Shown: one piece after another, positions 1 through 64,000 of the stretch
Layout of the letters: each line of letters opens with the position of its first letter
How positions within the stretch are numbered: position 1 is the stretch's first letter
Assembly (NCBI GenBank): GCA_964633995.1
Contig: CAZWKN010000001.1
Coordinates: 56,218 to 120,217, forward strand
Source: an uncultured Gammaproteobacteria bacterium
Lineage (GTDB): Bacteria > Patescibacteriota > Microgenomatia > CAZETR01 > Amesbacteraceae
Direction: 5' to 3'
Length of the DNA stretch: 64,000 nt
Notes under the pieces: generated by a model
What the model was told of the DNA's origin: nothing
What the model saw: the letters and a program-made list of their open reading frames with translations, nothing else
The model's database searches: none
Program-made: the position numbers and the translations under genes

Positions 1-362
1 TCGAGTTCATGTTCGCCAGTAAAACACTTGCCAGCGTGGGTTTTGAAGCTAATGTTTGACGATTCCAGGGTGACCGGAATCGCGGTACCGTTAAATTTTA
101 TTCCCAAAAGCGATTCGAGATCTTTTTGGACAGCTAAGAAATCGTTGTGGTGTTTTTCCAAGAGGGCGTAATAGATTGTATATCCCAGGTTTCTGTTTCT
201 GCCGTCAATAAAACCTACTATTTCTGTAAATTTGGCTACTTGGATTTTGTGATTTTGTTTTTGCGATATAAGGGCGAGTAAATTTCTTAAAAGATCACTG
301 ATAGCGATTACCCTGTCTCTCTCGTCCGACCTGATTATTCCGGTTTTTCCTCCCGAGTCCAT
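1..362 (-). CDS. Partial hypothetical protein. The N-terminal ~120 aa read from position 362 down to 1 with no stop; the C-terminus runs off the window edge.
   Basis: Manual translation of the reverse strand gives MDSGGKTGIIRSDERDRVIAISDLLRNLL... with no stop to position 1. It is absent from the ORF track because it has no stop in the window. Its start abuts the start of the + ORF at 361, so one of the two starts is probably wrong. Confidence 0.3.
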   Translation of the reverse strand, partial: MDSGGKTGIIRSDERDRVIAISDLLRNLLALISQKQNHKIQVAKFTEIVGFIDGRNRNLGYTIYYALLEKHHNDFLAVQKDLESLLGIKFNGTAIPVTLESSNISFKTHAGKCFTGEHEL

Positions 363-1650
363 GGACGCAGAGATTGCAGAGATATTTGAAAGGCCGGCTT
401 TTACAAGTGATTTTAGGACGATCGGAGATCCGGTGCCCCCTCCGATAGTGACGATACTCAATCTTTTTGCCATTTTGATTTGGATTATAATCCTTCCAAT
501 GAATTTGGAAGTAGCGATAAAGGATAGCTACGCCCGGTTTGGGGTGGATTTATTTAGCATGGATTTTTGGGGCTTGAAGAGGAAGGATTGGAAACCGTGG
601 GTAGTCCAGCAGGAGTTGAGACACCGGCGTGGTAGGAGCGAGATTGTGGGAAGACTTAAGGAGGGTTTGGGTGAGCAGAGTGTGGAAGCAGAAGTGGCAG
701 AATTGTTTAGTGTGGCAGCGATCCCCTTGGGGAGAATTTTTACGGAACAGCTGGGTGTCGAGGAGTCATTAGCATGGGGAGGGAGAAGCCCTAGAGCGGC
801 CGACGAGATGGAAAAATGTTTAAGGTTGCCCTGGCGGGTGTTTGACAGACATCCTGAATATTATGAAATAGTGGTCACCTGGTTGAAATTAATGGACGAC
901 GATCAGCCAGAGGAACTAAAGGCAGATGCCTTAAAATTACAAAACATAGGATTTTTGCTGGCGCAAAGGGGTCTGCCAGTAATACTTTCCGTATTGGGAA
1001 ATTTTTTTTCCGAAGGACCAGAGTTTGAGGCGGATGCCAGGTTAATTTTGGGACATGAATCTAGTGGTCAGGTGCAGATGATTGAGGTGTTGCATGGGAT
1101 TATGGATAGATTGCATCCGGGTATGGTGAATGGCCAACCAAGTCATTTGGGTGGAGTGTGGCTAATGGGGGCTGGGTGGCAGGTGGCCTCTCCCACGAGT
1201 GGGGAAAGTCTGGATACGCGGGGATATGTACTAATGAGTAATCTTTTTAAATATGAACAAATGGCCAGAAGACTTTTTGTTGACCTTGGGCGAGAGGTTC
1301 CCCGGAATATCCGAAAATATATGCAGGCTTTGTACATTGCTCACGAATATGGGCATGGATTCGGAAGACAGGGTGGGTATTTGGAAGAGGCAGCGACAGA
1401 CGTTCCGTCAGTGCTGGCGGTTTTGGAAGCGATATTGGAACGAAAGCCAGGGTTTGAGGATATGAATGTGGATGATTTTTTGGTCGTTTGTCGGGGTGAA
1501 TATGGAGGTCAGGTGGGTTACGAGTCCCATGGGCTTTCGACATTTGAAAGTTATCCAGTTGCTAGTCAAATGGTTTTGGGGGCCATCTTGAATAAGGGGG
1601 TGACAAATGTGATGGGAGAATTGGAAAAATTACACGCGGGGCTTTTTTGA
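361..1650 (+). CDS. Hypothetical protein with an HExxH zinc-metallopeptidase-like motif (IAHEYGHGFG)
   Basis: 429-aa ORF from the track; the HEYGH motif is visible; no family recognised; the true start may be an internal Met. Confidence 0.45.
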   Translation: MDAEIAEIFERPAFTSDFRTIGDPVPPPIVTILNLFAILIWIIILPMNLEVAIKDSYARFGVDLFSMDFWGLKRKDWKPWVVQQELRHRRGRSEIVGRLKEGLGEQSVEAEVAELFSVAAIPLGRIFTEQLGVEESLAWGGRSPRAADEMEKCLRLPWRVFDRHPEYYEIVVTWLKLMDDDQPEELKADALKLQNIGFLLAQRGLPVILSVLGNFFSEGPEFEADARLILGHESSGQVQMIEVLHGIMDRLHPGMVNGQPSHLGGVWLMGAGWQVASPTSGESLDTRGYVLMSNLFKYEQMARRLFVDLGREVPRNIRKYMQALYIAHEYGHGFGRQGGYLEEAATDVPSVLAVLEAILERKPGFEDMNVDDFLVVCRGEYGGQVGYESHGLSTFESYPVASQMVLGAILNKGVTNVMGELEKLHAGLF

Positions 1651-2340
1651 TTTGAGCTTGCTGAGTTTGCTGCCCAATAAAAGTGCGTCAATCGAGGCGA
1701 TAAAAGTTCCAAGTGCTGCAATGCCAAAAAACATGACGATAATCGCTACTATGCGTCCGCCTGTGGTGATTGGAAAGATGTCGCCGTAACCTATGGTGGT
1801 GGAGGTAACAATTGCCCACCAGACTGCATCCCAAAAGTTGTGAAGATTGGGGTTGGTGCCATATTCAAACAGGTAAAAACCTGCAGCCCCTGAGATAATG
1901 ACAAAACAAACGGTTGTGGCTACATAGATTAGGTAAGCGTGACGGGTATATTCCAGCGAAGCCTCTAGCAAGATCCTGATGCGGATGATGAGACGGGCGA
2001 ATCTGAGTAGGTGGAGTAAGCTAATTTTACCCACCAGATTGATTAGTAGAAACTGTTTTGAAAGCGGCGTAATAAAAGGAACGGCCGCTAACAGTTCCCA
2101 CCAATGTCGTTGCCAAAATTTGTTCTTGTGTGGGGAGTTGTGATAGTGCAGAAAAAAGTCGATTAAAAATAAAATAGAGATAATCAGATCAAGCTCACCT
2201 AAAAATTTGTGTTGGGCCAGATTGAGAGTCGAGAAGACTTCAATAATCAAAAGAACTACGCCAGCTACCGCCAGGCCTACCATAACAATTTCTTTTAGAG
2301 TGGAGATTTTTATGGGTTTACGAGTTGTTTTTGTATTCAT
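1630..2340 (-). CDS. Voltage-sensor-containing potassium channel (Kv/KvAP-like; 6TM)
   Basis: TTIGYGD selectivity-filter signature. An S4-like segment has Arg every third residue (RFARLIIRIRILL). Multiple TM helices are present. Confidence 0.85.
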   Translation of the reverse strand: MNTKTTRKPIKISTLKEIVMVGLAVAGVVLLIIEVFSTLNLAQHKFLGELDLIISILFLIDFFLHYHNSPHKNKFWQRHWWELLAAVPFITPLSKQFLLINLVGKISLLHLLRFARLIIRIRILLEASLEYTRHAYLIYVATTVCFVIISGAAGFYLFEYGTNPNLHNFWDAVWWAIVTSTTIGYGDIFPITTGGRIVAIIVMFFGIAALGTFIASIDALLLGSKLSKLKSKKPRV

Positions 2341-2368
2341 GCTAAACTCTTCTTAGAGAAGGATGGAG

Positions 2369-2686
2369 TTACCGAAGATAGGCCGAATAAATAAGAAGTG
2401 ATACTAGATAAAAAAGAGACCAACAGGTGGTAAGGGCGATTAGGCGAATTGCTGACGAAATTTGTCTCTTTTCCCAAAACAGAACTGCTGCCACGCCAAA
2501 ATAAATCAAGGCGCAAATTACGGCAGATGTTACAAAAAGGGTTAGAAAAGTCATGGGGCCTAATATGCTGGGGGGTTTGCCAAAAAGGTCACCGCCTTTG
2601 ATCATAAGCATGCCGACTAAGCTGCAATAAAAAAGCAGGGCCGTGGCTTGGAGGAAGGCAGTAAACCCAAGAGAAAACTTTTTCAC
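2369..2686 (-). CDS. Small hypothetical membrane protein (3 predicted TM helices)
   Basis: 105-aa hydrophobic ORF, convergent with the channel gene; no motif recognised. Confidence 0.35.
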   Translation of the reverse strand: MKKFSLGFTAFLQATALLFYCSLVGMLMIKGGDLFGKPPSILGPMTFLTLFVTSAVICALIYFGVAAVLFWEKRQISSAIRLIALTTCWSLFYLVSLLIYSAYLR

Positions 2687-2725
2687 TGAAAGTATTATGA
2701 CACAAAGGTCAAGAGAAAATGTACA

Positions 2726-5110
2726 ATGGTAAATATGGATGGATTGACTGAATTGGAAGCTGGGAAGAGACTGGATAAATACGGCGAAAATTCGTTGTCG
2801 TTTGAAAAAAAAGCATCTATTGTCGAGGAATTTTTGTCCAATTTTAAAAGTCCGCTGGTTATAGTTCTTTTAATAATCGTGGGGGTTTCTGTGGCCCTAA
2901 GAAACATGGTGGATGCCTTGATGGTATTGGCGATGATAGTTTTGAGTGTGACGCTAAATTTTTTTCAGGAACATAAGGCCAGTAGGGCTTCGGAAAAATT
3001 AAAAGGGAAAGTGGCTTTGAGATGTGTTGTGATTCGGGGTGGAGTCGAGACGGAAATACTAGCAAGTAAAGTAGTGCCTGGTGACATTTTGGAATTAAAC
3101 GCCGGGGATATAGTGGCGGCGGATGCGAAACTTTTGGCTGCCAAAGATGTGTTTGTAAACCAATCCGCTTTGACGGGAGAATCTTTTCCTTTGGAAAGAA
3201 ACGACGGTGACGAAGTATTTGCGGGGACTTTTGTAGTGACGGGAACTGCCAGGGCAATAGTGATAAAAACAGGTGTAAATACCGAGTTTGGCAAAATAGC
3301 TAAAAGCATTAAAGAAGAAAGGGATGATAATGAATTTACGCTAGGGGTGAAGGATTTTAGCAATTTTATTTTACGGATAATTGTAATTTTTGTGGTGGTT
3401 GTGTTTCTGGGTAATGTGTTTATTAAACACGACATCGCCTTATCAATAATGTTTGCGGTAGCAGTTGCGGTGGGGCTTATTCCGGAATTTTTGCCTATGA
3501 TTATGACGGTTACCATGAGCCGGGGATCTATAAACATGGCGAAAAGAGGGGTGATTGTAAAAAAATTGACGGCAATTCCTACGTTTGGGGGGATGGATAT
3601 TTTGTGCACGGACAAGACGGGTACACTGACAGAAGATCATATTCGTTTGGTAAAGTATGTGGACTTGAAGGGGAAGGAATCGGAAGAAGTTTTTCGTTAC
3701 GCATATTTGAACAGTTTCTTTCAGACGGGAATTACTAATCCGTTGGACAAGGCGGTGGTGGATTACAAAATGATAGACACCTCTGCTTGTAAAAAAATTG
3801 ATGAAATTCCGTTTGATTTCGAAAGAAAAAAAATGAGTGTGGTGGTGGATACTAGCGAAGGCAGGTTTTTGGTATCAAAGGGGGCTCCGGAAGAAATAGT
3901 AAAAGGGAACAAAAAGTATTTGGACATATATGAGAGGTTGAGTAGGGATGGATACCGAGTGTTGGCTATTGCAGTAAAAAAAATACCTAAGAATAAAAAC
4001 AGTTATTCTAAATCGGATGAAGTCGGGTTGACGCCAATGGGTTTTGTAGCGTTTTTGGATCCCCCTAGGCCGGGAGTTAAGGAGGCAATTGATGCTGTCG
4101 AGGCGATGGGGATAGAAGTAAAGGTGATAACCGGGGACAATGAATTAGTAACTCGGAAAGTGTGTTTGGATGCGGGTATTTTGGTTAAAGGGTTAATGGT
4201 GGGTGGGGAGGTAGATGGTTTAACTGATGAAGAGTTGTATCAACGGGCAACGGCATGTACGATTTTTGCACGATTTTCGCCTGTACAAAAAGCTAGGGTA
4301 ATTTCAGTGCTTAAGATGCATGGGAGGGTGGTGGGATATATGGGCGATGGAATTAACGATGCTCCGTCACTTAGGGCGGCTGACGTGGGGATTTCGGTAG
4401 CCAATGCGGTGGATGTAGCCCGGGAGTCGGCGGATATTATTTTGACGCATAAAAGTTTACATGAGTTGAGAAACGGAGTGATCGAAGGGCGGAAAACGTT
4501 TGGAAATACCATGAAATATATCATGATGGGGTTGTCTAGTAATTTCGGAAATATGTTTTCCGTATTGGGAGCGGTTGTGTTTTTGCCGTTTTTGCCGATG
4601 TTGCCAATTCAGATATTGCTGAACAACTTTTTGTACGACGTAAGTCAGCTTAGTCTGCCCTTTGACGAGGTAGATGCAGAGTTTGTAAAAATGCCAAAGA
4701 GGTGGGATGTGGGAATGCTGAAGAATTTTATGCTGACGTTTGGCCCGATAAGTTCAATATTTGATGTCATTACTTTTGTGGTGTTGTATGGATTTTTCAA
4801 AAACATGCCTGGCAGTTTTCAAACTGGATGGTTTATGGAGAGTTTGGCCACTCAAACTTTGGTGATTCATATCATCAGGACTAGAAAATTGCCGCTTATT
4901 CAAAGCGTTGCCAGTCCGCTGTTGTGGATATCGACGCTTACAGTGGTGGGGGTGGGTTGGATTTTGCCCATGTCGTCACTAGGAAGATGGTTTGGGTTTA
5001 CTCAATTGCCCATTGGTGTGATTGCCTTGCTGGCAGCTATTGTTGGAGGATATTTGGTAGTGGTAGAGGTTGGAAAATGGATGTTTTACCGACGGTGGGG
5101 TGGATTATAA
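2726..5110 (+). CDS. mgtA: Cation-transporting P-type ATPase, MgtA-like
   Basis: DKTGTLT phosphorylation motif, GDGINDAPSL hinge motif and TGES-like TGESFP motif. The N-terminus is MgtA-like; 794 aa. Confidence 0.85.
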   Translation: MVNMDGLTELEAGKRLDKYGENSLSFEKKASIVEEFLSNFKSPLVIVLLIIVGVSVALRNMVDALMVLAMIVLSVTLNFFQEHKASRASEKLKGKVALRCVVIRGGVETEILASKVVPGDILELNAGDIVAADAKLLAAKDVFVNQSALTGESFPLERNDGDEVFAGTFVVTGTARAIVIKTGVNTEFGKIAKSIKEERDDNEFTLGVKDFSNFILRIIVIFVVVVFLGNVFIKHDIALSIMFAVAVAVGLIPEFLPMIMTVTMSRGSINMAKRGVIVKKLTAIPTFGGMDILCTDKTGTLTEDHIRLVKYVDLKGKESEEVFRYAYLNSFFQTGITNPLDKAVVDYKMIDTSACKKIDEIPFDFERKKMSVVVDTSEGRFLVSKGAPEEIVKGNKKYLDIYERLSRDGYRVLAIAVKKIPKNKNSYSKSDEVGLTPMGFVAFLDPPRPGVKEAIDAVEAMGIEVKVITGDNELVTRKVCLDAGILVKGLMVGGEVDGLTDEELYQRATACTIFARFSPVQKARVISVLKMHGRVVGYMGDGINDAPSLRAADVGISVANAVDVARESADIILTHKSLHELRNGVIEGRKTFGNTMKYIMMGLSSNFGNMFSVLGAVVFLPFLPMLPIQILLNNFLYDVSQLSLPFDEVDAEFVKMPKRWDVGMLKNFMLTFGPISSIFDVITFVVLYGFFKNMPGSFQTGWFMESLATQTLVIHIIRTRKLPLIQSVASPLLWISTLTVVGVGWILPMSSLGRWFGFTQLPIGVIALLAAIVGGYLVVVEVGKWMFYRRWGGL

Positions 5111-5544
5111 TTGTAGTTGTGAATAAGTTATACGTAACTATTTTTGCTGTAGTGTTGGTTTTTTTGGTTGGTGGAGGTTGGTATTTGGTCAACAAAAAAG
5201 CAGAGCAGATGAAGAACTCTGTATACGTGCTAGAAATTCCTCGGCCAAACACCAAAGTGGTTGACGACTTTGTCATTAGAGGAAAAGCTAAGCACACATT
5301 AGACGATTTAATTTTTTATGCTATTTATGACGCTAAATATAAGAATGAAAACGGGACAGAACTGGGGCTTAATATGGGAAGTATCAGAATAAAAGATGGC
5401 TTTTTCGAGGCTCATTTAAAAAGCGTCTACCCAGAAAGTAGCGGGCAGATTGTATTGGAGCTGTATACGTATGATCCGGGTGACTTAAAGTACGAGAAAC
5501 GAATTAATATTTCGAAGATTCCGCTCGTTCTTAAGCGAGATTAG
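5077..5544 (+). CDS. Hypothetical membrane-anchored protein
   Basis: The track ORF 4924..5544 overlaps the mgtA 3' end. The in-frame ATG at 5077 (MDVLPTVGW...) gives an N-terminal TM helix and a short overlap. Confidence 0.4.
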   Translation: MDVLPTVGWIIIVVVNKLYVTIFAVVLVFLVGGGWYLVNKKAEQMKNSVYVLEIPRPNTKVVDDFVIRGKAKHTLDDLIFYAIYDAKYKNENGTELGLNMGSIRIKDGFFEAHLKSVYPESSGQIVLELYTYDPGDLKYEKRINISKIPLVLKRD

Positions 5545-5595
5545 TTGTGGTAAAAATGGATTTTTGGATGGGATTGAGTATAATCCGTTCATATT

Positions 5596-6480
5596 ATGGT
5601 GCCAGAAGTGGTGACAAATACAGAGGTTAGCCGGTCTGTGGCGGACGCCGTTGTGGATGAGGCCGGAAAATGGAAGTTGCCTAGGGGATTGGTGTATGTG
5701 GCCAGTATTTATAATGCCTTTGTACCGTTGGCTGTGCGGACTTTGGATGGGGATGGGTGGGGTGTGCAAACAACTGATTTTACTGTGCGTCAGGAAAATA
5801 GGTTGAAAGTCGCCATTACAAGTACGCAATATGCGATCAATAGTCTTAGGTCTGGTGGTGAGCAGCGGAAATATGAAAGGGAAAAGGAGAGAACGCCGGC
5901 AAGTTATGGTGATTTTTATTTCGATTTTATCGGAAGGTCAGTATACTTGGCCGAAATGGGGATGGTGGCGACTTTTGTGGCCGAAAATGTAGATGCTGCT
6001 AATTCAGAAGATTTGGTGAAGAGTTCGCTTGGCCCAGGTTTCCAAAGTGAAAAGAATAGGTTTGGCTTGTTGGATTTATTATCTGAAGGACTGAAAAATA
6101 ATACACAAAGACTTACTTCGAATGCCACGGCGGTGGCGTTAATTGGATTGAATACTTTTGTTGATAACTGTGGATCAAATGATCCGTTGTTGGTGTCGTT
6201 ACAGACTCTTGGGCCATTGAATATGGGAGTATATGGGGTAGTTGCAAGTAAGGCCAGGGCAGTGATTAGAGCTGCGGTACCGTCGGGGATGGCTCAGACT
6301 AGTAGGGAACACTTGTCCCAAATTGAGGGTGGAGTGCTGGTAAGGGTCGCTGATTCGTTGGGAGTAAGAAATCGAGTGGTTGCTGTTGGTGGTCTTAGGC
6401 CTGGTCAGGCGGATTTGAACTTGATACGGGAAGTGGCAGTTAATAATCCAATGTTGGGTGTGTCAATTTTGGGTTTGTAG
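5596..6480 (+). CDS. Hypothetical protein
   Basis: 294-aa ORF; no recognisable motifs. Confidence 0.45.
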   Translation: MVPEVVTNTEVSRSVADAVVDEAGKWKLPRGLVYVASIYNAFVPLAVRTLDGDGWGVQTTDFTVRQENRLKVAITSTQYAINSLRSGGEQRKYEREKERTPASYGDFYFDFIGRSVYLAEMGMVATFVAENVDAANSEDLVKSSLGPGFQSEKNRFGLLDLLSEGLKNNTQRLTSNATAVALIGLNTFVDNCGSNDPLLVSLQTLGPLNMGVYGVVASKARAVIRAAVPSGMAQTSREHLSQIEGGVLVRVADSLGVRNRVVAVGGLRPGQADLNLIREVAVNNPMLGVSILGL

Positions 6481-6772
6481 GGAGGATATTGTGGCGATAG
6501 AAAGATTACTGGAGTCGCTTTTAAATGGGGAGTATTTCCATTGTCGACCGATAGCGGGTGGGCCGACAGTTAAGGCGATAGTGACTAGTCCAACAGACGA
6601 CACAATTCCAAATATTAAGAGGGCCATCTTGTGCCCCGTAAGACAATCTGGGGGCGTGTGTGGGTTGAGAGACCTGCTCGGTGTCAGAGGTCCCAGGCGC
6701 TGTTTGTGGCATAGGGGGGATGGAACTTGGTATTTGATTTATGGACCAATAACTGACAAGAAAACTGAGTAG
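6458..6772 (+). CDS. Hypothetical small protein (start uncertain)
   Basis: 104-aa ORF overlapping the previous stop; no motif. Confidence 0.25.
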   Translation: MCQFWVCREDIVAIERLLESLLNGEYFHCRPIAGGPTVKAIVTSPTDDTIPNIKRAILCPVRQSGGVCGLRDLLGVRGPRRCLWHRGDGTWYLIYGPITDKKTE

Positions 6773-6809
6773 GGAACTTTTATTTTAATAACTGCGGACT
6801 ATAATTCCA

Positions 6810-7289
6810 GTGATGAGGGTGACAACGCTTTGTTACTTTATAGATAAGGATGCTTCTAAAGTCTTATTGGGGAAGAAATTGAGAGGAAGAGGCATGGGAA
6901 AGTTTAATGGTTATGGTGGGAAGAGGGAAAAAGATGAGTCGGTTCTTGCTTGTTTGAATAGGGAATGTCAGGAAGAGGCCCAAATCATCCCCATCAATCC
7001 AATAGAGCGGGGCAAAATCCTGTATAGATTTTATGTTCCAGGGGTGGATGAGGTCCAGACGTTGCAGGTATATGTATTTACTTGTAACCAAATGAGTGGG
7101 AAACCGACCGTCTCTGACGAGATGGAGCCCCATTGGTTTAATTTGACTGACTTGCCATGGGACCAGATGGAGACAAACGATAAATTGTGGCTTTTAACCC
7201 TGCTTACAACTCGCAAAAACATCGATGCCTATTTAACTTTTGATCAAGACAACAACCAACTTCCCGAAAGCTACATCAATTGGAAATAA
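6810..7289 (+). CDS. NUDIX hydrolase (MutT-like)
   Basis: Nudix box GGKREKDESVLACLNRECQEEAQI (GX5EX7REUXEEXGU pattern). Confidence 0.7.
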   Translation: MMRVTTLCYFIDKDASKVLLGKKLRGRGMGKFNGYGGKREKDESVLACLNRECQEEAQIIPINPIERGKILYRFYVPGVDEVQTLQVYVFTCNQMSGKPTVSDEMEPHWFNLTDLPWDQMETNDKLWLLTLLTTRKNIDAYLTFDQDNNQLPESYINWK

Positions 7290-7346
7290 TTTTTGAGGGC
7301 TATCAAATTGTAACAAAGGCCTCAAAACCGCTATACTAACGAAGGT

Positions 7347-7901
7347 ATGCCAAATAAGACACTCAGAATTTTGTTTGCTTGTAATGCTATTTTTGTTTTT
7401 GCTGGAAATTTGCTGGGGCCTCTTTATGCGGTTTTTGTCCAAGGCATTAAGCACGACATCCCTACTATCAGTGGTAGCTGGGCGGTGTATTTGGTTTCCA
7501 CTACCATTTTTATGGTTTTATTTACGGGTATTCATGATCGGGGGTTACATAAAAAGAGGTTGTTGGTGGGGGCATATTTGGTAAGAGCTGTGGTCTGGGC
7601 GTCGTATTCTATGGTTAATGGATTAGGTTTTCTTTTGATTCTTCAGGTTGTTTTGGGGTTGGGCGAAGCAATGGGTACTCCAGCATTTGATGCAATTTTT
7701 GCGGAACACTTGGATCGCGGAAAACATCTGGCGGATTATTCGGAATGGCAGGTGGTTAATAATTTTGTTTTGGCAATCGGGACGTTTATGGGTGGTTTGA
7801 TTGTGTCTAATTTTGGGTTTAAGCCTTTGTTTTTATTGATGTCCGGACTAGCTTTGTTGTCTGCCGCGACTGCCTATCTGAAACTAAAAAGTGTCAGGTA
7901 G
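7347..7901 (+). CDS. MFS-like membrane protein (only ~6 TM; half-size, possibly truncated)
   Basis: 184 aa with hydrophobic helices and an MFS-like GxLxDRxGxKK-type loop (GIHDRGLHKKRLL). Confidence 0.4.
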   Translation: MPNKTLRILFACNAIFVFAGNLLGPLYAVFVQGIKHDIPTISGSWAVYLVSTTIFMVLFTGIHDRGLHKKRLLVGAYLVRAVVWASYSMVNGLGFLLILQVVLGLGEAMGTPAFDAIFAEHLDRGKHLADYSEWQVVNNFVLAIGTFMGGLIVSNFGFKPLFLLMSGLALLSAATAYLKLKSVR

Positions 7902-7947
7902 ATAGAGTCGTGTGAGATAGTTCTGGGGTTTAGGTTATAATCCGAAT

Positions 7948-8280
7948 ATGGTCAAGTTGGTAGACAAACCAGTTGAGAGTGGAGAACTGGTTGGAATGGC
8001 GGAAGAGATTGGAGGCTTTTATATCAAGGTAGTAATTGATATAAAAAGGGAAATTTTGTGTGCCGGGGCGAAAATGCATATTGATGAGGAGCAACTGTTG
8101 TTGGACCAAGGGAGTGAACAGGGAAATTTGTGGGGAGGTGGATATGATCTGGAAACAAAACAGGTGACTTTTGATTCAATTATCAATAATAAGCCAGGCG
8201 TAAATTCTAGTTCGGATATCTTGGATCCTAAAGTCCGAAAAAGATTTGAGCAAGTTATTAGATGGTTGTTAAATTTATGA
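7948..8280 (+). CDS. Hypothetical protein
   Basis: 110-aa ORF. Confidence 0.35.
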   Translation: MVKLVDKPVESGELVGMAEEIGGFYIKVVIDIKREILCAGAKMHIDEEQLLLDQGSEQGNLWGGGYDLETKQVTFDSIINNKPGVNSSSDILDPKVRKRFEQVIRWLLNL

Positions 8281-8507
8281 CTAAGCAGCAAATTTGGCAG
8301 ACCATTGCTTTGGATTTAAAAAGGGCGGCTAACTATATGGCAGTGGGCAGTAAGAGCAAGGCTGACTACTACCTGAATGAGGCTAAAAGTTTGTATGAAA
8401 CACAAGAGGTTGGGGGGGGCATGAAGAAAATCGAGCGATTTATTAAGTTTGATGGGAACGCTGAGGATCTATTGCTTTCGGGGTGTCTGATTTCGACTAG
8501 GGTTTAG
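8262..8507 (+). CDS. Hypothetical protein
   Basis: 81-aa ORF overlapping the previous stop. Confidence 0.3.
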   Translation: MVVKFMTKQQIWQTIALDLKRAANYMAVGSKSKADYYLNEAKSLYETQEVGGGMKKIERFIKFDGNAEDLLLSGCLISTRV

Positions 8508-8749
8508 TGTTATTTTCTTGTTCAACGTCAGTCTTAAGACCATGGCCAAGTTCCTGAAGGGCATTTTCTTTAAGGGTACTCCCATCTCTAAAGAATGGAA
8601 GATTGAAACCAAATCCGGTTCGCGAGGCGACTATAATAGCCATGACAAACCTACCCATCTTTTCCAATCTTTCTTTCCAACCAGTGGTAGGCACACTTTC
8701 AGTCATGGCTATATTGTAACCGGAATAATGCTCGCTGTCAAACTATAGG

Positions 8750-9156
8750 TCTAAATGAGAGGGCTGTGAGCCATTTCGTTTTTACATTTAGGACATTTCA
8801 TAAACTATCTGACTTAAGTTAGCAGATGATATTATTGATGGCAATTTTGCAGCCCTGGATGGAGGACATTCGAACCTATTGTGCACAAATTTGACAGATT
8901 ATAGGGATGGGTGGTACCATTCGTCTACAATTTGCAAAAGCGGTGAGAGTGCTCGCAACACTTTAGCTGAGGCAGGAAATGGCCTACGGGTAAGCCCGTG
9001 ATAGCAGTAAATGAGGAGACTCAAACAGTTCGTCAAGGTTTAACGACTGTTTTTTAGTTTTTGAGTCTCGAAAATAGGGTGGTACAGCGATAACGCTTCG
9101 AGTCGCCCCTTTTGGATCTAAGGTTTTTTGCTTTGGATACAAGAGGGGCGATTTTT
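8750..9156 (+). promoter_or_regulatory. Candidate T-box-like riboswitch leader. It has two GGGTGGTAC motifs (8908-8917, 9081-9089) and a GC-rich hairpin (9103-9110 pairs with 9142-9151) plus a T-tract ending at the ATG at 9157.
   Basis: The 400-nt ORF-free leader contains AAATAGGGTGGTACAGCG, matching 16 of 18 positions of the canonical T-box sequence AATTAGGGTGGNACCGCG. The downstream 8-bp GC stem TCGCCCCT/AGGGGCGA includes the SD-like GAGGGG and is followed by TTTTT and then ATG. Confidence 0.4.
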
Positions 9157-10077
9157 ATGATTAGTACTGAAATACATAAATTTGAGCAGCAGTTGGCCAG
9201 AGAGCTAACGCCAGAGTTGGCGGGTGTGTACGTGCAAGGGCTTCTAAAGACTGTAGAAAATGTGGAAAAAGGTGTCGATTGGCATTTTAATTTGGGGGAA
9301 AAGTTGTATGGCCCATTAATAGTGGGGTACGTCGAGTGGTTGGAGAAAAAAGTAAATGAGGTTGGTCATCAGGGGAATGTATATTTTGCCTTGCGGGACG
9401 CTGCTCCTCTAATGACGGCAGCTGAAATCATGTGGCAAGGAAAGACTCTTAAATCGGTTGGGGTGTATGTTAACCGGCCTCTGCTGGGAGTGGATGACGA
9501 AATTGCACCAGAAAAAGCTAAGGTGAATGGCGACATGAAAGCCTATTTGCAAGGTTTGGAGATAACCGGTGCGGAAAAAGTGATTTGGTCGGATACAGGG
9601 GCTTGGGGAACTGTGGTTAAGATGATGAAGCAAACCGGGTTGGTTCCAGGAAACCTTTATCCTTTATTTTGGTATAGCCACAATCCACACATACCGGGAT
9701 ATTTGAATGAATTGTTGGTTAAAGAAGGTTTGCCGGAGAAATTTGGTGAGGTGATTAATGATTCATTGGAATGTGTGTTTCCTCAGCAATGGTTACGACC
9801 ATTGGAGTTAGCATCGGTTCAGGGTGACTGGCAACCAAAATTGTTGCCGGCTGATGGTTTGTCTCGTTTGTGGGGACAGGCGGCTTTGACTGGAGTAGCT
9901 GAGGCGGCGAAGCATAGCCGGGAAGTTGTGTCGGAAGATAAGGCGATAAACCATCTGTATAAGCTACATCAAGAGGCGAAGATGGGGTTTTGCACTGGAG
10001 TACTGGCGGAAAATACTCCAACCTGGTCAAATGGAGAACAGTTTTTAGCTGAATGGTCGGAGGATTTATTACCATGA
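9157..10077 (+). CDS. Hypothetical protein (first gene of the putative regulated operon)
   Basis: The track ORF 9112..10077 starts at TTG. The ATG at 9157 (MISTEIHKF...) directly follows the hairpin and T-tract. No motif recognised. Confidence 0.5.
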   Translation: MISTEIHKFEQQLARELTPELAGVYVQGLLKTVENVEKGVDWHFNLGEKLYGPLIVGYVEWLEKKVNEVGHQGNVYFALRDAAPLMTAAEIMWQGKTLKSVGVYVNRPLLGVDDEIAPEKAKVNGDMKAYLQGLEITGAEKVIWSDTGAWGTVVKMMKQTGLVPGNLYPLFWYSHNPHIPGYLNELLVKEGLPEKFGEVINDSLECVFPQQWLRPLELASVQGDWQPKLLPADGLSRLWGQAALTGVAEAAKHSREVVSEDKAINHLYKLHQEAKMGFCTGVLAENTPTWSNGEQFLAEWSEDLLP

Positions 10078-10844
10078 GTAAGAAAATGATTATTGGGATG
10101 TTGCATTTGGGAGATTTGTTGGGGGATCTGGATGTGGTGGTTGAAAAAGCCTTGTTTGATATAAATGCTTTGCAGAAGGGGGGCATAGACGGGATATTGA
10201 TTGAGAATTGGAAAGAAAAATCGGTGGGTGAGACGGTATCGGTAGAAACGGCCAAGAATATGGCCGTTGTAGCAGAGAAATTAGTTAATGATATTAAAGT
10301 GCCATTTGGATTTAATGTGCTTAATAATGACTATAAAGTGGCGTTTGGGTTGGCTAAGCAGTTTGGGGCGGCATTTGTGGAGCTGGATGTGTTTGTAGAC
10401 ATGGTGAGGAGTAAGTTTGTAAGCAATTTAGAGGCGAAAGCGCACCCGTTTGTAATTGATCCTAAGCCAAGTGAAATCATAAGCTGTGCGACGGTGCCGC
10501 TGTGGTCGTTTGTTCAACCCAAACATTATGAAATGCTGGATAAGGGGAAAACTATTGAGAAGTCAACTCAGCAGGCCATAGAGGCTGGAGTGGCGGCAGT
10601 TATAGTGACAAAGGCTACTGGAGTGTCGCCAACTTTGGAATTGGTAAAGAGAGTTAAAAAGGTAGCAGGAGAGACGCCAGTGGGAATTGGCAGCGGCTTA
10701 AATGAGCAAAATGCTCAAGAGCTGCTTCAAGTGGCTGACTTTGCAATTGTGGGAACGTATTTTAAAATAAATGGAATGGTTGATAATCCAGTGGATGTTA
10801 ATAGGGTAATAAAGTTAATGAAAAAGGCAAGACAGGAACTATGA
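10074..10844 (+). CDS. BtpA/SgcQ-family TIM-barrel protein (tentative)
   Basis: The N-terminal MIIGMLHLG resembles the BtpA family IGxxHL start. Overlapping stop/start with the neighbours suggests an operon. Confidence 0.45.
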   Translation: MSKKMIIGMLHLGDLLGDLDVVVEKALFDINALQKGGIDGILIENWKEKSVGETVSVETAKNMAVVAEKLVNDIKVPFGFNVLNNDYKVAFGLAKQFGAAFVELDVFVDMVRSKFVSNLEAKAHPFVIDPKPSEIISCATVPLWSFVQPKHYEMLDKGKTIEKSTQQAIEAGVAAVIVTKATGVSPTLELVKRVKKVAGETPVGIGSGLNEQNAQELLQVADFAIVGTYFKINGMVDNPVDVNRVIKLMKKARQEL

Positions 10845-11194
10845 AAAATATAGCTATTAAGTCAACTATAAAGTTGGATGATTTGGAGAAGGTAGACATT
10901 CGTGTGGGGACAATTGAAAAAGTAGAGGATGTGATGGGTTCAGATAAGCTGGTGAAATTAAGCGTTAATTTTGGTGACTTTAAGAGACAGATATTGGTGG
11001 GAATGAAACAAGAGAGGGAAAACCCTAGGGAGATTGAAGGTAAACAGGCGTTGTTTGTAGTCAACTTGGAGCCGAGAAAGATGGCCGGAGAAATGTCAGA
11101 AGGAATGTTGTTTGATATCGGGTATGCGAATGGGATTACGCCAGTATTGGCAGTTCCAGAGGTACAAGTGCCGGATGGGGTAATTGCGGGATAG
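10841..11194 (+). CDS. tRNA-binding domain protein (CsaA/Trbp111/EMAP-like OB fold)
   Basis: LDIRVGTI...KVEDV...KL....DFG motif pattern typical of the tRNA_bind (Myf) domain; 117 aa. Confidence 0.7.
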   Translation: MKNIAIKSTIKLDDLEKVDIRVGTIEKVEDVMGSDKLVKLSVNFGDFKRQILVGMKQERENPREIEGKQALFVVNLEPRKMAGEMSEGMLFDIGYANGITPVLAVPEVQVPDGVIAG

Positions 11195-11269
11195 TCTAAT
11201 GAGTTTAGGTTCGATTTCAGTTGGCCGTTGATACAGTTTGATACAAAAATTAGCCTCGAAATTTACGGG

Positions 11270-11341
11270 CAGGGGCGCCAGGATTCGGACCTGGACGAAA
11301 GGTTTTGGAGACCCTCATGCTACCATTGACATTACGCCCCT
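11270..11341 (-). tRNA. tRNA-Trp (anticodon CCA)
   Basis: Manual fold of the reverse complement. Acceptor AGGGGCG/CGCCCCT, U8 A9, D-stem ATGT/GCAT, anticodon stem AGGGT/ACCTT with loop CTCCAAA, T-stem CCAGG/CCTGG with loop TCCGAAT, discriminator G. CCA is not encoded. Confidence 0.7.
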
Positions 11342-11388
11342 ATGCAAACATTTTACCCTGACTTGAGTAAATATGGTATGATTTTAGG

Positions 11389-11727
11389 ATGGATTGGGAT
11401 AAGTATTTAAACAAAGCGGAATTTGAGCAGGCTTTGAGTGGTTTGGGTGGACAAGTTGACTTTATAGAGGACGAATGGCAGAAGTTTAGGAAAATATTTA
11501 CCGTCACCTGCCTCAATAATGCTTTTTTACAGCTATCGGAGCCGGAAAGGACAGAGATTATGTCAGGTGTTGATTTACAGGCTCAAGGGGGATCACAGTT
11601 GTTTGTAGATAGATTGGAAAAGTATTTATCGGAGCATGGTGATAAAATTAATGATCTGGAGGGATTGGCAAAACGGAGTGCGTTGCAAGCTAAGGAAATT
11701 TATTTAAGGACGATATCGAAAACATGA
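11389..11727 (+). CDS. Hypothetical protein
   Basis: 112-aa ORF next to tRNA-Trp. Confidence 0.4.
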   Translation: MDWDKYLNKAEFEQALSGLGGQVDFIEDEWQKFRKIFTVTCLNNAFLQLSEPERTEIMSGVDLQAQGGSQLFVDRLEKYLSEHGDKINDLEGLAKRSALQAKEIYLRTISKT

Positions 11728-12176
11728 GCGATAGTGGACTTTCTGAATCATATCAAGCGCGAGAAGCATCGAGAAAAGCGTCAGTAAATCGGACTGGTTG
11801 GATTAACGATGCAGTCCATGGGCTTGGAATGGCGGGGGGAGTAGTTGTAGGAGCTGTGGTGGGTAAGGAAGCAGTGCTTAAGGGTTTTGAATGGAGTGGT
11901 TTTCCGGGGGCATCGATTATTTTGAATGAAGTAATGACTGGAGCGACTAAAGTGGATATTGCCATGAGATGGATAGGTGCGAATGTTCCACCTGAGGTGA
12001 CGAATGATGTGTTACTTGCGGCGGGAGCTATGGCGGTTGTATCTGCTTTAATAACATGGGGTGTAATTGAGTTGGGGATGCATGCTGCCTTGGGGAGTTT
12101 AAGAAGTGCGGTTGATAAACCAAGAAAATTGAATCCCTTAGAGCAAGTTAAGAGCAAAAGAGGCAAACTTCGGTAA
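11724..12176 (+). CDS. Hypothetical glycine-zipper membrane protein
   Basis: GLGMAGGVVVGAVVG glycine-zipper TM segments; overlapping start/stop with the upstream ORF. Confidence 0.4.
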   Translation: MSDSGLSESYQAREASRKASVNRTGWINDAVHGLGMAGGVVVGAVVGKEAVLKGFEWSGFPGASIILNEVMTGATKVDIAMRWIGANVPPEVTNDVLLAAGAMAVVSALITWGVIELGMHAALGSLRSAVDKPRKLNPLEQVKSKRGKLR

Positions 12177-12211
12177 TTGACTTTTGGGTTTGGAATGATT
12201 AAAAATGCGGT

Positions 12212-12574
12212 ATGAGGTCGAGTGAGTATTTTGATACAAAGATGGTGTTGGCATTTCCTAGGACGGCGGCATACCTTAAAAGTATTGATGTCGATAGGTC
12301 TGACGCTTTGGATTTGATAGTTTGGGAGATGATGTTGGATAAAAAGAAATTTGAAGAATTGGCGGATGCGCTAGGCCGGAAGTTTAGACATGGGCGAGGT
12401 GAGGTGCCGGCGTGGGATAGGGGGGAACGGAAAACTGTGGTCAGGCGTCAGGCTGGAGGAGCCGATAAATATCGGTATTTTGTTTTGGGGGCGGATGGAA
12501 ATTGGGGCGAACTGGAAGAGCGGGTGTGGGTGGTGGGAATGGTTGAGCTATACAAAAAGCGGAAGGCTATTTGA
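12212..12574 (+). CDS. Hypothetical protein
   Basis: 120-aa ORF. Confidence 0.4.
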
Positions 12575-12805
12575 GCTTTGAGGATTCTTTATGCAGGGTG
12601 TGTTTTCTACACCTGCGGCAATATTTGTTTAATTCAAGCTTTTCGGTGGTGTTGACCTTGTTTTTTTGGGACAAGTAATTTTGGGATTTACAAACCGAAC
12701 AGATGAAAGCAAATGTCTGACGTGCGCCTTTTTTGGCCATATATGAAAAAATTCTAAATCCTAAAGTCTAAGGACCAAATAACTGGTTAATTATACTCTA
12801 ACAGG

Positions 12806-12849
12806 ATAAAAAAAACACTCCCAAGTAAGTGCTTGGGAGTGTTTTTGTG
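12806..12849. terminator. Bidirectional rho-independent terminator
   Basis: An A-run, then a perfect 11-bp stem ACACTCCCAAG / CTTGGGAGTGT with loop taagtg, then a T-run. It lies between convergent genes. Confidence 0.6.
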
Positions 12850-12852
12850 TAG

Positions 12853-13062
12853 TTACTGGGTAGTTGTGGGTGGAGTAGTTACAGTTGCGGCTGCAGAGTC
12901 TACGGCTGCTTGAGCAGCAGAGGCGTCTGGAGCTGGCGTCGGAGCAGCTGTGACTGGCTCCAAGGGGACGCCGCATTTTTGACAAACAAAAACTGTCCCG
13001 GCATCGGTTTGCACGGTTTGACAGTTGGTACAAGTTACTGGTGTTTGATCCAATGAAATCAC
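12853..13062 (-). CDS. Small zinc-ribbon protein with an Ala/Thr/Pro-rich tail
   Basis: CTNCQ...CQKCG (two CxxC pairs); AGGAGG Shine-Dalgarno upstream; 69 aa. Confidence 0.5.
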   Translation of the reverse strand: MISLDQTPVTCTNCQTVQTDAGTVFVCQKCGVPLEPVTAAPTPAPDASAAQAAVDSAAATVTTPPTTTQ

Positions 13063-13136
13063 CTCCTTTATTAATTGCTCTTTTTACTCTAGCTTGCATT
13101 GACAGAGTTGTAAAGACGGAAGACAATATATGGTAA

Positions 13137-14327
13137 ATGAGCACTGCCCTGTTTAATTTGTCTGGAATGTCGTCTCCTGTGGAGATAGTGGATCAAGTGG
13201 TGGAGCAGGCGATTAGGCTTAAAGTGTCGGATATTTTGCTTGAGCCGCAGGAGCGGGAAGTGTTGGTAAGGTTTAGGGTGGATGGGGTGCTTCAAACATT
13301 TGGGTCCATGCCCATGGGGTCGTATGAGCAGGTGTTGTCGAGGATTAAGATCCTGGGCAATATGGATGTGACGGAAAGTCGGAAACCCCAGGAAGGAAAA
13401 ATTCGGGTGGACATTGAGGGACATGCATATGTTTTGAGAGCGGCGGTAGTGAGTACAAACTTTGGTCAAATGGCGGCACTTCGGGTCTTGGATATGCCAC
13501 AATTTACAGAGTTTGAACAGCTGGGAATGGGGGCTGATTTGGCTAAAAGAATTGAAAAGAATATTTCGGGAAGATATGGATTGTTTTTGGTGTGTGGGCC
13601 AACTGGATCCGGGAAAACCACGACAGTACACTCGTGTCTGAAGAAATTAAACACGGGAGAGGTAAATATCATGACTCTTGAGGATCCGGTGGAGTATGTG
13701 ATGCCGGGAATTAACCAAATTGAAGTTGGGGGTGACATTGGATTGGATTTCGTTTCTGGGCTTCGGATGATTTTGAGACTGAACCCGGATATTGTATTTG
13801 TTGGGGAGATTAGGGATGCGGAAACGGCGAAAATTGCAATCCAGGCGTCATTGACTGGGCATCTGGTGATATCTACAATACATGGTCGGAATAGCGTAGG
13901 GGCTTTGTATAGACTGATGGATTTGGGAGTAGATAAATATATGCTTAACTATGCTTTGAGGGCAATTTTGTCCCAGAGGCTCATGAGGCGGGTGTGTGAA
14001 CGGTGTAGAGAAACCTATACCCCGACGGCCGAGGAGATACGGATTTATTCCGAGGAAAAAGGGAGTGGTCCTGTAGGATTGGTGCATGGTCGGGGGTGCG
14101 AATATTGTAATAATTCAAAATACAGGGGTAGGGTGGGGATATACGAACTTTTGGAGATGGACGACGATATAAGAAAATTGGTAATTTCTGGCGCGTCTGA
14201 AACCGAATTTCGGTCGGAAATGGTGCAGAGGGGGTTTGTGGGGATGGATAAAGAAGGAATTAGGCTTGTTGATGAGGGTGTCACAAGTATCAGAGAGTTT
14301 GTGAGAACAATGTATGACGCAAAGTAG
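13137..14327 (+). CDS. GspE/PilB-family secretion/type IV pilus ATPase, short form lacking the N-terminal domains
   Basis: Walker A GPTGSGKTTT, Asp box, His box, and a C-terminal tetracysteine motif (CERC...CEYC) typical of PilB/GspE rather than PilT. Confidence 0.85.
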   Translation: MSTALFNLSGMSSPVEIVDQVVEQAIRLKVSDILLEPQEREVLVRFRVDGVLQTFGSMPMGSYEQVLSRIKILGNMDVTESRKPQEGKIRVDIEGHAYVLRAAVVSTNFGQMAALRVLDMPQFTEFEQLGMGADLAKRIEKNISGRYGLFLVCGPTGSGKTTTVHSCLKKLNTGEVNIMTLEDPVEYVMPGINQIEVGGDIGLDFVSGLRMILRLNPDIVFVGEIRDAETAKIAIQASLTGHLVISTIHGRNSVGALYRLMDLGVDKYMLNYALRAILSQRLMRRVCERCRETYTPTAEEIRIYSEEKGSGPVGLVHGRGCEYCNNSKYRGRVGIYELLEMDDDIRKLVISGASETEFRSEMVQRGFVGMDKEGIRLVDEGVTSIREFVRTMYDAK

Positions 14328-14334
14328 GAGAGTT

Positions 14335-14409
14335 TGGAGCCTGGTCTGAGAATCGGACTCAGGACCTCATTCTTACCAAGAATGCGTTCTGCCACTGAAC
14401 TAACCAGGC
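14335..14409 (-). tRNA. tRNA-Thr (anticodon GGT), CCA encoded
   Basis: Manual fold. Acceptor GCCTGGT/ACCAGGC, TA, D-arm GTTC..GAAC, anticodon stem CATTC/GAATG with loop TTGGTAA, T-stem CTGAG/CTCAG with loop TCCGATT, discriminator T, then CCA. Confidence 0.8.
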
Positions 14410-14429
14410 ACGGGGAAATTTTACATTAA

Positions 14430-14810
14430 TCAGTTGTTTTTTTCTTTGGAAGTTTTTCTGGCCTCGTAAATGGGTTTGGTAATTTCTTCACACTGAAACA
14501 CCAGGTGGGAGTGGGCGGCGGTGGAGATGTATTCCAGAGTTAGGCATAAATCTACAAGTGCGGTGATTTTGGCAATAATAATAAGACAATGATCAAGGGA
14601 TTCGTGCAGCCGAGTTTCAGAAGTACGGGTGTAACCGACGGCAAATTCCCCAACTAAGTTGCCTGCAAGTGATCTGATATCTTTGATGATGCCGTATTTT
14701 TCAAACTCAGGTAACTTGCCGGAAAAGGTGTACAGATCCTTGGCAAACATCTGGAGTTGCTCGTAGAGGATTTTGTTTTGATGCCGGAAGGGGAGATTTG
14801 ACATGGCCAC
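14430..14810 (-). CDS. Four-helix-bundle protein (the family often annotated as 23S rRNA-intervening-sequence protein)
   Basis: 126 aa; the YEQLQMFAKDLY...LPEFEKYGIIKDIRSLAGNLVGEFAVGYTR pattern resembles the TIGR02436 family. Confidence 0.5.
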   Translation of the reverse strand: MAMSNLPFRHQNKILYEQLQMFAKDLYTFSGKLPEFEKYGIIKDIRSLAGNLVGEFAVGYTRTSETRLHESLDHCLIIIAKITALVDLCLTLEYISTAAHSHLVFQCEEITKPIYEARKTSKEKNN

Positions 14811-14812
14811 GA

Positions 14813-15691
14813 TTATTGGGTTTTTTTGCGGCGGGCGAAATAGAGAACGATGGCGAGTGCCGGAATCCAGAGAACTGAATAGACTGTAAGCCAGATGAGG
14901 GCAGTGCCGATGCTTTGGATAGAGGACATGAGAGTTCTTACTGCAGTTTTAAAGATAACTTGGGGCCTCCAGGGCTGAGAAGGGCTATATGGCAGGGAAA
15001 GTTCGTCTGTGGATAGATTTATGGAGACGAGGGATGTGGAAGTGGTGTTTTCCAAATATTGCTTTTGGCCCTTGTACGAATCTATTTGATCCTGAATTTG
15101 GAAGATGGATTGTTGAACGCGGAGTATTTCGTCTACATTTTTTGCCCTACTCAAAATATCTTCAAACGTAGATTTGGTTTGGGTTAAGGTGTTTAGCCTG
15201 GATTCGATGTCTAAATATTGATCAGTGACGTCGGTGCCTGATACGTTTTCAGAGACGACTCGGACGGCCAGGTTTCGAATGGTTTCTAAAAAGGTTTCGA
15301 GTTTGGTTGACGGGACACGGACAGAAATATACCCAGTGGCTCCTCCTTCAGGATATTGGGCGGATGAGTTGACCATGAAGCCTCCGACAGATTCAGCTTG
15401 AGATCTGATGTCTTGAGTTGATTTTTTGACATTTTTGACCAATAGGGAAAAATCGGAATTGGTGACGGTTTTGCGGTTTGTTAGGGGGATGTTTGGGTTG
15501 GCAGACTCCGGTATTGGCAAAAGGGATCTACTCATGCCGAGACTGGCCACGCCGACACTGTCAGAATACGTAGGAGCGGACATTTTAAGGGTGGAGACAC
15601 CAAATAGGGGGATGGTTAGCGATTTGCCAAGAAGAAAAATTACAACCAGAAGTAGAAATGAAGAGAGCTTGTTGGATTTGATCCACTTCAT
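14813..15691 (-). CDS. DUF4349-like membrane-anchored protein
   Basis: N-terminal signal/TM, central polar coiled-coil-like region, C-terminal TM helix; this architecture is typical of DUF4349. Confidence 0.4.
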   Translation of the reverse strand: MKWIKSNKLSSFLLLVVIFLLGKSLTIPLFGVSTLKMSAPTYSDSVGVASLGMSRSLLPIPESANPNIPLTNRKTVTNSDFSLLVKNVKKSTQDIRSQAESVGGFMVNSSAQYPEGGATGYISVRVPSTKLETFLETIRNLAVRVVSENVSGTDVTDQYLDIESRLNTLTQTKSTFEDILSRAKNVDEILRVQQSIFQIQDQIDSYKGQKQYLENTTSTSLVSINLSTDELSLPYSPSQPWRPQVIFKTAVRTLMSSIQSIGTALIWLTVYSVLWIPALAIVLYFARRKKTQ

Positions 15692-15765
15692 GTTTTTATA
15701 TTAACACAAGTTTGTTTTGTGTGCCGGGAGCAGGATGTTGGCTTGCGCCAAGAATCCTGTGTTTG

Positions 15766-15848
15766 TGCCGGGAGCAGGATTCGAACCTACGAAGGCGAAA
15801 GCCATGTGATTTACAGTCACACCTCGTTGACCGCTTGAGTATCCCGGC
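15766..15848 (-). tRNA. tRNA-Tyr (anticodon GTA), class II with a long variable arm
   Basis: Manual fold. Acceptor GCCGGGA/TCCCGGC, D-arm CTC..GAG, anticodon stem TGTGA/TCACA with loop CTGTAAA, 14-nt variable arm, T-arm GTAGG-TTCGAAT-CCTGC, discriminator A. Confidence 0.8.
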
Positions 15849-15891
15849 AATGAAATGATTATAAAGCAGGAGAGTAGAAGAGTAAAAGATT

Positions 15892-15966
15892 TGGAGCCGG
15901 GAGGGAATTTTGCAATCCCGACCTGAGCTTTACAAAAGCCCTGCTCTACTTCTGAGCTATCCCGGC
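15892..15966 (-). tRNA. tRNA-Thr (anticodon TGT), CCA encoded, non-canonical T-loop
   Basis: Acceptor GCCGGGA/TCCCGGC, TA, D-arm GCTC-AGAAGTA-GAGC (no GG), anticodon stem GGGCT/AGCTC with loop TTTGTAA, T-arm GGGAT-TGCAAAA-TTCCC with a U·U mismatch and no TΨC, then T and CCA. Confidence 0.6.
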
Positions 15967-16205
15967 GTAGAGCTATTTTAACAAAAAAGTGTCCCGCCAA
16001 TCAGGTGTTTAAGGTATCTCCCCCGAGTCAAATGAAAGTGGGCTGGCTACCCTGTCAATAATGCTTGAGGCAGGGATGTCCTTACGGGTACTAGGACCCA
16101 TAAAAATTTGCGCCGTGCCCTTCGAGAGAAAAATAGTCAAGGAAAATGTCCCTAACGATCCTTCTTGGCAGGACAAATATATTATACGGGATTGTCAACA
16201 TAAAA

Positions 16206-16247
16206 AGTGCTAAGTGCAAAGTACTAAGTACTAAGGGTTAGGGTTGG
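16206..16247 (+). repeat. Heptamer array: AGTGCTA AGTGCAA AGTACTA AGTACTA AGGGTTA GGGTTGG. It spans the stop codon of the S2P gene.
   Basis: Read directly from the sequence. Confidence 0.7.
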
Positions 16248-16825
16248 CCGATGAGGAGGTTGATGATGAGGTGGGAGATGGGAGAAAGAACTGTGGAGGC
16301 CAGGCCGGTAAAAATCAAAATCATAAGTAGTAGAAAGTGGGTTTGAGAAGGTGCGCCGTAGTGATTGGTAAAGATTTTGGACCCGTCTAATGGAGCGATG
16401 GGAATTAGGTTAAAAAGGGCAAGGTTTACATTGAGACTTATAAGAGAATAAAGGACAGTGCTAAGGGTAAAGGGCAAAGTACTAAGGCGAAAAATCAGAG
16501 AAAGTATAATTGCGAGAAGAAGATTGCTGGCGGGACCGGCTAAAGCAACCAGGCGGACATCTTTTGCGGGGTTTCTGAGATTGTATGGGTCAAACGGGGC
16601 GGGTTTGCCCCAGCCAAAGGTGCCGGTAACTAGCAGAATTAGCGTGCCCATGGGATCCAGGTGGGCTAGGGGGTTTAGGGTAAGCCTGCCCATCGATTCC
16701 GGGGTGGGGTCGCCCAGCCGGTCTGCCATAAAGCAGTGGGCGGCTTCGTGTATGCCTATGGCAATAATTATGCCGCCAAATATAACCACAAAAGCGAAGG
16801 GGTTGGAAAAAAGTAAACCGAGCAT
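16238..16825 (-). CDS. Site-2 protease family zinc metalloprotease (peptidase M50, small SpoIVFB-like)
   Basis: HEAAHCFMADRLGD (HExxH in a TM helix) and a downstream LDG motif; 195 aa polytopic. Confidence 0.7.
   Translation of the reverse strand: MLGLLFSNPFAFVVIFGGIIIAIGIHEAAHCFMADRLGDPTPESMGRLTLNPLAHLDPMGTLILLVTGTFGWGKPAPFDPYNLRNPAKDVRLVALAGPASNLLLAIILSLIFRLSTLPFTLSTVLYSLISLNVNLALFNLIPIAPLDGSKIFTNHYGAPSQTHFLLLMILIFTGLASTVLSPISHLIINLLIGQP
16457..16491 (+). repeat. Heptamer array: AGTGCTA AGGGTAA AGGGCAA AGTACTA AGGCGAA. It lies inside the S2P gene and encodes LSTLPFTLSTV.
   Basis: Read directly from the sequence. Confidence 0.7.
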
Positions 16826-16842
16826 GGGTTTATTCTAACATT

Positions 16843-17619
16843 TTGACAAGTAGGTATAAAATCAAACGTATGGCTGGTGGCGAACGAATAATTACTTCTT
16901 TGTGGGCCAATGTCCCTATTCCGACGGGAGGTAGGATGGACGGGTGGAAGGCTATTCCTATCGCCTCGGAGTTGAGTGCAAACGAGAAACTGATCGATTT
17001 AGCAAAGTTGCCCTCTGGATATGGCATTGTGGTTGAGCCTAAATATTTTCTTGACGGGGTGTCTGGGGCCACTTTTGAGCAAAAACTACGAGAGGAAGCG
17101 GTGGTGAGGTTAGTTAGAGCGGCCAGGCTGGTGGCAAGCGAAGGTTTGAGAATAAAAGTATGGGATGCCCATAGACCACTTGAAACACAGCAGGGTTTAT
17201 TTGATGGTTTTTGGAGAATGCTCTCTGTCGCTAGTCCAAGCTTAAGTTATGAACAGCTGATGGCGCTTACCCAAACATACGTTTCGGTTCCAAGTGAGAA
17301 TATAACTAGGCCGTCTCCACATTTTACTGGGGGACCGGTGGACGTAACATTGGTTGATAGAGCGGGTAGAGAACTAAATATGGGTACCGGTTTTGACCAT
17401 TTTGGCCCCGAAGCGGCAACGGCGTATTTTGAGAATCCACGAAATATTGTGACGTTGAGTGATGTGGAGGCTATGATGAACAGGCGACGGTTATATCATG
17501 CAATGATTGGGGCAGGGTTTTCTAATTATTCTGAAGAATGGTGGCATTTTGATTTTGGAAATCAATTCTACGCCAGAATGACGGGGCGGCAAGCAAAGTA
17601 TGGACCTATCGCAAAATAA
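16843..17619 (+). CDS. D-Ala-D-Ala dipeptidase (VanX-like, peptidase M15D)
   Basis: Zn ligand and catalytic motifs including the SEEWWHFD-like EWWHFD and the HRPLETQ region. Confidence 0.65.
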   Translation: MTSRYKIKRMAGGERIITSLWANVPIPTGGRMDGWKAIPIASELSANEKLIDLAKLPSGYGIVVEPKYFLDGVSGATFEQKLREEAVVRLVRAARLVASEGLRIKVWDAHRPLETQQGLFDGFWRMLSVASPSLSYEQLMALTQTYVSVPSENITRPSPHFTGGPVDVTLVDRAGRELNMGTGFDHFGPEAATAYFENPRNIVTLSDVEAMMNRRRLYHAMIGAGFSNYSEEWWHFDFGNQFYARMTGRQAKYGPIAK

Positions 17620-18574
17620 TATTGACGAAAGATTTAAGCGAGTGACGCTGGGGTTGTCTTGCAGGCGGTTGGTGATTTTGGCGGGGGGTAATTCGTCTGA
17701 GGCCGAAGTGTCAAAAGTTACCGGGAGGCGGGTGCATGAGGTGCTGGAAAAAACTGGACTGGATACTGAATTGGTGGATCCAGATGGTTTTCGTATACTA
17801 GACTGGGAAGCGAAACTGAAAAACGTAGGAATGGTGTTTGTTGCCATGCACGGGGGTTGGGGGGAAAATGGTCAGTTGCAGGGTTTGTTAGATAGGTTTG
17901 GGGTTGTATATACTGGCTCTGGGGTGGAAGGAAGTTGCCTGGGTATGGATAAGCTTGCAAGTAAGAGAATTTGGCAAGCGATTGGTGTAAATACACCAGA
18001 GATTGTAGAGTTCCGAAATTGTAAAAAAACTGTTTTTCCTTTGGTGGTCAAGATAGCTGCCGAGGGATCTGGTAGGGGTGTATTTTTGGTAAAAAAGTTT
18101 GGGGAGTTGGAAAAACTGCTAATCAAATTAAAAGATAAAGAAAATGTGTTTATTGAACGGTATGTTGGAGGTCGGGAAATAAGTTCGATGGTAGTCGAAG
18201 AAAGAGGGGTGTGTGTTGTGTTACCGATTTTGGAAGCAAAGTTTAAACAGGATTTTTTTGATTACGACGCACGTTATCAGAATAAGGGGCACGCCAGAGA
18301 GGTGCCGGCCAGGTTGGCTTTGGGTGTCAGAAAAAAGATCGAGGATGACTCGATTAAAGCGTTTCGAGCCTTAAATTTACGCGATTATGCACGTTTTGAT
18401 ATCCGTTTGGGAAACAATAGCGTGCCGTATTTTTTAGAGGCGACAAGTTTGCCCGGCATGACCACTACAAGTTGGATGCCGGCAATGTTTGAGGCGGCAG
18501 GTGTTGATTTTGAGCATTTGGTAAAGTATTTGGTTTGTTTGGCATGGGAAAGGGGAAAGAATGAAAAAGTATGA
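17600..18574 (+). CDS. ddl: D-alanine--D-alanine ligase
   Basis: ATP-grasp enzyme. N-terminal LAGGNSSEAEVS motif; the LEATSLPGMT C-terminal motif; the omega-loop Tyr is present (DARYQ), indicating D-Ala-D-Ala rather than D-Ala-D-Lac specificity. Confidence 0.8.
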   Translation: MDLSQNNIDERFKRVTLGLSCRRLVILAGGNSSEAEVSKVTGRRVHEVLEKTGLDTELVDPDGFRILDWEAKLKNVGMVFVAMHGGWGENGQLQGLLDRFGVVYTGSGVEGSCLGMDKLASKRIWQAIGVNTPEIVEFRNCKKTVFPLVVKIAAEGSGRGVFLVKKFGELEKLLIKLKDKENVFIERYVGGREISSMVVEERGVCVVLPILEAKFKQDFFDYDARYQNKGHAREVPARLALGVRKKIEDDSIKAFRALNLRDYARFDIRLGNNSVPYFLEATSLPGMTTTSWMPAMFEAAGVDFEHLVKYLVCLAWERGKNEKV

Positions 18575-19349
18575 CTTGAGTAAGCTCGCTTTGGGATATG
18601 AGGCTAAACGGGCTATTCCACTCCAAGTCGAGAATGAGATTGTCCGTTTTGTGAAGAAATGGTTGAGATTTCGGGATGGAAAGTATTGGGATTTGGGTTG
18701 TGGTTCCGGAAGAATAATGGTTCCCTTGGCTAAGAGGTTATCGATGTCAAGGTGGGTGGGGGTGGATGTATCCCCCGAGATGGTAAGTAAATGCCAAGAA
18801 AAAATTGAGGAGGAAGGGTTATCAAAAAGGGTAATGATTAAATGTTTATCAATGGAAGACCCGGGGGTATTTGAGGGCAGTAGTTTGATAGATGGGATGC
18901 TTTTGTATCATTCATTTCATATGGTAAAAAATCGGGTTGAATTGGTGAAAGCAATTTATGACAAGTTGAGAAATGGTGGTCGGGTTGTTGTGGCCAATAC
19001 TACTCATAGTCAGTTGGCAACTACATTAAATTACAAGTGGTTGCCAGAGGTGCTTGAGTGGGAATATTTAAGAACTCCGGACGGCCCCGATGTGATTAAA
19101 GTGTTTCGAGAAAACGGTTTTGATTTGAAAGCAGTGAAGGAGATATGTATTAAAAAAAGCTTTAGATCAATTTCCGAATGGATTGTTTGGCTATCTGGTA
19201 GGCCAATATCCGCTTTGACATTTTGGTCGGATAGTGAACTTAGGGAGAAGCTTGATGAATTAAAACAGAAAGTGATCTTGGAGATGGGAGATCCTGAATT
19301 GGAATATGCTTATGATTTTCATACGTTATATGTGTTTGAAAAAGTATGA
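18561..19349 (+). CDS. Class I SAM-dependent methyltransferase
   Basis: Motif I DLGCGSGR. Confidence 0.6.
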   Translation: MKKYDLSKLALGYEAKRAIPLQVENEIVRFVKKWLRFRDGKYWDLGCGSGRIMVPLAKRLSMSRWVGVDVSPEMVSKCQEKIEEEGLSKRVMIKCLSMEDPGVFEGSSLIDGMLLYHSFHMVKNRVELVKAIYDKLRNGGRVVVANTTHSQLATTLNYKWLPEVLEWEYLRTPDGPDVIKVFRENGFDLKAVKEICIKKSFRSISEWIVWLSGRPISALTFWSDSELREKLDELKQKVILEMGDPELEYAYDFHTLYVFEKV

Positions 19350-19981
19350 TTTTAGAAATTCCAGAAGCTATAAAAAGGGTTCAAGGTGGAGAAATGTTGA
19401 TAGTTGTTGATGATGAAGACCGGGAGAATGAAGGAGATTTGTTTGTGGCGACTGAGAAAATAGATCCGGATAAAGTTAATTTCATGGCTACTTATGGTAA
19501 GGGGTTGATTTGTGTTAGTTTGCCGCAAAGTAGACTGGAGAAGTTAAATATTCCGCCGATGGTTCTGAATAACAGTTCAGTGCATCAGACTGCTTTTCAT
19601 TTGTCGTGTGAAGCTCGACACGGAACAACGACGGGAATTTCGGCTTATGATCGGGCATTGACGATGCAAAAAATAATCGAGGTGGGGGTTACTGGGGACG
19701 ATTTTGTTTTTCCGGGTCACGTTTTTCCTTTAGCTGCAAAAAGAGGTGGGGTTATTGAGCGGACTGGTCACACCGAAGCATCGGCAGATTTTGCTGCGTT
19801 GGCGGGGTGTAAACCTTCTGGAGTGATTGTTGAGATAATGGATGACGATGGAAGGATGGCGCGAATGTCTAAATTGGAGACTATTTCGATTAGGTTTAAT
19901 ATTGGAATTGTAACCATAAAATCCTTGGTCGAGTACAGACGTGCAAAAAATCTTACTGATTCTCTTTACGTCGATTGGTAA
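19346..19981 (+). CDS. ribB: 3,4-dihydroxy-2-butanone 4-phosphate synthase
   Basis: DDEDRENEGDL signature and overall length. Confidence 0.8.
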   Translation: MILEIPEAIKRVQGGEMLIVVDDEDRENEGDLFVATEKIDPDKVNFMATYGKGLICVSLPQSRLEKLNIPPMVLNNSSVHQTAFHLSCEARHGTTTGISAYDRALTMQKIIEVGVTGDDFVFPGHVFPLAAKRGGVIERTGHTEASADFAALAGCKPSGVIVEIMDDDGRMARMSKLETISIRFNIGIVTIKSLVEYRRAKNLTDSLYVDW

Positions 19982-19990
19982 AATACTATT

Positions 19991-20710
19991 GTGCAGAAAG
20001 TAATTGGAGAAATATTGGTTAATTATCAGGTGGTAGGGAGTGGGAAAAAGGATATGGTGGTACTTCATGGTTGGCAGGCAAGCATTGAGGAGTGGAAGAG
20101 GGTGGCTGACAACTTTTCGGAAGATGGCTACCGGGTGTTTCTCATAGATTTGCCCGGGTTTGGAGGAACCAGCCGGGTTCAAAGTGATTGGGGGGCGTAT
20201 GAGTATGCAGATTTTGTGGTGGAGTTTTGTAAAACGATGGGGGTAAAAAATCCGGTGGTAATAGGGCATTCGTTTGGGGGAAGAGTGGCCATTGTTTTGG
20301 CCGGTTTTAAAAAAATAGCCATATCCAGGTTGGTGTTGGTGGATGCGGCTGGAATGGAGATGAAAAGTTTAAAAACCAGAATGGTTAGGGTTTTGGCTCC
20401 GTGGTTCAGATGGTTACCGAAAAATATCAAAAGGATCTTGGGGTCGGCCGATTATAAAAATTCAGGAAACATGATGGAAATATTTAAGAAAGTTATTAAT
20501 CAGCCATTGCGCTACTTGCTGCCGGAGATAAAAGTGCCTACGGTGGTGGTGTGGGGTGAGCGGGATAGTATACTTCCGCTGTCCGAGGCCAAGATGATTC
20601 ATAAGGGTATCTTGGGGTCAGTGTTTCGGATTGTGTGGGGTGCAGGGCATAGTCCGCATGTGGAAAAACTTGATGAGTTTATTCAGATATTAAAGGAAGA
20701 AGGAATATGA
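19991..20710 (+). CDS. Alpha/beta-hydrolase fold protein
   Basis: GHSFGG nucleophile elbow, downstream Asp/His. Confidence 0.6.
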   Translation: MQKVIGEILVNYQVVGSGKKDMVVLHGWQASIEEWKRVADNFSEDGYRVFLIDLPGFGGTSRVQSDWGAYEYADFVVEFCKTMGVKNPVVIGHSFGGRVAIVLAGFKKIAISRLVLVDAAGMEMKSLKTRMVRVLAPWFRWLPKNIKRILGSADYKNSGNMMEIFKKVINQPLRYLLPEIKVPTVVVWGERDSILPLSEAKMIHKGILGSVFRIVWGAGHSPHVEKLDEFIQILKEEGI

Positions 20711-21897
20711 AGAATCTATTACTTTATCTAAACATCTTGCAGATTGAGGAGTATCAGGTCGATCGGTTTATTAGTTGGGTCAAAAGTCATCCCAACCCCA
20801 AGCCTCTGGAGGGTAAAAAACCGATAGTGTGGACATTGAAATTGAAATTAGTGTATTGGTTTAGCTTGGTTGTGTGGCCAGTTACATATTTTTGGCCGTG
20901 GATTGGTTTGGCAATGGGGACGACACTGATACATGTATTTGAGAGATGGGTTTTGGAGTATAGAAAAAAGCAGACCAAATTAAAAATAGCCGGACTAAAA
21001 AAGACGGGACTTAGGGTGGTGGGAATCTCTGGAAGTTTTGGTAAGACCAGCACAAAAGAGGTGTTGTATACATTGCTGCAGGGAAAATACCGCGTTTACA
21101 GGACCCCCGAAAGTTTTAATACGGTAAAAGGAATTGTTAAAGCGGTTGACCTTGAATTAGATGAGGGCTATGAAATATTTATTTGCGAGATGGGGGAATA
21201 CAAACCCGGAGACGTAAAAGAACTGTGTGAGATGGTGGATCCGGATATGGGTATTGTTACCGGCGTAAACGAGCAACATGGAGAAAGGATGGGGGGGGTG
21301 GAGAAAGCCAGGGCTACTGTATTGGAGCTGGCGGATTGGGTGGCTACTAAAAATGGTTTGGTAGTAGTAAATGGCAAAAGTGTAACTGGAACAGGCTATT
21401 TGGAATATGGAAAGAACGTTTACAGGACACCTTTGGAGCAAAATGTCGAAGGGGCTGGGATAGTGGCCGCCAAGCTTGGTATTACACCAAAAGAAATAAA
21501 GGAGCGAACGAAATTAATTAAGCCTGTTAGGCATCGGTTGGAGGTTAAGAAACATGGAGAGTTGACAATATTGGACGATACTTACAATTCAAATCCGGAT
21601 GGGTTTGCTGTTGCAATTACGTATTTGGGGGATTTTTCCGCTCCAAGGGTAGTGGTTACGCCAGGGATAGTGGAACTTGGAAGCGAGAGTGGGCGTGTGC
21701 ATCGGGAATTGGGGACGAAAATGACAGGAGTGGTGGATTTGCTGGTTTTGGTGGGCAAAAACGAGCGGACAGAGGCCCTGGTGAGTACTTTTAAGGGTAA
21801 GTGTGTGTTTGTTTCGAGTGTGAACGAATGGCGCGATGTGGTTTCCCTAGATAAGGGAGCGATTCTTTTTGAAAACGATTTGCCGGACAATTATTAA
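20707..21897 (+). CDS. Mur ligase family protein (MurF-like) with an unusual N-terminal ~100-aa transmembrane region
   Basis: Mur P-loop GISGSFGKTSTKE (compare MurF ITGSNGKTTTKEM); downstream of ddl; two hydrophobic helices at the N-terminus. Confidence 0.55.
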   Translation: MKNLLLYLNILQIEEYQVDRFISWVKSHPNPKPLEGKKPIVWTLKLKLVYWFSLVVWPVTYFWPWIGLAMGTTLIHVFERWVLEYRKKQTKLKIAGLKKTGLRVVGISGSFGKTSTKEVLYTLLQGKYRVYRTPESFNTVKGIVKAVDLELDEGYEIFICEMGEYKPGDVKELCEMVDPDMGIVTGVNEQHGERMGGVEKARATVLELADWVATKNGLVVVNGKSVTGTGYLEYGKNVYRTPLEQNVEGAGIVAAKLGITPKEIKERTKLIKPVRHRLEVKKHGELTILDDTYNSNPDGFAVAITYLGDFSAPRVVVTPGIVELGSESGRVHRELGTKMTGVVDLLVLVGKNERTEALVSTFKGKCVFVSSVNEWRDVVSLDKGAILFENDLPDNY

Positions 21898-21916
21898 ATG
21901 TGTTAAAATCCTTCGC

Positions 21917-22159
21917 ATGGCATATATGTGTGATTATTGCGGTAAGGGTGTGCAGTATGGTGAAACAGGTGTTCACGGGCGTGGTGTGGCGGGTGGAAGG
22001 TGGAAAAAGAGAGCTCAAAAGACCAGGAAAGTGTTTAAGCCGAATTTGCACTATAGAAAAGTAACTATTAAGGGTGAGGCAATTAGGGTTAGGTTGTGCA
22101 CCAAGTGTTTGAGAAAGATCGGGAGTCTGGATGAGAAAAAGTGGGTAGCGGCAGCATAG
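21917..22159 (+). CDS. rpmB: 50S ribosomal protein L28
   Basis: MAYMCDYCGKG...RKVFKPNL...RVRLCTKCLR. The internal Met of track ORF 21869..22159 was chosen by homology. Confidence 0.75.
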   Translation: MAYMCDYCGKGVQYGETGVHGRGVAGGRWKKRAQKTRKVFKPNLHYRKVTIKGEAIRVRLCTKCLRKIGSLDEKKWVAAA

Positions 22160-22225
22160 GATAGTTTTTGTGAAGAGGCGTTCACTGGATTTTGACGGGG
22201 TATAGAGGGAGAATGTGGAATCTGT

Positions 22226-22594
22226 ATGAAGCAGCAGATCAAACAGTTACTTCTAACCCAAAAGGCAACTTTAGAGAAGGCTCTTGAAGGGGCACGGGAG
22301 GCTCAGCTAAGTGCCCCGTCTGCCATGGAGTCTCATTCTGATACAACTAGGTCGGAAAAAGAGAAATTGGTAACTGCATTGGAAGTGGATATAAAAAGGG
22401 TCAGGACTTTGATGCAAAAAATAGATGGTAAAGAGTCTGGTGATAAGTTGTGGGGAGTAAAGACGATTGAGGTTGGAGGAAAGCTACTTCAATGCTGTTT
22501 GGTGCCGTCTGGAATGGGGGGGATGAAAGTTGGCGATTTTCAGCTGGTGTCTGTGGATTCCCCGATGGGAAAAAGATTGTTGGATGAAATATGA
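22226..22594 (+). CDS. GreA/GreB-family-like transcription elongation factor (short)
   Basis: N-terminal coiled-coil and the C-terminal SPMGKRLL motif resembling the GreA ISxxSPxGxALLG. Confidence 0.45.
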   Translation: MKQQIKQLLLTQKATLEKALEGAREAQLSAPSAMESHSDTTRSEKEKLVTALEVDIKRVRTLMQKIDGKESGDKLWGVKTIEVGGKLLQCCLVPSGMGGMKVGDFQLVSVDSPMGKRLLDEI

Positions 22595-22636
22595 GGTGAA
22601 TGTAGATGGGGGGGACGGTTGGTATAAAATAGAGCG

Positions 22637-23323
22637 GTGAATCAAATACAAGCTGACATTCTTACGAGTTTGGCTAAGTGTGAACAAGGGCTGAGATATT
22701 CGCAAATCAAGCCGCGGGAACTTGAGAGCGATAAGTTTAATTACCATTTGCAGACACTGGTGGGAATGGCCTGGGTTGAAAAGAATGGAAATGTATACAC
22801 CCTGACGATTGAAGGAAAAAAGTTTGTTGCGAACATGGATTTGTTGGGCAACTTGAAACAGACGTTCAAAGTGTCGGTAGTGTTGTATGTCGTAAATGGC
22901 GCTAAAATTTTGGCACAAAAGAGACTGCGACATCCGTTTTTTGGAGATATTACTTCGGTGGCCGGCAAGGTATTGCCCGGAGAAAAAATAGAAGCTGCCG
23001 CAAGTAGGAAGTTGAAGGAGGAGACTGGTTTGGTGGGTAGTTTTAAACTGTTGGGTGTGCACAGAAAAATTAGAAAAACCAAACAAGGTGAGGTGATTGA
23101 AGATACTTTTTACAATGTGTGTGTATGTAGGCGTCCTGAAGGTGAATTGGAAGAAAAAAATATGTTTGGGGAAAATTTTTGGGTCGAGTTTGGACAGATG
23201 ATTGAATGGGAAAAGAAAAATGCGGACACGGGTAAAACCGATATAGAGATCATTGAAAGGATTAGAGATAACAATGATGAGTTGTTTTATTTTGAAGAAG
23301 AAACTGTGGTGGAGAGATATTAA
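22637..23323 (+). CDS. Winged-helix DNA-binding domain fused to a NUDIX hydrolase domain
   Basis: N-terminal wHTH-like 70 aa, then the Nudix box GEKIEAAASRKLKEETG; GTG start. Confidence 0.6.
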   Translation: MNQIQADILTSLAKCEQGLRYSQIKPRELESDKFNYHLQTLVGMAWVEKNGNVYTLTIEGKKFVANMDLLGNLKQTFKVSVVLYVVNGAKILAQKRLRHPFFGDITSVAGKVLPGEKIEAAASRKLKEETGLVGSFKLLGVHRKIRKTKQGEVIEDTFYNVCVCRRPEGELEEKNMFGENFWVEFGQMIEWEKKNADTGKTDIEIIERIRDNNDELFYFEEETVVERY

Positions 23324-24108
23324 GGTTTGATACGCTGTCCTTTTGGATCGATGCTCCAGATGCCAGGCCAACCTGAAAAGGCTCTAAGTTTTCTTTCAAT
23401 TTCTAAATTCGAAACTCTAAGCTCCAAATAATCCTTTAATTGTTTGTAGTCAATGAAACCGTCCTGGCGGGTGAGCTTGTGGGTGTAAGTCGCAAGACTG
23501 TCGTCTTGCTCTTTTAGTGCTAAGTGCGAAGTGCTAAGTGCTAAGGATAGAAATAGATCTGCTCCAAGTTCAAAGAGGCGATTACCCAACGTGATCCAGG
23601 TGTCGGTGGGCAAGATTGTATCTTTTTGGACGGCCACAATTGGGCCATGGTCCATTTTTTCGTCCATTTGGATAATGGTGACGCCGGTATCGGAAACGCC
23701 ATCTAATATCTGCTGTTGAAGAGGAGAAGCTCCTCTATATTTGGGTAGTAGCGAAGGGTGAATGTTGTAAATATGACCATTAAATTTATCCAAAATTTCT
23801 TTGGGGATTATCTTGCCGTAGGCGGCGACTAAGCCAACTATATCACCCTCTTCGGTTCCCCCTCTTAAATTCTCACTTTCGGCTCGTGCCTTCGTCGTAA
23901 GAGGGGGAAAGGGGGTGATATTTTCAATAACTGGAATGTCATTTTTTTGGGCAAATACTTTGACTGGGTTGGGGGTGAGCCTTAGATGTCTTCCGGCCGG
24001 TTTATCGGAGTTGGTAACAACACTTAGTACTTTGCACTTAGCACTTAGTACTTTCTCAAGGACTATGATGGAAAAGGGGGATGAGCCAAAAAAGACGATA
24101 TCTTGCAT
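23320..24108 (-). CDS. fmt: Methionyl-tRNA formyltransferase
   Basis: N-terminal formyltransferase fold, the HPSLLPKYRG motif, and a C-terminal domain; adjacent to def. Confidence 0.85.
   Translation of the reverse strand: MQDIVFFGSSPFSIIVLEKVLSAKCKVLSVVTNSDKPAGRHLRLTPNPVKVFAQKNDIPVIENITPFPPLTTKARAESENLRGGTEEGDIVGLVAAYGKIIPKEILDKFNGHIYNIHPSLLPKYRGASPLQQQILDGVSDTGVTIIQMDEKMDHGPIVAVQKDTILPTDTWITLGNRLFELGADLFLSLALSTSHLALKEQDDSLATYTHKLTRQDGFIDYKQLKDYLELRVSNLEIERKLRAFSGWPGIWSIDPKGQRIKP
23516..23550 (+). repeat. Heptamer array: AGTGCTA AGTGCGA AGTGCTA AGTGCTA AGGATAG (inside fmt)
   Basis: Read directly from the sequence. Confidence 0.75.
24021..24055 (-). repeat. Heptamer array in the opposite orientation: CACTTAG TACTTTG CACTTAG CACTTAG TACTTTC. 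It lies inside fmt and encodes EKVLSAKCKVLSV.
   Basis: Read directly from the sequence. Confidence 0.75.
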
Positions 24109-24125
24109 GGGAGAATTATACCAAG

Positions 24126-24545
24126 TTAGTCGTCGTCCCCTTCTGGTGGTTTATCTTTCTTTTTCTCCCTTTTGGGTCGGATTCGTTTACTTGCGAACTC
24201 ATCTCGGATGGTCGTTAATCCTTCTAGAAGGTCCTCAACATTGGTAATTTGGTCGTCGATATCCCCAACTTTTTTATCCACGCCTCGATCGTTATCAGAA
24301 ATACTAACATGATTGAATGCGTTTAGGACTAAATATAATGAAGAAAGTGCTACAGCACCGAAGGCGATTAAGTTGGCTGCGTCAAGAGTGGGGGAATCAA
24401 TTCTCATTCCATGTTGGGCGGCTAGATTTTGAAGGCCTGTAGAAATAGCCATTTCCGCAAGACCCAAGACAATTAAGCCAATTGCAACTTTAGTTGGTGT
24501 TGAGAAACCACTTTTTTCAAGTTTTTGATCTGAATCTTTTGTCAT
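24126..24545 (-). CDS. Hypothetical 2-TM protein with an acidic/Lys-rich tail
   Basis: 139-aa ORF. Confidence 0.4.
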   Translation of the reverse strand: MTKDSDQKLEKSGFSTPTKVAIGLIVLGLAEMAISTGLQNLAAQHGMRIDSPTLDAANLIAFGAVALSSLYLVLNAFNHVSISDNDRGVDKKVGDIDDQITNVEDLLEGLTTIRDEFASKRIRPKREKKKDKPPEGDDD

Positions 24546-24550
24546 GTGAT

Positions 24551-25429
24551 TTACCTTCCTTGTTTTCTATAACTTGCGAATCGTTTGGCGCGTTTTCGGC
24601 GATTTTCTAGTCCGATATTTTTTTGTGATCTACCATGAGAAATGGGGTGATCTTGGACATTCTGGATGATCCCGGGTACTTCGTTTTTGGTGATACTAGG
24701 ACCGTGGGAGGTAAGTGCTCGAACGATTGCGGAGTGAGCTAGTTGGGGATCGGTTCTTGCTGTTTCAGAAAACAAAGATTCAAGTTGACCCAATGGAGTT
24801 TCTCCAAGTATAAAACTGTCTTGTCCTCTGCCGGTTAAGGATTTATTTAATCTTCGAAAAATTTGCAAATTTAATTCTTGGGTTTCTGGGTCAACGGTCG
24901 ATGGATGGAAACCGGATTTTATTCTTTTTACTCCTTTATAAAGTAAAAAACCCGCCAATCCAAGAGCAGCACTTGAAAGGCAAAAACCCAATGCACTGAT
25001 TGTTTTTGTCCCCACTAATTCTGTGGCAAATTCGCCAAGAGTCACCGTTTTGAGTGTGTCGGTTGTAACATTGGAGGAATCGAGTTGATTATCGTTAGTC
25101 GTTGTCGAATTTAGGGGTTTTGGGTCGCCCGTTTCGGGTACTGGGTTTTGGGGTGGGATGAAATTGGGGTTGCTGCAGGTTTCTGGAGTAAGGATGGTGG
25201 CATAAAGAGTCCCACTGATCTCCTCAAGTTTTATTTGACAAGTAGTGGGGTCTGCTCCTGCGTGCCAGGCTAGGGAATTTTTAAAATCGCCTTCGTTTAG
25301 GCCAATTGGGCCAGAGGCGCTTACCCCACCTACTGCGGAGGTTCTGATCCCTTTGGGATCGGTACAAACCGGCTCTTGCCAGACACTACACGCCTGGACA
25401 GTTTGAGGAGCTTGAGCTTCGGTGAGCAT
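24551..25429 (-). CDS. Hypothetical secreted/membrane protein
   Basis: 292 aa, Cys-containing N-terminal region, one TM helix. Confidence 0.4.
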   Translation of the reverse strand: MLTEAQAPQTVQACSVWQEPVCTDPKGIRTSAVGGVSASGPIGLNEGDFKNSLAWHAGADPTTCQIKLEEISGTLYATILTPETCSNPNFIPPQNPVPETGDPKPLNSTTTNDNQLDSSNVTTDTLKTVTLGEFATELVGTKTISALGFCLSSAALGLAGFLLYKGVKRIKSGFHPSTVDPETQELNLQIFRRLNKSLTGRGQDSFILGETPLGQLESLFSETARTDPQLAHSAIVRALTSHGPSITKNEVPGIIQNVQDHPISHGRSQKNIGLENRRKRAKRFASYRKQGR

Positions 25430-25461
25430 GCCCTATAGTATACACCTAAAGTAAAAAATGT

Positions 25462-26001
25462 CTAGATGGATACCTCTTCCCAGTCTTTTCCGGTGACGTG
25501 GAAGATTTTGGAATCTTGTTCAAGTGCCCGGTCGATGAAAAGGATGCCGTTTAAATGATCCATTTCGTGTTGGATGATATGCGCAGAGAATCCTGAAAAG
25601 GATTCTTGCACAGGACTAAGTGTTAAGGGCGAAGTGCTAAGTGTCTGGTACTTTACGGTGACGCTTAGGGAGCGTTTGATGGGAGAATAGTGGGCGGGAA
25701 TGGATAAGCAGCCTTCATAAACCCCGTTTTTAGTATCTGGGATTTGGAGGCGTTGGGAGTACTTGATGATTTCTGGGTTAATGAAAAGCTGGGGCTTTTT
25801 TTTGGGATTGGGGCGAATAAAGAATATGCGGAGGGAAATGCCTACTTGGGGAGCTGCAAGGCCGACCCCGACCGGGTTTTTGGCAGCCAGCAAGACTTTT
25901 TGCATGTGGGAAATGATGTCCAACACTTTTTTATCAAGTGTGGTGACAGATTTGGCGACTTGGCGAAGAACGGGTTCGGGAACTGTAACTATGTCTGACA
26001 T
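25462..26001 (-). CDS. def: Peptide deformylase
   Basis: GxGLAAPQ, EGCLS, and HEMDHLNG motifs. Confidence 0.9.
   Translation of the reverse strand: MSDIVTVPEPVLRQVAKSVTTLDKKVLDIISHMQKVLLAAKNPVGVGLAAPQVGISLRIFFIRPNPKKKPQLFINPEIIKYSQRLQIPDTKNGVYEGCLSIPAHYSPIKRSLSVTVKYQTLSTSPLTLSPVQESFSGFSAHIIQHEMDHLNGILFIDRALEQDSKIFHVTGKDWEEVSI
25612..25646 (+). repeat. Heptamer array: AGGACTA AGTGTTA AGGGCGA AGTGCTA AGTGTCT (inside def)
   Basis: Read directly from the sequence. Confidence 0.7.
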
Positions 26002-26005
26002 GAGC

Positions 26006-27970
26006 CTATTTTAACTGAAGATTTAAAAATTCGGCAGATTCGGATGCATTTGCTGCTTTGAGAGTTAGGTAGTCTTGAAAATATTTTTTGGCTAACACTT
26101 TATCACCAGCGTATTTGGCGATTATTCCCCGGTTGTAAGGAATTTTGGGATCTGTGGGTGAAATTTTGGTTGCACCTACCAATGCTTCGTCTGCTTTGGC
26201 AAAATAGCCTTGGAAATAAGTGGCAAGAACAAGCATGGCCCGGGATTTTGTCTTGTAATAATTAGGATGGTATGGACTTATGCTTATAGCTTTGTTGGCT
26301 GCGGCTTCGGCAATACTTACAAATTTGGCCGAGGTGGTGGCGTCAGTTTCGGCGGTTAGTAAGGCCATGTAAGCTGCTGGCACAGAAAGCTCGGAAATGA
26401 TGGCTGGTTCTTGGGGGTTTAAATTGTAGGCTTGGGAAAGGTGTTGATATGAGGATATGGCGTCTTTGGGGTCCTGGGTTTGGGAAAAGATGCGAAAGTC
26501 TCTTTGGCCTTTGGCAAAGCTGATGTCTGCAGACCAATAAGTAATTATTGCATATAACGTATAGCTTAGCGCAAATAATATTAAGGTGATGGAGAAAATT
26601 TGGGATTTCGATATTACAGATTGCGTATTGCGTATTGCGTATTGCGTATTTAGAGACATCGCAATTGCGGGGAGGAGGAAGAGGAGGATTTGAGTTATGA
26701 CAACCGAAAAACCCCAGAAATTCATGACAGAAATCGATGTCCAGCCGGCCGCTAGTCCGATTATCAAATATTTACAGTCTCGCATGCTCGAACTCCCCCG
26801 CACGGCGGGGTCTCGCTGCGCGTGCTCGCTTTGTAAATATTTGATAAATACAGTTGCCATGAACCCCAATAATAATAGGTATGCTGATAATCCAAACAGG
26901 CCGGTGTTGGCCAAATAATTTAAAAATTCATTGTGAGCTTTGTTGTAAAGAAGCTCCCATTCTGATGTGTAATTGTGTTCAATAGGGCGAAATTGATAGT
27001 AAGACTGCGCAAATGTTTCCGGGCCAGTTCCGAAGATAAAATTCTTGAGGGACGCTTGCCAAATACGTAAGGCGCCTGTCCAGACAATTTTTCTGATATT
27101 GCCGGACTCTGTCCCCCCGCCTTCCAGAACAGGGGTAGATGAAATACCAATTTCTAAATTCGAAGAACCAAATATTTTGTCGCGGATCGGGTTTTTGGTG
27201 ACCAACAGAAGGAGTATGAATATCGTGTTGAGGATCAGGAAGAGTCGGATTTTTTTTGTTTTGAACGTATAGAAGCCCCAAAAGAATACTGAGGAAGTTG
27301 CAAAAGCCAATAACCCTGAACGGGATTTGGTGAAAAGGAGGGTGAGAAAGAAAACAACGCTAATAGCATAGTGCATAATGCCTATAGATCTGTTTTTTGT
27401 TGAAGTAGCGAAAGATATGGGGATGAAGATGAGTGCTACTAGATAACTGGCTAGCCAATTGGGTTGGCCAAGAGTGGAGAAAACCCGGTTTTGGACGTCT
27501 TGAACCCAGGAGGCCGAGTCGATACCAAAGTGTTGCAGAATTCCATATACTGATACGAGTGCTGTAGTGCTAAGGGCTAAGGACAAAGTCCTAAGAGTTG
27601 ATCTCTGATCCATATAGGTGACATAGGCCCAGTAAAGAATGCTGTAGCAAATCAGAGAAAGCAGGCCGCCGTTGAATCTGCTGTAGTAGCCAAAAATGGA
27701 CATGTGGGGGTCGATGGAGAAGAAGAGACTAAGAGATTGAGTGATTAAGAAGATTAAGATGGCCAGATCCAAAATTGTGCGTTGAAAGACGAGTTTTTTT
27801 TGGATAACACTGTCAATGGCCCAGGAGCTGGTAATAATTGCCGTCAGAAAGTAGACGACGATCATTTTGTTGAATTCGAAAAGTTCGGAGGTAAAGGGGA
27901 GAAAGATAAGTGGAGTAATGATAAAAAGCAGATACATGCAGATGCGGATTGTTTTTTGAGGCCAGTGCAT
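26006..27970 (-). CDS. O-antigen ligase (Wzy_C)-like polytopic membrane protein with a C-terminal TPR domain
   Basis: ~10 TM helices, the AHNEFLNYLANTGLFG motif, C-terminal TPR-like repeats. Confidence 0.6.
   Translation of the reverse strand: MHWPQKTIRICMYLLFIITPLIFLPFTSELFEFNKMIVVYFLTAIITSSWAIDSVIQKKLVFQRTILDLAILIFLITQSLSLFFSIDPHMSIFGYYSRFNGGLLSLICYSILYWAYVTYMDQRSTLRTLSLALSTTALVSVYGILQHFGIDSASWVQDVQNRVFSTLGQPNWLASYLVALIFIPISFATSTKNRSIGIMHYAISVVFFLTLLFTKSRSGLLAFATSSVFFWGFYTFKTKKIRLFLILNTIFILLLLVTKNPIRDKIFGSSNLEIGISSTPVLEGGGTESGNIRKIVWTGALRIWQASLKNFIFGTGPETFAQSYYQFRPIEHNYTSEWELLYNKAHNEFLNYLANTGLFGLSAYLLLLGFMATVFIKYLQSEHAQRDPAVRGSSSMRDCKYLIIGLAAGWTSISVMNFWGFSVVITQILLFLLPAIAMSLNTQYAIRNTQSVISKSQIFSITLILFALSYTLYAIITYWSADISFAKGQRDFRIFSQTQDPKDAISSYQHLSQAYNLNPQEPAIISELSVPAAYMALLTAETDATTSAKFVSIAEAAANKAISISPYHPNYYKTKSRAMLVLATYFQGYFAKADEALVGATKISPTDPKIPYNRGIIAKYAGDKVLAKKYFQDYLTLKAANASESAEFLNLQLK
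26620..26654 (+). repeat. Tandem heptamer (ATTGCGT) x4 inside the O-antigen-ligase-like gene (encodes QYAIRNTQ)
   Basis: Read directly from the sequence; a different unit with the same 7-nt period. Confidence 0.8.
27558..27600 (+). repeat. Heptamer array: AGTGCTG tAGTGCTA AGGGCTA AGGACAA AGTCCTA AGAGTTG (inside the ligase-like gene)
   Basis: Read directly from the sequence. Confidence 0.7.
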
Positions 27971-27988
27971 GGTAGTAATTAGTTTAGC

Positions 27989-28237
27989 ATGGTGTGTGAT
28001 AGAATTTCGGATATGGCCAGGAGGGTTGTGGCGAAAATAAGAGATAATGACGGAGTTTGTAGGGGTCGTGGAAAAGCAAAGAGATCGGGTGAGGCACAGG
28101 TGCGGGCTGCTTGGGCTTATGTGTCTTGGTTGAGGGAATTTAACGAATTGTGTTTGGAATGGGTCGAGTCTATGGAGGCAAGGAGGGAAACAAGAAGAAG
28201 AATAAACAGGGCGATGAGGGAAGCACTGGATAAGTAG
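27989..28237 (+). CDS. Hypothetical small basic protein
   Basis: 82-aa ORF. Confidence 0.25.
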   Translation: MVCDRISDMARRVVAKIRDNDGVCRGRGKAKRSGEAQVRAAWAYVSWLREFNELCLEWVESMEARRETRRRINRAMREALDK

Positions 28238-29142
28238 TGTATGATTTGTTTATGCGGAAGAGGGTGACGAAGGCGGTAATACCGGCGGCAGGGTTTGGAA
28301 CTAGGTTTTTGCCGCAGACGAAGGCAATGCCAAAGGAAATGTTACCGATTGTGGATAGGCCAGTGATCCAGTATGTGGTAGACGAGCTAGTAGAAGCTGG
28401 TATTTCAGATATATTTATTGTTACCGGGTATCATAAGAGGAGTATAGAGGATCATTTCGATGCTCCGTCTTCAGAATTGGAAGACATATTGAGGGCCGGA
28501 GGGGCAAAGAAGGCGGGATTGTTGGCGGAAGTAGAAAGAATCGGGAATATGGCAAATTTTGTGTATGTAAGACAAAAGGGGCCGTATGGAAACGGGACGC
28601 CGTTACTTAATGTACGACACCTACTCTCTGATGAAGCCTTTTTATATATATGGGGAGACGACTTTATTAAAGCGACACCTTCCCGAGTTAGGCAATTATT
28701 AGATGTATATGAAAAATATGGCACTTCGGTTTTGTCCGCGTTAAGAGCAAAATCTGATGAGGACTATGACAGGTATGGCGTTAGTGCCGGTGAATTTATA
28801 GAAGAAGGGATCATGGATATTAAGACTATTGTCGAAAAGCCAGGAAAAGAAAATGCACCTTCGGATATGCTGAATGTGTGTGCCGGACTTTTTACGCCGG
28901 ACATCTTTGAATTTTTGGATGCGGCTTCTGAAAAGAGGAAACCAGAGGATGAGTTGTATTACAACGACGCACTAAAATTGATGCTCTTGGCGGGTAAGAG
29001 AATTTTGGCTAAAGAAATAGTAGGTGGAAAATATTATGATACGGGTAATAAATTGGAGTATTTAAAAACGGTAGTTGAATTTGGTCTGGAACACCCTGAG
29101 ATTGGTGAAGAATTTAGGGAGTACTTGAATAAAAGGGTTTGA
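28237..29142 (+). CDS. galU: UTP--glucose-1-phosphate uridylyltransferase
   Basis: N-terminal KAVIPAAGFGTRFLP nucleotidyltransferase motif. Confidence 0.8.
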   Translation: MYDLFMRKRVTKAVIPAAGFGTRFLPQTKAMPKEMLPIVDRPVIQYVVDELVEAGISDIFIVTGYHKRSIEDHFDAPSSELEDILRAGGAKKAGLLAEVERIGNMANFVYVRQKGPYGNGTPLLNVRHLLSDEAFLYIWGDDFIKATPSRVRQLLDVYEKYGTSVLSALRAKSDEDYDRYGVSAGEFIEEGIMDIKTIVEKPGKENAPSDMLNVCAGLFTPDIFEFLDAASEKRKPEDELYYNDALKLMLLAGKRILAKEIVGGKYYDTGNKLEYLKTVVEFGLEHPEIGEEFREYLNKRV

Positions 29143-29165
29143 CCCCGTATATTGCGGTTTAGGCT

Positions 29166-30245
29166 ATGTTTGATTATTTTTTCGGATTACTGTCCTATGA
29201 TATTGGAATAGATTTGGGTACTGCCAATACGTTGGTTCATGTAAAGGGCAAGGGCATTGTAATTAGGGAGCCTTCGGTGGTGGCTCGGCATAAAAAAACA
29301 AAACAGGTGTTGGCAATAGGCGAAGAAGCTAAAAAGATGTTAGGTCGGACACCGGCAACAATAGAAGCGATAAGACCATTAAAGGATGGCGTGATTGCGG
29401 ATTTTGATGCGACAGAGGTGATGCTAAAACATTATATTTTACGGGTACACGAGTCGGGGAAACTTATTCCCAGAGTACCCAAGCCGCGGGTAGTGGTAGG
29501 GATTCCGTCGGGTGTTACTGAAGTAGAACGGCGGGCGGTTCAGGAGGCTGCTTTGTCTGCCGGAGCTAGACAATGTTGGTTAATTGAGGAGCCAATGGCG
29601 GCAGCGATTGGGGCCAACTTGCCTATTTCTGATGCAGGTGGGGTAATGGTGGTAGATATTGGGGGCGGTACTTCCGAAATTGCGGTGATTTCATTGGGTG
29701 GGATAGTCCTTAATAAGTCGATAAGGACTGCGGGGGATGAGATGGATGAGGCGATCATTCATTTTATGCGGCTAAAATACAATGTATTGTTGGGTGAACG
29801 GACCGCGGAAGAGGTCAAGATTAATTTGGGTAATGCTCACCCGATGGCGTTTTTGGGCGAGGGGGAAGATAGCAAAAAACCTAAGGTCAAGTACATGGTG
29901 GTTAGAGGTAGGGATTTGGAATCGGGGTTGCCTAGAAGTTTAAAGATTTCATCTGATGAGGTAAGGGAGGCATTGCTACCGGTGCTAAGGGAAATTACTT
30001 CGGCTACAGCTGATTTGATAGAAGAGACACCGCCAGAATTGGTGTCTGATATTTTGGAACGGGGAATTGTGATGGCCGGAGGTGGAAGCATGATTGCAGG
30101 GATTGATAGATTTATGTCTGAAGAAACACGGATGCCGGTCTATATTACCGATGACCCCATGACGGCAGTGGTACGAGGATGTGGGAAAGTGTTGGACGAT
30201 ATGCGACTTTTGGCGAGAGTGAAAGTGGTGGGGGGATTGAGGTAG
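29166..30245 (+). CDS. mreB: Rod-shape-determining protein MreB
   Basis: IGIDLGTANTLV phosphate-1 motif, actin fold, 359 aa. Confidence 0.9.
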   Translation: MFDYFFGLLSYDIGIDLGTANTLVHVKGKGIVIREPSVVARHKKTKQVLAIGEEAKKMLGRTPATIEAIRPLKDGVIADFDATEVMLKHYILRVHESGKLIPRVPKPRVVVGIPSGVTEVERRAVQEAALSAGARQCWLIEEPMAAAIGANLPISDAGGVMVVDIGGGTSEIAVISLGGIVLNKSIRTAGDEMDEAIIHFMRLKYNVLLGERTAEEVKINLGNAHPMAFLGEGEDSKKPKVKYMVVRGRDLESGLPRSLKISSDEVREALLPVLREITSATADLIEETPPELVSDILERGIVMAGGGSMIAGIDRFMSEETRMPVYITDDPMTAVVRGCGKVLDDMRLLARVKVVGGLR

Positions 30246-30248
30246 AAT

Positions 30249-31886
30249 TTGGGAATGAGGAAGTTTAGGCCGGGGGTGAGTTTTTCTGATTTTGTAGTTT
30301 CGGATATGCGAGCTACAAAATCGAAAATAGAAGATGACACTCCTAGGGATTATCGAAGAGGGTGGTTGATTTGGGTGGGGGTGGTTGTTTTGATGGCAGT
30401 TTTGCTTGTGAGACTTTTGACCATTCAGGTTTTCTATGCAGCGAGATATAAAGTATTGGCGGACCAAAACCGGATTAAAAAAATTAAACTTACGGCCCCC
30501 AGGGGCATAATTACTGATAGGAATGGAGTTGAGTTGGCCAGAAATGTGCTTCAGGGCGATAGTTATGTGCGGGAGTACCCCTTGGGGGAAGCGGGTGTTC
30601 ATGCGGTAGGTTATGTGGGACAAGTTAAAGAGGACGAAGTGGGGATATTAAAAGAGGCGGGTGGAAAATATGATCCCGGCGACATGATAGGCCGGAGTGG
30701 AATTGAGGCGGTGTATGAAAAAAGATTAAGAGGGCTTGATGGGGGAAGGCTGGTCGAAGTGGATAATGGGTTGAACGAAGTTCGGCAATTGGGTAAGAAG
30801 TTGCCAATTGCTGGCGAAAAATTGCAATTAACCTTAGATGCAGCTCTCCAGAGGGTAGCCTATGAGGCTATGGTGGGAAAGAAGGGGGCCGTCGTGGCTT
30901 CGGATCCGAGAACTGGGGAAATATTGGCATTGGTTAGCTCGCCAGGATTTGATCCAAATACAATCAGTGCACAGTACGCAAGGCTCAGTGCTCAGAATGA
31001 TTTGCCGTTTTTTAATAGGGCGATTGGTGGAGTGTATGCTCCGGGGTCGACTTTTAAAATGACGACCACAATAGCGGCGTTGAGTTCTGGAAAAGTGCCC
31101 TTTGGTTTTACTTGGGATGACCAGGGGATTATTAGGGTCGGAAGTTATAAGTATACAAACTGGTTATTTACGTCTAGTGGAAAAGTGGAAGGAGTGATTG
31201 GTTTTTCCAGAGCCATTGCTCGGTCGACAGACACTTTCTTTTATAAGGTGGGTGAGGCGGTTGGACCTGATGAAATTGCAGATTGGGCAAGACGGATGGG
31301 ATTTTCAAATAAAACGGGAGTTGATTTGCCGGGTGAGGTTGGGGGATTGGTAGTAGACCCAGAGTGGAAACAAAAACATAAGAATGAATCTTGGTTTTTG
31401 GGAAATACGTACCAAATGGCAATAGGCCAGGGAGATACTCTGGTTACACCTATTCAGGTCAATTTGATGACAAATATTATCGCTAGTGGTGGCAGAAAGT
31501 GTGGACTGCATTTAAACTCAATGCTCAGTGCTCAATGCTCAATGCTCAATATTTCACCTGAAATTTTGAAAGTTGTGAGGGCAGGGATGGTGGGGGCTTG
31601 TAGTGCTGGGGGAACAGCGTTTCCTTTGTTTGGATTTGTACCCCAAGTGGCGTGCAAAACGGGTACTGCAGAATATATGGCTGATTCAGGAAAGATTCGG
31701 ACACATGGTTGGTTAACGGCTATGGCTCCCGCTGATAATCCAACGATTTCAATTTCCGTATTAGTCGAAGCCGGTGGGGAAGGATCAAACTCCGCTGCTC
31801 CTGTTGTCAGAAAAATGTTGGCCTGGTACTTTGGAGTGGAGGACAATTACAATTATGCAGCAATCCCAAAGGGTGAGGGGGAATAG
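30249..31886 (+). CDS. mrdA: Penicillin-binding protein 2 (transpeptidase)
   Basis: N-terminal TM, PBP dimerisation domain, GSTFK (SxxK) and KTG motifs; follows mreB. Confidence 0.85.
   Translation: MGMRKFRPGVSFSDFVVSDMRATKSKIEDDTPRDYRRGWLIWVGVVVLMAVLLVRLLTIQVFYAARYKVLADQNRIKKIKLTAPRGIITDRNGVELARNVLQGDSYVREYPLGEAGVHAVGYVGQVKEDEVGILKEAGGKYDPGDMIGRSGIEAVYEKRLRGLDGGRLVEVDNGLNEVRQLGKKLPIAGEKLQLTLDAALQRVAYEAMVGKKGAVVASDPRTGEILALVSSPGFDPNTISAQYARLSAQNDLPFFNRAIGGVYAPGSTFKMTTTIAALSSGKVPFGFTWDDQGIIRVGSYKYTNWLFTSSGKVEGVIGFSRAIARSTDTFFYKVGEAVGPDEIADWARRMGFSNKTGVDLPGEVGGLVVDPEWKQKHKNESWFLGNTYQMAIGQGDTLVTPIQVNLMTNIIASGGRKCGLHLNSMLSAQCSMLNISPEILKVVRAGMVGACSAGGTAFPLFGFVPQVACKTGTAEYMADSGKIRTHGWLTAMAPADNPTISISVLVEAGGEGSNSAAPVVRKMLAWYFGVEDNYNYAAIPKGEGE
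30965..30999 (+). repeat. Heptamer array: CAGTGCA CAGTACG CAAGGCT CAGTGCT CAGAATG (inside mrdA)
   Basis: Read directly from the sequence. Confidence 0.6.
31517..31551 (+). repeat. Heptamer array: CTCAATG CTCAGTG CTCAATG CTCAATG CTCAATA (inside mrdA)
   Basis: Read directly from the sequence. Confidence 0.75.
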
Positions 31887-31900
31887 TTTGCAATGGGGGT

Positions 31901-32188
31901 TTGAAAAAGAGTAGTATAAGATTAATGGCCGGAGGATTTAGTGTAGAGGAAATTCGAGATGCAATGCAGCAGTTGAGGGATGTGGTGCGGACAAAGAGAG
32001 AAAAGGTGGTTAATATGTGGCAAGATCCGCCACCGCCGGTTATGTTGGCTTATGGGGCTACGGTGCTGGTGTCGGGGGTGTTGATGGCATCAATGGGGAA
32101 TTGGTCAAATTTAAAAATGCCAAGGGGTGGGGGTGGGTTGGAGATTTTAATGGAACTAATGGTTAATTCTGATGGACTAAGTGGATAA
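31901..32188 (+). CDS. Hypothetical protein
   Basis: 95-aa ORF. Confidence 0.3.
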   Translation: MKKSSIRLMAGGFSVEEIRDAMQQLRDVVRTKREKVVNMWQDPPPPVMLAYGATVLVSGVLMASMGNWSNLKMPRGGGGLEILMELMVNSDGLSG

Positions 32189-32546
32189 AGCTATGAAATT
32201 AAAAGAAATAATAGAAATTTTTGTTTTGGGGATGGGTGTAACCGAGGCGTTGGAAGTTAAGGAACTGTTTTTGGAATTGGTTCAATGGAATTTGATTGAG
32301 GCTGTAAATCAAGATTTGACTAGTGAGGATAGGCAGGCGCTGGCTGATATTTTAAAAGGAGGAGAAGCTGGTGGAAGAACATCTCAGGTCACTTCAGTTT
32401 TTTTGCGAGATAAGGGAGTGGATGTATTTAAGGCTAAGAAATATTTAGATTTTGCGGTGAGAGTGGCACTTAGAAAACTACTGGAGATTTTGGGGGGTGG
32501 GTTGGATGTCGAAAACAGGGGTAAAATTGAAGCCGTTTTGGGTTAG
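32181..32546 (+). CDS. Hypothetical protein
   Basis: 121-aa ORF. Confidence 0.35.
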   Translation: MDKAMKLKEIIEIFVLGMGVTEALEVKELFLELVQWNLIEAVNQDLTSEDRQALADILKGGEAGGRTSQVTSVFLRDKGVDVFKAKKYLDFAVRVALRKLLEILGGGLDVENRGKIEAVLG

Positions 32547-32575
32547 TACATCGGGTAAATGATACAATTGCGGAT

Positions 32576-34546
32576 ATGGATTTGATAATTGTAGAGTCGC
32601 CAACCAAGGCCAAAACCCTGTCCAGGTTTTTGGGTAAGGGTTATGAAATTGAAGCTTCTTATGGTCATATAAGAGATCTGCCGCAAAAGAAATTAGGTAT
32701 AGATATGAAATCTAATTTCTTGCCAGAATATGTGCAAACGGATAAGCAGATTAAGAGGACTGAGGAGATTAAGAGATTAAGCAGCAAGGCTAAAACGATA
32801 TATCTGGCAACTGATCCTGACCGGGAGGGTGAGGCAATTGCTTGGCATGTGGGGGAAGTGCTAGGTACTAAGGGCAAAGTACTAAGACGGGTTACGTTTC
32901 ATGAAATTACCAAGAAGGCGATAGAAGAGGCGTTGAAACATCCCGGAGATGTAGACATGAAACTTGTGAATGCGCAGCAGGCAAGGAGAGTGTTGGACAG
33001 ATTGGTTGGATACAAATTGTCTCCATTACTGTGGAGAAAGATTAGAAAGGGATTATCTGCCGGTAGAGTGCAAAGTGTGGCGGTAAGGCTCATTGTAGAT
33101 AAGGAAAGAGAAATTGAAGCCTTTGTTCCCGAAGAGTATTGGGATATAAAAGTAGAGTTGCAAAAGTTGCACAGTTTACCAGTAGAACAGTTAACAGTTA
33201 AGTTGGTAAGTGAAGAAGTTAAGAACGGAGAAGATGCGAGTAGGGTCGAAAACGATCTTAGGGTGGCGGAGTTTGTGGTGGTGGGGGTGGATAAAAAGAA
33301 AGTAACTAGACTGCCGTTGCCGCCGTTTACAACTTCTACCTTGCAGCAGACTGCGGCCAATAAATTGGGTTGGAGTGCGAAAAAGACGATGCAAGTGGCG
33401 CAGAATTTATACGAAGAAGGATTAATAACCTATCACAGGACTGACTCAGTGAATATAGCATCTGAGGCAAGTGCTCAGTGCTCAGCCCTCATAGTTTCCC
33501 AATTTGGAAAAGAGTTTGCGTTGAATACGCCGAGACTATTTAAAACCAAATCTAAGTCGGCTCAGGAGGCGCACGAAGCAATAAGACCGACGGACGTCGG
33601 GCAAATTGCAGATCGCTTATCGCTAATTGCAAATAAGGACCAGGGGCGATTGTATGAACTGATTTGGAAAAGGTTTGTGGCTTGTCAGATGGCAGAGTCC
33701 ATAGGGGAGAGTGTAAAAGTAAAAATTCAAGCAGGAAGATATGGATTGGAGGCCAGAGGATTAACTATTAAGTTTGAAGGATGGCAAAAGGTGTACGGTG
33801 TCGATAAAGAAGAAGATGAGGGGGTGAAGTTGCCGGAGCTAGAATTGCAAGAGAAGTTGGATTGTGTGGATGTTTTGAAAACTCAGAAATTTACCCAACC
33901 GCCAAGTAGATATAATGACGCCAGTCTAATAAAAGCCTTGGAAGAGATGGGTATAGGTCGGCCTAGTACCTATGCGCCGACGTTGTCGACAATTGCTGAA
34001 CGTCAGTATGTAGAAAAAGTGGAGAAAAGGTTTAAACCAACGGCGTTAGGGATTGCGGTGAATGATTTTTTGGTAACTAATTTCGAGAAAATCGTGGATT
34101 ATCAGTTTACTGCCAAAATGGAAGAAGAGTTGGACGAGATAGCTGGTGGTGAAATGGAATGGCAGCCGGTTATCGCCCAGTTTTACGAACCGTTTGAAAA
34201 AGAATTAGACCGGGTACAGGAAGTTTCGGTGAGAGTGAAGGTGGAGGCCGAGTTGACTGGAGATAAGTGCCCTGATTGTACTTCGACGGGCTCAGTACAA
34301 GTTGGTGACGTGGTGGTCAGGATCGGAAAGTTTGGAAGATTTTTGGCATGTAGCCGGTATCCGGAGTGTAAATATAAAGCTAATTACCAACACAAGGTGG
34401 GTGTAAAGTGTCCGAAATGTGGGACAGGTGAAGTGATCATGAAAAAGACCCGTAATATGAAGACGTTTTTTGGTTGTAGCAATTATCCACAATGTGAATA
34501 CGCGAGTTGGAATAAGCCTGTTGTTTCAGCGACGGTAAGTGTGTGA
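32576..34546 (+). CDS. topA: DNA topoisomerase I with C-terminal zinc ribbons
   Basis: Toprim IVESPTKAKT, the active-site Tyr region GLITYHRTDS, and multiple C4 zinc ribbons. Confidence 0.9.
   Translation: MDLIIVESPTKAKTLSRFLGKGYEIEASYGHIRDLPQKKLGIDMKSNFLPEYVQTDKQIKRTEEIKRLSSKAKTIYLATDPDREGEAIAWHVGEVLGTKGKVLRRVTFHEITKKAIEEALKHPGDVDMKLVNAQQARRVLDRLVGYKLSPLLWRKIRKGLSAGRVQSVAVRLIVDKEREIEAFVPEEYWDIKVELQKLHSLPVEQLTVKLVSEEVKNGEDASRVENDLRVAEFVVVGVDKKKVTRLPLPPFTTSTLQQTAANKLGWSAKKTMQVAQNLYEEGLITYHRTDSVNIASEASAQCSALIVSQFGKEFALNTPRLFKTKSKSAQEAHEAIRPTDVGQIADRLSLIANKDQGRLYELIWKRFVACQMAESIGESVKVKIQAGRYGLEARGLTIKFEGWQKVYGVDKEEDEGVKLPELELQEKLDCVDVLKTQKFTQPPSRYNDASLIKALEEMGIGRPSTYAPTLSTIAERQYVEKVEKRFKPTALGIAVNDFLVTNFEKIVDYQFTAKMEEELDEIAGGEMEWQPVIAQFYEPFEKELDRVQEVSVRVKVEAELTGDKCPDCTSTGSVQVGDVVVRIGKFGRFLACSRYPECKYKANYQHKVGVKCPKCGTGEVIMKKTRNMKTFFGCSNYPQCEYASWNKPVVSATVSV
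32857..32891 (+). repeat. Heptamer array: AGTGCTA GGTACTA AGGGCAA AGTACTA AGACGGG. It lies inside topA and encodes EVLGTKGKVLRRV.
   Basis: Read directly from the sequence. Confidence 0.7.
33466..33491 (+). repeat. Heptamer array: AGGCAAG TGCTCAG TGCTCAG CCCTCAT (inside topA)
   Basis: Read directly from the sequence. Confidence 0.6.
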
Positions 34547-34558
34547 TATATTTGAAGC

Positions 34559-35152
34559 ATGAGAGCTAGGGGTTTGTTTGTAGTGTTGTATGGTCCTGAG
34601 GGAGTGGGTAAAAGCAGACAGGCGGGACTTTTGGAAGAGCGATTAAGAGACGAAGGGGTGTTGGTTAGAAGAGTCAGATATCCCGTATATGAAGCCGGAA
34701 AAACGGGAGCGCAATTGGATGAGATGTTGCATAGAAAAAAGATTTCTTTGGATGAAAAGGATATGCAGAAGTTGTTTGCGAAAAACAGGAAAGAATTTGA
34801 ACCTACCTTGAAGGCCTGGCTTAACTCAGGGATGACAGTGATTGCCGAAGGTTACAAGGGGACCGGGATTGTGTGGGGGGTGACCAGAGGGCTAACTGTC
34901 GAGCAGATGGATGAGATAAACGAGGATACTTTGGATCCTGATTTGTCTATATATATTGATGGACCAATGAGAACAGAAATGGCCGATCCGGCCCATCCGT
35001 ATGGGGATGAAGAAGAATGGTACCAGCTGAGAAAGACATATTTTCAAATGGCAGATAGGTATGGATGGATTAGGGTGGGTGGAGATGCGCCGATACTAAC
35101 GGTGGCTTCCAGGATTTGGGCTGTGGTTAAACCAGTTGTGGGATCGAGGTGA
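34559..35152 (+). CDS. Thymidylate-kinase-like P-loop kinase
   Basis: VVLYGPEGVGKSRQ Walker A and small-kinase size. Confidence 0.5.
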   Translation: MRARGLFVVLYGPEGVGKSRQAGLLEERLRDEGVLVRRVRYPVYEAGKTGAQLDEMLHRKKISLDEKDMQKLFAKNRKEFEPTLKAWLNSGMTVIAEGYKGTGIVWGVTRGLTVEQMDEINEDTLDPDLSIYIDGPMRTEMADPAHPYGDEEEWYQLRKTYFQMADRYGWIRVGGDAPILTVASRIWAVVKPVVGSR

Positions 35153-35370
35153 CTGAGTGCGAAAAATCTAGGTTTGTTTGTTGGCTTGATAAGCCGGATG
35201 GGGATTACGAATCGGCTGTGTGTTTGGTGTGTCAGGCGGCTGTGAGGATAGCTATGCAGGGAGGCCGTGCCGTTATGACAAATGAAATGTGTGTGGGGCA
35301 TAGAAAAAAGTGTATGCAAGTGTGGCTTCTGACCGTAAAATCCGCCCTCGAACGGGAAGGAAGAGTGTAA
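35149..35370 (+). CDS. Hypothetical small Cys-containing protein
   Basis: 73-aa ORF. Confidence 0.25.
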   Translation: MTECEKSRFVCWLDKPDGDYESAVCLVCQAAVRIAMQGGRAVMTNEMCVGHRKKCMQVWLLTVKSALEREGRV

Positions 35371-35398
35371 AAGGCTTGGGTGTGGTATATTTGGCGGG

Positions 35399-36583
35399 AT
35401 GGCAAAAGTGGAAGAAGAGTTGGCTGAAATTACCTGCGGCGTTGGAGCTGAAAATATGGGTAGGTATCGGGACTTGAGGTGTTTGGGAAGTTCAGTGTTG
35501 GCTATCGCAAACCAGGTCGATGGAGGTAGTGGTTCGATGGGTAATTTCTTTGCCGAACAGGATGTTTTAAGTAGATTTGGAAGAAGTATTGGCAGGAGTG
35601 ATCCTTTGTCCAGGGCAGTATTGGTATCTATGGTTGCTGCCCAAAAGGGTAGGGTATTGGGTGGGAGTAGGGCTTGGCAATTGTTGACGAATTGGTTTGA
35701 CAGGTCGACGGCAGGATTTTTGTTGGAAGCAAAAGAAATGTTGGATGAAGTAAAACCCAGAATGAGTGGAGCGTTTACTCGCGTATCAGAAACTCAGTTG
35801 AGAGATACTAGTGAATCTTTATTACGATCACCAGTAAAAACAGAGCTTTTAGCTGTGTTGGGTCTGAACGGTTGTGGAAAATCGACAATGGTTGGGGCAT
35901 TAGTAGAATTTGGAATAAGATTGGGCATAGGGGTATCAACGGTAAAGTTTCCTCGGGATGGTGAAGTGGGTACGGTTATAAAGAAGCGATTATCTGGAGG
36001 GACGTCGCTAGACGGAGCAGCATTTCAGATGTTATTTTTGGCCGATTTATTTGATTATTTAGCTAATATTGATCTGAGTAGGCCTTTATGTGTGGCAGAT
36101 CGACTAGCGATGTATGATGGACAAGTATATAGTCCTGAAGTTACTCGCTTGTTGAGCTTGTACGCAATGGAAGCGTTGGATTTGCCGGTTACTGCGCTAG
36201 TTGTTGATAGACATCCGGGATTGTGTCACGAAAGAGTTTTGAAAAGGGAAAATAAACCGCGAGTGTTTGAACAAGGTGTGAAGCAAATGGCGCTGCAGCA
36301 AGTTGAGTTTTGGCGATTGTTGGGTTTGCCTGGGGTGCATTTGTTGAATGTGGATGTAGCTGATCCGTCTGCCGAAGGTCAGGTGGCTTGGGCAAAATAT
36401 AATGTTGTTAACTCTGCGGCAAGAGCAGGAGTTTGGCAGAGGGCGTTGATGCGATCCGGTATGGCAGGCAATTTGTCAACGGCTGATGGGATGGTGTTTG
36501 ACCAGGTGCACGGATATTTTATGGATATGATGTTTGGACCGGATGGAAATTATTTGTACGGAAGCGATGCGCAAGAGGTATAA
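35399..36583 (+). CDS. P-loop protein with a thymidylate-kinase-like core and a ~130-aa N-terminal extension
   Basis: LGLNGCGKST Walker A and a DRLAMYDGQVYS region resembling the Tmk DRY...AYQ motif. Confidence 0.4.
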   Translation: MAKVEEELAEITCGVGAENMGRYRDLRCLGSSVLAIANQVDGGSGSMGNFFAEQDVLSRFGRSIGRSDPLSRAVLVSMVAAQKGRVLGGSRAWQLLTNWFDRSTAGFLLEAKEMLDEVKPRMSGAFTRVSETQLRDTSESLLRSPVKTELLAVLGLNGCGKSTMVGALVEFGIRLGIGVSTVKFPRDGEVGTVIKKRLSGGTSLDGAAFQMLFLADLFDYLANIDLSRPLCVADRLAMYDGQVYSPEVTRLLSLYAMEALDLPVTALVVDRHPGLCHERVLKRENKPRVFEQGVKQMALQQVEFWRLLGLPGVHLLNVDVADPSAEGQVAWAKYNVVNSAARAGVWQRALMRSGMAGNLSTADGMVFDQVHGYFMDMMFGPDGNYLYGSDAQEV

Positions 36584-36590
36584 TTTTGCA

Positions 36591-37778
36591 ATGGACGACG
36601 TGGTGTTTGGGTTGATTGAAAAAGAACAGCGAAGACAGGGGGAGACGCTGGCTATGATTCCTTCTGAAAATTATGTTAGCAAACAAGTGCTCAGGGCTCA
36701 GGGTTCAGGGCTTGGTAACAAATACTCTGAAGGGTATCCCGGAAGACGGTATTATCAGGGTAATAAAATAATTGATGAAATCGAGAATTTAGCCATAGAA
36801 CGAGCTAAAAAGTTGTTCAATGTGGATTATGTAAATGTCCAACCCTATTCGGGTAGTCCGGCGAATTCGGCAGTGCTGATGGCTCTTTTGGAACCCGGAG
36901 ACAAAATAATGGGTTTGAAATTGTCAGGCGGCGGACACCTGACACATGGGCACCCTAAAGTAACTTTTTCAGGAAAATTTTTTAATTCGGTGCAGTATGA
37001 TGTAAATTCTGATGGGTGGATTGACTATGATGAGGTAGAAAAATTGGCGAAAGCAGAAAAACCCAAATTAATGATAATTGGAACGACTGCGTATCCTAGA
37101 ATATTTGATTTTAAGAGATTTAAGGAAATCGCGGATGGGGTGGGTGCAAAGGTTTTGGCTGATATTTCTCATATTGCGGGACTTGTGGTGGGTGGAGTGC
37201 ACCCTAGCCCGGTAGGGTTTGCCGATGTAATTACCACCACAACCCATAAGACTTTACGGGGGCCGAGGGGGGCGATGATTATGACAAATGACGTTGAACT
37301 GGCGAAAAAAATTGACAAAGCAGTGTTTCCCGGACTGCAGGGTGGACCACACAATAATACGACGGCGGCGATTGCTGTTTGCTTGGGTGAAGCCGCAACG
37401 CCAGAATTTACATACTATGCAAAGCAGGTGGTAAATAATGCGAAGGCTTTGAGTGAAGAACTCGTGAAACTTGGGTTTAAATTGACTACGGGTGGGACGG
37501 ATAATCATTTGATGGTTATCAATTTGGGTGGTGGAGGTAAGGATGCGGCTGAGGATTTGGAAAGGTCGGGAATAATTGTAAATTATAATACCGTGCCGCA
37601 TGATCCCAACCCCCCCGCTAATCCATCGGGAATCCGACTAGGAACTCCGGCTTTGACTACCAGGGGGATGAAGGAAGGCGAGATGAGAGACATCGCCCAG
37701 ATGATATTTGAGGTGATTAAAAACAAGAAACAGGTTAGTGTGTTGGAGTTGTGCAGAAAATTTCCATATGATTTTTGA
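36591..37778 (+). CDS. glyA: Serine hydroxymethyltransferase
   Basis: The PLP-site TTTTHKTLRGPRG and the N-terminal SENYVS...AQGS...NKYSEGYPG region. The start was moved to the ATG at 36591 by homology with E. coli GlyA. Confidence 0.9.
   Translation: MDDVVFGLIEKEQRRQGETLAMIPSENYVSKQVLRAQGSGLGNKYSEGYPGRRYYQGNKIIDEIENLAIERAKKLFNVDYVNVQPYSGSPANSAVLMALLEPGDKIMGLKLSGGGHLTHGHPKVTFSGKFFNSVQYDVNSDGWIDYDEVEKLAKAEKPKLMIIGTTAYPRIFDFKRFKEIADGVGAKVLADISHIAGLVVGGVHPSPVGFADVITTTTHKTLRGPRGAMIMTNDVELAKKIDKAVFPGLQGGPHNNTTAAIAVCLGEAATPEFTYYAKQVVNNAKALSEELVKLGFKLTTGGTDNHLMVINLGGGGKDAAEDLERSGIIVNYNTVPHDPNPPANPSGIRLGTPALTTRGMKEGEMRDIAQMIFEVIKNKKQVSVLELCRKFPYDF
36686..36713 (+). repeat. Heptamer array: AGTGCTC AGGGCTC AGGGTTC AGGGCTT. 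It lies inside glyA and encodes the conserved VLRAQGSGL.
   Basis: Read directly from the sequence. Confidence 0.6.
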
Positions 37779-38526
37779 CGGAGTAAAGTTCGCCAGACAA
37801 ATTGAGGAGGAGTTGCCTAGAAAGAAGAAAAAATTGGTGGTATTTGTAGATCCTGAAAACATGGCCGGGATGAAATATGTGGAGATGAAATGGAAGATGG
37901 CGGAACGACTTGGGGTAGAATTTGAGATAAAAAATCTAAATTCTAAAGTCGAAACTTCAAATAATATTAAGATTCTAATTTCAAAATTAAACGCGGATCC
38001 GGTTGTGGATGGGATAATGGTACAGTTGCCGTTTCCGAATTCTGATGAGTTGATAATGTTGATTGATCCTAAAAAAGATGTGGATGGGTTGAGGGAAGAT
38101 TCACCATTTGTGCCAGCAACTGTGAGGGCTGTGGTCGAAATTTTGAATTACTCTTTTAGTACCTCACCCTTACATCCCTCTCCTGAATTCAGGAGAGGGA
38201 ATGAGGGAGAGATTGTAATTGTGGGCAATAAAGGCTCGGTTGGTAGCGGGCTAATGAAATGGATTCCTGGTGCAATTGGAATGGATAAGGAAGACTTTGA
38301 CCCTTCGGCATTGCTCAGGGCAAGTGTGATCATTTCGGCTACTGGACAGCCGGGGTTGATAACGAAAGAGATGGTTAAAGATGGTTTTGTGGCAATTGAT
38401 GTAGGGTACCCAAAACCTGAATTTACACAAGAAGCGTTGGCAAAGGCTAGTTTTTTTACTCCAGTGCCAGGTGGAGTAGGCCCGGTAACGGTGGCGATGT
38501 TATTTAAAAATTTGTTAGAGGTTTAG
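37768..38526 (+). CDS. folD: Bifunctional methylenetetrahydrofolate dehydrogenase/cyclohydrolase carrying an in-frame palindromic-element insertion
   Basis: GIMVQLPFP and the VIVGNKGSVGSG Rossmann motif. A ~16-aa insert STSPLHPSPEFRRGNEG lies between them. Confidence 0.85.
   Translation: MIFDGVKFARQIEEELPRKKKKLVVFVDPENMAGMKYVEMKWKMAERLGVEFEIKNLNSKVETSNNIKILISKLNADPVVDGIMVQLPFPNSDELIMLIDPKKDVDGLREDSPFVPATVRAVVEILNYSFSTSPLHPSPEFRRGNEGEIVIVGNKGSVGSGLMKWIPGAIGMDKEDFDPSALLRASVIISATGQPGLITKEMVKDGFVAIDVGYPKPEFTQEALAKASFFTPVPGGVGPVTVAMLFKNLLEV
38163..38211. repeat. 49-bp palindromic (REP/MITE-like) element, copy 1, inside folD
   Basis: CTCACCCTTACATCCCTCTCCTG-AATT-CAGGAGAGGGAATGAGGGAGAG, a near-perfect inverted repeat centred on GAATTC. 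A second copy is at 51993-52032. Confidence 0.7.
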
Positions 38527-38533
38527 AAATAAT

Positions 38534-39946
38534 ATGAGTGACGCGATGGAGACTGTGATGGAACAACGTTCGCAAGAACGAAGAGTGGATACCTTGAGGC
38601 CGGGGTCGTTGAATTTTTGGCGCGGAAAGGTGGGTGAAAAAACGCGGGGATTTATGGAGCGAATGGAAGTGGCAGGTGAGGTGTTTGATACCTGCGTGAA
38701 AGAGTTGGTGGATATGACCATGAATCTGGAGGAGAAGAGCCTGCGTGATTGGATGACAGGAAGTTTGCAGCGGGGGCCATTTTTAAAAGAAGTGGGGATA
38801 ATGGCCCAACTTTCAACTGGTCATCCTGAAGAAAAGGGGTGTTTGGCGGTGATGGACTTGGATAATTTTGGAAAATTGGTGGCCAAGAGAGCACCTGATG
38901 GTAAGTTGACAAAGACAGATATTGATAAGCAGGCTGATGACACATTAAGAGAATTAGTGAAACTAATTAATGGATTACAAAAAAGAAAATTGGAAGCACC
39001 GGGTGGAGAAGCGTGGAAGAACGTCAAATTGGGAAGATTGGGTGGCGAGGAGTTTGGAATACTTATTGGAAATGCCAGTAAGGCTCAAGTCGGTGAGATG
39101 TTGGAAGAGATTAGAAAAGAGATTGAGTCGGAATTGGCAAAAAAATCGAATGTCCCGGGCGTAGACAAGTTGACTGCTAGTTTTGGGGTGGTAATGCTAG
39201 ATGAAAATGTGGAGGTTTCTGATGCGATGAGACAAGCGGATACAGCCTTGTATTTGGCAAAAGAACAAGGAAAAAACAGAGTGGTTTTTGTTGGCGAAAT
39301 CGGGCAAGAAAAAGTTGTGTCGTCAAACCGGACGGTTGAAAGAAAACAAGTGGTTTTGGAAACGTCTAAGAGGCGAAAACAAATGTTGGCGGATGAGATT
39401 GAAAAAGGTTTGCGCAGTCGGCCATTTGAGTACGCGGAGACATTGGTGAATAGGTTGGCGCAATTGGAACAAAATTCATTTTTAGATAGTTTGACCGGAG
39501 TTTTGCATCGGGGGGCGGGTGACCAAGTGATTATGGACATGATCCGGCATGCGTCTACTATAAATGGGGATGAGGTGCGAGTGGTGGTGATGGATATCAA
39601 TAATTTTAAGGGAATTAATACGGAGAAGGGACATGATGGTGGGGATAAGGTGCTTAAGGAAACAGCAGATGTTTTGCGGGAAGTGGCGGTTTTGGTGGCT
39701 GGTGAGGGTGCGGTGGTTATCCGGTGGGCTCCTGGGGGGACATTTGTAATTGTGGGAGCTCATGGAAAAATGGCGGAAGCCGAGGTAGTTGACCGGATAA
39801 AATCGCTTGTAAAGCAAAAAGTGGGAGTAGGGTCTGATGTAGTGATGGCTAATGTGTCAGGTTTACTTACCTCATCTGATGTGGCTAACGCTGTTGGAAA
39901 TGCTTTGGGTGAAGAGAAGAGAAAAAGGAAGGCAAAAGTTGAGTAA
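38534..39946 (+). CDS. Tandem GGDEF-domain protein (the first domain has GGEEF; the second is degenerate)
   Basis: RLGGEEFGIL in domain 1. Domain 2 has DINNFKGIN...GHDGGDKVL but no intact GG(D/E)EF motif. Confidence 0.7.
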   Translation: MSDAMETVMEQRSQERRVDTLRPGSLNFWRGKVGEKTRGFMERMEVAGEVFDTCVKELVDMTMNLEEKSLRDWMTGSLQRGPFLKEVGIMAQLSTGHPEEKGCLAVMDLDNFGKLVAKRAPDGKLTKTDIDKQADDTLRELVKLINGLQKRKLEAPGGEAWKNVKLGRLGGEEFGILIGNASKAQVGEMLEEIRKEIESELAKKSNVPGVDKLTASFGVVMLDENVEVSDAMRQADTALYLAKEQGKNRVVFVGEIGQEKVVSSNRTVERKQVVLETSKRRKQMLADEIEKGLRSRPFEYAETLVNRLAQLEQNSFLDSLTGVLHRGAGDQVIMDMIRHASTINGDEVRVVVMDINNFKGINTEKGHDGGDKVLKETADVLREVAVLVAGEGAVVIRWAPGGTFVIVGAHGKMAEAEVVDRIKSLVKQKVGVGSDVVMANVSGLLTSSDVANAVGNALGEEKRKRKAKVE

Positions 39947-39957
39947 TGGTGTAAAAT

Positions 39958-41271
39958 TTGAACATGGATGTTGACGTTGAAGGAGCTGGCAAACTGGTAA
40001 AAGTTGACCCTAAGGTTGGGGGGCTGGAATTGGGCAAAAAATTGGATACGCTGCTAGGAGAAGGGTTTAATTTTGAAAGCCAGGCTTTGGAAGCTCAAAA
40101 AAAGCTTGATGGAACAGATATGGGTCAGACCGAAGCAGTTAAGTTTTTAAAAGATTCGGCGTTGTGGAGATGTAGGCAGGAGTTGATTGATTTTGATCCA
40201 GATGCGAATGAGGAGATTATCTTGAAGGTTGACAAAAAACTTAAGGAAGATAGAGATTTACAGAATGAAGTATTAGGGGTGTTGAGGAGTTTTAAAAAGA
40301 GAAGAATGAAGCACTTGGCAGTAAGTGATGTGACCATTGCTAAGGCTGTCGAAAGAAACGATCCCAAACAGCCCCGGGGACACATTGAAGCTGTGGTTGC
40401 TGAGCTTGATGGTATTCCTGAAGGAGCTGGTTTGTTGGGTTGGGCCGTAGAAACTCACGATGATGCAAAATATGCAGTGGCAGATGGGAAGGAAGTGTTT
40501 TTACTGGGTTTACATGAGACAGCAAGTGGGGTATTGGCTTATTCGGAGATCAAAGCAATATTGGAGGATTCTGAAGTCCGGCAGAGATTGGATATAAAAA
40601 ATGATCAGGAAGCTGATGCGGTGGCTAAGTTTATTGGCAGAGCAGTTTTGGGACATGGATATGAGGAGTTTCCAAAAAAAATGTCCAGACCGATAGCTGG
40701 AGAAGACGAGGTGAGGTTATTGTTTGGGCGAGAGTTGTACGTGGAGAATTATAAGCCACCCCAAAACGGAACATTGAGAGAAATATATGAGGGGGTGGGG
40801 GAGGCGGACATGATGGCAGGCGTAAGACTGGACTCTTTGGTTAAATATCATTACGAAGCCCTGATGACAGGTAATTATTTTGGGAATAATACGTCGGCCG
40901 ATTATTTACTTAGTTTTGCCCCGACGGTGGTCGATTATCAGATGGATATGCCGAAGAATTTAGGATTGCTTGAAAAAAATAAACCAGCAGTATGCAGGTC
41001 AGTTTTGATAATGATGTTGGCTGAAAAAATGAAGGGTTCAGATGAATGGGATGGAGTGGTATCCTCACTTTTGTCCAGCGGCGTGGATACGAATAGCATT
41101 TTGGGTAAATTTCAAGAAATGGGAGAGGTGTTTGGTGCGGACAAAAACAAGCATTTTGAATTGTTTGTAGGTGTGATAAGCGATCTAAATCAGGTCTCTG
41201 ATGAGGTTATTACACAATGTGTCGACCCAAACATTGTCAAGATGGCTCAAAAACGATTGGGTGTGGCGTAA
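39958..41271 (+). CDS. Hypothetical protein
   Basis: 437-aa ORF immediately downstream of the GGDEF gene. Confidence 0.45.
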   Translation: MNMDVDVEGAGKLVKVDPKVGGLELGKKLDTLLGEGFNFESQALEAQKKLDGTDMGQTEAVKFLKDSALWRCRQELIDFDPDANEEIILKVDKKLKEDRDLQNEVLGVLRSFKKRRMKHLAVSDVTIAKAVERNDPKQPRGHIEAVVAELDGIPEGAGLLGWAVETHDDAKYAVADGKEVFLLGLHETASGVLAYSEIKAILEDSEVRQRLDIKNDQEADAVAKFIGRAVLGHGYEEFPKKMSRPIAGEDEVRLLFGRELYVENYKPPQNGTLREIYEGVGEADMMAGVRLDSLVKYHYEALMTGNYFGNNTSADYLLSFAPTVVDYQMDMPKNLGLLEKNKPAVCRSVLIMMLAEKMKGSDEWDGVVSSLLSSGVDTNSILGKFQEMGEVFGADKNKHFELFVGVISDLNQVSDEVITQCVDPNIVKMAQKRLGVA

Positions 41272-41282
41272 AAAAAAATTTG

Positions 41283-41311
41283 TTGACAGAAAATGGGGTT
41301 ATATATATACT
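41283..41311 (+). promoter_or_regulatory. Candidate sigma70-like promoter (TTGACA-17-TATACT)
   Basis: Consensus -35 and a good -10 with a 17-nt spacer. It lies ahead of a 34-codon ORF (41318..41422) and of rpsB. Confidence 0.3.
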
Positions 41312-41432
41312 GCGACTATGTTTGATGGCGGGTTACCAGGTGAGTCTGATGCCGATTTCTCAAGCGGGTTGCGAAAAAAGAGGATTGAGAAGATAGTTGA
41401 GAAGAGGAAACCCCAGAAATAGAATTAAATTG

Positions 41433-41461
41433 TTGCAATAGAGCGGGAAGCGGGTTAGAAT
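41433..41461 (+). promoter_or_regulatory. Candidate sigma70-like promoter for the rpsB-tsf-frr operon (TTGCAA-17-TAGAAT)
   Basis: 17-nt spacer; ~78 nt upstream of the rpsB ATG, which has a GGAGGAGG Shine-Dalgarno sequence. Confidence 0.45.
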
Positions 41462-41539
41462 ACAGTCTGTTTAATTCACACTTCGCCGGGGGTTCTCCTG
41501 AATTTAATCTGGCGGAGGAGGTATAAGGAGAACAATCAA

Positions 41540-42244
41540 ATGCAAGAAATAACACTAAAAGATTTGTTGGAGGCCGGATGTCATTTTGGACATCAGTCGA
41601 GACGGTGGAATCCTAAAATGGCTCCGTATATCTACGGAGAGAAGGACAAGGTTCATATTTTTGATTTGGCGAAGACTAAGGCGGGCTTGGATGAGGCGTG
41701 CGAGGTTTTGAAAAAGATTGTGGCCGAGGGTGGGAAGGTATTGTTTGTAGGAACCAAGAGGCAGGCTGCGGACTTTGTAAAATCTGAGGCTATTAGAGCT
41801 GGTATGCCGTATGTTACTCAGACTTGGATGGGGGGCATGATGACAAATTTTGGCCAGTTGACCAAGAGTGTGAACAAAATGAAGGATTTGAAGGCAAAAC
41901 GCGCAGCCGGGGAGCTCAAGAAATATACCAAGCACGAGCAACTACTTATTGATCGAGAGATTGCAAAGCTCGAGAAATTTTTGGGGGGAGTCTCGGATAT
42001 GGACTCACTTCCCCAGGCAATGTTTGTAGTCGATACACATAAAGAAGATGTGGCCGTCAAAGAGGCTGTCAGAGCAGGCATTCCGGTTATAGGGATGGTG
42101 GATACAAATGGAGATCCCACGGTGGTGGATTACGTGATTCCTGTTAATGATGATGCGGTAAAGTCGATAGAGCTAATAGTAAAAGCGGTAGCAGACACTA
42201 TATTAAGTACTAAGGGGAGAAAGGCCAAAAAAGATGAAAGTTAA
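41540..42244 (+). CDS. rpsB: 30S ribosomal protein S2
   Basis: LLEAGCHFGHQSRRWNPKM N-terminus and S2 family motifs. Confidence 0.95.
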   Translation: MQEITLKDLLEAGCHFGHQSRRWNPKMAPYIYGEKDKVHIFDLAKTKAGLDEACEVLKKIVAEGGKVLFVGTKRQAADFVKSEAIRAGMPYVTQTWMGGMMTNFGQLTKSVNKMKDLKAKRAAGELKKYTKHEQLLIDREIAKLEKFLGGVSDMDSLPQAMFVVDTHKEDVAVKEAVRAGIPVIGMVDTNGDPTVVDYVIPVNDDAVKSIELIVKAVADTILSTKGRKAKKDES

Positions 42245-42686
42245 TATTGAGGATATCAAGAAACTGAGAGAGCAAACGGGGGCTGGTGTGTCAGATTGCA
42301 GAGCAGCTTTGGAGGAGGCAAAAGGGAAATTTGATGAGGCGATTGAGATAATTAAGAAATTAAGTCTTGACCGGGCAGCCAAAAAGACAGAGAGGGAAGT
42401 TAAGGCGGGATATGTCTTTTCGTATATTCATCACACTGGTCGGGTGGGGGCCGTTTTGGGACTGGCTTGTGAAACAGATTTTGTGGCTAAGACGGATGAT
42501 TTTATGCATTTGGGTAAGGAGTTGGTTATGCAAATTGCCGCTTCAAATCCAGCGAACGTAGAGGAATTTTTGGATAGTGAGTATATGCGGGATGGTTCCA
42601 AAAAAGTGTCAGAAGTAATTAAATCGGTCATTGGGAAGCTTGGGGAAAACATTCAGATATTGGACTACAAGGTTGTGGTAATATAA
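42234..42686 (+). CDS. tsf: Elongation factor Ts (short form)
   Basis: N-terminal UBA-like LREQTGAGVSDCRAAL; follows rpsB. Confidence 0.85.
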   Translation: MKVNIEDIKKLREQTGAGVSDCRAALEEAKGKFDEAIEIIKKLSLDRAAKKTEREVKAGYVFSYIHHTGRVGAVLGLACETDFVAKTDDFMHLGKELVMQIAASNPANVEEFLDSEYMRDGSKKVSEVIKSVIGKLGENIQILDYKVVVI

Positions 42687-42694
42687 TAAGTGAG

Positions 42695-43249
42695 ATGGAT
42701 TTGGCGGAAGTAAAATCGAAGATGCAGAGGGTGATTGAGTTTGTGAAGTCTGATGTGATGACGATTAGGACAGGGCGGGCAAACCCGGCTTTGGTGGAAA
42801 ATGTGGTAATAGGCGCATATGGCGGCACTGCAAAGATGAAGGTGTTGGAATTGGCCACGATTACTGTTCCTGAAGCGCAAACTTTGGTGATTACACCTTA
42901 TGACACCTCGATAATCGGAGATATTCGAAGGGATTTGGAAGCTGCGAATTTGGGTATACTGCCAGTGATAGACAATAGTGTAATCAGGATGACGTTTCCT
43001 CCGTTAACTACTGAGCGAAGACAGGAGTTTGTGAAGATGCTTCATGTCAAGCTTGAGGATGGTCGGGTGAAGGTGAGGCAAGTTAGGCATGAAATGATGG
43101 GGGAGTTAAAGCGGGATTTTGAGGCTAAATTGTTGATAGAGGACGAACGAAAAAGGGTCGAGGAAGAGCTGCAGAAATTGACGGATAAGATGATGGAAGA
43201 GATTGAGGTGATCGGTAAGGCCAAAGAGGCAGATTTGACCAAAATATAA
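42695..43249 (+). CDS. frr: Ribosome recycling factor
   Basis: 184 aa; RRF pattern (RTGRANP, LTTERR). Confidence 0.9.
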   Translation: MDLAEVKSKMQRVIEFVKSDVMTIRTGRANPALVENVVIGAYGGTAKMKVLELATITVPEAQTLVITPYDTSIIGDIRRDLEAANLGILPVIDNSVIRMTFPPLTTERRQEFVKMLHVKLEDGRVKVRQVRHEMMGELKRDFEAKLLIEDERKRVEEELQKLTDKMMEEIEVIGKAKEADLTKI

Positions 43250-43269
43250 GCCTGTAGTAAAATGGAGTT

Positions 43270-43494
43270 GTGAGCTCGATTGATTCACTACATCGCTTTG
43301 AAATGAAACGAAATTTTGGGCCTATGGTCGCTCTTGCCGTGCTATCTCTTCCTTTGGTCGCGCTACTGTGCAATTACACTACACAAATTATTGTTGCATC
43401 GAGCTTTTTTGATAAACAAACAAATTGTGAAGTTGCTGCACGGGCTGCAGGACTTGTGGTGAGTATGGTTTGTGGTGGTAGTGTTACGCCGTAA
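43270..43494 (+). CDS. Small hypothetical membrane/secreted protein
   Basis: 74-aa hydrophobic ORF. Confidence 0.3.
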   Translation: MSSIDSLHRFEMKRNFGPMVALAVLSLPLVALLCNYTTQIIVASSFFDKQTNCEVAARAAGLVVSMVCGGSVTP

Positions 43495-43514
43495 TTTTTG
43501 GTAGACTGGGGGAC

Positions 43515-44654
43515 ATGGCAACGTTTGTAATCTTTTTGGGACTTTTGTCTATTTTGGTTTTGATACATGAGTTGGGTCATTTTGTGGCGGCTAGGTTGTT
43601 TGGAGTGAAAGTGGAGGAGTTTGCTTTTGGATTACCGTTTACACCGCCGATTTTTAAGATAAAAAAGGGAGAGACCCAATATTCCATTTACCCTTTGGTG
43701 TTTGGTGGGTTTGTAAGGCTCCATGGAGAGGACCGTGAGGGGGACGATAAGAAACGATCATTTTGGAACAGGGGTAAAAAACAGAGATTGATGGTGATAC
43801 TTGCGGGAGTGATTATGAATGTAGTTTTGGGTTTTTCCGGCTTTATGATTTTGTATGGCATGGTTGGGGTTCCTGTGGCCAAAAAAGACAAAGTTACCAT
43901 TACTCAGGTCATTTTGGGGTCCCCGGCTGAAAAGGCGGGGGTAAGGGAAAATGACAGGATTTATTCAGTCGAAGGAAAAGAGATTGTGACCCTTGAGGAG
44001 TTTTCGAGACTAATGAAGTCGTGGGCCGGACTTACCGTCAATCTGGTGGTTGAACGAGGGACGACTACGCCTTTGTTTGAGGGTATTGCTGAAAAAAAAG
44101 TGGAAAGAAAGGCAATAGTGGTAACACCACGAGTCAATCCGCCTGCCGGTGAGGGAGCTTTGGGGGTGGGGATTGCCGCCTTCCCGTATTTGGAAACAAA
44201 AAAAGTCGGAGAGGTTTCCGGAGTTGAATTTGTAAAATTGGCGGTCGGGCAAAGTTTGGATAGCACTAAAATTTGGATGGGGAGAATCGTAGATGGACTT
44301 CGTAGTATTGGCCAGAGTTTGTCGAGAGGTAAAGCCCCGGAAGGGGTGTCCGGGCCGGTGGGAATTTATAAACTAACCGAGGTGGTTATCGCGGAAGGAT
44401 TGGCTCCGCTTCTGGAGCTTATGGCTATATTGTCGATTAATCTTGCGGTGTTTAATGTATTACCGATTCCAGCTTTGGATGGAGGTAGAGCACTGTTTAT
44501 AATTTTAGAGTGGGTAATGAAAAAACGAATTTCAGCTGCTACTGAACAAAAAGTTAATTCGTGGGGCATGGCGTTTTTGCTAGGACTTATGGTTTTGATA
44601 TCACTGCAGGATGTGGTGAGGTTGGGGTTTTTGGATAAACTAGTGGGGAAGTAG
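43515..44654 (+). CDS. rseP: RIP zinc metalloprotease RseP-like (site-2 protease with PDZ)
   Basis: HELGHFVAARLFGV in TM1, PDZ segment, C-terminal LDGG motif. Confidence 0.85.
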   Translation: MATFVIFLGLLSILVLIHELGHFVAARLFGVKVEEFAFGLPFTPPIFKIKKGETQYSIYPLVFGGFVRLHGEDREGDDKKRSFWNRGKKQRLMVILAGVIMNVVLGFSGFMILYGMVGVPVAKKDKVTITQVILGSPAEKAGVRENDRIYSVEGKEIVTLEEFSRLMKSWAGLTVNLVVERGTTTPLFEGIAEKKVERKAIVVTPRVNPPAGEGALGVGIAAFPYLETKKVGEVSGVEFVKLAVGQSLDSTKIWMGRIVDGLRSIGQSLSRGKAPEGVSGPVGIYKLTEVVIAEGLAPLLELMAILSINLAVFNVLPIPALDGGRALFIILEWVMKKRISAATEQKVNSWGMAFLLGLMVLISLQDVVRLGFLDKLVGK

Positions 44655-44678
44655 GTTTGGGTGTAAAATACGTATGGT

Positions 44679-44909
44679 ATGGGGAAAAGAAGAATCGCTG
44701 AAGGATATGCGAGGGACAAAGAGCGTCCATTGGTTGACTTTGTGACTCATTGCGGAAGAACGGACTGTTTTTTCGCCTGGATTTGTGTGCCGTTAAATTT
44801 GCTAAGGAGAATTGCCGCTATGGGTTGGTTTACTGACGAAGAGTTGCCTAGGTTGGAAGAACTTGCCGCGAAACAGTGTGGGGTGGCAAAGGATGATTTG
44901 AGATACTGA
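44679..44909 (+). CDS. Hypothetical small protein
   Basis: 76-aa ORF. Confidence 0.3.
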   Translation: MGKRRIAEGYARDKERPLVDFVTHCGRTDCFFAWICVPLNLLRRIAAMGWFTDEELPRLEELAAKQCGVAKDDLRY

Positions 44910-44910
44910 G

Positions 44911-45888
44911 ATGAGACTGGGTGAGTTTGATTACGAACTGCCGAAGGAGTTGATTGCTCAAGTGCCAGTGGAACCCCGGGATAGTAGTAGGTTGATGGTG
45001 GTAAGCCGAAACACGGGGAAAATCGAACATGATTATTTTTATAATTTGCCAAACTATTTAAATTCCTCTGACCTGATGGTTTTTAATGAAAGTAAAGTGT
45101 TTCCGGCAAGACTTTTTGGAAATAAAAAAACCGGAGGCAAGGTGGAAGTGCTACTACTTTCTAGGGTAGATAATACTAGTTGGAAATTTATTGGGAAAAA
45201 TCTACGAGGGGTTAGAGAGGTTGGGTTTGAAGGAAACTTGACTGCTAATATTGTTCGACCCGGGGTAATAAAATTTGATTGCGAAGATACCGAAATGATG
45301 CCTTTATTAAATCGGATTGGGTACACTCCGTTACCACCTTACATCATTACAAATCGCTTATCGCATAATGCGAATATAAGGCGAAGGTATCAGACGGTGT
45401 ATGCAAGGGATATGGGAAGTGCGGCGGCGCCGACGGCAGGACTGCATTTTACAAAGAAGTTAATTAAGAAATTAAGAGATTTAGAAATTCAGCAGGAGTT
45501 TGTAACTTTGCATGTGGGACTTGGAACCTTTTTACCCGTAAAAGCTGAAAATATTGAGGAACATAAAATGCACTCTGAATTTTTTAGAATAGACCAAGAA
45601 ACAAGAAACAAGATACAAACAGCAAAGAGGGTTGTAGCAGTTGGGACGACGAGTGTAAGGGTGCTGGAAAGTGATTGGTCGAAGAATGAAACTGATATTT
45701 TTATATATCCGGGTTATAAGTTTAAAAATGTTGGGGCAATGATAACTAATTTCCATTTGCCCAAGAGTTCGCTTTTGATGCTGGTGTCGGCATTTGCAGG
45801 GAAAGAATTGATTTTTGAGGCTTACCGTAAGGCCATAGAAGAAAAATATAGGTTTTTTAGTTTTGGGGATGCTATGATCATTTTATGA
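44911..45888 (+). CDS. queA: S-adenosylmethionine:tRNA ribosyltransferase-isomerase
   Basis: N-terminal MRLGEFDYELPKELIAQ and QueA family motifs. Confidence 0.9.
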   Translation: MRLGEFDYELPKELIAQVPVEPRDSSRLMVVSRNTGKIEHDYFYNLPNYLNSSDLMVFNESKVFPARLFGNKKTGGKVEVLLLSRVDNTSWKFIGKNLRGVREVGFEGNLTANIVRPGVIKFDCEDTEMMPLLNRIGYTPLPPYIITNRLSHNANIRRRYQTVYARDMGSAAAPTAGLHFTKKLIKKLRDLEIQQEFVTLHVGLGTFLPVKAENIEEHKMHSEFFRIDQETRNKIQTAKRVVAVGTTSVRVLESDWSKNETDIFIYPGYKFKNVGAMITNFHLPKSSLLMLVSAFAGKELIFEAYRKAIEEKYRFFSFGDAMIIL

Positions 45889-46067
45889 TCTCTGAAGACG
45901 AAACACGGAATGCATTTGTTGTTTTTTTCAGAAAATTATCAAGGGCGGGGCTGAATGGTGAAGCGGTGGGAGCAGCAATTGACGAACGGTCGGGAAGGTC
46001 GAATGGTATTGTAGCGACTGTTTTGACGTTGTTGGGGAAAGAAAGAAAAATGAGAGCAGCGAGGAGA

Positions 46068-47168
<1,101 letters not shown>

Positions 47169-47242
47169 TTAACTTGACAGAAACACGCAAAATATGGCAA
47201 TCTGGAGCTACTGAAAATTAGCTGTTAGTTGAATTGGACGCT

Positions 47243-47395
47243 ATGAAAAAAAGCAAAAACGACTTTTTTCTGATGGTGTTGCTGTCTTCCGCTGTTGTTC
47301 TGAGCGGGTTTGTGATATGGAGCAAGTTGGTGGGTTCAAAAAATGCTCCTGAGGTTGCTGGGGCGAAGACGGAACTAAGCACAAAAGGTCAATAA
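47243..47395 (+). CDS. Possible 50-aa single-TM small protein (below the track's length cutoff)
   Basis: ATG...TAA read manually: MKKSKNDFFLMVLLSSAVVLSGFVIWSKLVGSKNAPEVAGAKTELSTKGQ. Confidence 0.25.
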   Translation: MKKSKNDFFLMVLLSSAVVLSGFVIWSKLVGSKNAPEVAGAKTELSTKGQ

Positions 47396-47396
47396 T

Positions 47397-47405
47397 TGGT
47401 ATAAT
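47397..47405 (+). promoter_or_regulatory. Extended -10 promoter element (TGGTATAAT) upstream of rpsU
   Basis: TGnTATAAT about 30 nt before the rpsU start; GGAAGGA Shine-Dalgarno downstream. Confidence 0.35.
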
Positions 47406-47434
47406 GGCAGTGTAAGGAAGGACGGTGATTTTTA

Positions 47435-47620
47435 ATGGCCACTATTGTGCGCAAGAAACCAGGTCAATCAGAAGATAAACTTATTGCCGATTTTCGAAAA
47501 AAAGTTCTCAACGACGAGATTCTTTTGGAGCTTAAAAAGAAGGAGTTTTATAAAAAACCTTCTTTGGTAAAGCAAGAAAAGTTAAAAGAACGTCGAAAAG
47601 GAAAGCGGAGAGTCTATTGA
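47435..47620 (+). CDS. rpsU: 30S ribosomal protein S21
   Basis: MATIVRKKPGQSEDKLIADFRKK... typical S21. Confidence 0.85.
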   Translation: MATIVRKKPGQSEDKLIADFRKKVLNDEILLELKKKEFYKKPSLVKQEKLKERRKGKRRVY

Positions 47621-48051
47621 TGTTTGACCGAATTAGGACTGATTTAACACTCGCAATGAAAGCGTCTGATGCGCTGGTTGTGTCGGTGCTTAGGATGCTG
47701 TTGTCCGAGTTAAATTACAAAAAAATAGATCTTCAGCGCGATTTGGTGGACGATGATGTGTTGGCCGTATTGGCTCGGGAAGTAAAAAAACGTCGGGAGT
47801 CTATTGAATCTTACACTGCGGGTGGCCGGATGGAGCAAGCTGAGCAAGAAAGATTGGAACTGGCTATTTTGCAAAAATATATGCCGAAGATGATGAGTGA
47901 GGATGAGGTGAGAGAAGAGATTAAGCGATTAAGCGAGAAAGAGATTAAGGGGTTGAGTGATTTTGGGCAGATAATGCGTGTGGTGTCGCCCCTGTTTAAG
48001 GGCAGGGCGGAAGGGTCTGTGGTGGCTAAGATTGTAAAAGAGCTGACATGA
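47617..48051 (+). CDS. GatB/YqeY domain protein
   Basis: YqeY-family sequence; conserved position after rpsU. Confidence 0.75.
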   Translation: MMFDRIRTDLTLAMKASDALVVSVLRMLLSELNYKKIDLQRDLVDDDVLAVLAREVKKRRESIESYTAGGRMEQAEQERLELAILQKYMPKMMSEDEVREEIKRLSEKEIKGLSDFGQIMRVVSPLFKGRAEGSVVAKIVKELT

Positions 48052-48416
48052 TAGCAGTTTCGATCACATCAGAATCGAGATACAAATTTGACAGGAAGAT
48101 GGTGAGAGAGGTGGTAAATACAACTCTTATGGCGCATGGAGTTACGGGAGATGTAGAGGTGGGGGTGGGTATGGTAGGTGAGAGAAAAATGAAACTATTG
48201 CACAAAAAGTACATGGAAACCGAGGAGACAACAGATGTGTTGTCCTTTCCAATAGGTGATAGATACCCCGACGGGCGATTAATAATGGGCGATATTGTGG
48301 TTTGTTATCCAGTGGCCGTAAAACAAGCTATGGAAAACAATAGGAGGGTAGACGAAGAGATCGCTTTTTTAGTAGAACACTCCTGTCTGCATCTACTTGG
48401 AATTCACCATGAGTGA
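48048..48416 (+). CDS. ybeY: Endoribonuclease YbeY (rRNA maturation)
   Basis: The C-terminal HSCLHLLGIHHE motif matches HxxxHLxGxDH. Confidence 0.8.
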   Translation: MIAVSITSESRYKFDRKMVREVVNTTLMAHGVTGDVEVGVGMVGERKMKLLHKKYMETEETTDVLSFPIGDRYPDGRLIMGDIVVCYPVAVKQAMENNRRVDEEIAFLVEHSCLHLLGIHHE

Positions 48417-48417
48417 G

Positions 48418-48606
48418 TCAGGTGAAAAGAAAATAAAGACCTAGTAAGGACACAAATAATCCGAAAATAGTGAGCAGTATCCGCCAAAGTAATGCCTTGG
48501 TAGTTTCTTTGGTAATGCTTTTTTGGGTGACAATATATCTTAGTCCGTATACAGTTGGAACAAGGCCGCAGATAAGGCAAATTATCGATAAAACACGATC
48601 AAGCAT
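48418..48606 (-). CDS. Small hypothetical 2-TM protein
   Basis: 62-aa hydrophobic ORF. Confidence 0.3.
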   Translation of the reverse strand: MLDRVLSIICLICGLVPTVYGLRYIVTQKSITKETTKALLWRILLTIFGLFVSLLGLYFLFT

Positions 48607-48658
48607 TTAACTAGTGTAGCATTTATTTTCTACTTTTTTTCTTTATACTGATAGGCGA

Positions 48659-50053
48659 ATGCAAACCTTTTACTTAAAATATCGACCGGCAAGAATAGCT
48701 GATTTAGATTTGGTATCGGTCCGAAATTTGTTAACATCCATGTTGTCTTCCGGAAATTTTCCACACGCTTGGTTGTTTACCGGACCCAGAGGTACCGGGA
48801 AAACTTCGTCGGCTAGGATTTTAGCAAAGGCAATTAACTGTATTGATCGGCAAGGAAGCGAGCCGTGTGGAAAGTGCGAGTCGTGTGTAACTATTGCGTC
48901 TGGTAGTTCGGTGGATGTGATAGAAATCGATGCGGCTTCGAATCGGGGGATTGATGATATTAGACAGCTTCGTGAACAGGTGGGGCTATCGCCCATGAAA
49001 GCCAAATACAAGGTGTATGTGATAGACGAGGTACACATGTTGACTACCGAGGCTGCCAATGCCTTGTTGAAGACCTTGGAAGAACCACCGGCTTACGTGG
49101 TGTTTGTGTTGTGTACTACTGATCCAGAAAAATTACCAGAGACGGTAGTATCAAGGTGTACACGGGTCCATTTCCTTAAACCCACTATGGTTGAGGCCGT
49201 GGCTTCGCTTGCAAAAGTGGTGACAGGTGAAAAGATGAAAGTTGCTCGAGAGGAATTGGAATTAGTGGCCAAATCAGCAAAGGGAAGTTTTAGAGATGCG
49301 ACAAAAATCTTGGAGCAGGTGTCATTGTCTGGGATGGACGTTAAACAAGTATTGGGACTTTTGGAAGTAGCGGATCCTGAGAAGTTTGTAGATTTATTAA
49401 TCGCGGGTAGTGTAGACGATGGTTTGAAGACAGTTGCAGCTATTTCGGAATCCGGGGTGGCTCTTAGGGGGTTTGTGGAGCGGGTAGTAGAAGTGGCGAG
49501 AAAGAGATTGTTGGCCGATTTGGCCGAAAAAGATAAATGGTTAAAAATAATTTCGGATTTAGATTTGGCATATGATCAGATGAGAACCGCGACGGTAGTC
49601 TCTTTGCCATTGGAAATAGTGGTAATAGAGAATTGCAAAACTTCAAAAAATCAGGAAATAAAGGTCCAGGATCCACCCGTGGTTGCCAAAAATACAACAA
49701 TAAATAACTCACGGCCAGATGTTGGTACTGACGATTTGAAGCAAAAATGGCCAGAGGTGTTAAAAGCCGTTAGGCCGATGAATCATTCGGTTGAGGCGTT
49801 ACTTAAGTCCACGCGCGTAGTCAATTTTGACGGGCGGGTTTTGACACTGGAAGTCTTTTATACGTTTCATAAAGACAAACTGGAGACAGAGAAGTGCAGA
49901 AAAATAGTAATTGATGCAGTTTCCGCAGTTATGGGATCAGGAGCGGTGAACTTAAAATTAATTCAATCTATCGGAGCAAAGAAGCCGACGGTCGAAGACT
50001 TGGCGACGGTTGCCGAGAACATTTTTGTTGACAAGAAGGTGGGTAGTGCGTAG
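48659..50053 (+). CDS. dnaX: DNA polymerase III subunit gamma/tau
   Basis: AAA+ GPRGTGKTS, a CxxC zinc module, and a sensor-1/2 arrangement. Confidence 0.9.
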   Translation: MQTFYLKYRPARIADLDLVSVRNLLTSMLSSGNFPHAWLFTGPRGTGKTSSARILAKAINCIDRQGSEPCGKCESCVTIASGSSVDVIEIDAASNRGIDDIRQLREQVGLSPMKAKYKVYVIDEVHMLTTEAANALLKTLEEPPAYVVFVLCTTDPEKLPETVVSRCTRVHFLKPTMVEAVASLAKVVTGEKMKVAREELELVAKSAKGSFRDATKILEQVSLSGMDVKQVLGLLEVADPEKFVDLLIAGSVDDGLKTVAAISESGVALRGFVERVVEVARKRLLADLAEKDKWLKIISDLDLAYDQMRTATVVSLPLEIVVIENCKTSKNQEIKVQDPPVVAKNTTINNSRPDVGTDDLKQKWPEVLKAVRPMNHSVEALLKSTRVVNFDGRVLTLEVFYTFHKDKLETEKCRKIVIDAVSAVMGSGAVNLKLIQSIGAKKPTVEDLATVAENIFVDKKVGSA

Positions 50054-50062
50054 AATTGCGGT

Positions 50063-50332
50063 ATGGGTATCGGTGATGCATTTGGAAAATTGGGTGATCT
50101 AAATAAGCTTCGACAGCAGGCCATGACGATACAGAAGAATTTGTCGGCCCAACAAATCACTGTCGAAGAGAACGGTGTGAGGATTGTTATTTCTGGTGAC
50201 CAGAGGATTTTGGAACTTGAAATATCTGGGATGTCAAATGACGTTTTGAACGACGTTTTGAATAAAGCTATCAGAAAGAGCCAGGAATTGGCCGCTAAAG
50301 AGCTGATGAATATCTCTGGTGGGCAAATGTAG
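50063..50332 (+). CDS. ybaB: Nucleoid-associated protein YbaB/EbfC
   Basis: 89 aa; YbaB pattern; conserved dnaX-ybaB-recR order. Confidence 0.85.
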   Translation: MGIGDAFGKLGDLNKLRQQAMTIQKNLSAQQITVEENGVRIVISGDQRILELEISGMSNDVLNDVLNKAIRKSQELAAKELMNISGGQM

Positions 50333-50346
50333 GGTAAAATAGGGGG

Positions 50347-50952
50347 GTGAGAGTAGCAAAAGCGGTTACCAATTTGATTGAGGCATTTGAGCGGTTGCCG
50401 GGTATAGGGCCTAAATCTGCGGCTAGGTTGGCTTATTACTTGTTACATGTCCCCCAGGGTGAATTGGACAAGTTTTCTGAGGCGGTTAAACAATTAAAAA
50501 CCATGACTAGGGAGTGCTCTGTGTGTCACAACATAGCAGAATCTGACCCCTGCGACATATGTAGTGACTATTCCAGGGATAAAACTACTATATGTGTGGT
50601 TGAGCAGCCCCTAGATGTCCTGGCAATGGAGAGAGGGGGCAAGTATAAGGGGGTTTACCATGTATTGAGTGGGGTAATTGACCCGTTGCACAATATCGGA
50701 CCGGAGGAGATAAAGATCGGAGAGTTAATGAAGAGATTAAGTGATTCAGAAGTAAAGGAGATTATTTTGGCTCTGAACCCAAACATGGAGGGAGAGGCGA
50801 CTAGTATGTATATTGTGAGGCAGTTGAAAATTGACAATGGACAATTAAAAATTACTAGGTTGGCGCATGGGTTGCCGGTGGGAGCGGATATTGAATACGC
50901 TGATGAGGTAACACTCTCAAGGGCGCTTTCTGGGAGGGTAGCCTATGATTAA
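50347..50952 (+). CDS. recR: Recombination protein RecR
   Basis: HhH LPGIGPKSAARL, C4 zinc finger, Toprim. Confidence 0.9.
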   Translation: MRVAKAVTNLIEAFERLPGIGPKSAARLAYYLLHVPQGELDKFSEAVKQLKTMTRECSVCHNIAESDPCDICSDYSRDKTTICVVEQPLDVLAMERGGKYKGVYHVLSGVIDPLHNIGPEEIKIGELMKRLSDSEVKEIILALNPNMEGEATSMYIVRQLKIDNGQLKITRLAHGLPVGADIEYADEVTLSRALSGRVAYD

Positions 50953-51940
50953 GCCCGTGGCTGTGGTGGCTGGTGATGTAGTGGGGGTAATTGCTCCTTC
51001 GGACGCAGTGGATAGGTCAAGCGTACAAAAAAGTGCCGAGATTATTGAGAACTGGGGACTAAAAGTTAAGTGGGGAAAACATGTATTTGCCAAAGTGGGA
51101 GATTTTATGGCGGGTACTGCCGAAGAAAGGCAGGAAGACCTAAGATCAATGATCTTTGATCCTGAAATCAAGGTCATTTGGGCGGCAACTGGTGGATATG
51201 CTGCTACGGAAGTATTGCCGGTATTTAACAAAGAGACTATTGAATTCTTGAAAAAAAATCCGAAATGGTTTGTGGGATACAGTGACATATGTTTGTTTTT
51301 AAATGCTTTGCTTTCGTACAACATAGTGTCTTTAATGGGGCCGTCGGTGTGGGGGCTTCCTGGTTGGGATAGTTTTTCCCAAGAGTTTGTAAGGAAGATG
51401 CTGTTTGGCGAAAAAGTCGACGGTTTTCCACTTAAGTCTAACTGGCAGCCTGCATTTATGGGGGAGGCGGAGGGTAAATTGGTGGCGGCTGATTTGGAAA
51501 CACTTTTGTTTTCATTTGGAACCAGATTTGATCCACTGATGTATGGTTCGTCGGACGTGATACTTGGAATTGAGGAGTTGGATATCGAAAAAAGCACATT
51601 ACAGCGCCAAATTGACGTTATTTTTAACCATAAGAAAGTTGAGAGAATCAAGGGCATGATTGTGGGCAGATTGGTAAATATTAAAGAAGTATCGTATCCG
51701 GAATGGGGTAAAAAAATGTCGGTTAGAGAATTGGTAATGAGTCGGGTGAAGCACGCTGGAATACCGATGGCCTTTTGTGATGATTTTGGACATGCAGAAT
51801 GGGATTATCCTCCATTTGAGGAAATCAAAAAGTTTTTTTACAACCGGAGATTTTTAACAGTTCCAAATGGAATAATGGCAAAATTAACTGTTGCCGAAAA
51901 GGATACAAAGCTCCAATTTTTAGAGAGTATTTGTGGTTGA
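50945..51940 (+). CDS. LD-carboxypeptidase (peptidase S66, LdcA/MccF-like)
   Basis: N-terminal GDVVGVIAPS pattern and overall S66 length. Confidence 0.6.
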   Translation: MIKPVAVVAGDVVGVIAPSDAVDRSSVQKSAEIIENWGLKVKWGKHVFAKVGDFMAGTAEERQEDLRSMIFDPEIKVIWAATGGYAATEVLPVFNKETIEFLKKNPKWFVGYSDICLFLNALLSYNIVSLMGPSVWGLPGWDSFSQEFVRKMLFGEKVDGFPLKSNWQPAFMGEAEGKLVAADLETLLFSFGTRFDPLMYGSSDVILGIEELDIEKSTLQRQIDVIFNHKKVERIKGMIVGRLVNIKEVSYPEWGKKMSVRELVMSRVKHAGIPMAFCDDFGHAEWDYPPFEEIKKFFYNRRFLTVPNGIMAKLTVAEKDTKLQFLESICG

Positions 51941-52140
51941 GAGATCGCCACGCCCGCCTGCGGTGAGGCTTTGCAATGACACGATTTTAAAACCTCACCC
52001 TCATTCCCTCTCCTGAATTCAGGAGAGGGAGGCCATTTGTTTTTTGTCATTGCGAATGTAATGAAGCAATCTAGTTTGAGATCGCCACGCTTTCGCCTGC
52101 CTGCCGGCAGGCAGGCGATGACAACGCAGAAACCCGTGAT
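51941..52140. repeat. Composite intergenic repeat region
   Basis: Visible in sequence: 13-bp direct repeats GAGATCGCCACGC at 51941 and 52078; an inverted pair GCAATGACA/TGTCATTGC; copy 2 of the folD palindromic element at 51993-52032; a perfect 24-bp palindrome CGCCTGCCTGCCGGCAGGCAGGCG at 52094-52117. Confidence 0.6.
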
Positions 52141-52150
52141 ATCATAAGTT

Positions 52151-52582
52151 ATGGCAGTAAGAAATGTGTTTCAGAATCCATTTGAGTCGATCGAGGGCAT
52201 TGCCAAGGCAGCTGTTCCTCCGATAAAAAAGGCGGTAAAGGCAGTAGTACAGGACGCAAAACAACAATTGACGGGTGAGTATTCTGCGCAAAATGAGACT
52301 CCGGGCGGGGTAAAGGAGATTCCGGTGTATGAGCAGAAACAAATCGAGGATGATTCCAAAAGACTGTTGGACGAGACCAGAATGCGGCTTGAGAGAATAA
52401 ATGCAGATATCAAAAGGGCGCGGGAGCAAAGACTTTCCAAAATTCAGCAAAAAGAGCAGGCTAAGGCCCAAGAAAAACAGAAGAAGGAGTTTGAACAGAA
52501 AAAGAAAGACGAGGATCCGGCATGGAAAAAAATGCTCAAAGGTAAAACCGGGTCAAGAGAGGCCGGACGGGGTAGTGGATGA
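52151..52582 (+). CDS. Hypothetical Lys/Glu-rich coiled-coil protein
   Basis: 143-aa ORF. Confidence 0.35.
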   Translation: MAVRNVFQNPFESIEGIAKAAVPPIKKAVKAVVQDAKQQLTGEYSAQNETPGGVKEIPVYEQKQIEDDSKRLLDETRMRLERINADIKRAREQRLSKIQQKEQAKAQEKQKKEFEQKKKDEDPAWKKMLKGKTGSREAGRGSG

Positions 52583-52626
52583 TTTGCTACTATACAAACC
52601 CCTTGGGGACTGTATAATCATGAGTA

Positions 52627-53031
52627 ATGCAAAATAGATTGTATGTAGGTGGACTTTCCTGGGGGACGACTGATGATTCATTGGCCGCTGCTTTTTCACA
52701 GGCTGGTAACGTAGCATCGGCTAAAGTAATTGTAGATCGTATGACCGGCAGGTCAAAGGGATTTGGGTTTGTGGAGATGGCGTCGGAAGCTGAGGCACAA
52801 AAGGCGATTGAGATGTTTAATGGCCAAATATTGGATGGCAGAAACATTACGGTAAATATAGCTAGACCAATGGAAGACAGGCCTCCGAGAACTGGTGGAT
52901 TTGACCGAGGGCCAAGAGATTTTAACCGTGGAAGTAGGGGAAATTTTGATAGCCGTGGTGGAAATGGAAGCGGATTTAGAGGTGGGAACAGAAATAGCGG
53001 TGGGAGTGGATTTAGGCGCGGATCTAGGTAA
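52627..53031 (+). CDS. RRM-type RNA-binding protein with a Gly/Arg-rich tail
   Basis: RNP2 LYVGGL and RNP1 KGFGFVEM motifs. Confidence 0.8.
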   Translation: MQNRLYVGGLSWGTTDDSLAAAFSQAGNVASAKVIVDRMTGRSKGFGFVEMASEAEAQKAIEMFNGQILDGRNITVNIARPMEDRPPRTGGFDRGPRDFNRGSRGNFDSRGGNGSGFRGGNRNSGGSGFRRGSR

Positions 53032-53256
53032 TCTTTTCTTTTTTGCAGTATTTTTTACGGAGGACTTCTGTGTCTGCGTGCGGCTGTATAAGATCGGAAA
53101 TTGATTGAGTTAGCCTTGCTATTGAAAGAAAAAGTGAGGCCAAAGCTGTGTTGCCAACGGCCCTGTGTTTCTCTGATCTTTCTGTTAATCTTGACCAAGT
53201 ACGATTGGATTTTTTTAGTAATTCAAGAATGGCCATGGGTGTATTATACTGGTATT

Positions 53257-54672
53257 ATGCGTATTTTCAATTCTTTGAGTCGTGAAGTCGAGGATTTGGT
53301 GCCGGTTAGAGCTGGGAAAATCGGAATGTATACTTGTGGTCCGACTGTATATGACTATGATCACATTGGGCATGGCAGGAAATATACATACGATGATTTG
53401 CTAAGAAGGACATTGGTGTACAACGGTTTTGAAGTAATGCATGTGCAAAATATAACTGACGTGGGACATTTGGTATCCGACGCCGATGAGGGTGAGGATA
53501 AACTGGAAAAAGGGGCCAGAAAAACCGGCAAGACAGCTTTTGATGTGGCTAGGTTTTTTACTGACGCGCATTTTGCATCTATGGATTTGTTAAATATCCT
53601 AAGACCTTCGATTTCATGTAAGGCCACAGACCATATTGCTGAGCAGGTGCAGTTGGTGCAAAAGCTTTTGGATAAGGGGTTTGCATATGAAACACCCGAG
53701 GCTGTGTATTTTGACGTATCAAAATTTCCACGATATGAAAGTTTGTTCGGAAAGCGGGTTATTTCAGATAAGCAGGTGGCGGTGCGGGATGAAGTCCAAA
53801 CCGGTGAACATAAAAAAAGTCCTGAAGATTTTGCGTTGTGGTTTAAGCGGGTAGGAAGATTTTTGGATCATAGCATGCATTGGGATAGTCCATTTGGAGA
53901 TGGGTTTCCAGGATGGCACATTGAGTGCTCTGCTATGGCCATGAAGTATTTGGGGGAGACGTTTGATATTCATACCGGGGGTGAAGATCATTTGCCAATT
54001 CACCATCCCAATGAAATTGCTCAATCTGAAGCGGCGACCGGTAAGGTATTTGCTAAATATTGGGTTCACTATGCTTTTCTGACAGTGGACGGGACAAAGA
54101 TGAGCAAGTCGTTGGGTAATTATTACCGGGTAGAAGATGTGGTGTCTAAGGGATTTAACCCATTGGCTTTGAGGTATTTATACCTGACCGCTCACTATCG
54201 GAAGCCCTTGAATTTTACCTGGTCCAGCCTGGCCTCGGCCCAGACGGCATTGGATAAGTTAGTTCAATTTGTCAGAGATACTAGATCTAAGATGTTGGAT
54301 GCTAGTAGGACCGAGTTGTCTAGGGAAAAATTGAAAAAATTGGATGGATTTCGGGCGAAATTTTTGGAAGCGATAAATGATGACTTGGGTTTCCCGCAGG
54401 GTTTAGCTGTGGTGTGGGAAATGTTAAAAAGTAATATTCCTGATTATGACAAGCTGGATCAACTATTGGATTGGGATGAAGTGTTGGGATTGGGTTTATC
54501 TAAAATTGGAGAAGATGTGGTGCCAGAGGATGTAAAAAAAATTGGGATAGAAAGAGAAGTGTTGCGTAATTTGGGAAAGTTTGTGGAGGCGGATAATTTG
54601 AGGATGCAGATTGAGCAAATGGGATTTACAATAAAAGATACTGCCAATGGAACAATTTACGCTAAGAAATAA
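53257..54672 (+). CDS. cysS: Cysteine--tRNA ligase
   Basis: HIGH region (HIGHGRKY) and KMSKS. The start was chosen at the internal ATG 53257 (MRIFNSLSRE...) by homology. Confidence 0.9.
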   Translation: MRIFNSLSREVEDLVPVRAGKIGMYTCGPTVYDYDHIGHGRKYTYDDLLRRTLVYNGFEVMHVQNITDVGHLVSDADEGEDKLEKGARKTGKTAFDVARFFTDAHFASMDLLNILRPSISCKATDHIAEQVQLVQKLLDKGFAYETPEAVYFDVSKFPRYESLFGKRVISDKQVAVRDEVQTGEHKKSPEDFALWFKRVGRFLDHSMHWDSPFGDGFPGWHIECSAMAMKYLGETFDIHTGGEDHLPIHHPNEIAQSEAATGKVFAKYWVHYAFLTVDGTKMSKSLGNYYRVEDVVSKGFNPLALRYLYLTAHYRKPLNFTWSSLASAQTALDKLVQFVRDTRSKMLDASRTELSREKLKKLDGFRAKFLEAINDDLGFPQGLAVVWEMLKSNIPDYDKLDQLLDWDEVLGLGLSKIGEDVVPEDVKKIGIEREVLRNLGKFVEADNLRMQIEQMGFTIKDTANGTIYAKK

Positions 54673-55303
54673 GGTGTTTAAAGTAGTTCTCATATTAGAT
54701 TTAGTTCTGGTTAACGTTGTTTTGGGGTATTTAGTTTACAAATTTCAATCACCAATTCCCAAGGAACAAACAACTTCCAATAACCAAATTACAAATTTAA
54801 AAACTGAGTATTTGGATAAATGTGGGGAGGAGTGTTTGAAGGTAATTCGTTTGGAAGTAGCGAAGTTGGAACCTAGTTTACCGGTAGCTACTGTAAGTCC
54901 GACTATAATTACGAAGGTTGTTAAATCTAAAATTCGAACCGTGCAGTATGTGACGGTTCCGGGATCTGGATATACGTCGGCAAATAGTTGGAGTGATGTG
55001 CCGGGCACCGATTTTTATTTTGACACCAAGGATTACCCTGGGCTTTTGGAAGTGTATTTTGAGTCTACGGAGAGTCTGTTGAATGGGAATGGGGTGGCAT
55101 ATGTGCGACTTTTTGATGTTACTCACGGAATTGGAGTACAGGGGAGTGATACGCAGACATCGGCCCAGACGGCGGGGGTAGTGACTAGTGGCAAGGTCAA
55201 TTTTTGGTCTGGAAGAAATTTGATTAGGGTGCAGGCCAAAAGCCTGACCGCCGATACTGCAGTTTATGCAACGGGGAGGCTAAGAATAGTAACAGAAAAC
55301 TAA
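54647..55303 (+). CDS. Hypothetical membrane-anchored protein
   Basis: 218 aa, one N-terminal TM helix. Confidence 0.4.
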   Translation: MEQFTLRNKVFKVVLILDLVLVNVVLGYLVYKFQSPIPKEQTTSNNQITNLKTEYLDKCGEECLKVIRLEVAKLEPSLPVATVSPTIITKVVKSKIRTVQYVTVPGSGYTSANSWSDVPGTDFYFDTKDYPGLLEVYFESTESLLNGNGVAYVRLFDVTHGIGVQGSDTQTSAQTAGVVTSGKVNFWSGRNLIRVQAKSLTADTAVYATGRLRIVTEN

Positions 55304-55354
55304 TTTACCAGATTTCGCGGCCGCGAAAAATGGTAAAAGTTTGGATGCAATAAT

Positions 55355-56284
55355 TTGGGGATGGATGAAGGGGGGAAATCGGAGGGATCGCCCAAAACCG
55401 GGGATAGTCAAAATTATTATGAACGTTTGGGGGTTGCGCGTGGTGCGTCTGAAAAAGAGATAAAGGTTGCATTTAGAAAAGGAGCGAGAGGTGTCCACCC
55501 GGATGTTAATAAAGGCCCGGATGCAGAAGAAAAGTTTAAACAGATAAATGAGGCATATGGGGTGCTTTCTGATAAGGCAAAAAGGGCAGCATATGATGAG
55601 AGTCTTGATAGGCCAACACCATCTCCAATTCCCGAAACTTATGAACAACAACTTGCCAGGCAGGAGAGGGAGAGGAGAGCGCAAGAGGCAAGAGATGAAG
55701 CTGCACATAAAGAACGAATGGCGGAATTTGCCAGGAAAAAAGCAGAAAGAGAGAATGCGAGACAGGAAAAAGCTGCGAAAACCGAAGAATTATTAGAAGC
55801 GCGATCGAAACTGGCTGAAGTGAAACTGGCTGAGGAAGCGAAAGATTTGGCGAAAAAAGCAGGTGAGGTTGTTGGTAGAAGACTTTCGGCTTGTATTTAT
55901 GATCCAAAGCGGATTATCCAGGCTGATGTTGATAGAGATTTTTTGGCCAGGACCCTCCCATTGGGGCCTTTGGCGACTATCGCTACGAGAAGATCAACCG
56001 TAGATACTGTTCTCTTGAATCTTTCTAACAATAATAGTCTGAGAGAAGCATTGGGGCAGCATTGGGCTGGAGTCCAGCCAAAACTGGTTTTGGATAATAC
56101 GGAGTCTGTTTTAGAAAGCCGATTGACGGAAGTTGTTTTGGCAAAAAAATATGAGCAGCTTCATGGGAGTGAGATGGCCGTGCCACACGACCCACTATTT
56201 CCTGCAAATAGGATGGAATATTTAGCAGGATTTAGAAATGGGTGGAGTGCGGTTGAGGAAGAAAATGCTAAAATTAAGAAATGA
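55355..56284 (+). CDS. J-domain protein (not canonical DnaJ; lacks the Cys-rich zinc finger)
   Basis: J domain with HPD (YYERLGV...[26 protein letters not shown]), followed by a charged low-complexity region. Confidence 0.7.
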
Positions 56285-56958
56285 AAAAGGTTAGTGTGAG
56301 GGGGGTGATATTTGATTTGGATGGGACGGTGTTTGATAATGAGGGAGAGTGGGAAGCAGCCTTTAGGGTCGTAATGGACAATGGACATTTGACAATTGAC
56401 AATGGAGGGAGGAATGGGTGGGTGCATGAGCCGGGGATTGGGATAGGGCCAAATTGGCGGAAGTTGATACCCCATGATCCAGCAAAGATTGAGAAACTGA
56501 CATTGGAAACATGCAAAGTCTATCAGGAACAATTTGCCAGTTTGAGGGTAAGGGATGGACTATTAGATCTCGTGGAAAAAATTAAGGAGAAAGGACTTTT
56601 GACCGGACTGGCGACGGGAAGTAGTTGGAACATGGTGGAAAGAGAATTGGAAGAGCTTAATTTATACTTGGCTTTTGACGTTACTACTACTGGCGAAGAA
56701 GTATTGGTGCAAAAACCTGATCCGGAAATATATTTACTGACTGCAGGTAAGTTGGAATTGGATCCAACTGAGTGTGTAGTTATTGAAGACGCCGTTGCTG
56801 GCGTGCAGGCGGCGGTAGAAGCCGGGTGCCGGGTGGTGGGAATAAAATCTGAATATGCCAGTGAGGAAATGCTTAAGAATGCGGGGTGTGAATGGGTGGT
56901 GGAAAGTTTGGAAGAGGTGGCAGATTTGATTTTAGTTGACGAGGGGAGTATACTATAA
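56281..56958 (+). CDS. HAD-superfamily hydrolase (beta-phosphoglucomutase-like)
   Basis: Motif [10 protein letters not shown], plus motif II/III-like segments. Confidence 0.75.
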
Positions 56959-56963
56959 GACAT

Positions 56964-57251
56964 ATGAGCGTAGTACAAAGTGCATTAGGATTATATCTCT
57001 CTGGCGTGATGGCATTTATTGGAGCTGAGGGGGTAGGGCCTAGGGGAATTGAGATCATTAATGTTGATGGTAGTAGAATATTGTGTCCTGCTGGAAAAGA
57101 AGTGGGGATTTACATGCCACCCGAGGGTAGCGTGACCTCAACGGTTTCGACAAATTGTAACCGTACGATGAGGATTGGTCCTGGTATGAGGGTTTTACGG
57201 GATGGAAAAGAGTGGCGCGTAACTGAACTTAATCCGCGTAGTGTTAGGTAA
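56964..57251 (+). CDS. Hypothetical protein
   Basis: 95-aa ORF. Confidence 0.3.
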   Translation: MSVVQSALGLYLSGVMAFIGAEGVGPRGIEIINVDGSRILCPAGKEVGIYMPPEGSVTSTVSTNCNRTMRIGPGMRVLRDGKEWRVTELNPRSVR

Positions 57252-57302
57252 GCTAAATAGTGCTGTATTGAATTGGGCTTGGGGAATTCGTATCATTGAT
57301 GG

Positions 57303-57749
57303 GTGAAGTTTTTGTATTTGATATTAGGAGTGATTGGGGTGGGGTTGGTGGTGGTGTTTTTGAATTTGTTGGTATTAAGTCCCAAGAAAGTGCAAAAAGG
57401 GGTAGAGCTACTTAGGCAATCTAGCCCGCCAAGTTTGGCCTGGAAACAGGAGTTGAAGGCTTTGATTGGTGCTGACGTTGGTAGACATGTAATTGACACC
57501 GATCCGGATTTTTTGATAGTTTTGGGTACGGTAGATCGGATTGAGCCGCATTTGGTGCTTAAAGCCGGTAACGCGGAAATTGAGATAGTGACATCGCCGG
57601 AGACGGAGTACCAGAGAATTGTTGGAACTAACTTGGCTTCAGCCAGACGGGCTAGTATGGTAGAGATAACAAAGGGTGCGAGTTTAATTGTAAGATTGGT
57701 AGCAGCGAATGGGAAATATGTGGCGAAATATATTCAGATTCAGCAGTAG
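57303..57749 (+). CDS. Hypothetical membrane-anchored protein
   Basis: 148 aa, N-terminal TM helix. Confidence 0.35.
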   Translation: MKFLYLILGVIGVGLVVVFLNLLVLSPKKVQKGVELLRQSSPPSLAWKQELKALIGADVGRHVIDTDPDFLIVLGTVDRIEPHLVLKAGNAEIEIVTSPETEYQRIVGTNLASARRASMVEITKGASLIVRLVAANGKYVAKYIQIQQ

Positions 57750-59910
57750 TCTGGTAATAATCTTGGTGTTTGGGTTGATTGCGTTACCCGGACGGATTTT
57801 GGCGTTGTCGTATGGTACATCGTGTGGTTGGACAGGGACTCAATGTGGAGTTTCGGTGTGCACGGCCTACGAAGATATTGGTAAGCCATGCGCCATGTCT
57901 GGTGGACAGTGTTGGTGTTCGTATTCTGTGGGCTGTACCAGCTCCGGGTGTTGGCCGGCTGCATGTACCGGAACAACGGTTTTTACAATGCAGCCGAATT
58001 CGTATTGTGCGCCCGACCCCACCAATACTCCGGTGCCGACTGATATTCCTGGCGGAGTGATGTATTGTGGTAATTGTGATGCGGGTACATGTGGGTTGAT
58101 GGACGCGGCTGGTTGCGCTACGGTTGGAGACACAGATGGAAATGGGGTATGTAGTGGAAATTGCGCCGGCACTACTCCTTCGGCGTGTAATCCTGGAACT
58201 TTTATCGGAAGTACGATTTCGAGCACTCAATTAAACCCGGGTCAATCTGTAAACGTAAGCTGTGATTATGGAGTGACGCCTGATTGTATCTGGCCTGATT
58301 TGCCAACCCCTTGTACTTGGACGGGTAATTCGGGATCGGTGATTAACTTTAACTGTACGGCACCATTGGTTAACGGTAGTTATAACGTCTCGTGTGGCAT
58401 GCATACGGGAACCGGGGGAAATTGTTGTGCATCCACTAATAGTGGTCCAGCGTTTAACGTGGGTCCGACGCCAACTGCTATACCAATACCTACGTGTAAT
58501 TTGACTGGGCCTGTGAAAGTTTGTCAAAACCAATCATTTGGCCCGTTTGGGGCAACAACCAATGGTACTGCCGGTGGGGTGACTAGTGTGGGAATATATG
58601 AGTCTTTGGTTTCTACTCCAAATGCCTGGGATACAATTGTGACGACTAATGGTACAAGTGTATCTGGTAATTGGGTGTTTAGTTCTTTAGGAAATCATTA
58701 CGCAGTGTGTAACGCGTATAACACTCCCGGGGGAACTAAATGTTCGGGAAATGCGCCAGGAGGAACTATGGATTTGTGGGGAAATCCATTGATTAGTTGG
58801 TCTGACTGTGGAAGTTTGGATGTACTAACAGTGACAAGTGTGACTAATCCTTCGGCCCCTGGAAGTGTTTGGGGGGTAGATGTAGGAAATAAAATTGACG
58901 TTCATTGGACTGCTGGGGCCGGAATGACTGGATATAATGTATATCGAGGAACAGACGCATCGGGTGTACTTTTGACTCCAGTTCCACTTGCTTCGACCAC
59001 CACTAGCTTTGTCGATGCCACTGCGATTTGTGGTTCGTTGCAGTCTTATTATGTTGAGTCGGTAAATTCGGCTAACCCAGTTAGTTGTCAGGCTTCGGGT
59101 AGTGTAGGATTTGGGAGCTGTATAAATTATCAACCTTGGTTTTCGGTTTTTGGTGGAGGAGTGGTGGGTGCAAGTGGCAATGTAGGGACGACAATCCCGT
59201 CAGGTAAATTTATGATAAATGGATCGGGAATGGTTTTTGGGCGGGATTGGTATGGCAATTTAAGCTCTGCAAACGTGTCAACAAATGCATGGATGGTTAA
59301 AAATGATTCCTGGGTAGACATCGCTTCAAAGAATGAAAATAAATATTCGGCACTAAAGGAGCGCTTAATGGTGCAATCGATGCCGATAACAATAAATGCA
59401 GTTGACCCTAATTTAATTACCGTTATTGATTCGGCTTCTAATGGAAACAAGATTTCGGATGTGACTGTGGGATATTCCGGTGCGGGCTTGACTCTAAATT
59501 CTGCACAAAATTTAAACGGACGGAAGATGGTGATTTTGGTGGAAGGGGGGAATGTTAATTTGAACGGCCAGGTTAGGGTAGGGGCGGGGGGATTTTTGGC
59601 TATTTTAGCTAAAAATGACATTAATATTTCTACTACGGTTGGGGAAGGTGTCCCTGGTGATATTACTCTTGCGGGTTATGCTCCTCATCTTGAAGGCATA
59701 TTTTATGCTCAAGGCAGTATCTATACTGGAGTTGGGGTAAAACAATTGCGAATAGACGGATCTTTGGTGGGAATGGGTGGTGTGTCTTTACAAAGAACGT
59801 ATATGGGTCAATACCCGGCAGAATATGTATATTTTAGACCTGATCTTGCGGATATCATGACCAAATTAAATTTGAGGAAGAAAGTTTTACAAGAACAAGT
59901 AAATCCCTAA
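57718..59910 (+). CDS. Large secreted cysteine-rich protein
   Basis: Signal/TM N-terminus, then ~230 aa with about 40 Cys in CxxxC/CG patterns. A fibronectin-III-like segment (WTAGAGMTGYNVYRG) follows. The C-terminal region is Gly/Asn-rich and beta-helix-like. The start was set at the in-frame Met 57718. Confidence 0.55.
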   Translation: MWRNIFRFSSSLVIILVFGLIALPGRILALSYGTSCGWTGTQCGVSVCTAYEDIGKPCAMSGGQCWCSYSVGCTSSGCWPAACTGTTVFTMQPNSYCAPDPTNTPVPTDIPGGVMYCGNCDAGTCGLMDAAGCATVGDTDGNGVCSGNCAGTTPSACNPGTFIGSTISSTQLNPGQSVNVSCDYGVTPDCIWPDLPTPCTWTGNSGSVINFNCTAPLVNGSYNVSCGMHTGTGGNCCASTNSGPAFNVGPTPTAIPIPTCNLTGPVKVCQNQSFGPFGATTNGTAGGVTSVGIYESLVSTPNAWDTIVTTNGTSVSGNWVFSSLGNHYAVCNAYNTPGGTKCSGNAPGGTMDLWGNPLISWSDCGSLDVLTVTSVTNPSAPGSVWGVDVGNKIDVHWTAGAGMTGYNVYRGTDASGVLLTPVPLASTTTSFVDATAICGSLQSYYVESVNSANPVSCQASGSVGFGSCINYQPWFSVFGGGVVGASGNVGTTIPSGKFMINGSGMVFGRDWYGNLSSANVSTNAWMVKNDSWVDIASKNENKYSALKERLMVQSMPITINAVDPNLITVIDSASNGNKISDVTVGYSGAGLTLNSAQNLNGRKMVILVEGGNVNLNGQVRVGAGGFLAILAKNDINISTTVGEGVPGDITLAGYAPHLEGIFYAQGSIYTGVGVKQLRIDGSLVGMGGVSLQRTYMGQYPAEYVYFRPDLADIMTKLNLRKKVLQEQVNP

Positions 59911-59931
59911 TAAATATATAATGAATAGACC

Positions 59932-61179
59932 ATGAAGAAGTGGAATGTGGGACCGGGAATTGTAACTGGGGCTGCAGACGATGATCCGTCTGGGATTGCC
60001 ACATTTGCACTGGCAGGGGCAAGATTTGGATTTTCCATGTTGTGGGTGAGTCTTTTTACAATTCCATTTATGGCGGCGGTGCAAGAGATGTGTGCTCGGA
60101 TCGGAATGGAGACAAAAGTGGGGTTGATGGGGGCTTTGAAAAAATGTTTCCCTCATAAAAGGGCTAAACCGTTTTTGGTTTTATTGGCTGGTTTGGTGTT
60201 TTTGGCCAATACATTGAACGTGGGAGCTGACGTGTCGGCGATGGTTGCTACCACCAGATTGCTTGTGGCAGTTCCTGAGGTGGTGCTGGCTATAATATAT
60301 GTCGTAGTATTGGGATTTTTGGTGGTAGTGGGTTCATATAAAACGGTGGCCTCGGTGTTTAAGTGGCTGAGCATGATTCTGTTTTTATATATATTTTCAG
60401 CTCTTTTGGCCCATTTAAACTGGAAAGATGTGCTGATGGGTACATTGTTTCCGAAGATTTCGTGGACGAAAGACTACTTTATGATGTTGGTGGCTATGTT
60501 GGGTACCACTATTAGTCCTTATTTATTTTTTTGGCAGGCTTCTGAAGAGGTCGAGGAAAAAGAGGAGGATGCAAGACTCCGGGGGATTTCTAGAATAGAG
60601 TTGACGAAAAAGGATCTAGGGATAATGCGTAAAGATGTGCTAATTGGAATGGCCTTTTCGAATATAGCAATGTATTTTGTGGTTGCGGCAACAGCCGGAA
60701 CCTTACATGCGCATGGTATTACCAATGTATTGACGCCGGTAGATGCGGCAGTAGCGCTGGAGCCTGTAGCCGGAAGATTCAGCGCTCTTTTTTTTACTTT
60801 AGGGGTATTGGGTACTGGTATGTTGGCGATCCCGGTTTTGGCAGGTTCTGCGGCTTATGCGGTTGGTGAAACCTTTGATCTTAGTACGGGTCTCAATAAA
60901 TCGTGGCAGAAAGCGAGGGGTTTTTACGGGATATTTATTGCGGCTTTGGTGGGAGGGCTAATTTTGTCGGTTGTGGGTTTTGATCCAATTAAGTTGCTAT
61001 TTTATACTGCGGTGGTGTTTGGTGTGATTTCTCCACCGTTGATAGCGTTGGTTTTGTGGGTTGCGAACTCAAAGCGTGTGATGGGGGATCGGGTCAATGG
61101 AGGGATAGCAAACACCCTGGGATTTATGACGCTACTAATTATGTCTGTTGCGGCGGTTGTTATGTTTGTGGTAACCTAA
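59932..61179 (+). CDS. NRAMP-family divalent metal transporter (MntH-like)
   Basis: GPGIVTGAADDDPSGIAT (compare GPGFL...DPGN) and MAAVQEMCARIG; ~11 TM helices. Confidence 0.65.
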   Translation: MKKWNVGPGIVTGAADDDPSGIATFALAGARFGFSMLWVSLFTIPFMAAVQEMCARIGMETKVGLMGALKKCFPHKRAKPFLVLLAGLVFLANTLNVGADVSAMVATTRLLVAVPEVVLAIIYVVVLGFLVVVGSYKTVASVFKWLSMILFLYIFSALLAHLNWKDVLMGTLFPKISWTKDYFMMLVAMLGTTISPYLFFWQASEEVEEKEEDARLRGISRIELTKKDLGIMRKDVLIGMAFSNIAMYFVVAATAGTLHAHGITNVLTPVDAAVALEPVAGRFSALFFTLGVLGTGMLAIPVLAGSAAYAVGETFDLSTGLNKSWQKARGFYGIFIAALVGGLILSVVGFDPIKLLFYTAVVFGVISPPLIALVLWVANSKRVMGDRVNGGIANTLGFMTLLIMSVAAVVMFVVT

Positions 61180-61184
61180 GTTCA

Positions 61185-61802
61185 ATGCCCAATGAAGAAC
61201 CAAAGACTGATAAGCCGAGTGTGAGATTTGAAACCGTGGTTGAGGCTCCGGTAGTGGAGAGCCCGGTGGAACAACTAGCTTCGGTACCTGAGACTTCGGT
61301 ACCTGACCATATTTATGTGAAGCAAAGTAAGAGAGTTGGCGGAGAGTGGTTGTGGGTTGTGTTGGCTTTTGTGTTGGGAGGCGTGGTCGGTGGTGTGGGT
61401 GGATTTGTGGTTTGGGGAAAATCGCAGGCTAAGATAGTTCCTAGTTCGTCGTTTTCCCAAGAAGAGGCAACAGTGGCTCCTACTGCCGAACCAAGCCCTA
61501 CCATCTCTGTAAGTGTGAAGAGAAGCGATTTAAAGGTGAAGGTGTTGAATGGGAGCGGGGTCGTTGGGGCTGCGTCTTTGGCAAAGACTTTCTTGGAGAG
61601 TATGGGGTATAAGGGCGTGTCAACTGGTAATGCAGATAAGACTGATGTGGAAAAAACGAGTATTGCAATTAAGGTCAGTAAAAGAGAATTTTTGGATACT
61701 TTGCGGTCGGATTTGGGTAGTAAGTACACTTTGGAGGTTGGTGGGGATGATTTGGACTCCGATAGTGTTTATGATGTAGTGGTGACCTTGGGGCTTAAAT
61801 AG
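61185..61802 (+). CDS. Membrane protein with a C-terminal LytR_C-like domain
   Basis: The in-frame ATG at 61185 avoids overlap with the NRAMP gene. TM helix, then VKVLNGSGVVGAASLAKTFLESMGYKGVSTGNA. Confidence 0.5.
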   Translation: MPNEEPKTDKPSVRFETVVEAPVVESPVEQLASVPETSVPDHIYVKQSKRVGGEWLWVVLAFVLGGVVGGVGGFVVWGKSQAKIVPSSSFSQEEATVAPTAEPSPTISVSVKRSDLKVKVLNGSGVVGAASLAKTFLESMGYKGVSTGNADKTDVEKTSIAIKVSKREFLDTLRSDLGSKYTLEVGGDDLDSDSVYDVVVTLGLK

Positions 61803-63176
61803 TTAGATTAGAAGGCGGACGGTTGTCCCGGCTCCGGGTGATGAGGAAATGGTTATTTCGAGACCGTAAAGCTTGCAAAGCTTGTTGACGATTGACATGC
61901 CCAACCCCGTTCCTCGGCCGACAAATTTGTCGAATATTTTGGCGACTTCTTCACTCGTCATGCCGATGCCGGTATCGGAAATTGAGATTTCAAGTGATTT
62001 GCCGATTTGGGAGGCTTGGATAGCTATAGAACCCTGGTCAGTATTGTACTTGATGCTGTTGGAAATAATATTTCCTAAGATAATTTCCAAGACGTGTTGA
62101 TTGGTGTGAACATGTAAATTGTGATCAACCATGTTGTGAATGACTAGTGATTTTTGCTCTATCTGATGCGAAAGGTTTGATAGAATGCGTGAAATAACGG
62201 GTGAAAGTGTGAAGGTGGTAGATTTGGATGGAGACGCATTGGGGTCTGTCGATTTGGCCAGGGTTAGTAAGGTTTCCAAAATTTGGTTAAGTTCAAATAA
62301 CGAGTTTTTGACTTGAGAAATATATTTGTGCTTGGAGTCTTGGTCTTCTTTGATCAGGGCGAGTTCAAGCGAAGACACGGCCTGGGTAAGAGGGGTTTTC
62401 AGTTCGTGAGAAGCATGGGCAATAAAGTCTTTTTGTTTGGAAAAACTTTCGGAAATCCGATCGATCATGGAATTGTAGGCCGAAGTTAGGGTGAGGATTT
62501 CTGGGGTAGACTTTGGTGGTAGAACTATTTTTTCAAGTAGCTCGTGTGATTTTGTCAGCTGAAGTTTTTTGATAACAGTTTTTAGAGGTGAAAGTGATGT
62601 AGTGCTTACAAAATGGGAAATAAGCCAGATAAAGAAAATGCTTACTGGAAGGAGGATGGATAAAATAGTGATACTCATTCTGGTGATACTGCGAATGAAT
62701 TGAGTTTGCTTGGCAACTTGGATAAGCCCTACTGTATGGCCGTCAATGACCAAGGGGGCGGAATAGGATTCGAAATCTATGCCATCTGATGAAGTAAAGT
62801 CAAAGAAAGTTGTTTTGGACAGGCTGATATTTTTTACCGAGTCCAGTTTATTTGAAGTTTCTAGATCATGATAATATCCATAGGTGCTGATTGGGGTGAG
62901 GTTTGAGTCGTAGATGATTGCCGATAGATCAGATGATCTTAACCTGCTGGATATGGTCTGACCTGATGGGCCATATTTATACTTAATTTGATTGTCAGAA
63001 TAGGTGATTTGGTCGTTTACAAGATCTATGGTTTGGTTTTGTAGAAACGACCTGATGTCTTGTTCGACCAACCAGTAAAATGAAACACCAAACGCAATGG
63101 CAGTAGTTAGCAGGATGATAGTCACGAACAAACTATTGAGTAGGGCAATTCTGGTAGAAATAGTTAGTTTGAACAT
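61803..63176 (-). CDS. Sensor histidine kinase
   Basis: 2 TM helices, HisKA H-box ASHELKTPLT, HATPase_c (GTGLGMSIV). Confidence 0.85.
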   Translation of the reverse strand: MFKLTISTRIALLNSLFVTIILLTTAIAFGVSFYWLVEQDIRSFLQNQTIDLVNDQITYSDNQIKYKYGPSGQTISSRLRSSDLSAIIYDSNLTPISTYGYYHDLETSNKLDSVKNISLSKTTFFDFTSSDGIDFESYSAPLVIDGHTVGLIQVAKQTQFIRSITRMSITILSILLPVSIFFIWLISHFVSTTSLSPLKTVIKKLQLTKSHELLEKIVLPPKSTPEILTLTSAYNSMIDRISESFSKQKDFIAHASHELKTPLTQAVSSLELALIKEDQDSKHKYISQVKNSLFELNQILETLLTLAKSTDPNASPSKSTTFTLSPVISRILSNLSHQIEQKSLVIHNMVDHNLHVHTNQHVLEIILGNIISNSIKYNTDQGSIAIQASQIGKSLEISISDTGIGMTSEEVAKIFDKFVGRGTGLGMSIVNKLCKLYGLEITISSSPGAGTTVRLLI

Positions 63177-63832
63177 AGGACATAACCTTTACCTTTAATG
63201 GTTTGGATAAGTTGGTGTGACACATCACCCAACTTGTGACGTAAGTATCTGATATGAACATCGACTGTGTTTGAGAGCTGATTAGTGTCTTCTCCCCAGA
63301 CGTTTGAAAGAAGTTTTAGCCGATCTTGAGATTGGTTTTTGTATTTGGCCAAATATTCAAGCAAGGCAAACTCTCTGGGGGAAAGATTGATCTCGTGGTT
63401 GTTCTTTGTTACCACTCGAAGGTTGGTATCAATAGTGATGTCTTTTATTTTGATTATTGGATCTGGCAGGGTCTCAGGTCTTCTCATTAAGGCTCGAACT
63501 CTTGCCAGCAATTCATCGATATTAAATGGCTTGGTGAGATAGTCGTCTGCTCCGGCGTCTAAACCCTCGACGAGATCTTCTGTCTGGGATTTAGCTGTGA
63601 GCATTAAAATGGGAGTTGTGCACTCTGCGGATCTAAGGGATTTGGATACTTCTGGACCAGGAAGATCTGGAAGCATCCAGTCCAATATAATTAAATCGTA
63701 ATTTTCCATTAGTGCCTGGTCAATTCCTTTTTCGCCCGTGTGTGCTAAGTCTACCGTATAAGTAGATTCCACGAGTAATTCCTTTAAGTTTTGGGCTATT
63801 TGGCGATCGTCTTCGATGATGAGTATTTTCAT
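63164..63832 (-). CDS. OmpR-family response regulator
   Basis: REC domain (MKILIIEDD, DLIILDWMLPD) and a winged-helix C-terminal domain. Confidence 0.9.
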   Translation of the reverse strand: MKILIIEDDRQIAQNLKELLVESTYTVDLAHTGEKGIDQALMENYDLIILDWMLPDLPGPEVSKSLRSAECTTPILMLTAKSQTEDLVEGLDAGADDYLTKPFNIDELLARVRALMRRPETLPDPIIKIKDITIDTNLRVVTKNNHEINLSPREFALLEYLAKYKNQSQDRLKLLSNVWGEDTNQLSNTVDVHIRYLRHKLGDVSHQLIQTIKGKGYVLCSN

Positions 63833-64000
63833 ATGGCGTATTTTTGCATTTGAGAAAAAATCCTATCGTTGTGCTGATTGTTAAATTCGGTAGTCATATC
63901 CGTATTGCATGTAAATACGTCTCCCCCTGAATGGATTGACCTAAAGGTTGTGATGTCGAATTTTTGCCCTCTGACAACTACGATGCATCGGTTGTCTTTG
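63829..64000 (-). CDS. Partial hypothetical CDS (C-terminal 57 aa) whose TGA overlaps the response-regulator ATG
   Basis: Manual reverse translation gives ...KDNRCIVVVRGQKFDITTFRSIHSGGDVFTCNTDMTTEFNNQHNDRIFSQMQKYAI with an ATGA overlap; it runs off the window. Confidence 0.3.
   Translation of the reverse strand, partial: KDNRCIVVVRGQKFDITTFRSIHSGGDVFTCNTDMTTEFNNQHNDRIFSQMQKYAI

Follow-up and report, generated by a model that had tools for sequence, protein, structure and literature searches.

Mostly length-neutral heptanucleotide arrays within conserved genes of Amesbacteria-like bacteria point to a copying process at the DNA level

Short arrays of 7-base units are embedded in core genes of an uncultivated groundwater bacterium, an Amesbacteria-like member of the Candidate Phyla Radiation. 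In the stretch of DNA analysed here (64,000 nt; hereafter, the window), these arrays mostly stand in place of approximately ten existing codons and are not insertions, as an earlier note on this DNA had proposed. The net length change is zero at four sites (topA patch 2, fmt patch 1, glyA and a transmembrane helix of a Wzy-like protein) and ranges from -4 to +2 aa elsewhere, with the exception of def. Judging from sequence comparisons, such length-neutral replacement points to a DNA-level copying process that would rewrite proteins in place. The explanation that we favour, with slightly better than even confidence, is that the arrays are coding-embedded heptanucleotide SSRs that out-of-register templated copying both created and homogenised, with selection acting afterwards as a filter.

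Heptanucleotide arrays in the window and in related genomes

Among periods 3-12, period 7 was the sole enriched period in the window. Eight strong period-7 arrays were detected versus 0.01-0.03 in shuffled sequences, and each of the other periods among 4-12 was represented by 0-3 arrays. Head-to-tail 7-base units in at least three copies, in excess over both chance and other periods, are characteristic of heptanucleotide SSRs. The arrays do not, however, share the intergenic preference and ORF depletion of the known bacterial heptamer repeats: of the 44 arrays in eight syntenic Amesbacteria loci (171 kb in total), approximately 38 (~86%) are located inside identified genes. The array-bearing genes are topA, fmt, def, glyA, mrdA, wzy, queA, folD and that of an M50 protease, and arrays occur approximately once per 4 kb inside the genes for topoisomerase I, formyltransferase, deformylase, serine hydroxymethyltransferase (SHMT) and PBP2.

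Control loci from other phyla (~1.25 Mb), represented by the distant taxa among the matches listed in a TopA-alignment search of genome contigs, contained four arrays, and the array density in Amesbacteria is ~40 times that of the non-Patescibacteria control loci. Two control loci belonging to other Patescibacteria (L012 and L015) are also array-bearing. The arrays are a property of a whole clade, comprising Amesbacteria-like Microgenomates and at least some other Patescibacteria. In the literature, we found no earlier description of heptamer repeats in Amesbacteria, Patescibacteria or the Candidate Phyla Radiation. A metagenome scan revealed long (AGTGCTA)n arrays in the intergenic DNA of organisms of 29-74% GC; four matches of the array scan were on viral contigs.

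The arrays are 26-44 bases long with a narrow spread (~33 +/- 4 bases), contain 3.7-6.3 units and belong to many unrelated unit families (AGTGCTA, ATTGCGT, AATGGAC, AAATCCG, AAAGTCA, GGAGTCA, CTGAACA and others). With so many unrelated units, they do not represent a hyper-abundant single motif of the HIP1 or uptake-sequence kind; isolated units are not over-represented, and the 30 most frequent 7-mers of the window include none of the array units. When folded as single-stranded DNA, seven arrays gave z-scores of -1.2 to +1.3, no better than shuffles, and hairpin- or cruciform-driven slippage and a structured DNA or RNA element were rejected on this ground. A known RNA family was likewise rejected, the Rfam matches in the window being tRNAs only.

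Array sites and the length of the encoded proteins

The topA gene (32576..34546, plus strand) harbors two patches. Patch 1 (32857..32887, plus strand; AGTGCTA GGTACTA AGGGCAA AGTACTA AGA) is read in the sense direction as VLGTKGKVLR, or (E)VLGTKGKVLR with the preceding residue, and corresponds to (AGTRCTA)x4 with 3 mismatches in 28 bases, a pattern that has six matches in the window versus 0.00 expected from 100 dinucleotide-preserving shuffles. This array, described earlier as near-perfect, is real, but the label was generous: only 14 of 29 positions are identical at lag 7, and Tandem Repeats Finder (TRF) did not report the patch even at score 30. The E. coli TopA sequence given in the earlier note proved to be correct; it is spaced identically to the local protein and aligns gap-free with the patch 1 region IAWHVGEVLGTKGKVLRRVTFHEITK, and the net length difference at this site is 0/+1. 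The L085 ortholog reads GTGCTAGGTGCTAAGGGCCAAGTGCTAAGT here. In relatives, the loop ranges from 13 to 31 aa and is lengthened by arrays, with an (AAATCCG)n array in L084 adding 6 aa. Patch 2 (33470..33490, plus strand; AGTGCTC AGTGCTC AGCCCTC; sense, SAQCSAL), which had also been taken to be length-neutral, is indeed gap-free against E. coli TopA and occupies a helix of invariant length, with 38 aa between the anchors in 119 of 120 homologs.

Of the two fmt patches, both of which had been expected to be length-neutral, patch 1 (24018..24052, minus strand; AGTACTA AGTGCTA AGTGCAA AGTACTA AGTGTTG; sense, VLSAKCKVLSV) is gap-free against three solved Fmt structures (3tqq, 1fmt and 3r8x), but patch 2 (23516..23546, plus strand; AGTGCTA AGTGCGA AGTGCTA AGTGCTA AGG; antisense to fmt, LALSTSHLAL) is 2 aa shorter than the solved structures. 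The TAA stop of the unit has become AAA in patch 1 and the TAG stop has become TCG in patch 2. The peptide VLSAKC[K/Q/S/P/L]VLS is recurrent in many Fmt homologs, and at the site of patch 2 other genomes carry different heptamers of about equal length.

The def patch (25612..25646, plus strand; AGGACTA AGTGTTA AGGGCGA AGTGCTA AGTGTCT; antisense to def, LSTSPLTLSP) is a genuine indel hot spot. Instead of being neutral to within about 3 aa, as previously claimed, it is 5 aa longer than the solved Def structures and 11-18 aa shorter than three Amesbacteria orthologs; array-derived inserts of 24-31 aa are present at this site in relatives, and the site spans +5 to +23 aa. The view that the patches are replacements and not insertions thus describes most patches in the window but neither def nor the lengthened loops of the relatives.

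In glyA, the array (36686..36713, plus strand; AGTGCTC AGGGCTC AGGGTTC AGGGCTT; VLRAQGSGL) spans an SHMT motif between SEN and NKY. It is gap-free, with identical spacing in 87 of 87 homologs, in agreement with the claimed neutrality, but the description of VLRAQGSGL as universally conserved was overstated: the conserved pattern is V-x-x-A-x-G-S-x-L-x-NKY, and the variable residues come from the array. In relatives, arrays have rewritten the conserved motif itself, changing its Gly to Cys or Ser; in ~14 of them, the change is to Cys (AQCS). Confinement to variable loops, another part of the earlier reading, does not hold, since arrays cover this motif and also a transmembrane helix. The latter lies in a Wzy/O-antigen-ligase-like gene (27566..27593, plus strand; AGTGCTA AGGGCTA AGGACAA AGTCCTA; antisense, LSLALSTTAL), where four genomes have four different period-7 sequences with zero gaps. 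Another array of a Wzy-like gene (26620..26650, plus strand) is a perfect (ATTGCGT)4.4 that is read antisense as NTQYAIRNTQ; its unit is stop-free in both orientations, and the linker length varies by up to 4 aa.

The PBP2 (mrdA) array (31517..31550, plus strand; (CTCAATG)4.9) encodes NSMLSAQCSMLN. A period-7 array is present at this site in all four genomes compared, with differing units, and in a comparison restricted to orthologs the window copy is 2 aa shorter. The queA array (45593..45618, plus strand; CAAGAAA type, QETRNKIQ) lies in a region 4 aa shorter than the solved QueA structures and is therefore not an insertion, and the HAD-hydrolase array (56373..56406, plus strand; (AATGGAC)4.9) differs from 1te2 by +2 aa. 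A non-coding array (16206..16236, plus strand; AGTGCTA AGTGCAA AGTACTA AGTACTA AGG) lies directly 3' of ORF 16238..16825, and a degenerate array (16457..16486, plus strand; AGTGCTA AGGGTAA AGGGCAA AGTACTA AG), antisense in an HExxH membrane-protease-like ORF, has 16 bases (AGGGCAAAGTACTAAG) in common with topA patch 1.

Do these arrays nevertheless result from insertion-type events, i.e., whole-unit slippage or a mini mobile element of ~30 bases, followed by compensating deletions that restore length? The lengthened loops of def, topA patch 1 and L084 are what such events would leave, the identical 24-mer at 16206-16229 (non-coding) and 24022-24045 (fmt patch 1) resembles a dispersed element, and long perfect arrays of up to 31 units do exist in the intergenic DNA of other bacteria. 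Nevertheless, the window contains 11 coding arrays of which not one amounts to a clean insertion of +21, +28 or +35 bases, and four occupy sites whose length is invariant in 87-120 homologs. An insertion of 7 or ~31 bases in an essential gene is a frameshift, and the intermediates would therefore be lethal. Neither terminal inverted repeats nor target duplications were seen at the arrays, and a net length of 0 at four sites, -4 to +2 at five and +5 in def is not that of a miniature mobile element. We consider this alternative quite unlikely; alignment with orthologs, which had been named as the means of refuting length neutrality, did not reveal true insertions in general, with def as the exception.

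Sharp-edged replacement and the possible origin of the arrays

Sequences of relatives reveal how abrupt the replacement can be. In topA, the closely related L086 and L087 share 78% nucleotide and 81% protein identity, whereas one 33-base tract, in which AATGCTC AGTGCTC AGTGCTC ATTGCTC AGAAA faces unrelated sequence, is 33% identical with no gap. The 11-codon windows flanking this tract are 82-94% identical, and the absence of an indel at either edge argues further against insertion. The converse was observed between the distant genomes L085 and L086, whose topA genes are 68% identical gene-wide but 94% identical (31/33) in the 33-base tract. Third codon positions are identical in 11 of 11 cases in the tract versus 47% gene-wide and 0.53 and 0.47 in the 40-codon flanks, and the high identity ends exactly at the array, with the flanks at background. 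The patch conversion or templated repair suggested in the earlier note fits the data best, and the L086/L087 pair provides a sharp-edged 33-base replacement, although the copying mechanism, like the reason for a 7-base step, is something that we infer from these patterns.

Very short-tract homologous recombination after DNA uptake could spread array alleles among co-occurring Amesbacteria and would explain their spread, not their origin. L085 and L086, with their patch 31/33 identical, come from the same aquifer project; the seven array carriers on the TopA tree require seven changes, a scatter as random as in shuffles, so that the same patch in unrelated lineages would be explained. At Fmt site 2, several homologs also have in common a cassette, LNNSPLPFPSLSQREGPEVS, that is not built of heptamers. 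Moreover, 4 synonymous SNPs within 25 bp of an otherwise identical 7 kb indicate that short-tract exchange does occur in the population. However, an identity excess that ends at a 33-base array is shorter than usual recombination tracts, and period 7, the many unit families and the arrays in non-homologous genes are left unexplained. We assign this possibility a low probability.

The cause of the arrays acts on DNA and not on the peptide, because the same unit is found in sense, antisense and non-coding contexts and the 24-mer at 16206-16229 is common to fmt. Selection then acts on the reading frame, and such a filter is largely shown. Where only one orientation of an array is stop-free, that orientation is read in 24 of 25 cases, and stop codons encoded by the units are repaired by single substitutions; at the position of the unit's TAA, 28 of 30 residues in Fmt, 38 of 48 in TopA and 19 of 27 in GlyA are one substitution away from TAA. 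It is hardly credible that the arrays reflect chance, convergence of the proteins on a favoured peptide or faulty assembly. VLSAKxKVLS does resemble the native Fmt helix-turn-strand sequence (LLSSGHNVVGV in E. coli), and topA patch 1 is degenerate, but shuffles yield ~0 arrays, the same DNA unit is used in all three contexts, and third-position identity is 11/11. As for assembly, the arrays recur with intact reading frames in independent NCBI, ENA, JGI and Logan assemblies.

How could templated copying produce these patterns? Copying from a template, shifted by at least one 7-base unit, may be what creates the arrays, extends their edges and keeps them homogeneous. During replication or repair, strands could misalign transiently or the template could be switched, amounting to gene conversion between neighbouring units, possibly with further conversion between arrays at different loci. 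Copying of this kind would swap a block of bases with none gained or lost, and approximately ten codons would therefore be overwritten in place. Selection would keep the sites that tolerate a cyclic heptapeptide, e.g., S-A-K-C-*-V-L or S-A-Q-C-S-V-L, and only the stop-free orientation, along with arrays whose unit-encoded stop had been lost by point substitution; in tolerant loops, arrays could also alter length.

In addition to the period-7 excess, the coding location of most arrays, the topA tracts, the scatter on the TopA tree, the use of one unit in all three contexts and the reading-frame filter, two observations support copying. A 7-base single-unit indel is a frameshift, yet arrays are present at sites of invariant length, and several units of one array carry genome-private variants: G at unit position 3 (T>G) is present in 3 of 4 units of the glyA array in the window versus 1 of 12 elsewhere, and A at position 6 in 5 of 5 units of the PBP2 array of L083 versus 0 of 15 elsewhere. 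The concerted-evolution statistic is only modestly positive, with within-array versus orthologous-unit identities of 5.17 versus 4.96 for glyA and 5.45 versus 4.67 for PBP2 and no excess for topA patch 2. According to Mrazek 2007, as summarised in PMC4679880, no SSR class is more abundant than heptanucleotides in most bacterial genomes, and a ~7-base polymerase contact has been proposed to favour slippage.

Other observations count against copying. Simple slippage does not predict so narrow a size range (~33 +/- 4 bases). No variation in array copy number or sequence was seen between two assemblies of one population, which possibly originate from the same sample, and there is therefore no direct sign of ongoing array activity; between species, array-bearing loops such as topA patch 1 and def vary, and many sites never do. 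The search for ectopic donors identified none: the 24-mer at two loci is suggestive, but it could be a chance match because ~10 arrays are built from few unit variants, and within L086 the shared stretches were trivial perfect units. Finally, the unit type is constant at orthologous sites (A-type at topA patch 1; C-type at topA patch 2, glyA and PBP2), which is also predicted by selection on a functional DNA element.

In that alternative, which appears rather unlikely to us, the arrays would be binding arrays or strand-oriented chromosome signals around which the proteins have adapted, as argued for HIP1, and the reader could be a nucleoid, segregation, cold-shock or ribbon-helix-helix type protein with one 7-bp unit per subunit. 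The conservation of orthologous positions over deep divergence (topA patch 1, PBP2 and glyA; 4 genomes), synonymous-site identity far above background and a characteristic size of 4-5 units are in its favour, as are the binding of heptamer repeats by CspB, one protein per heptamer (PMC4679880), and the interpretation of HIP1 conservation within ORFs as selection (PMC5861425). Seven of 8 A-type arrays occupy the G-rich strand, irrespective of gene direction, but composition alone predicts a G:C bias of ~2:1, after which the strand bias is not significant and does not support a replication-strand signal; for C-type arrays, orientation is fully explained by stop-codon avoidance. In addition, the many unrelated units, which sometimes differ at one site between genomes, make a single sequence-specific reader unlikely, isolated units are not in excess, and close relatives lack the array at the same site with no visible cost.

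A more far-reaching form of the copying explanation, which we put forward as doubtful, is that Patescibacteria possess an active and hitherto undescribed "heptamer-writing" process, i.e., templated synthesis linked to replication or repair that overwrites tracts of ~30-35 bases chromosome-wide, essential genes included. For example, the polymerase might switch templates in a constant 7-base register, or repeat oligonucleotides of ~30 bases might be incorporated.

Comparison with known repeat systems and significance

Heptanucleotide SSRs have been described in other bacteria, including the cyanobacterial STRR, GGGNATC of Xanthomonas and Nostoc (PMC4692102) and TAACTGA of Beggiatoaceae (PMC4679880). 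Like them, the present arrays are built of 7-base units in tandem, use several families of units in each genome, are abundant in particular lineages and favour ~4 units, and the proposed cause, polymerase slippage, is also shared. However, the known repeats lie mainly between genes and are rarer than expected in ORFs (PMC4692102), while ~86% of the arrays described here lie in core genes, where they are short, interrupted at the stop codons of the unit and mostly length-neutral replacements of codons.

Cyanobacterial HIP1 (GCGATCGC; PMC5861425, PMC4390886) is likewise a short DNA sequence within ORFs, hyper-abundant in its case; its orthologous positions are conserved beyond protein need, and selection versus biased repair is debated for it in the same way. 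HIP1 is, however, a single fixed palindromic octamer, whereas the units here are many, always tandem and not enriched in isolation. Robinson et al., in 1997, reportedly found that HIP1 spread by substitution rather than insertion. Templated mutagenesis at imperfect direct repeats, through transient misalignment or template switching, has reportedly been observed in E. coli and in phage T4 (Kunkel; Ripley; Schultz and Drake 2008). It generates simultaneous clusters of substitutions and makes neighbouring repeats more alike while leaving length unchanged, which is how the L086/L087 tract and the concerted unit variants appear. In contrast to the arrays, it is known as a rare class of laboratory mutations, and we know of no case in which it has shaped genomes in constant steps of 7 bases.

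Selection should purge non-triplet repeats from essential genes, given that every step of slippage causes a frameshift. They do exist inside reading frames of phase-variable genes, as exemplified by neuO of E. coli K1, which has heptanucleotide repeats (PMC13001214), and by the tetranucleotide repeats of Haemophilus (PMC2651432). Such contingency repeats are long, perfect and copy-number-variable and switch genes on and off, typically surface or modification genes, whereas the arrays here are short and stop-repaired, are located in essential housekeeping genes and do not differ between the two assemblies of one population. Phase variation was rejected accordingly: the arrays are interrupted, lie in housekeeping genes with intact frames and display no copy-number differences. 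Nothing in the array sequences hints at the adenine-specific mutagenesis that marks the targets of diversity-generating retroelements, and the genes concerned are housekeeping genes.

Uptake sequences of Pasteurellaceae and Neisseriaceae are said (Findlay and Redfield 2009) to be placed in genes by a DNA-level drive, with a preference for tolerant regions and acceptable frames. The arrays are similar in the placement of DNA-level motifs in tolerant gene regions and in frames that give acceptable peptides, but an uptake sequence is a single motif and not a tandem array, and nothing observed here connects the arrays with DNA uptake. The repeat units in Borg ORFs are reportedly divisible by three and perfect and add new sequence, unlike the arrays, which have 7-base imperfect units and overwrite existing conserved sequence. 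Borg tandem repeats, which give rise to disordered regions in proteins (PMC9879509), and the arrays are nevertheless alike in being pervasive, fast-evolving and located in the ORFs of an uncultivated lineage.

If templated length-neutral copying is true, it would be a new kind of mutational force on proteins in a major uncultivated radiation. It would also offer a tractable test system for the long-standing heptanucleotide excess of bacteria, with coding arrays recording events against a conserved background. Studies of Candidate Phyla Radiation genomes that rely on alignment, phylogeny or dN/dS would be affected, because the patches converge in their DNA and break the assumption of site-independence. 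If the process also amounted to active writing of heptamers, a DNA-level drive would keep recoding the proteins of this lineage, perhaps in connection with the unusual replication behind its extreme G/C strand asymmetry.

Period-7 arrays in the window and in related genomes

When periods 3-12 were scanned in the window, period 7 alone was enriched, with 8 strong arrays versus 0.01-0.03 in mono-, tri- and hexanucleotide block shuffles. Arrays related to AGTGCTA, AGTACTA, AGTGCTC, AATGCTC or AGGGCTC lie in fmt (two, one sense and one antisense), def, a Wzy-like gene, the PBP2 gene, topA (two) and glyA, as well as in an HExxH membrane-protease-like ORF and at one non-coding spot adjoining a stop codon; unrelated units form arrays in the Wzy-like gene (ATTGCGT), queA (CAAGAAA) and a HAD hydrolase gene (AATGGAC). 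Identity to the best-matching TopA, Fmt and GlyA homologs is 60-77%, and those with a name carry the label Candidatus Amesbacteria. Seven Amesbacteria loci that are at least partly syntenic (NCBI, ENA, JGI and Logan assemblies) display a period-7 excess as in the window; with the window included, 171 kb contain 44 arrays of 26-44 bases each (3.7-6.3 units), and ~ 38 of the 44 are intragenic when checked against called genes. The controls were 80 TopA loci from other phyla, among the matches listed; without L012 and L015, they comprise ~ 1.25 Mb and just 4 such arrays. L012 and L015, which belong to other Patescibacteria, carry 10 and 3 arrays.

The heptamer patches described in the earlier note are confirmed. 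In topA (32576..34546, + strand; TIGR01051, 765 bits), the first array (topA-1, 32857-32887, +), AGTGCTA GGTACTA AGGGCAA AGTACTA AGA, encodes (E)VLGTKGKVLR, and the second (topA-2, 33470-33490, +), AGTGCTC AGTGCTC AGCCCTC, encodes SAQCSAL. The E. coli TopA sequence given in that note is right, and its alignment with the window protein is gap-free at both sites. Calling topA-1 near-perfect was too strong, since self-similarity is moderate (lag-7 matches at 14/29 positions) and Tandem Repeats Finder did not report it; it does match the four-unit family consensus (AGTRCTA)4 with 3 mismatches, a criterion giving 6 matches in the window versus 0 in 100 dinucleotide-preserving shuffles. A topA gene of a relative (P0002, L086 10001-11935) bears four separate heptamer arrays, at 10285, 10693, 10906 and 11034, three belonging to the AGTGCTC family, which gives a measure of how heavily a single essential gene can be loaded.

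The arrays folded as single strands no better than shuffles and matched no Rfam family, their units were not over-represented as isolated copies in the window, and array copy number was unchanged between the window and two SRR8893623 contigs (100% and 99.94% identical). Therefore, phase-variation tracts, structured RNAs and a single iterated motif were ruled out. The sole 4 differences from these contigs are clustered synonymous changes in tmk (34559..35152): at 34804-34828, they fall within 25 bp and are the only ones in 7058 bases compared with the near-identical contig L001. The alternative version has no copy elsewhere in the window, and the cluster resembles an import by recombination of a very short tract within the population.

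Several other features of the region were recorded. GC skew per 4-kb window across 1-64000 is always +0.21 to +0.41 (overall +0.33, G being ~ 2x C on one strand) and stays at +0.21 to +0.24 at 22-28 kb, where the genes are on the minus strand; it is 0.28-0.33 in L083, L084 and L086-L088 and 0.13-0.15 in L082 and L085. The same G/C disparity in UBA1400 Microgenomates was ascribed to an unusual mode of replication that may be unidirectional (PMC7143001). There is also a second repeat family, weaker and of period 8 (AAGAGATT-like, 72-85% matches), at 27723-27759 in the Wzy-like gene (antisense), 32743-32781 in topA (EEIKRLSS), 45462-45489 in queA (KKLIKKLRDLEI) and 47915-47949 in ORF 47617..48051 (EEIKRLSEKEIKGLS); this family may reflect either a further repeat at the DNA level or a shared EEIKRL-type helix motif. 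A fourth tRNA (15895-15966, - strand; Rfam tRNA model, 50.3 bits), missed by ARAGORN, adjoins tRNA-Tyr ~ 240 bases from the non-coding heptamer array.

Reading frames and protein length at the arrays

What generates the arrays operates on DNA, and what filters them operates on protein. The AGTGCTA unit is read in sense (fmt-1, the first fmt array, VLSAKCKVLS), in antisense (fmt-2, the second, LALSTSHLAL) or not translated at all (16206-16236), and the 24-mer AGTGCTAAGTGCAAAGTACTAAGT is found unchanged both at 16206-16229, which is non-coding, and at 24022-24045 in fmt. On both strands, every frame of a perfect (AGTGCTA)n is interrupted by a stop codon, and each coding copy holds a stop-removing unit variant (TAA to AAA in topA-1 and fmt-1, TAG to TCG in fmt-2 and def). 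The homolog residue at the TAA position of the unit is one substitution from TAA in 28/30 Fmt, 38/48 TopA and 19/27 GlyA sequences. The consensus unit is stop-free as read in 29/38 coding arrays and on the opposite strand in only 6/38; where just one orientation is open, it is the one used in 24/25 cases. In 32/38 coding arrays (window and L082-L088), the consensus unit contains a stop if read antisense, versus 30-45% expected for random heptamers; TCA, TTA and CTA are abundant in the units as read.

One question is whether the arrays were inserted into genes or replaced existing codons. Since a heptamer array is translated into a cyclic heptapeptide, such as S-A-K-C-stop-V-L from (AGTGCTA)n, S-A-Q-C-S-V-L from (AGTGCTC)n or K-S-E-I-R-N-P from (AAATCCG)n, arrays are recognisable in homologs without DNA sequence. 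Length change is 0 at topA-1 versus E. coli (the AWH and FHEIT anchors enclose 16 residues, also the modal number in 69 distant controls; for 120 Amesbacteria-like homologs, the mode is 15), at topA-2 (38 residues in 119/120 homologs), in glyA (identical spacing in 87/87 homologs), in the Wzy helix (four genomes) and at fmt-1 versus three solved Fmt structures. Against the same structures, fmt-2 is shorter by 2, equal to most Amesbacteria Fmt; the earlier note took both fmt patches as length-neutral. The change is -2 in PBP2 (versus three relatives), -4 in queA and +2 in the HAD hydrolase. In def, it is +5 versus solved Def structures rather than the ~ 3 aa previously estimated, and the same site in three relatives holds array-derived inserts of 24-31 residues. 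Of the coding arrays in the window, none represents a clean whole-unit insertion, and four are at length-invariant sites. In length-tolerant loops of relatives, arrays add residues: the topA-1 loop ranges from 13 to 31, and (AAATCCG)n adds 6 in L084. Length-neutral replacement is therefore partly supported, holding for most window patches, def excepted, and is not universal.

The window Fmt (23320-24108) has only 262 aa, covers positions 3-236 of the 315-position TIGR00460 profile and scores 187 bits, below the curated cut-off of 201.5; its C-terminal tRNA-binding domain appears reduced or absent, likewise in most of 120 homologs (226-315 aa).

Replacement tracts, homogenisation and a possible mechanism

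The topA-2 site shows replacement at the DNA level. L086 and L087 share 81% protein and 78% DNA identity in topA; L086 has AAT GCT CAG TGC TCA GTG CTC ATT GCT CAG AAA (4.7 heptamer units), and L087 has GCG TTG ATG GTT ACT TCG TTC ATC GTT GAT CGA. This 33-base tract is gap-free with 33% identity, versus 82-94% in the flanking 11-codon windows. The array looks like the derived state, because the L087-like peptide (..MVTSFIV..) is widespread among TopA homologs. L085 and L086 are 68% identical gene-wide, yet 31/33 bases are alike in the tract, with third codon positions matching at 11/11, whereas the matching fractions are 0.53 and 0.47 in the two 40-codon flanks and 0.47 gene-wide (probability of 11/11 at the gene-wide rate, ~ 2.5e-4); the window matches each of them at 8/11. 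When this site was masked, a neighbour-joining tree of 120 TopA sequences required 7 changes for the 7 carriers of the QC[S/A] signature, as many as with shuffled labels.

Other sites are used recurrently. PBP2 has a period-7 array at one site in 4/4 genomes, with units CTCAATG (window), CTCATTA/CTCAGTA (L082, L085) and xTCAAAW (L083), and the Wzy helix has a different, gap-free period-7 sequence in each of four. Depending on the genome, Fmt site 2 reads LSLALSTSHLAL from TAGCACT, LNSQFSIFNQ from CTCAATT, LLKIENCKLKIQ from AAAATTG (TGA to TGY) or LLNTEH[R/W/Q]TLNIQ from CTGAACA (TGA to CGA or TGG). Period 7 crosses the motif of serine hydroxymethyltransferase (SHMT), the glyA product, in 4/4 genomes, and SAQCSVL appears in ~ 14 GlyA homologs, turning a usually conserved Gly into Cys. 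In P0130, P0139, P0149, P0166 and P0170, Fmt site 2 holds a non-heptamer peptide cassette, (L)NNSPLPFPSLSQREGPEVS, in place of the usual sequence; these homologs are otherwise unlike, and only some have the VLSAKC array at site 1. This recurrence hints at cassette-like patch exchange between lineages.

Some variants are private to one genome and common to several units of one array, as is characteristic of arrays being homogenised internally: unit position 3 is G in 3/4 units of the window glyA array versus 1/12 elsewhere, and position 6 is A in 5/5 units of the L083 PBP2 array versus 0/15 elsewhere. Unit identity within arrays and between genomes differs modestly (5.17 versus 4.96 and 5.45 versus 4.67 of 7), and at topA-2, it is not higher within arrays. 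The glyA array reaches one unit further in the window than in L083.

At length-invariant sites, arrays cannot arise through ordinary microsatellite growth, because a one-unit slip is a frameshift in an essential gene. Most likely, we infer, the arrays were made by out-of-register templated copying, in which a growing strand would mispair one unit away, copy a few bases and realign, in effect gene conversion among units. The sharp indel-free 33-base tract, the unit-phased common variants, the excess synonymous identity and the one-unit spread in glyA would be expected from such copying. One unit family recurs at many non-homologous sites per genome, and the 24-mer is common to two loci; copying may also take place from one locus to another. 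Array lengths centre on ~ 33 bases. The main rival, that arrays are DNA elements under selection, draws on this narrow size range, on positions conserved across genomes and on a parallel argument for HIP1 (PMC5861425), but the many unrelated units and the close relatives without an array count against a specific reader. For the 7-base step, the sole published idea we found is polymerase contact over ~ 7 bases (Mrazek 2007, summarised in PMC4679880).

Relation to known heptanucleotide repeats

Heptanucleotide repeats are a known, puzzling bacterial class, reported as mainly intergenic, ORF-depleted and preferring ~ 4 units (PMC4692102; PMC4679880). For Amesbacteria, Patescibacteria or the Candidate Phyla Radiation, no such repeats inside core genes turned up in the literature searched. 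One metagenome scan returned > 120 loci with AGTGCTA-type arrays, in hosts of 29-74% GC, mostly as long, perfect tracts in intergenic DNA, behind which an inverted copy often lies; the few matches of Candidate-Phyla-Radiation-like composition are 30-base coding arrays with an AGTGCGA stop-repair unit. In other bacteria, intergenic arrays often have their inverted complement close behind (L012 7228-7261/7271-7305 and 14736-14770/14778-14816; metagenome loci such as L090, L107, L108 and L161) and are potential long hairpins directly after stop codons, some tracts reaching 31 perfect units. Whereas the known repeats are mostly intergenic, the arrays described here are dense, short and within core genes, overwriting codons in place; what is new is this setting and this mode.

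What the first reader, a model, noticed from the sequence alone, without database searches (positions are those of the whole stretch)
38163..38211. In-frame insertion of a 49-bp perfect-palindrome element into folD
CTCACCCTTACATCCCTCTCCTG-AATT-CAGGAGAGGGAATGAGGGAGAG sits inside folD. It adds about 16 aa (STSPLHPSPEFRRGNEG) between the conserved ERYNI-like segment and the VIVGNKGSVG Rossmann motif. The E. coli FolD sequence I recall has no such segment. A second copy of the element lies in an intergenic region at 51993-52032. This mirrors Rickettsia palindromic elements that invade ORFs in frame, which is unusual outside that genus.
Basis: partly seen in the sequence, partly recalled or inferred. 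Interest (0 to 1): 0.7.

Follow-up and report, generated by a model that had tools for sequence, protein, structure and literature searches.

The report
Triplex-motif palindromic repeat translated inside folD
A 53-bp copy of a widespread bacterial hairpin repeat (the BoxC / "intrastrand triplex motif" type, reported as strictly intergenic in E. coli) sits in frame inside the folD gene of a tiny-genome groundwater bacterium, adds a floppy 16-residue surface loop, and proves to be one case of a common habit in this lineage of short repeats colonising and swapping in protein loops.

Summary
Window 38161-38213 carries a palindromic element. Only its 26-bp core (38175-38200) is a perfect palindrome. 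The same 26-mer recurs in an intergenic region at 52005-52030. A third, divergent copy sits in frame inside fmt (about 23840-23921).

The folD copy adds 16 residues (SPLHPSPEFRRGNEGE) between the interdomain helix and the first Rossmann strand. AlphaFold2 models them as a low-confidence coil on an otherwise confident FolD fold.

The element is not related to Rickettsia RPEs by sequence class. It has the three-block architecture of the BoxC/PIT/TM "intrastrand triplex motif" repeats (Holder 2015). The hairpin with its third block occurs in many phyla.

What is new is the behaviour. In Microgenomates/Amesbacteria these elements lie in frame in many housekeeping genes: folD, fmt, def, tgt, recR, dnaX, uvrA. 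The folD loop is a hotspot: 120 orthologs carry at least six different repeat-derived inserts, interleaved on the tree. Alleles 97-98% identical elsewhere differ completely in a ~110-nt block around the loop.

How the element arrives, by transposition or by recombination, is unresolved. Verdict: a real, RPE-like phenomenon, and a new variant of a known repeat kind.

The parts
37768..38526 (+). folD (bifunctional methylene-THF dehydrogenase/cyclohydrolase), 252 aa plus stop. It is the host gene, and its start overlaps the glyA stop at 37778.
   Evidence: ORF listed. Pfam PF00763 and PF02882 match. PDB FolDs match at E = 4e-24. It is identical to P0001. The AF2 model has pLDDT 91.9 and matches FolD structures at TM about 0.8. 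Residues Y38, K42, Q87, D105 and D107 are invariant in alignment A1.
38161..38213 (+). TM-type palindromic element inside folD. Its parts are: outer arm ACCTCACCC (38161-38169), spacer TTACAT (38170-38175), inner arm CCCTCTCCTG (38176-38185), loop AATT (38186-38189), inner arm CAGGAGAGGG (38190-38199), spacer AATGA (38200-38204), and degenerate outer arm GGGAGAGAT (38205-38213). It is read in frame as T132-SPLHPSPEFRRGNEGE-I149.
   Evidence: Sequence and core match. The fold is -33.8 kcal/mol, z = -5.5. The relaxed three-block pattern matches on the minus strand at 38162-38198, with 0 expected by chance. The mirror/triad rule scores 8/8 on both sides. Orthologs P0012, P0016 and P0031 lack the segment.
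38164..38211 (+). The 16 codons (SPLHPSPEFRRGNEGE) modelled as an unstructured loop between the interdomain helix and the first Rossmann beta-strand (IVIV, then GNKGSVG).
   Evidence: In the AF2 model, which carries one extra leading residue, residues 134-149 have no secondary structure and block pLDDT is 58-59, against above 90 elsewhere. They lie between H118-133 and E150-153.
51992..52030 (+). Intergenic copy of the same element. It is asymmetric: outer arm ACCTCACCC, spacer TCATT, inner hairpin with loop AATT, and no right outer arm. On the minus strand it reads hairpin - AATGA - GGGTGAGG.
   Evidence: (repeat I1: 44 nt, 93% complementary to the folD copy). It lies between ORFs 50945-51940 and 52151-52582.
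23840..23921 (-). Divergent family member in frame inside fmt. It has outer arms ATATCACCC / GGGTGATAT, an inner hairpin CCCCCTCTTA / TAAGAGGGGG, and a second small hairpin nested in the apical loop. It is translated as ITPFPPLTTKARAESENLRGGTEEGD.
   Evidence: The fold is -38.1 kcal/mol, z = -7.1. The host ORF matches Formyl_trans_N at E = 2e-37. Fmt orthologs on L129 and L130 carry the exact folD-type 26-mer at the same site.
23320..24108 (-). fmt (methionyl-tRNA formyltransferase), the second host gene in the window.

Best explanation
The 53-bp segment is a copy of a short, non-coding-type dispersed palindromic repeat of the BoxC / PIT / intrastrand-triplex-motif (TM) class. Its architecture is an outer arm ACCTCACCC, a G/C-rich 10-bp inner hairpin (CCCTCTCCTG / CAGGAGAGGG), and a mirrored outer arm GGGTGAGGT.

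It now lies within folD at the codons joining the interdomain helix to the first strand of the NADP-binding Rossmann domain. In this frame the segment has no stop codon and keeps the downstream frame. I infer that it is transcribed and translated with the gene as a 16-residue Pro/Gly/Ser/Arg-rich, disordered surface loop that leaves the enzyme intact.

**Shown here**
- The family identity of the element.
- The in-frame position and the loop location.
- The same family sits in frame in many other housekeeping genes of related Microgenomates.
- This FolD loop is repeatedly occupied by different repeat families, with very recent turnover.

**Inferred**
- Only copies that land in permissive loops, in an open frame, survive selection. 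The hotspot would therefore reflect structural tolerance plus local instability or recombination around the palindrome.
- The element has no benefit for FolD.

**Unknown**
- How a copy arrives. The candidates are transposition by an unidentified enzyme, or ectopic gene conversion and short-patch recombination from other copies or alleles.
For: **Family identity**
- The core 26-mer is identical in folD and in an intergenic site 13.8 kb away, with 0 expected by chance.
- The inner hairpin pattern occurs in more than 118 genome loci from many phyla. 74 of 122 hits carry CCTC[AT]CC or GG[AT]GAGG within 24 nt.
- Holder et al. 2015 (PMC4666352) describe exactly this three-block motif: CCCTCNCCC-N3-6-GGGNGAGGG-N3-GGGNGAGGG. 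They report 3610 copies in 262 proteobacterial genomes.
- In 35 of 40 Microgenomates-type copies the third arm obeys the mirror/triad rule 8/8, against 5% with shuffled flanks. This includes variants with different inner arms.

**Insertion into folD**
- Orthologs with a minimal loop exist: P0012, P0016, P0031.
- AF2 places the 16 residues in a low-confidence coil on a confident FolD fold.
- Catalytic-site columns are invariant.

**Spread and turnover**
- Ortholog inserts are complete palindromic elements at the DNA level.
- They resemble other copies in their own genome. In L124 the folD copy and the copy at 17066 share TCCCCCTCTTAATTTAAGAGGGGGA. In L122 the folD copy and the copy at 5778 share the loop AAATTC.
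- The folD copy of L119 and the intergenic copy of L125 share a 36-nt stretch.
- Presence/absence polymorphisms occur in RecR, in TGT (two sites) and in the DnaX linker.
- The exact 26-mer lies in frame in Fmt and in a nucleotidyltransferase-like protein in metagenome contigs.
- L130 carries five copies, all in frame, in Fmt (two), Def and a Wzy_C protein (two). UvrA on L062 carries two.
- The insert classes among 120 FolDs are interleaved on the NJ tree.
- Three folD alleles are 97-98% identical outside a ~110-nt block but only 65% identical inside it, with three different loop states.
Against: - No transposase, target-site duplication or other mobility signature was found. The flanks are always A|CCTC...GAGG|T and often ATA...TAT, which may simply extend the palindrome.
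- The near-isogenic alleles differ over about 110 nt, including flanking codons. That looks more like cassette recombination or local hypermutation than clean insertion and excision.
- Translation of the insert and activity of the enzyme are inferred, not observed.
- No close relative (above 63% identity) of this particular folD is available to show its own empty site.
- The strict TMECO pattern is not matched.
- Triplex formation was not tested. Even for E. coli it was not supported in vivo.
Confidence: 0.8

Rival explanations
1. No transposition occurs. The palindromes are recombinogenic or unstable DNA, not mobile elements. The folD loop is a hypervariable cassette. Its content is exchanged between alleles and other genomic copies by short-patch homologous recombination or gene conversion, or is generated by error-prone repair at a non-B DNA structure.
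For: Alleles 97-98% identical differ over a ~110-nt block that includes flanking codons, not only the element. No target-site duplication is seen. Holder 2015 links TM motifs to elevated local sequence variability and found no association with transposons, phages or plasmids. The hairpin pattern gave 0 hits in 2.9 million viral contigs.
Against: Elements appear as complete units, with both outer arms, at sites whose empty orthologs show no homology to the arms. Examples are RecR and TGT site 1. Identical subfamily sequences occur at non-homologous loci in different genomes. This rival concerns how the element arrives and is compatible with the main explanation of what it is.
Confidence: 0.3
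2. The hairpin is there for a function at the nucleic-acid level. One possibility is a stable mRNA structure at the domain boundary that pauses ribosomes or tunes folD expression. Another is a DNA structure that promotes adaptive variation. On this view its position is selected rather than merely tolerated.
For: The structure is very stable (-33.8 kcal/mol). It sits exactly at a domain junction. Palindromy is retained across diverged ortholog inserts.
Against: Many orthologs, including near-identical alleles, lack any hairpin or carry unrelated repeats at the site. The same elements sit in unrelated proteins and in intergenic DNA. No terminator-like T tract is present and no Rfam family matches. 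Holder 2015 reports that an earlier investigation found no promoter or terminator activity for the E. coli motif.
Confidence: 0.1
3. The segment is an old, vertically inherited, lineage-specific FolD loop maintained for a protein function. Its resemblance to the intergenic repeat is secondary.
For: Many related FolDs share TSP...GEG...GEV-like peptides at the same site.
Against: The 26-nt identity to an intergenic copy cannot be explained by protein-level selection. The DNA palindromy is not needed for a peptide. Insert classes are interleaved on the tree. AF2 sees no structure in the segment. The same DNA is read in two different frames in different hosts: PSPEFRRG and PLLNSGEG.
Confidence: 0.05
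4. Assembly artefact or pseudogene. Either a repeat-induced misjoin in a metagenome-assembled genome, or a folD inactivated by insertion.
For: The genome is evidently a metagenome assembly. Repeats can cause chimeric joins.
Against: The frame is intact and both flanks are folD. The identical protein is on record (P0001). The same kind of insert appears in contigs from independent projects and different assemblies (ENA, JGI, Logan, NCBI). Catalytic columns are conserved.
Confidence: 0.02

Closest known systems
BoxC / PIT (potential intrastrand triplex) / TM-ECO G/C-rich intrastrand triplex motif repeats (Holder et al., NAR 2015, PMC4666352; the same E. coli motif is treated as a G-quadruplex-hairpin switch in bioRxiv 10.1101/032615)
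   Same: The three-block architecture is the same: a C-rich arm, its G-rich complement forming a hairpin, then a second G-rich arm that mirrors the first with A-to-T changes (GGAGAGGG / GGGTGAGG here, GGGAGAGGG / GGGTGAGGG in E. coli). It is dispersed in multiple copies, has no associated transposase, occurs sometimes in palindromic form, and is associated with local sequence variability.
   Different: The blocks are 8 nt rather than 9 nt. The inner stem is extended to 10 bp by TG/CA. The second loop is 5-6 nt rather than 3 nt, so the strict TMECO pattern does not match. In Microgenomates both outer arms are usually present, giving a fully palindromic element of about 52 nt. The E. coli copies are always intergenic, whereas here 2 of 3 window copies and most related copies are in frame inside genes.
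Rickettsia palindromic elements (RPEs; summarised in review PMC10969869)
   Same: These are palindromic repeats inserted in frame into unrelated housekeeping genes and translated as extra peptide segments judged compatible with the protein fold. Intergenic copies exist as well.
   Different: RPEs are about 150 bp according to that review and, from my own knowledge, are known only from Rickettsia. They each encode a conserved peptide and have no triplex-type block structure. The present element is about 50 bp, belongs to a pan-bacterial motif class, is read in two frames, and shows rapid replacement by other repeat families at the same loop. Sequence similarity to RPEs was not tested.
Cyanobacterial small dispersed repeats (SDR; Elhai et al., Genome Res 2008; cited in PMC3116915; details from my own knowledge because the paper is not held)
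   Same: These are very small (tens of nt) repeats that appear mobile by filled/empty comparison. They are found nested in other repeats and sometimes inside genes, with no known transposase.
   Different: Different sequences and phylum. The FolD-type hotspot and triplex-type architecture are not, to my knowledge, part of the SDR description. Not compared here.
REP / REPIN elements mobilised by RAYT transposases (PMC3116915)
   Same: Short G/C-rich palindromes that are dispersed, form mosaics with other repeats, and evolve within the genome.
   Different: REPs are extragenic and are linked to a RAYT gene. From my own knowledge, E. coli REPs carry a conserved 5' GTAG tetranucleotide next to the hairpin. 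No RAYT was looked for or seen here, and the elements here are frequently intragenic.
Intragenic ERIC and other MITEs giving in-frame fusions (review PMC10969869)
   Same: Non-autonomous repeats that occasionally lie in frame within ORFs.
   Different: From my own knowledge, MITEs are typically 100-400 bp with terminal inverted repeats and target-site duplications derived from an IS. No target-site duplication or parent IS is evident here.

Membership tests
BoxC/PIT/TM intrastrand triplex motif repeats | Three consecutive blocks on one strand: a C-rich arm, a complementary G-rich arm forming a hairpin, and a second G-rich arm. | tested here: met
   The relaxed pattern CCTCNCC-N2-12-GGNGAGG-N2-12-GGNGAGG matches both window copies on the minus strand, with 0 expected by chance. 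74 of 122 cross-phylum hairpin hits carry the third block.
BoxC/PIT/TM intrastrand triplex motif repeats | The third arm is compatible with purine-motif triads: it mirrors the purine arm, with G*G, A*A or T*A. | tested here: met
   The rule scores 8/8 for the folD copy on both sides and for 35 of 40 related elements, against 5% with shuffled flanks. It also holds for variants with different inner arms. The arms are nearly mirror-symmetric, so discrimination from a direct repeat is modest (8 versus 7).
BoxC/PIT/TM intrastrand triplex motif repeats | The strict TMECO consensus CCCTCNCCC-N3-6-GGGNGAGGG-N3-GGGNGAGGG. | tested here: not met
   0 matches in the window. The blocks are 8 nt and the second loop is 5-6 nt. 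This is therefore a relative of the class, not a TMECO copy.
BoxC/PIT/TM intrastrand triplex motif repeats | Intergenic location (always intergenic in E. coli K-12). | tested here: not met
   2 of 3 window copies are inside folD and fmt. Related copies lie in Def, TGT, RecR, DnaX, UvrA and Wzy_C proteins.
BoxC/PIT/TM intrastrand triplex motif repeats | Forms an intrastrand triplex in vitro (CD/NMR). | not testable with these tools
   Only hairpin energetics could be computed.
Rickettsia palindromic elements | Palindromic repeat inserted in frame in ORFs, with the peptide placed at the protein surface. | tested here: met
   This is the functional resemblance.
Rickettsia palindromic elements | Sequence membership in one of the RPE families (about 150 bp; known only from Rickettsia, from my own knowledge). 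| tested here: not met
   The element is 53 bp and the host is a CPR/Microgenomates bacterium. Direct sequence comparison with RPE consensus sequences was not run.
MITE | Terminal inverted repeats plus a target-site duplication, derived from an IS. | tested here: inconclusive
   The outer arms could serve as terminal inverted repeats. The flanks A|...|T, and ATA...TAT in about half of 13 elements, are as consistent with palindrome extension as with a TA duplication. No parent IS was seen.
REP/REPIN-RAYT | Association with a RAYT (Y1 transposase) gene. | not tested
   The proteins of the window were not systematically scanned for transposases.
Intrinsic terminator | A G/C-rich hairpin followed by a T tract. 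| tested here: not met
   No terminator-like site is called at 38161-38213. The hairpin is followed by ATTGTAATTGTGGGC.
Described structured RNA family (Rfam 15) | A match to a curated covariance model. | tested here: not met
   Only chance-level hits were found (E = 1.7-10, far below gathering scores).

The most novel reading that the evidence does not exclude
BoxC/TM-type triplex-motif palindromes, whose origin and mobility have remained unexplained since their description in E. coli, may be actively turning-over elements. In CPR/Microgenomates bacteria they, and at least five other short repeat families, colonise permissive loops of housekeeping proteins in frame on a genome-wide scale. That would be a second, independent RPE-like system. 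It would drive rapid, cassette-like diversification of protein surface loops between near-identical strains, and it would provide filled/empty sites from which the mobility mechanism can be worked out.
Probability: 0.5. Interest if true: 0.8.

Novelty: new variant of a known kind. Interest (0 to 1): 0.66.

Why it matters
**For the TM/BoxC repeat class.** Both E. coli studies read here found the motif only between genes. Its function and mode of spread are unknown. Finding the same architecture in frame inside essential genes of a streamlined genome gives natural filled/empty and allele-replacement comparisons. Here it is polymorphic between lineages, and at one loop between alleles that are 97-98% identical elsewhere. 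Such comparisons can test whether the elements move, recombine or destabilise DNA.

**For protein evolution.** Short repeats may routinely seed new surface-loop sequence in Candidate Phyla Radiation proteomes, as proposed for Rickettsia RPEs.

**For annotation.** Such inserts inflate apparent divergence, create lineage-specific "low-complexity" segments, and can mislead homology-based annotation and structure prediction in CPR genomes.

Tried and rejected
- **Rfam.** An E-value-mode scan of 37000-53500 gave only chance hits (mir-320, SNORD100 and similar), so this is not a described RNA family.
- **Terminator.** The scan found none at the element.
- **Strict TMECO pattern.** It gave no match in the window, so I do not call this a TMECO copy.
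- **Phage vector.** The hairpin pattern gave 0 hits in viral contigs.
- **Source contig of P0001.** It is not on record. The organism is therefore inferred only from homolog names: the closest named relatives are Candidatus Amesbacteria at 58-59% identity.
- **Native GGTGAGGT as a target site.** I considered this because insert-free L125 folD has ACG GGT GAG GTT. I dropped it as a general rule because the empty sites in RecR and TGT show no such sequence. The short TSP(R)GEV / NSPGEV loops more likely contain outer arms only, as remnants.
- **Target-site duplication.** Inspection of 13 symmetric elements was inconclusive.
- **Literature.** Searches for CPR/Patescibacteria together with palindromic, MITE or in-frame terms found nothing relevant in the held library. 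Elhai 2008 could not be read.
- **High-GC loci from the genome scan.** Long spanning ORFs there (Streptomyces and others) were not counted as coding insertions. Such ORFs are unreliable at 65-70% GC, and the Streptomyces hits lack the third block.
Full report
**1. What is in the sequence**

Window 38161-38213 reads ACCTCACCC-TTACAT-CCCTCTCCTG-AATT-CAGGAGAGGG-AATGA-GGGAGAGAT. Only the central 26 bp (38175-38200) form a perfect palindrome. The outer arms pair imperfectly and the spacers differ by one base, so "perfect 49-bp palindrome" overstates it.

The 26-mer occurs exactly twice in the window, at 38175 and 52005, against 0 expected in 100 dinucleotide shuffles. The intergenic copy (51992-52030) has the left outer arm ACCTCACCC and spacer TCATT. 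TCATT is the reverse complement of the folD copy's right spacer. The two copies therefore derive from a roughly 52-nt palindromic master (repeat I1: 44 nt, 93% complementary).

A scan for pyrimidine-armed hairpins finds just three such elements in 64 kb. Shuffled sequence gives 0-1, and one unrelated hairpin lies at 9103. The third element lies in fmt at about 23840-23921. The folD element folds at -33.8 kcal/mol as RNA (z = -5.5). The fmt element folds at -38.1 kcal/mol (z = -7.1).

**2. The host gene and the insertion**

- The ORF is folD: Pfam PF00763 and PF02882 match, and PDB FolDs match at E = 4e-24.
- Its true start is the ATG at 37768. The product is 252 aa and identical to database protein P0001.
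- The closest other homologs are 61-63% identical. The closest named ones, at 58-59%, are Candidatus Amesbacteria, so the organism is a CPR/Microgenomates bacterium.
- Against 36 orthologs, the window protein has NYSFSTSPLHPSPEFRRGNEGE between the EIL helix end and the IVIVG strand. Several orthologs have only 5-8 residues there, for example KPYTGE, TQTGN and KNSPGE.
- An AlphaFold2 model built on that alignment is confident (pLDDT 91.9, pTM 0.88) and matches FolD crystal structures at TM about 0.8.
- In the model, which carries one extra leading residue, residues 134-149 (SPLHPSPEFRRGNEGE) are coil with pLDDT of about 58. They lie between helix 118-133 and strand 150-153.
- The catalytic-site columns Y38, K42, Q87, D105 and D107 are invariant. 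Their catalytic role is assigned from my own knowledge of FolD/MTHFD1.
- The insertion is therefore real, in frame, and in a loop at the junction of the two domains.

**3. What the element is**

These include Chloroflexota, Bacteroidota (Spirosoma), cyanobacteria, Gammaproteobacteria (Berkiella), Peribacteria, Saccharibacteria, Amesbacteria and Microgenomates.

In 74 of 122 hits the hairpin is accompanied within 24 nt by CCTC[AT]CC upstream or GG[AT]GAGG downstream. Usually this block is on one side only.

A full-text search for these blocks led to Holder et al. 2015 (PMC4666352). That paper describes the E. coli "TMECO" motif CCCTCNCCC-N3-6-GGGNGAGGG-N3-GGGNGAGGG, earlier called BoxC or PIT.
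- It reports 3610 copies in 262 proteobacterial genomes, and G/C-rich relatives that are abundant in cyanobacteria.
[quoted passage not shown] Triplex formation was not supported in vivo.
- The E. coli copies are always intergenic and are not linked to transposons, phages or plasmids.
- The motif is associated with elevated local sequence variability.
- An independent preprint also finds the E. coli copies only in intergenic DNA.

The window copies satisfy a relaxed three-block pattern on the minus strand, with 0 expected by chance. They also satisfy the purine-motif mirror rule: GGAGAGGG is mirrored by GGGTGAGG, with A*A or T*A triads. That rule holds 8/8 in 35 of 40 related elements, against 5% with shuffled flanks. 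It co-varies in variants whose inner arm differs, such as AAGAGGGGG with GGGGGTGA and TAGGGGGAGA with AGTGGGGG.

The strict TMECO pattern is not met. I therefore file the element as a relative of the TM/BoxC class, not as a TMECO copy. No Rfam family, terminator signature or viral-contig match exists.

**4. It is not a one-off: in-frame copies in many genes**

The window's fmt carries a variant element in frame, translated as ITPFPPLTTKARAESENLRGGTEEGD, with a second small hairpin nested in its apical loop.

The exact 26-mer was found on 11 metagenome contigs:
- inside Fmt at the same site as in the window (L129, L130);
- inside a nucleotidyltransferase-like protein (L131-133, L136);
- otherwise upstream of tsaD or ybeY, or intergenic.

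Other related contigs show the same habit:
- L130 is syntenic with window 23.3-28 kb. It has five elements, all in frame, in Fmt (two), Def and a Wzy_C protein (two).
- UvrA on L062 has two.
- A Spirosoma ABC exporter has one in its ATPase domain.
- In syntenic Amesbacteria loci, RecR, TGT (two sites) and the DnaX linker carry elements that the window's orthologs lack.

Two reading frames are used, giving ...PSPEFRRG... and ...PLLNSGEG.... By my own reading of the reconstructed ~52-nt palindromic master (no tool call), the third frame of that master contains a TGA.

**5. The folD loop is a hotspot with fast turnover**

DNA of eight ortholog loci shows that their inserts are complete palindromic elements of the same class. 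They include a CCCCCTCTTAA/TTAAGAGGGGG variant. One (L123) has a nested hairpin, and one (L126) carries a different hairpin family.

Each resembles other copies in its own genome. The L124 folD copy matches the L124 copy at 17066, and the L122 folD copy matches the L122 copy at 5778. The L119 folD copy shares 36 nt with an intergenic copy in L125.

Among 120 FolD homologs the loop falls into at least six repeat-derived classes plus a short state. By a rough pattern-based count they are:

| Loop class | Approximate count |
|---|---|
| TM1 (TSPL..LLN.GEG..GEV type) | 17 |
| TM2 (PP.LNLRGG type) | 17 |
| LQEDLL | 11 |
| QCSVL | 13 |
| NKFK | 11 |
| SLKExPF | 6 |
| short | 25 |

These classes are interleaved on a neighbour-joining tree built without the loop.

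Three alleles give the sharpest evidence. Two come from the same Hainich aquifer well. They are 97-98% identical in nucleotides outside a ~110-nt block and only 65% identical inside it. One has a full TM2 element. One has only the outer arms (TCACCC|GGTGAGG, giving KNSPGE). One has a different hairpin family.

This shows recent replacement. Because flanking codons change too, it looks more like cassette recombination or local hypervariability than clean cut-and-paste. That echoes the local instability Holder et al. report around TM motifs.

**6. Most likely mechanism**

Shown:
- A dispersed TM-class palindrome lies in frame in a surface loop.
- The same family and other repeat families occupy permissive loops of many housekeeping proteins.
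- Occupancy turns over quickly.

Inferred:
- The segment is translated as a disordered loop and is tolerated.
- Selection removes copies that break frames or land in structured regions, which creates apparent hotspots.

Unknown:
- How copies arrive. No target-site duplication or transposase was found.

The rivals are functional mRNA or DNA structure, an ancient protein loop, and artefact. Polymorphism between near-identical alleles, the 26-nt identity to an intergenic copy, use of two frames, and recurrence across independent assemblies make each of them unlikely.

**7. Comparison and novelty**

Functionally this is RPE-like. By sequence architecture it belongs with BoxC/PIT/TM repeats. It also recalls cyanobacterial small dispersed repeats.

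The held literature contains nothing that links CPR/Patescibacteria with intragenic palindromic repeats. In E. coli the TM class is reported as strictly intergenic.

I rate it a new variant of a known kind. It is of real interest to people who work on bacterial repeats, CPR genome biology and protein-loop evolution.

Noticed in passing
window 16206-16236, 16457-16487, 23516-23546, 24022-24059, 25612-25642, 27566-27596, 32857-32887: A second repeat family (AGTGCTAAGTGCAAAGTACTAAG-like) has 7 copies. Six of them lie in frame inside ORFs: fmt (two), def, a Wzy_C protein, topA, and ORF 16238-16825. The window's Def carries this repeat (TLSTSPLTLSP) at the same site where the L130 Def carries a TM element.
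   Followed up: partly
window 51941-52150: The intergenic region holding the second TM copy is a mosaic of other palindromes. GAGATCGCCACGC...GCAATGACA-type hairpins lie at about 51941-51981, 52047-52075 and 52081-52127. The arrangement is reminiscent of E. coli BIME mosaics.
   Followed up: no
window 23868-23897 (inside the fmt element); L123 1636-1662: A small hairpin of the CGAAGC/GCTTCG type is nested in the apical loop of a TM element in two unrelated loci. A related hairpin replaces the TM element in L126 folD. Apical loops may be preferred entry points for other repeats.
   Followed up: partly
window about 37927-37965 (FolD residues about 54-66): FolD has a second hypervariable site between strand 52-57 and helix 65-77. 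Orthologs carry repeat-like peptides there (NFQFTN, SNDK, and the TM-like SPQPSPKLGEGD in P0028).
   Followed up: no
whole window: GC skew is extreme and uniformly positive (0.17-0.43 per 2 kb), and most genes are on the + strand.
   Followed up: no
L028 4206-4229 (Spirosoma panaciterrae): A TM hairpin with its third block lies in frame (SPLLNSGEGAGVR) within the ABC_tran domain of a C39-peptidase ABC exporter. In-frame TM insertions therefore also occur outside the CPR.
   Followed up: partly
L138, L139, L126 (folD alleles): Alleles that are 97-98% identical elsewhere show a ~110-nt hypervariable block centred on the loop. Two of them are from the same Hainich well (H52).
   Followed up: yes
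window 38534-39946; L139 840-1592: A GGDEF-type gene follows folD in L139 (Pfam GGDEF). The 470-aa ORF following folD in the window was not checked against Pfam. Other syntenic Amesbacteria loci have rpsB directly after folD.
   Followed up: no
window 37768-37778: The glyA stop overlaps the folD start by 11 nt, an arrangement that suggests translational coupling. An in-frame GTG at 37738 would give a longer ORF that is probably not used.
   Followed up: no

Follow-up and report, generated by a model that had tools for sequence, protein, structure and literature searches.

The 210-nt gap at positions 51941-52150, which separates ldcA from a gene for a 143-aa protein (orf143), is very probably a REP/BIME-like mosaic of four hairpin units belonging to two dispersed families, gained between genes that overlap in relatives. 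In the whole stretch of DNA that was analysed (64,000 nt, hereafter the window), genes are tightly packed, with gaps mostly shorter than 50 nt, so that a gap of this length is unusual here. On its upstream side lies ldcA (50945-51940, + strand; LD-carboxypeptidase, peptidase S66; Pfam PF02016/PF17676), whose TGA stop codon (51938-51940) abuts the first repeat unit, and on its downstream side lies orf143 (52151-52582, + strand), a conserved hypothetical gene that lacks both a Pfam match and a Shine-Dalgarno sequence. The gene order is dnaX, an 89-aa ORF, recR, ldcA, the gap, orf143, a gene for an RRM protein and cysS, all on the + strand. Over the whole window, long ORFs are nearly all on the + strand, and the GC skew is very strong and uniform, with values between +0.17 and +0.44 in all 2-kb bins. 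Because the homologs of FolD and LdcA carry the names Candidatus Amesbacteria or Microgenomates, we take the host to be a CPR genome; the closest relatives in the collections reach ~69% protein identity at best (LdcA). A spacer that consists wholly of repeat hairpins stands out in small, tightly packed CPR genomes. Two contigs of a separate Logan assembly of SRR8893623 match 51941-52027 and 52045-52150 exactly and leave 17 nt (52028-52044) uncovered, one of them stopping within a 33-nt repeat that the spacer shares with folD. This contig break (L001) was considered as a sign of high copy number and rejected, since the repeat accounts for it; k-mer assemblies break at the spacer through this folD/spacer repeat.

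A comparison with a relative that has an empty site had been proposed in a sequence-only reading of this DNA. The segment is missing in four relatives with LdcA identities of 64-69% (L002, L010/L011, L012 and L013), in which ldcA overlaps the orf143 homolog without any spacer, by 10-13 nt in three of them and by 43 nt in L002, and the homolog starts within the end of ldcA. We therefore regard the spacer as a lineage-specific gain, seen against distant empty sites only, as the best LdcA identity is 69%. In the window, the C-terminus of LdcA and the N-terminus of orf143 are both complete, which implies that the overlap was to some extent duplicated when the spacer was gained; the two copies of the junction are now only weakly alike. 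Where the overlapping start codon of orf143 lay in the ancestor, the sequence now reads TTG, and this opens only a 12-codon frame into the first unit (51938-51975; LWLRDRHARLR, then a stop), apparently a remnant of the time when the genes overlapped. The ancestral overlapping genes were probably translationally coupled.

Of the four units, three belong to family 1, in the order +, -, +, and one to family 2. The four repeat features described in the sequence-only reading were all found at their positions and are non-random; unremarked there was that one repeat unit is present in three copies, which end at the 3' side in GCAATGACA, TGTCATTGC and GCGATGACA. The form of family 1 is 5'-GAG-ATYGC-CAC-(GCC, variable stem-loop, GGC)-TC-GCRAT-GACA-3', and a search with the regular expression GAGATYGC ... 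GCRATGACA returned exactly three matches in 64 kb (expected 0.05), here called A, C and B in their order along the spacer. Unit A (51941-51981, + strand) runs from GAGATCGCCACGC to GCAATGACA and is matched with E = 8.5e-6 by a covariance model, R1; it is eroded, with a C/A mismatch in the outer stem and the interior CCGCCTGCGGTGAGGC, and its predicted fold is weak (-3.4 kcal/mol, z = +1.1). Unit C (52045-52074, - strand), found by the regular expression and as the third-best R1 match in the window (E = 0.0077), is inverted (reverse complement CTAGATTGCTTCATTACATTCGCAATGACA), has an eroded, AT-rich interior with a weak fold of -2.0 kcal/mol, and points its tag end toward the tag end of unit A. 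Unit B (52078-52123, + strand), running from GAGATCGCCACGC to GGCGATGACA, is the best R1 match (E = 2.9e-6); its interior is a palindrome at 52093-52118 that is indeed perfect, as the earlier reading had it, with a length of 26 nt in place of the 24 nt given there, and it forms a hairpin of -14.1 kcal/mol (z = -3.6). Folding of units A and C is no better than that of shuffled sequences, and unit B is a strong hairpin.

The direct repeat GAGATCGCCACGC described earlier is exact at 51941-51953 and 52078-52090, with CGCCTGC 2-3 nt further on in both cases, and the 64 kb contain no third match when up to two mismatches are allowed (expected 0.37). Likewise confirmed was the inverted pair TTTGCAATGACA (51970-51981) / TGTCATTGCGAA (52045-52056), which is 92% complementary and corresponds to the 3' ends of units A and C. 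We tried the explanation that a unit and its tail had been duplicated in tandem over 137 nt and rejected it, as the tails are not significantly alike (shuffled tails score as high or higher in 65% of cases) and the interiors are alike only marginally (p 0.05). There is also an alternative pairing (51962-51999, + strand, an inverted repeat) between GGTGAGG (51962-51968), which lies on the "wrong" side, within unit A, and CCTCACC (51993-51999) in the left outer arm of the family-2 unit; it appears in the RNA minimum-free-energy fold, and as DNA it folds with -5.6 kcal/mol (z = -1.6).

To find family 1 elsewhere, IMG/VR was scanned with the pattern GAGATYGCCACGC-N8-38-GCRATGACA, which gave 82 matches in 72 loci, against a chance estimate of ~1 for up to 1e11 bases. 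The external copies take the form GAGATTGC-CAC-GCC-(variable stem, 3-4 nt loop)-GGC-TC-GCAAT-GACA. In an alignment of 36 copies, the inner stem, at positions that the pattern leaves unconstrained, is 97-99% paired (98.6% for the family alignment overall), and it covaries: we counted 41 double-change cells vs. 10.6 in shuffles, and pairing falls to 30-41% when the partner columns are slid. In the outer stem, a change from T/A to C/G covaries in 2 of 4 external C-variant copies (L032 and L069) and in unit B, whose outer stem ATCGC/GCGAT behaves like that of these copies, and this T/C covariation at position 6 is absent in L062/L071 and unit A. The covariance model R1 was built from external copies only, and its top three matches in the 64-kb window are B, A and C. 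As the search pattern was taken from the ends of units A and B, the matches of their ends in R1 are partly circular; unit C, the covariation of the inner stem and the conserved bases that were not selected for (…C…CTC…) are independent evidence for family 1. The family-2 pattern, too, was derived from the ends of a unit in the window.

These external copies bear directly on the earlier suggestion of a miniature non-autonomous element (MITE) with target duplication, in which the whole block would be a single element and the 13-nt repeats its target duplication. The exact 13-nt direct repeats, which are spaced by 137 nt and enclose inverted repeats, would suit such an element, as would the absence of the segment in relatives and the retention of both gene ends despite the ancestral overlap, which implies a junction duplication of ~10-13 nt for which the sequence evidence is weak. 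However, the 13-mer, if either T or C is accepted at one position (GAGATYGCCACGC), heads 82 unrelated external units, and is therefore element sequence and not target sequence. The two 13-nt repeats are the conserved 5' arms of two units in the same orientation, with no single inverted-repeat core between them, and the second of them is internal to the inserted block instead of lying at its edge. Moreover, apart from the stems of the single units the block lacks terminal inverted repeats, it splits into four units that occur independently elsewhere, and filled and empty family-1 sites lack a target duplication. We consider a MITE very improbable.

On 631 kb of phage contigs (GC 34-62%), R1 found 243 matches, at a density of up to ~1 per kb, both in clusters of mixed orientation (+/-/+) as in the spacer and in tandem arrays. 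One IMG/VR contig (L046, 2548-2790) has a tandem array of six units of 29 nt each with a period of ~38 nt, and the contigs L085, L059, L070, L028, L040 and L062/L071 have ~1 unit per kb. With a gene for an HK97-type capsid protein and a portal-like ORF, L085 looks like a real phage; its capsid, with ~30% identity to phages of many hosts, is uninformative on the host. On the same contig, the starts of the longest ORFs at 148-2214 and 2726-3214 (- strand) run upstream through family-1 units, giving N-terminal extensions such as MSLRAPFPLSLRGAQRRGNL and ..VIASETKQSQ.., and repeat-derived peptides of this kind are likely to pollute protein databases. Phage contigs that are ~80-95% identical differ by whole family-1 units in short gaps between genes, filled in one contig and empty in another, and comparison of the filled with the empty sites revealed no target duplication. 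Copies on one contig differ in the inner stem, which a simple copy-and-paste model does not predict. Within the 64-kb window the three copies of family 1 all lie in the ldcA/orf143 spacer; one marginal match was all that we found in 235 kb of other sequence, made up of ~70 kb from syntenic relatives and 170 kb from CPR-like contigs, and a family-1 31-mer had no match in PLSDB plasmids and GenBank phages. Family-1 and family-2 units lie 20-100 nt apart at L031 2856-3009, L046 8146-8269 and L046 8878-8941, so the mixed cluster of the spacer is not unique.

The family-2 unit of the spacer (51992-52030) consists of the arm ACCTCACCC (51992-52000), the link TCATT and the palindrome TCCCTCTCCTGAATTCAGGAGAGGGA (52005-52030), which forms a hairpin of -11.6 kcal/mol (z = -4.3). 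The full architecture of the family, known from 31 metagenome loci, is ACCTCACCC-link-CCCTCTCC..GGAGAGGG-link-GGGTGAGGT, about 53-75 nt in length. A complete unit lies in frame in folD (38161-38213, + strand; hairpin of -16.3 kcal/mol, z = -4.6). As had been proposed, the palindrome of the spacer is a copy of that in folD: TCCCTCTCCTGAATTCAGGAGAGGGA is exact at 52005-52030 and 38175-38200, with zero matches in shuffles, and over 33 nt the two copies are identical when one is inverted (38175-38207 is the reverse complement of 51998-52030). The earlier observation that the right arm is truncated holds against the full form, as the spacer copy reads ACCTCACCC-TCATT-CCCTCTCCTGAATTCAGGAGAGGG, ends immediately after the core and lacks the right outer arm GGGTGAGGT. 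In IMG/VR, the family-2 pattern has at least 166 matches in at least 120 viral loci (GC 33-73%), and among the matches listed the right outer arm is missing in most copies; in 131 of 141 copies the stem is extended by complementary bases. The exact 24-nt core was found at 31 metagenome loci, mostly from groundwater.

In 24 of these 31 loci the core lies within a reading frame that stays open for 150 aa or more. Two of the three reading frames of the core are open on both strands, the third holding a TGA, and the core is translated as PSPEFRRG or PLLNSGEG between TSP and GEV. Genes with the core in frame that were confirmed with Pfam are those for a Mur ligase, RecJ, Fmt (twice), Dus, UvrA, TsaD, MgsA and DprA. 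The 24-nt core is tolerated in frame within housekeeping genes. In folD (ORF 37738-38526), the insert adds 18 residues (STSPLHPSPEFRRGNEGE) between the catalytic and the NAD(P)-binding domains, at a linker site where many FolD homologs have no insert. At the same site, other Amesbacteria FolD homologs have different repeat-derived peptides (SPLTPLLNLGEGNERGE, PSDPPLNLRGGRKG, TQCSVLR, SGIMN and IEIPNKFK). The occurrence of family 2 in frame in essential genes matters for gene calling and for the alignment and structure prediction of CPR proteins, and it explains many spurious "hypothetical proteins" as repeat units read as protein. Three further short, heptamer-like families (TGCTCAGTGCTCA.., AGTGCTAAGTAC.. 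and ATTGCAGATCGCTTATCGC..) occur in the window both in spacers (16192-16236, 23516-23546, 24014-24059 and 26613-26650) and in frame in ORFs; other sites are 30968-30994, 31516-31555, 32857-32887, 33472-33491, 33605-33635, 36688-36707 and 45346-45376. The ORFs that carry them, with functions judged by eye, are topoisomerase-like (32576-34546), PBP-like (30249-31886) and GlyA-like (36534-37778), and the resulting peptides include NSMLSAQCSMLNIS, EVLGTKGKVLR and IADRLSLIANK.

With both families described, a purely local origin can be weighed, in which template switching or snap-back repair, together with local duplication of a unit, would have produced the spacer, and its likeness to sequences elsewhere would have arisen by convergence, through selection for hairpins that act as terminators or insulators. 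Several features are consistent with such an origin: the cores of unit B and of the family-2 unit are perfect, loop-less 26-nt palindromes, beyond what an RNA hairpin needs; the left arm of unit B repeats the TCGCC of the unit itself; the interiors of A and B are marginally similar (p about 0.05); and the inner stems of family 1 vary between copies and yet remain perfectly paired. Convergence, however, fails to account for unpaired or bulged flanks of 13 and 12 nt that are common to hundreds of copies in unrelated contigs, nor does it fit the identical 24-mer with its outer arms at 31 other loci or a presence/absence polymorphism that concerns whole units. We judge a local origin distinctly unlikely, and we favor a mosaic of dispersed units, in agreement with the REP-like composite of the sequence-only reading, as the spacer is built of small palindromic units, is absent in syntenic relatives, and has many copies of each unit type elsewhere.

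The spacer as a whole folds far better than its shuffles (z = -4.7 for the + strand and z = -6.6 for the - strand), and a structured ncRNA had been suggested in place of a mobile element. The stability of the predicted folds on both strands and the position immediately upstream of orf143 would agree with an ncRNA gene or a cis-regulatory leader (riboswitch or attenuator) for orf143. However, the search with Rfam covariance models returned nothing relevant at gathering thresholds and only chance-level matches at E up to 10: in the window tRNAs alone reached the gathering score, and the best match in the spacer had E = 0.1 and 20 bits vs. a threshold of 58 bits. The structure is a composite of independent repeat hairpins, the segment is not conserved, being missing in the four syntenic relatives, where coding sequence precedes the gene, and the predicted promoter lies downstream of all hairpins. 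An RNA gene or leader is accordingly scarcely credible, and the mosaic of repeat units again the better reading.

The suggestion of a complex terminator fared partly better. The family-2 hairpin, with a 12-pair stem, is followed by the T-rich tract GGCCATTTGTTTTTT (52031-52045, + strand) identified in the terminator scan, and the two form the best of 19 terminator-like sites in 40001-60000; the tail GCCATTTGTT passes the T-run test of the scan, the long T-run beginning ~5 nt past the stem. On the other hand, neither terminator-like nor promoter-like sites in the region are enriched over shuffles. A promoter-like site found by sequence scan at 52118-52145 (+ strand) combines a predicted -35 element, ATGACA, which is the 3' tag of unit B, with a 16-nt spacer and a TG-extended -10 element, TATCAT, that ends 5 nt before the ATG of orf143. 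Upstream of the + strand genes of the window, TANNNT occurs 3-12 nt before 29 of 60 starts, with a peak at 6-7 nt, vs. 8.4 +/- 2.7 at random positions, and a Shine-Dalgarno-like motif was found at only 17 of 60 starts, which suggests that leaderless transcription is widespread in this Amesbacteria genome. Starts with a TATAAT-like -10 box include 5596, 7948, 42695, 50063, 52627 and 57303. As -10 boxes 6-7 nt before start codons are common, the promoter-like site of orf143 fits the habit of the genome. We rejected family 1 as a mobile promoter cassette, as TANNNT is not enriched 16-18 nt past ATGACA in 220 copies; the site before orf143 is a local accident and not a property of family 1. Elsewhere in the window, a near-perfect palindrome TTTACCAGATTTCGCGGCCGCGAAAAATGGTAAA with the center GCGGCCGC lies at 55304-55337, directly 3' of an ORF that ends at 55303, and may be a terminator or an operator.

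The observations can be combined into a possible course of events. The units would be selfish or semi-domesticated DNA that forms single-strand hairpins and is copied in trans. The most likely agent would be an HUH/Y1 nuclease (RAYT or IS200/IS605-type) that reads the shape of the hairpin together with its unpaired flanks and leaves no target duplication; that such an enzyme moves the units in trans is a possibility we put forward tentatively. New units would settle preferentially beside existing ones and so give rise to clusters, and units A and C would have decayed since, while unit B and the family-2 core are still perfect palindromes. The insertion would have broken the overlap of ldcA and orf143, with the loss of any translational coupling. 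The family-2 hairpin and its T-run may now end or stabilize the ldcA transcript, and orf143 may be served by a leaderless-type promoter with the tag of unit B as its -35 element and TG-TATCAT as its -10 element. The spacer would thus exemplify how selfish hairpin DNA splits overlapping genes and adds a terminator-like hairpin and half a promoter. A wider reading, in which family 1 would be a phage-borne hairpin element of many lineages, with fixed unpaired flanks and an inner stem that is rewritten between copies and still perfectly paired, and family 2 the first in-gene selfish DNA in CPR, seems to us rather unlikely as a whole. If true, the rewriting of the family-1 stem would point to hairpin-templated copying or repair, or to a stem that carries specificity and is driven by an enzyme, and family 2 would colonize the domain linkers of essential genes, with FolD homologs holding different repeat-derived inserts at one site.

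Among known systems, we compared the spacer with miniature elements, repetitive extragenic palindromes (REPs) and in-gene repeats. MITEs are recognized by terminal inverted repeats that bound one element and by target-site duplications (PMC10969869), a description that the spacer block does not fit. Neither of the two families was found in the literature searched, in which a search with sequence strings gave noise alone and no relevant paper connected CPR with palindromic elements or REPs. Family 2 resembles Rickettsia palindromic elements (RPEs) and intragenic REPs (PMC10969869) in being palindromic and in occurring in frame in unrelated housekeeping genes as well as between genes, and like RPEs it encodes a recurrent peptide, TSPL-PSPEFRRG/PLLNSGEG-..GEV. 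An in-frame insert with the gene kept, as in RPEs, was found for family 2 in folD and in the nine Pfam-confirmed genes, and not for the spacer copy, which, unlike RPEs, is intergenic and truncated. Family 2 further differs from RPEs in its length (~53-75 nt vs. ~100-150 nt), its unrelated sequence and its host, which is a CPR bacterium and not Rickettsia.

Sequences close to one family-2 copy from a viral contig occur, unannotated, in ~3140 of 5426 E. coli genomes. E. coli chromosomes carry units of the form CTCACCC-n-CCCTCTCC-loop-GGAGAGGG, which we take to be BoxC, and family 2 is presumably related to them. The CPR form is distinguished from these units by a perfect, loop-less core with GAATTC at its center and by both outer arms. 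BoxC of E. coli is described as 56 bp long, with ~32 copies (PMC2267715). The spacer also shares with SPRITE-type repeats and T4 PeSL a repeat hairpin that is followed by a T-run and a unit end that supplies a promoter hexamer; it differs from them at the level of the families, in which no -10 element follows ATGACA at a fixed spacing and most copies have no T-run, and the terminator and promoter signals are therefore local by-products and not family properties.

REPs are hairpins of 20-40 bp with an unpaired GTAG or CGTC/TGTC tag, which occur as dimers and clusters, mostly after genes and in some cases within them (uvrA) (PMC3733652), and those of the CGTC type have a stem that starts with AT, a 3-nt tail and no known transposase (Di Nocera et al. 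2013, PMC3733652). Family 1 units are similar in being palindromic stem-loops of 30-46 nt (vs. the published 20-40 bp) and in having, on the complement strand, an unpaired TGTC tag, a stem that begins with A-T/T-A and a 3-nt unpaired tail. The reverse complements of A, B and C all start with TGTC-AT, and among 220 external copies the tag is TGTC in 196 and CGTC in 19 (~9%). Also like these REPs, family 1 is extragenic, lies between genes of the same direction directly after the stop of the upstream gene, occurs in inverted pairs and clusters, and is not known to have a transposase of its own. However, its stem is bipartite, with an outer stem of 5 bp, a CAC/TC internal loop and a variable inner stem of 3-10 bp, in place of the 8-9 continuous bp and the loop of 4-5 nt of the families CGTC-1 to CGTC-4 (PMC3733652), and for this reason family 1 is not placed in these families. 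Its tail is CTC and not the published CCA (PMC3733652), head-to-tail neighbors are as frequent as head-to-head ones, and the motif GTCATTGC does not occur in the text or supplements of PMC3733652. With the REPIN/RAYT system (Bertels & Rainey 2011, PMC3116915) the spacer shares an inverted hairpin doublet (A with C), the lack of a target duplication and a plausible single-strand hairpin substrate; it differs in that its units have no GTAG tag and the partners of the doublet differ in their interiors. Taken together, these comparisons place the spacer as a fairly ordinary REP-type cluster.
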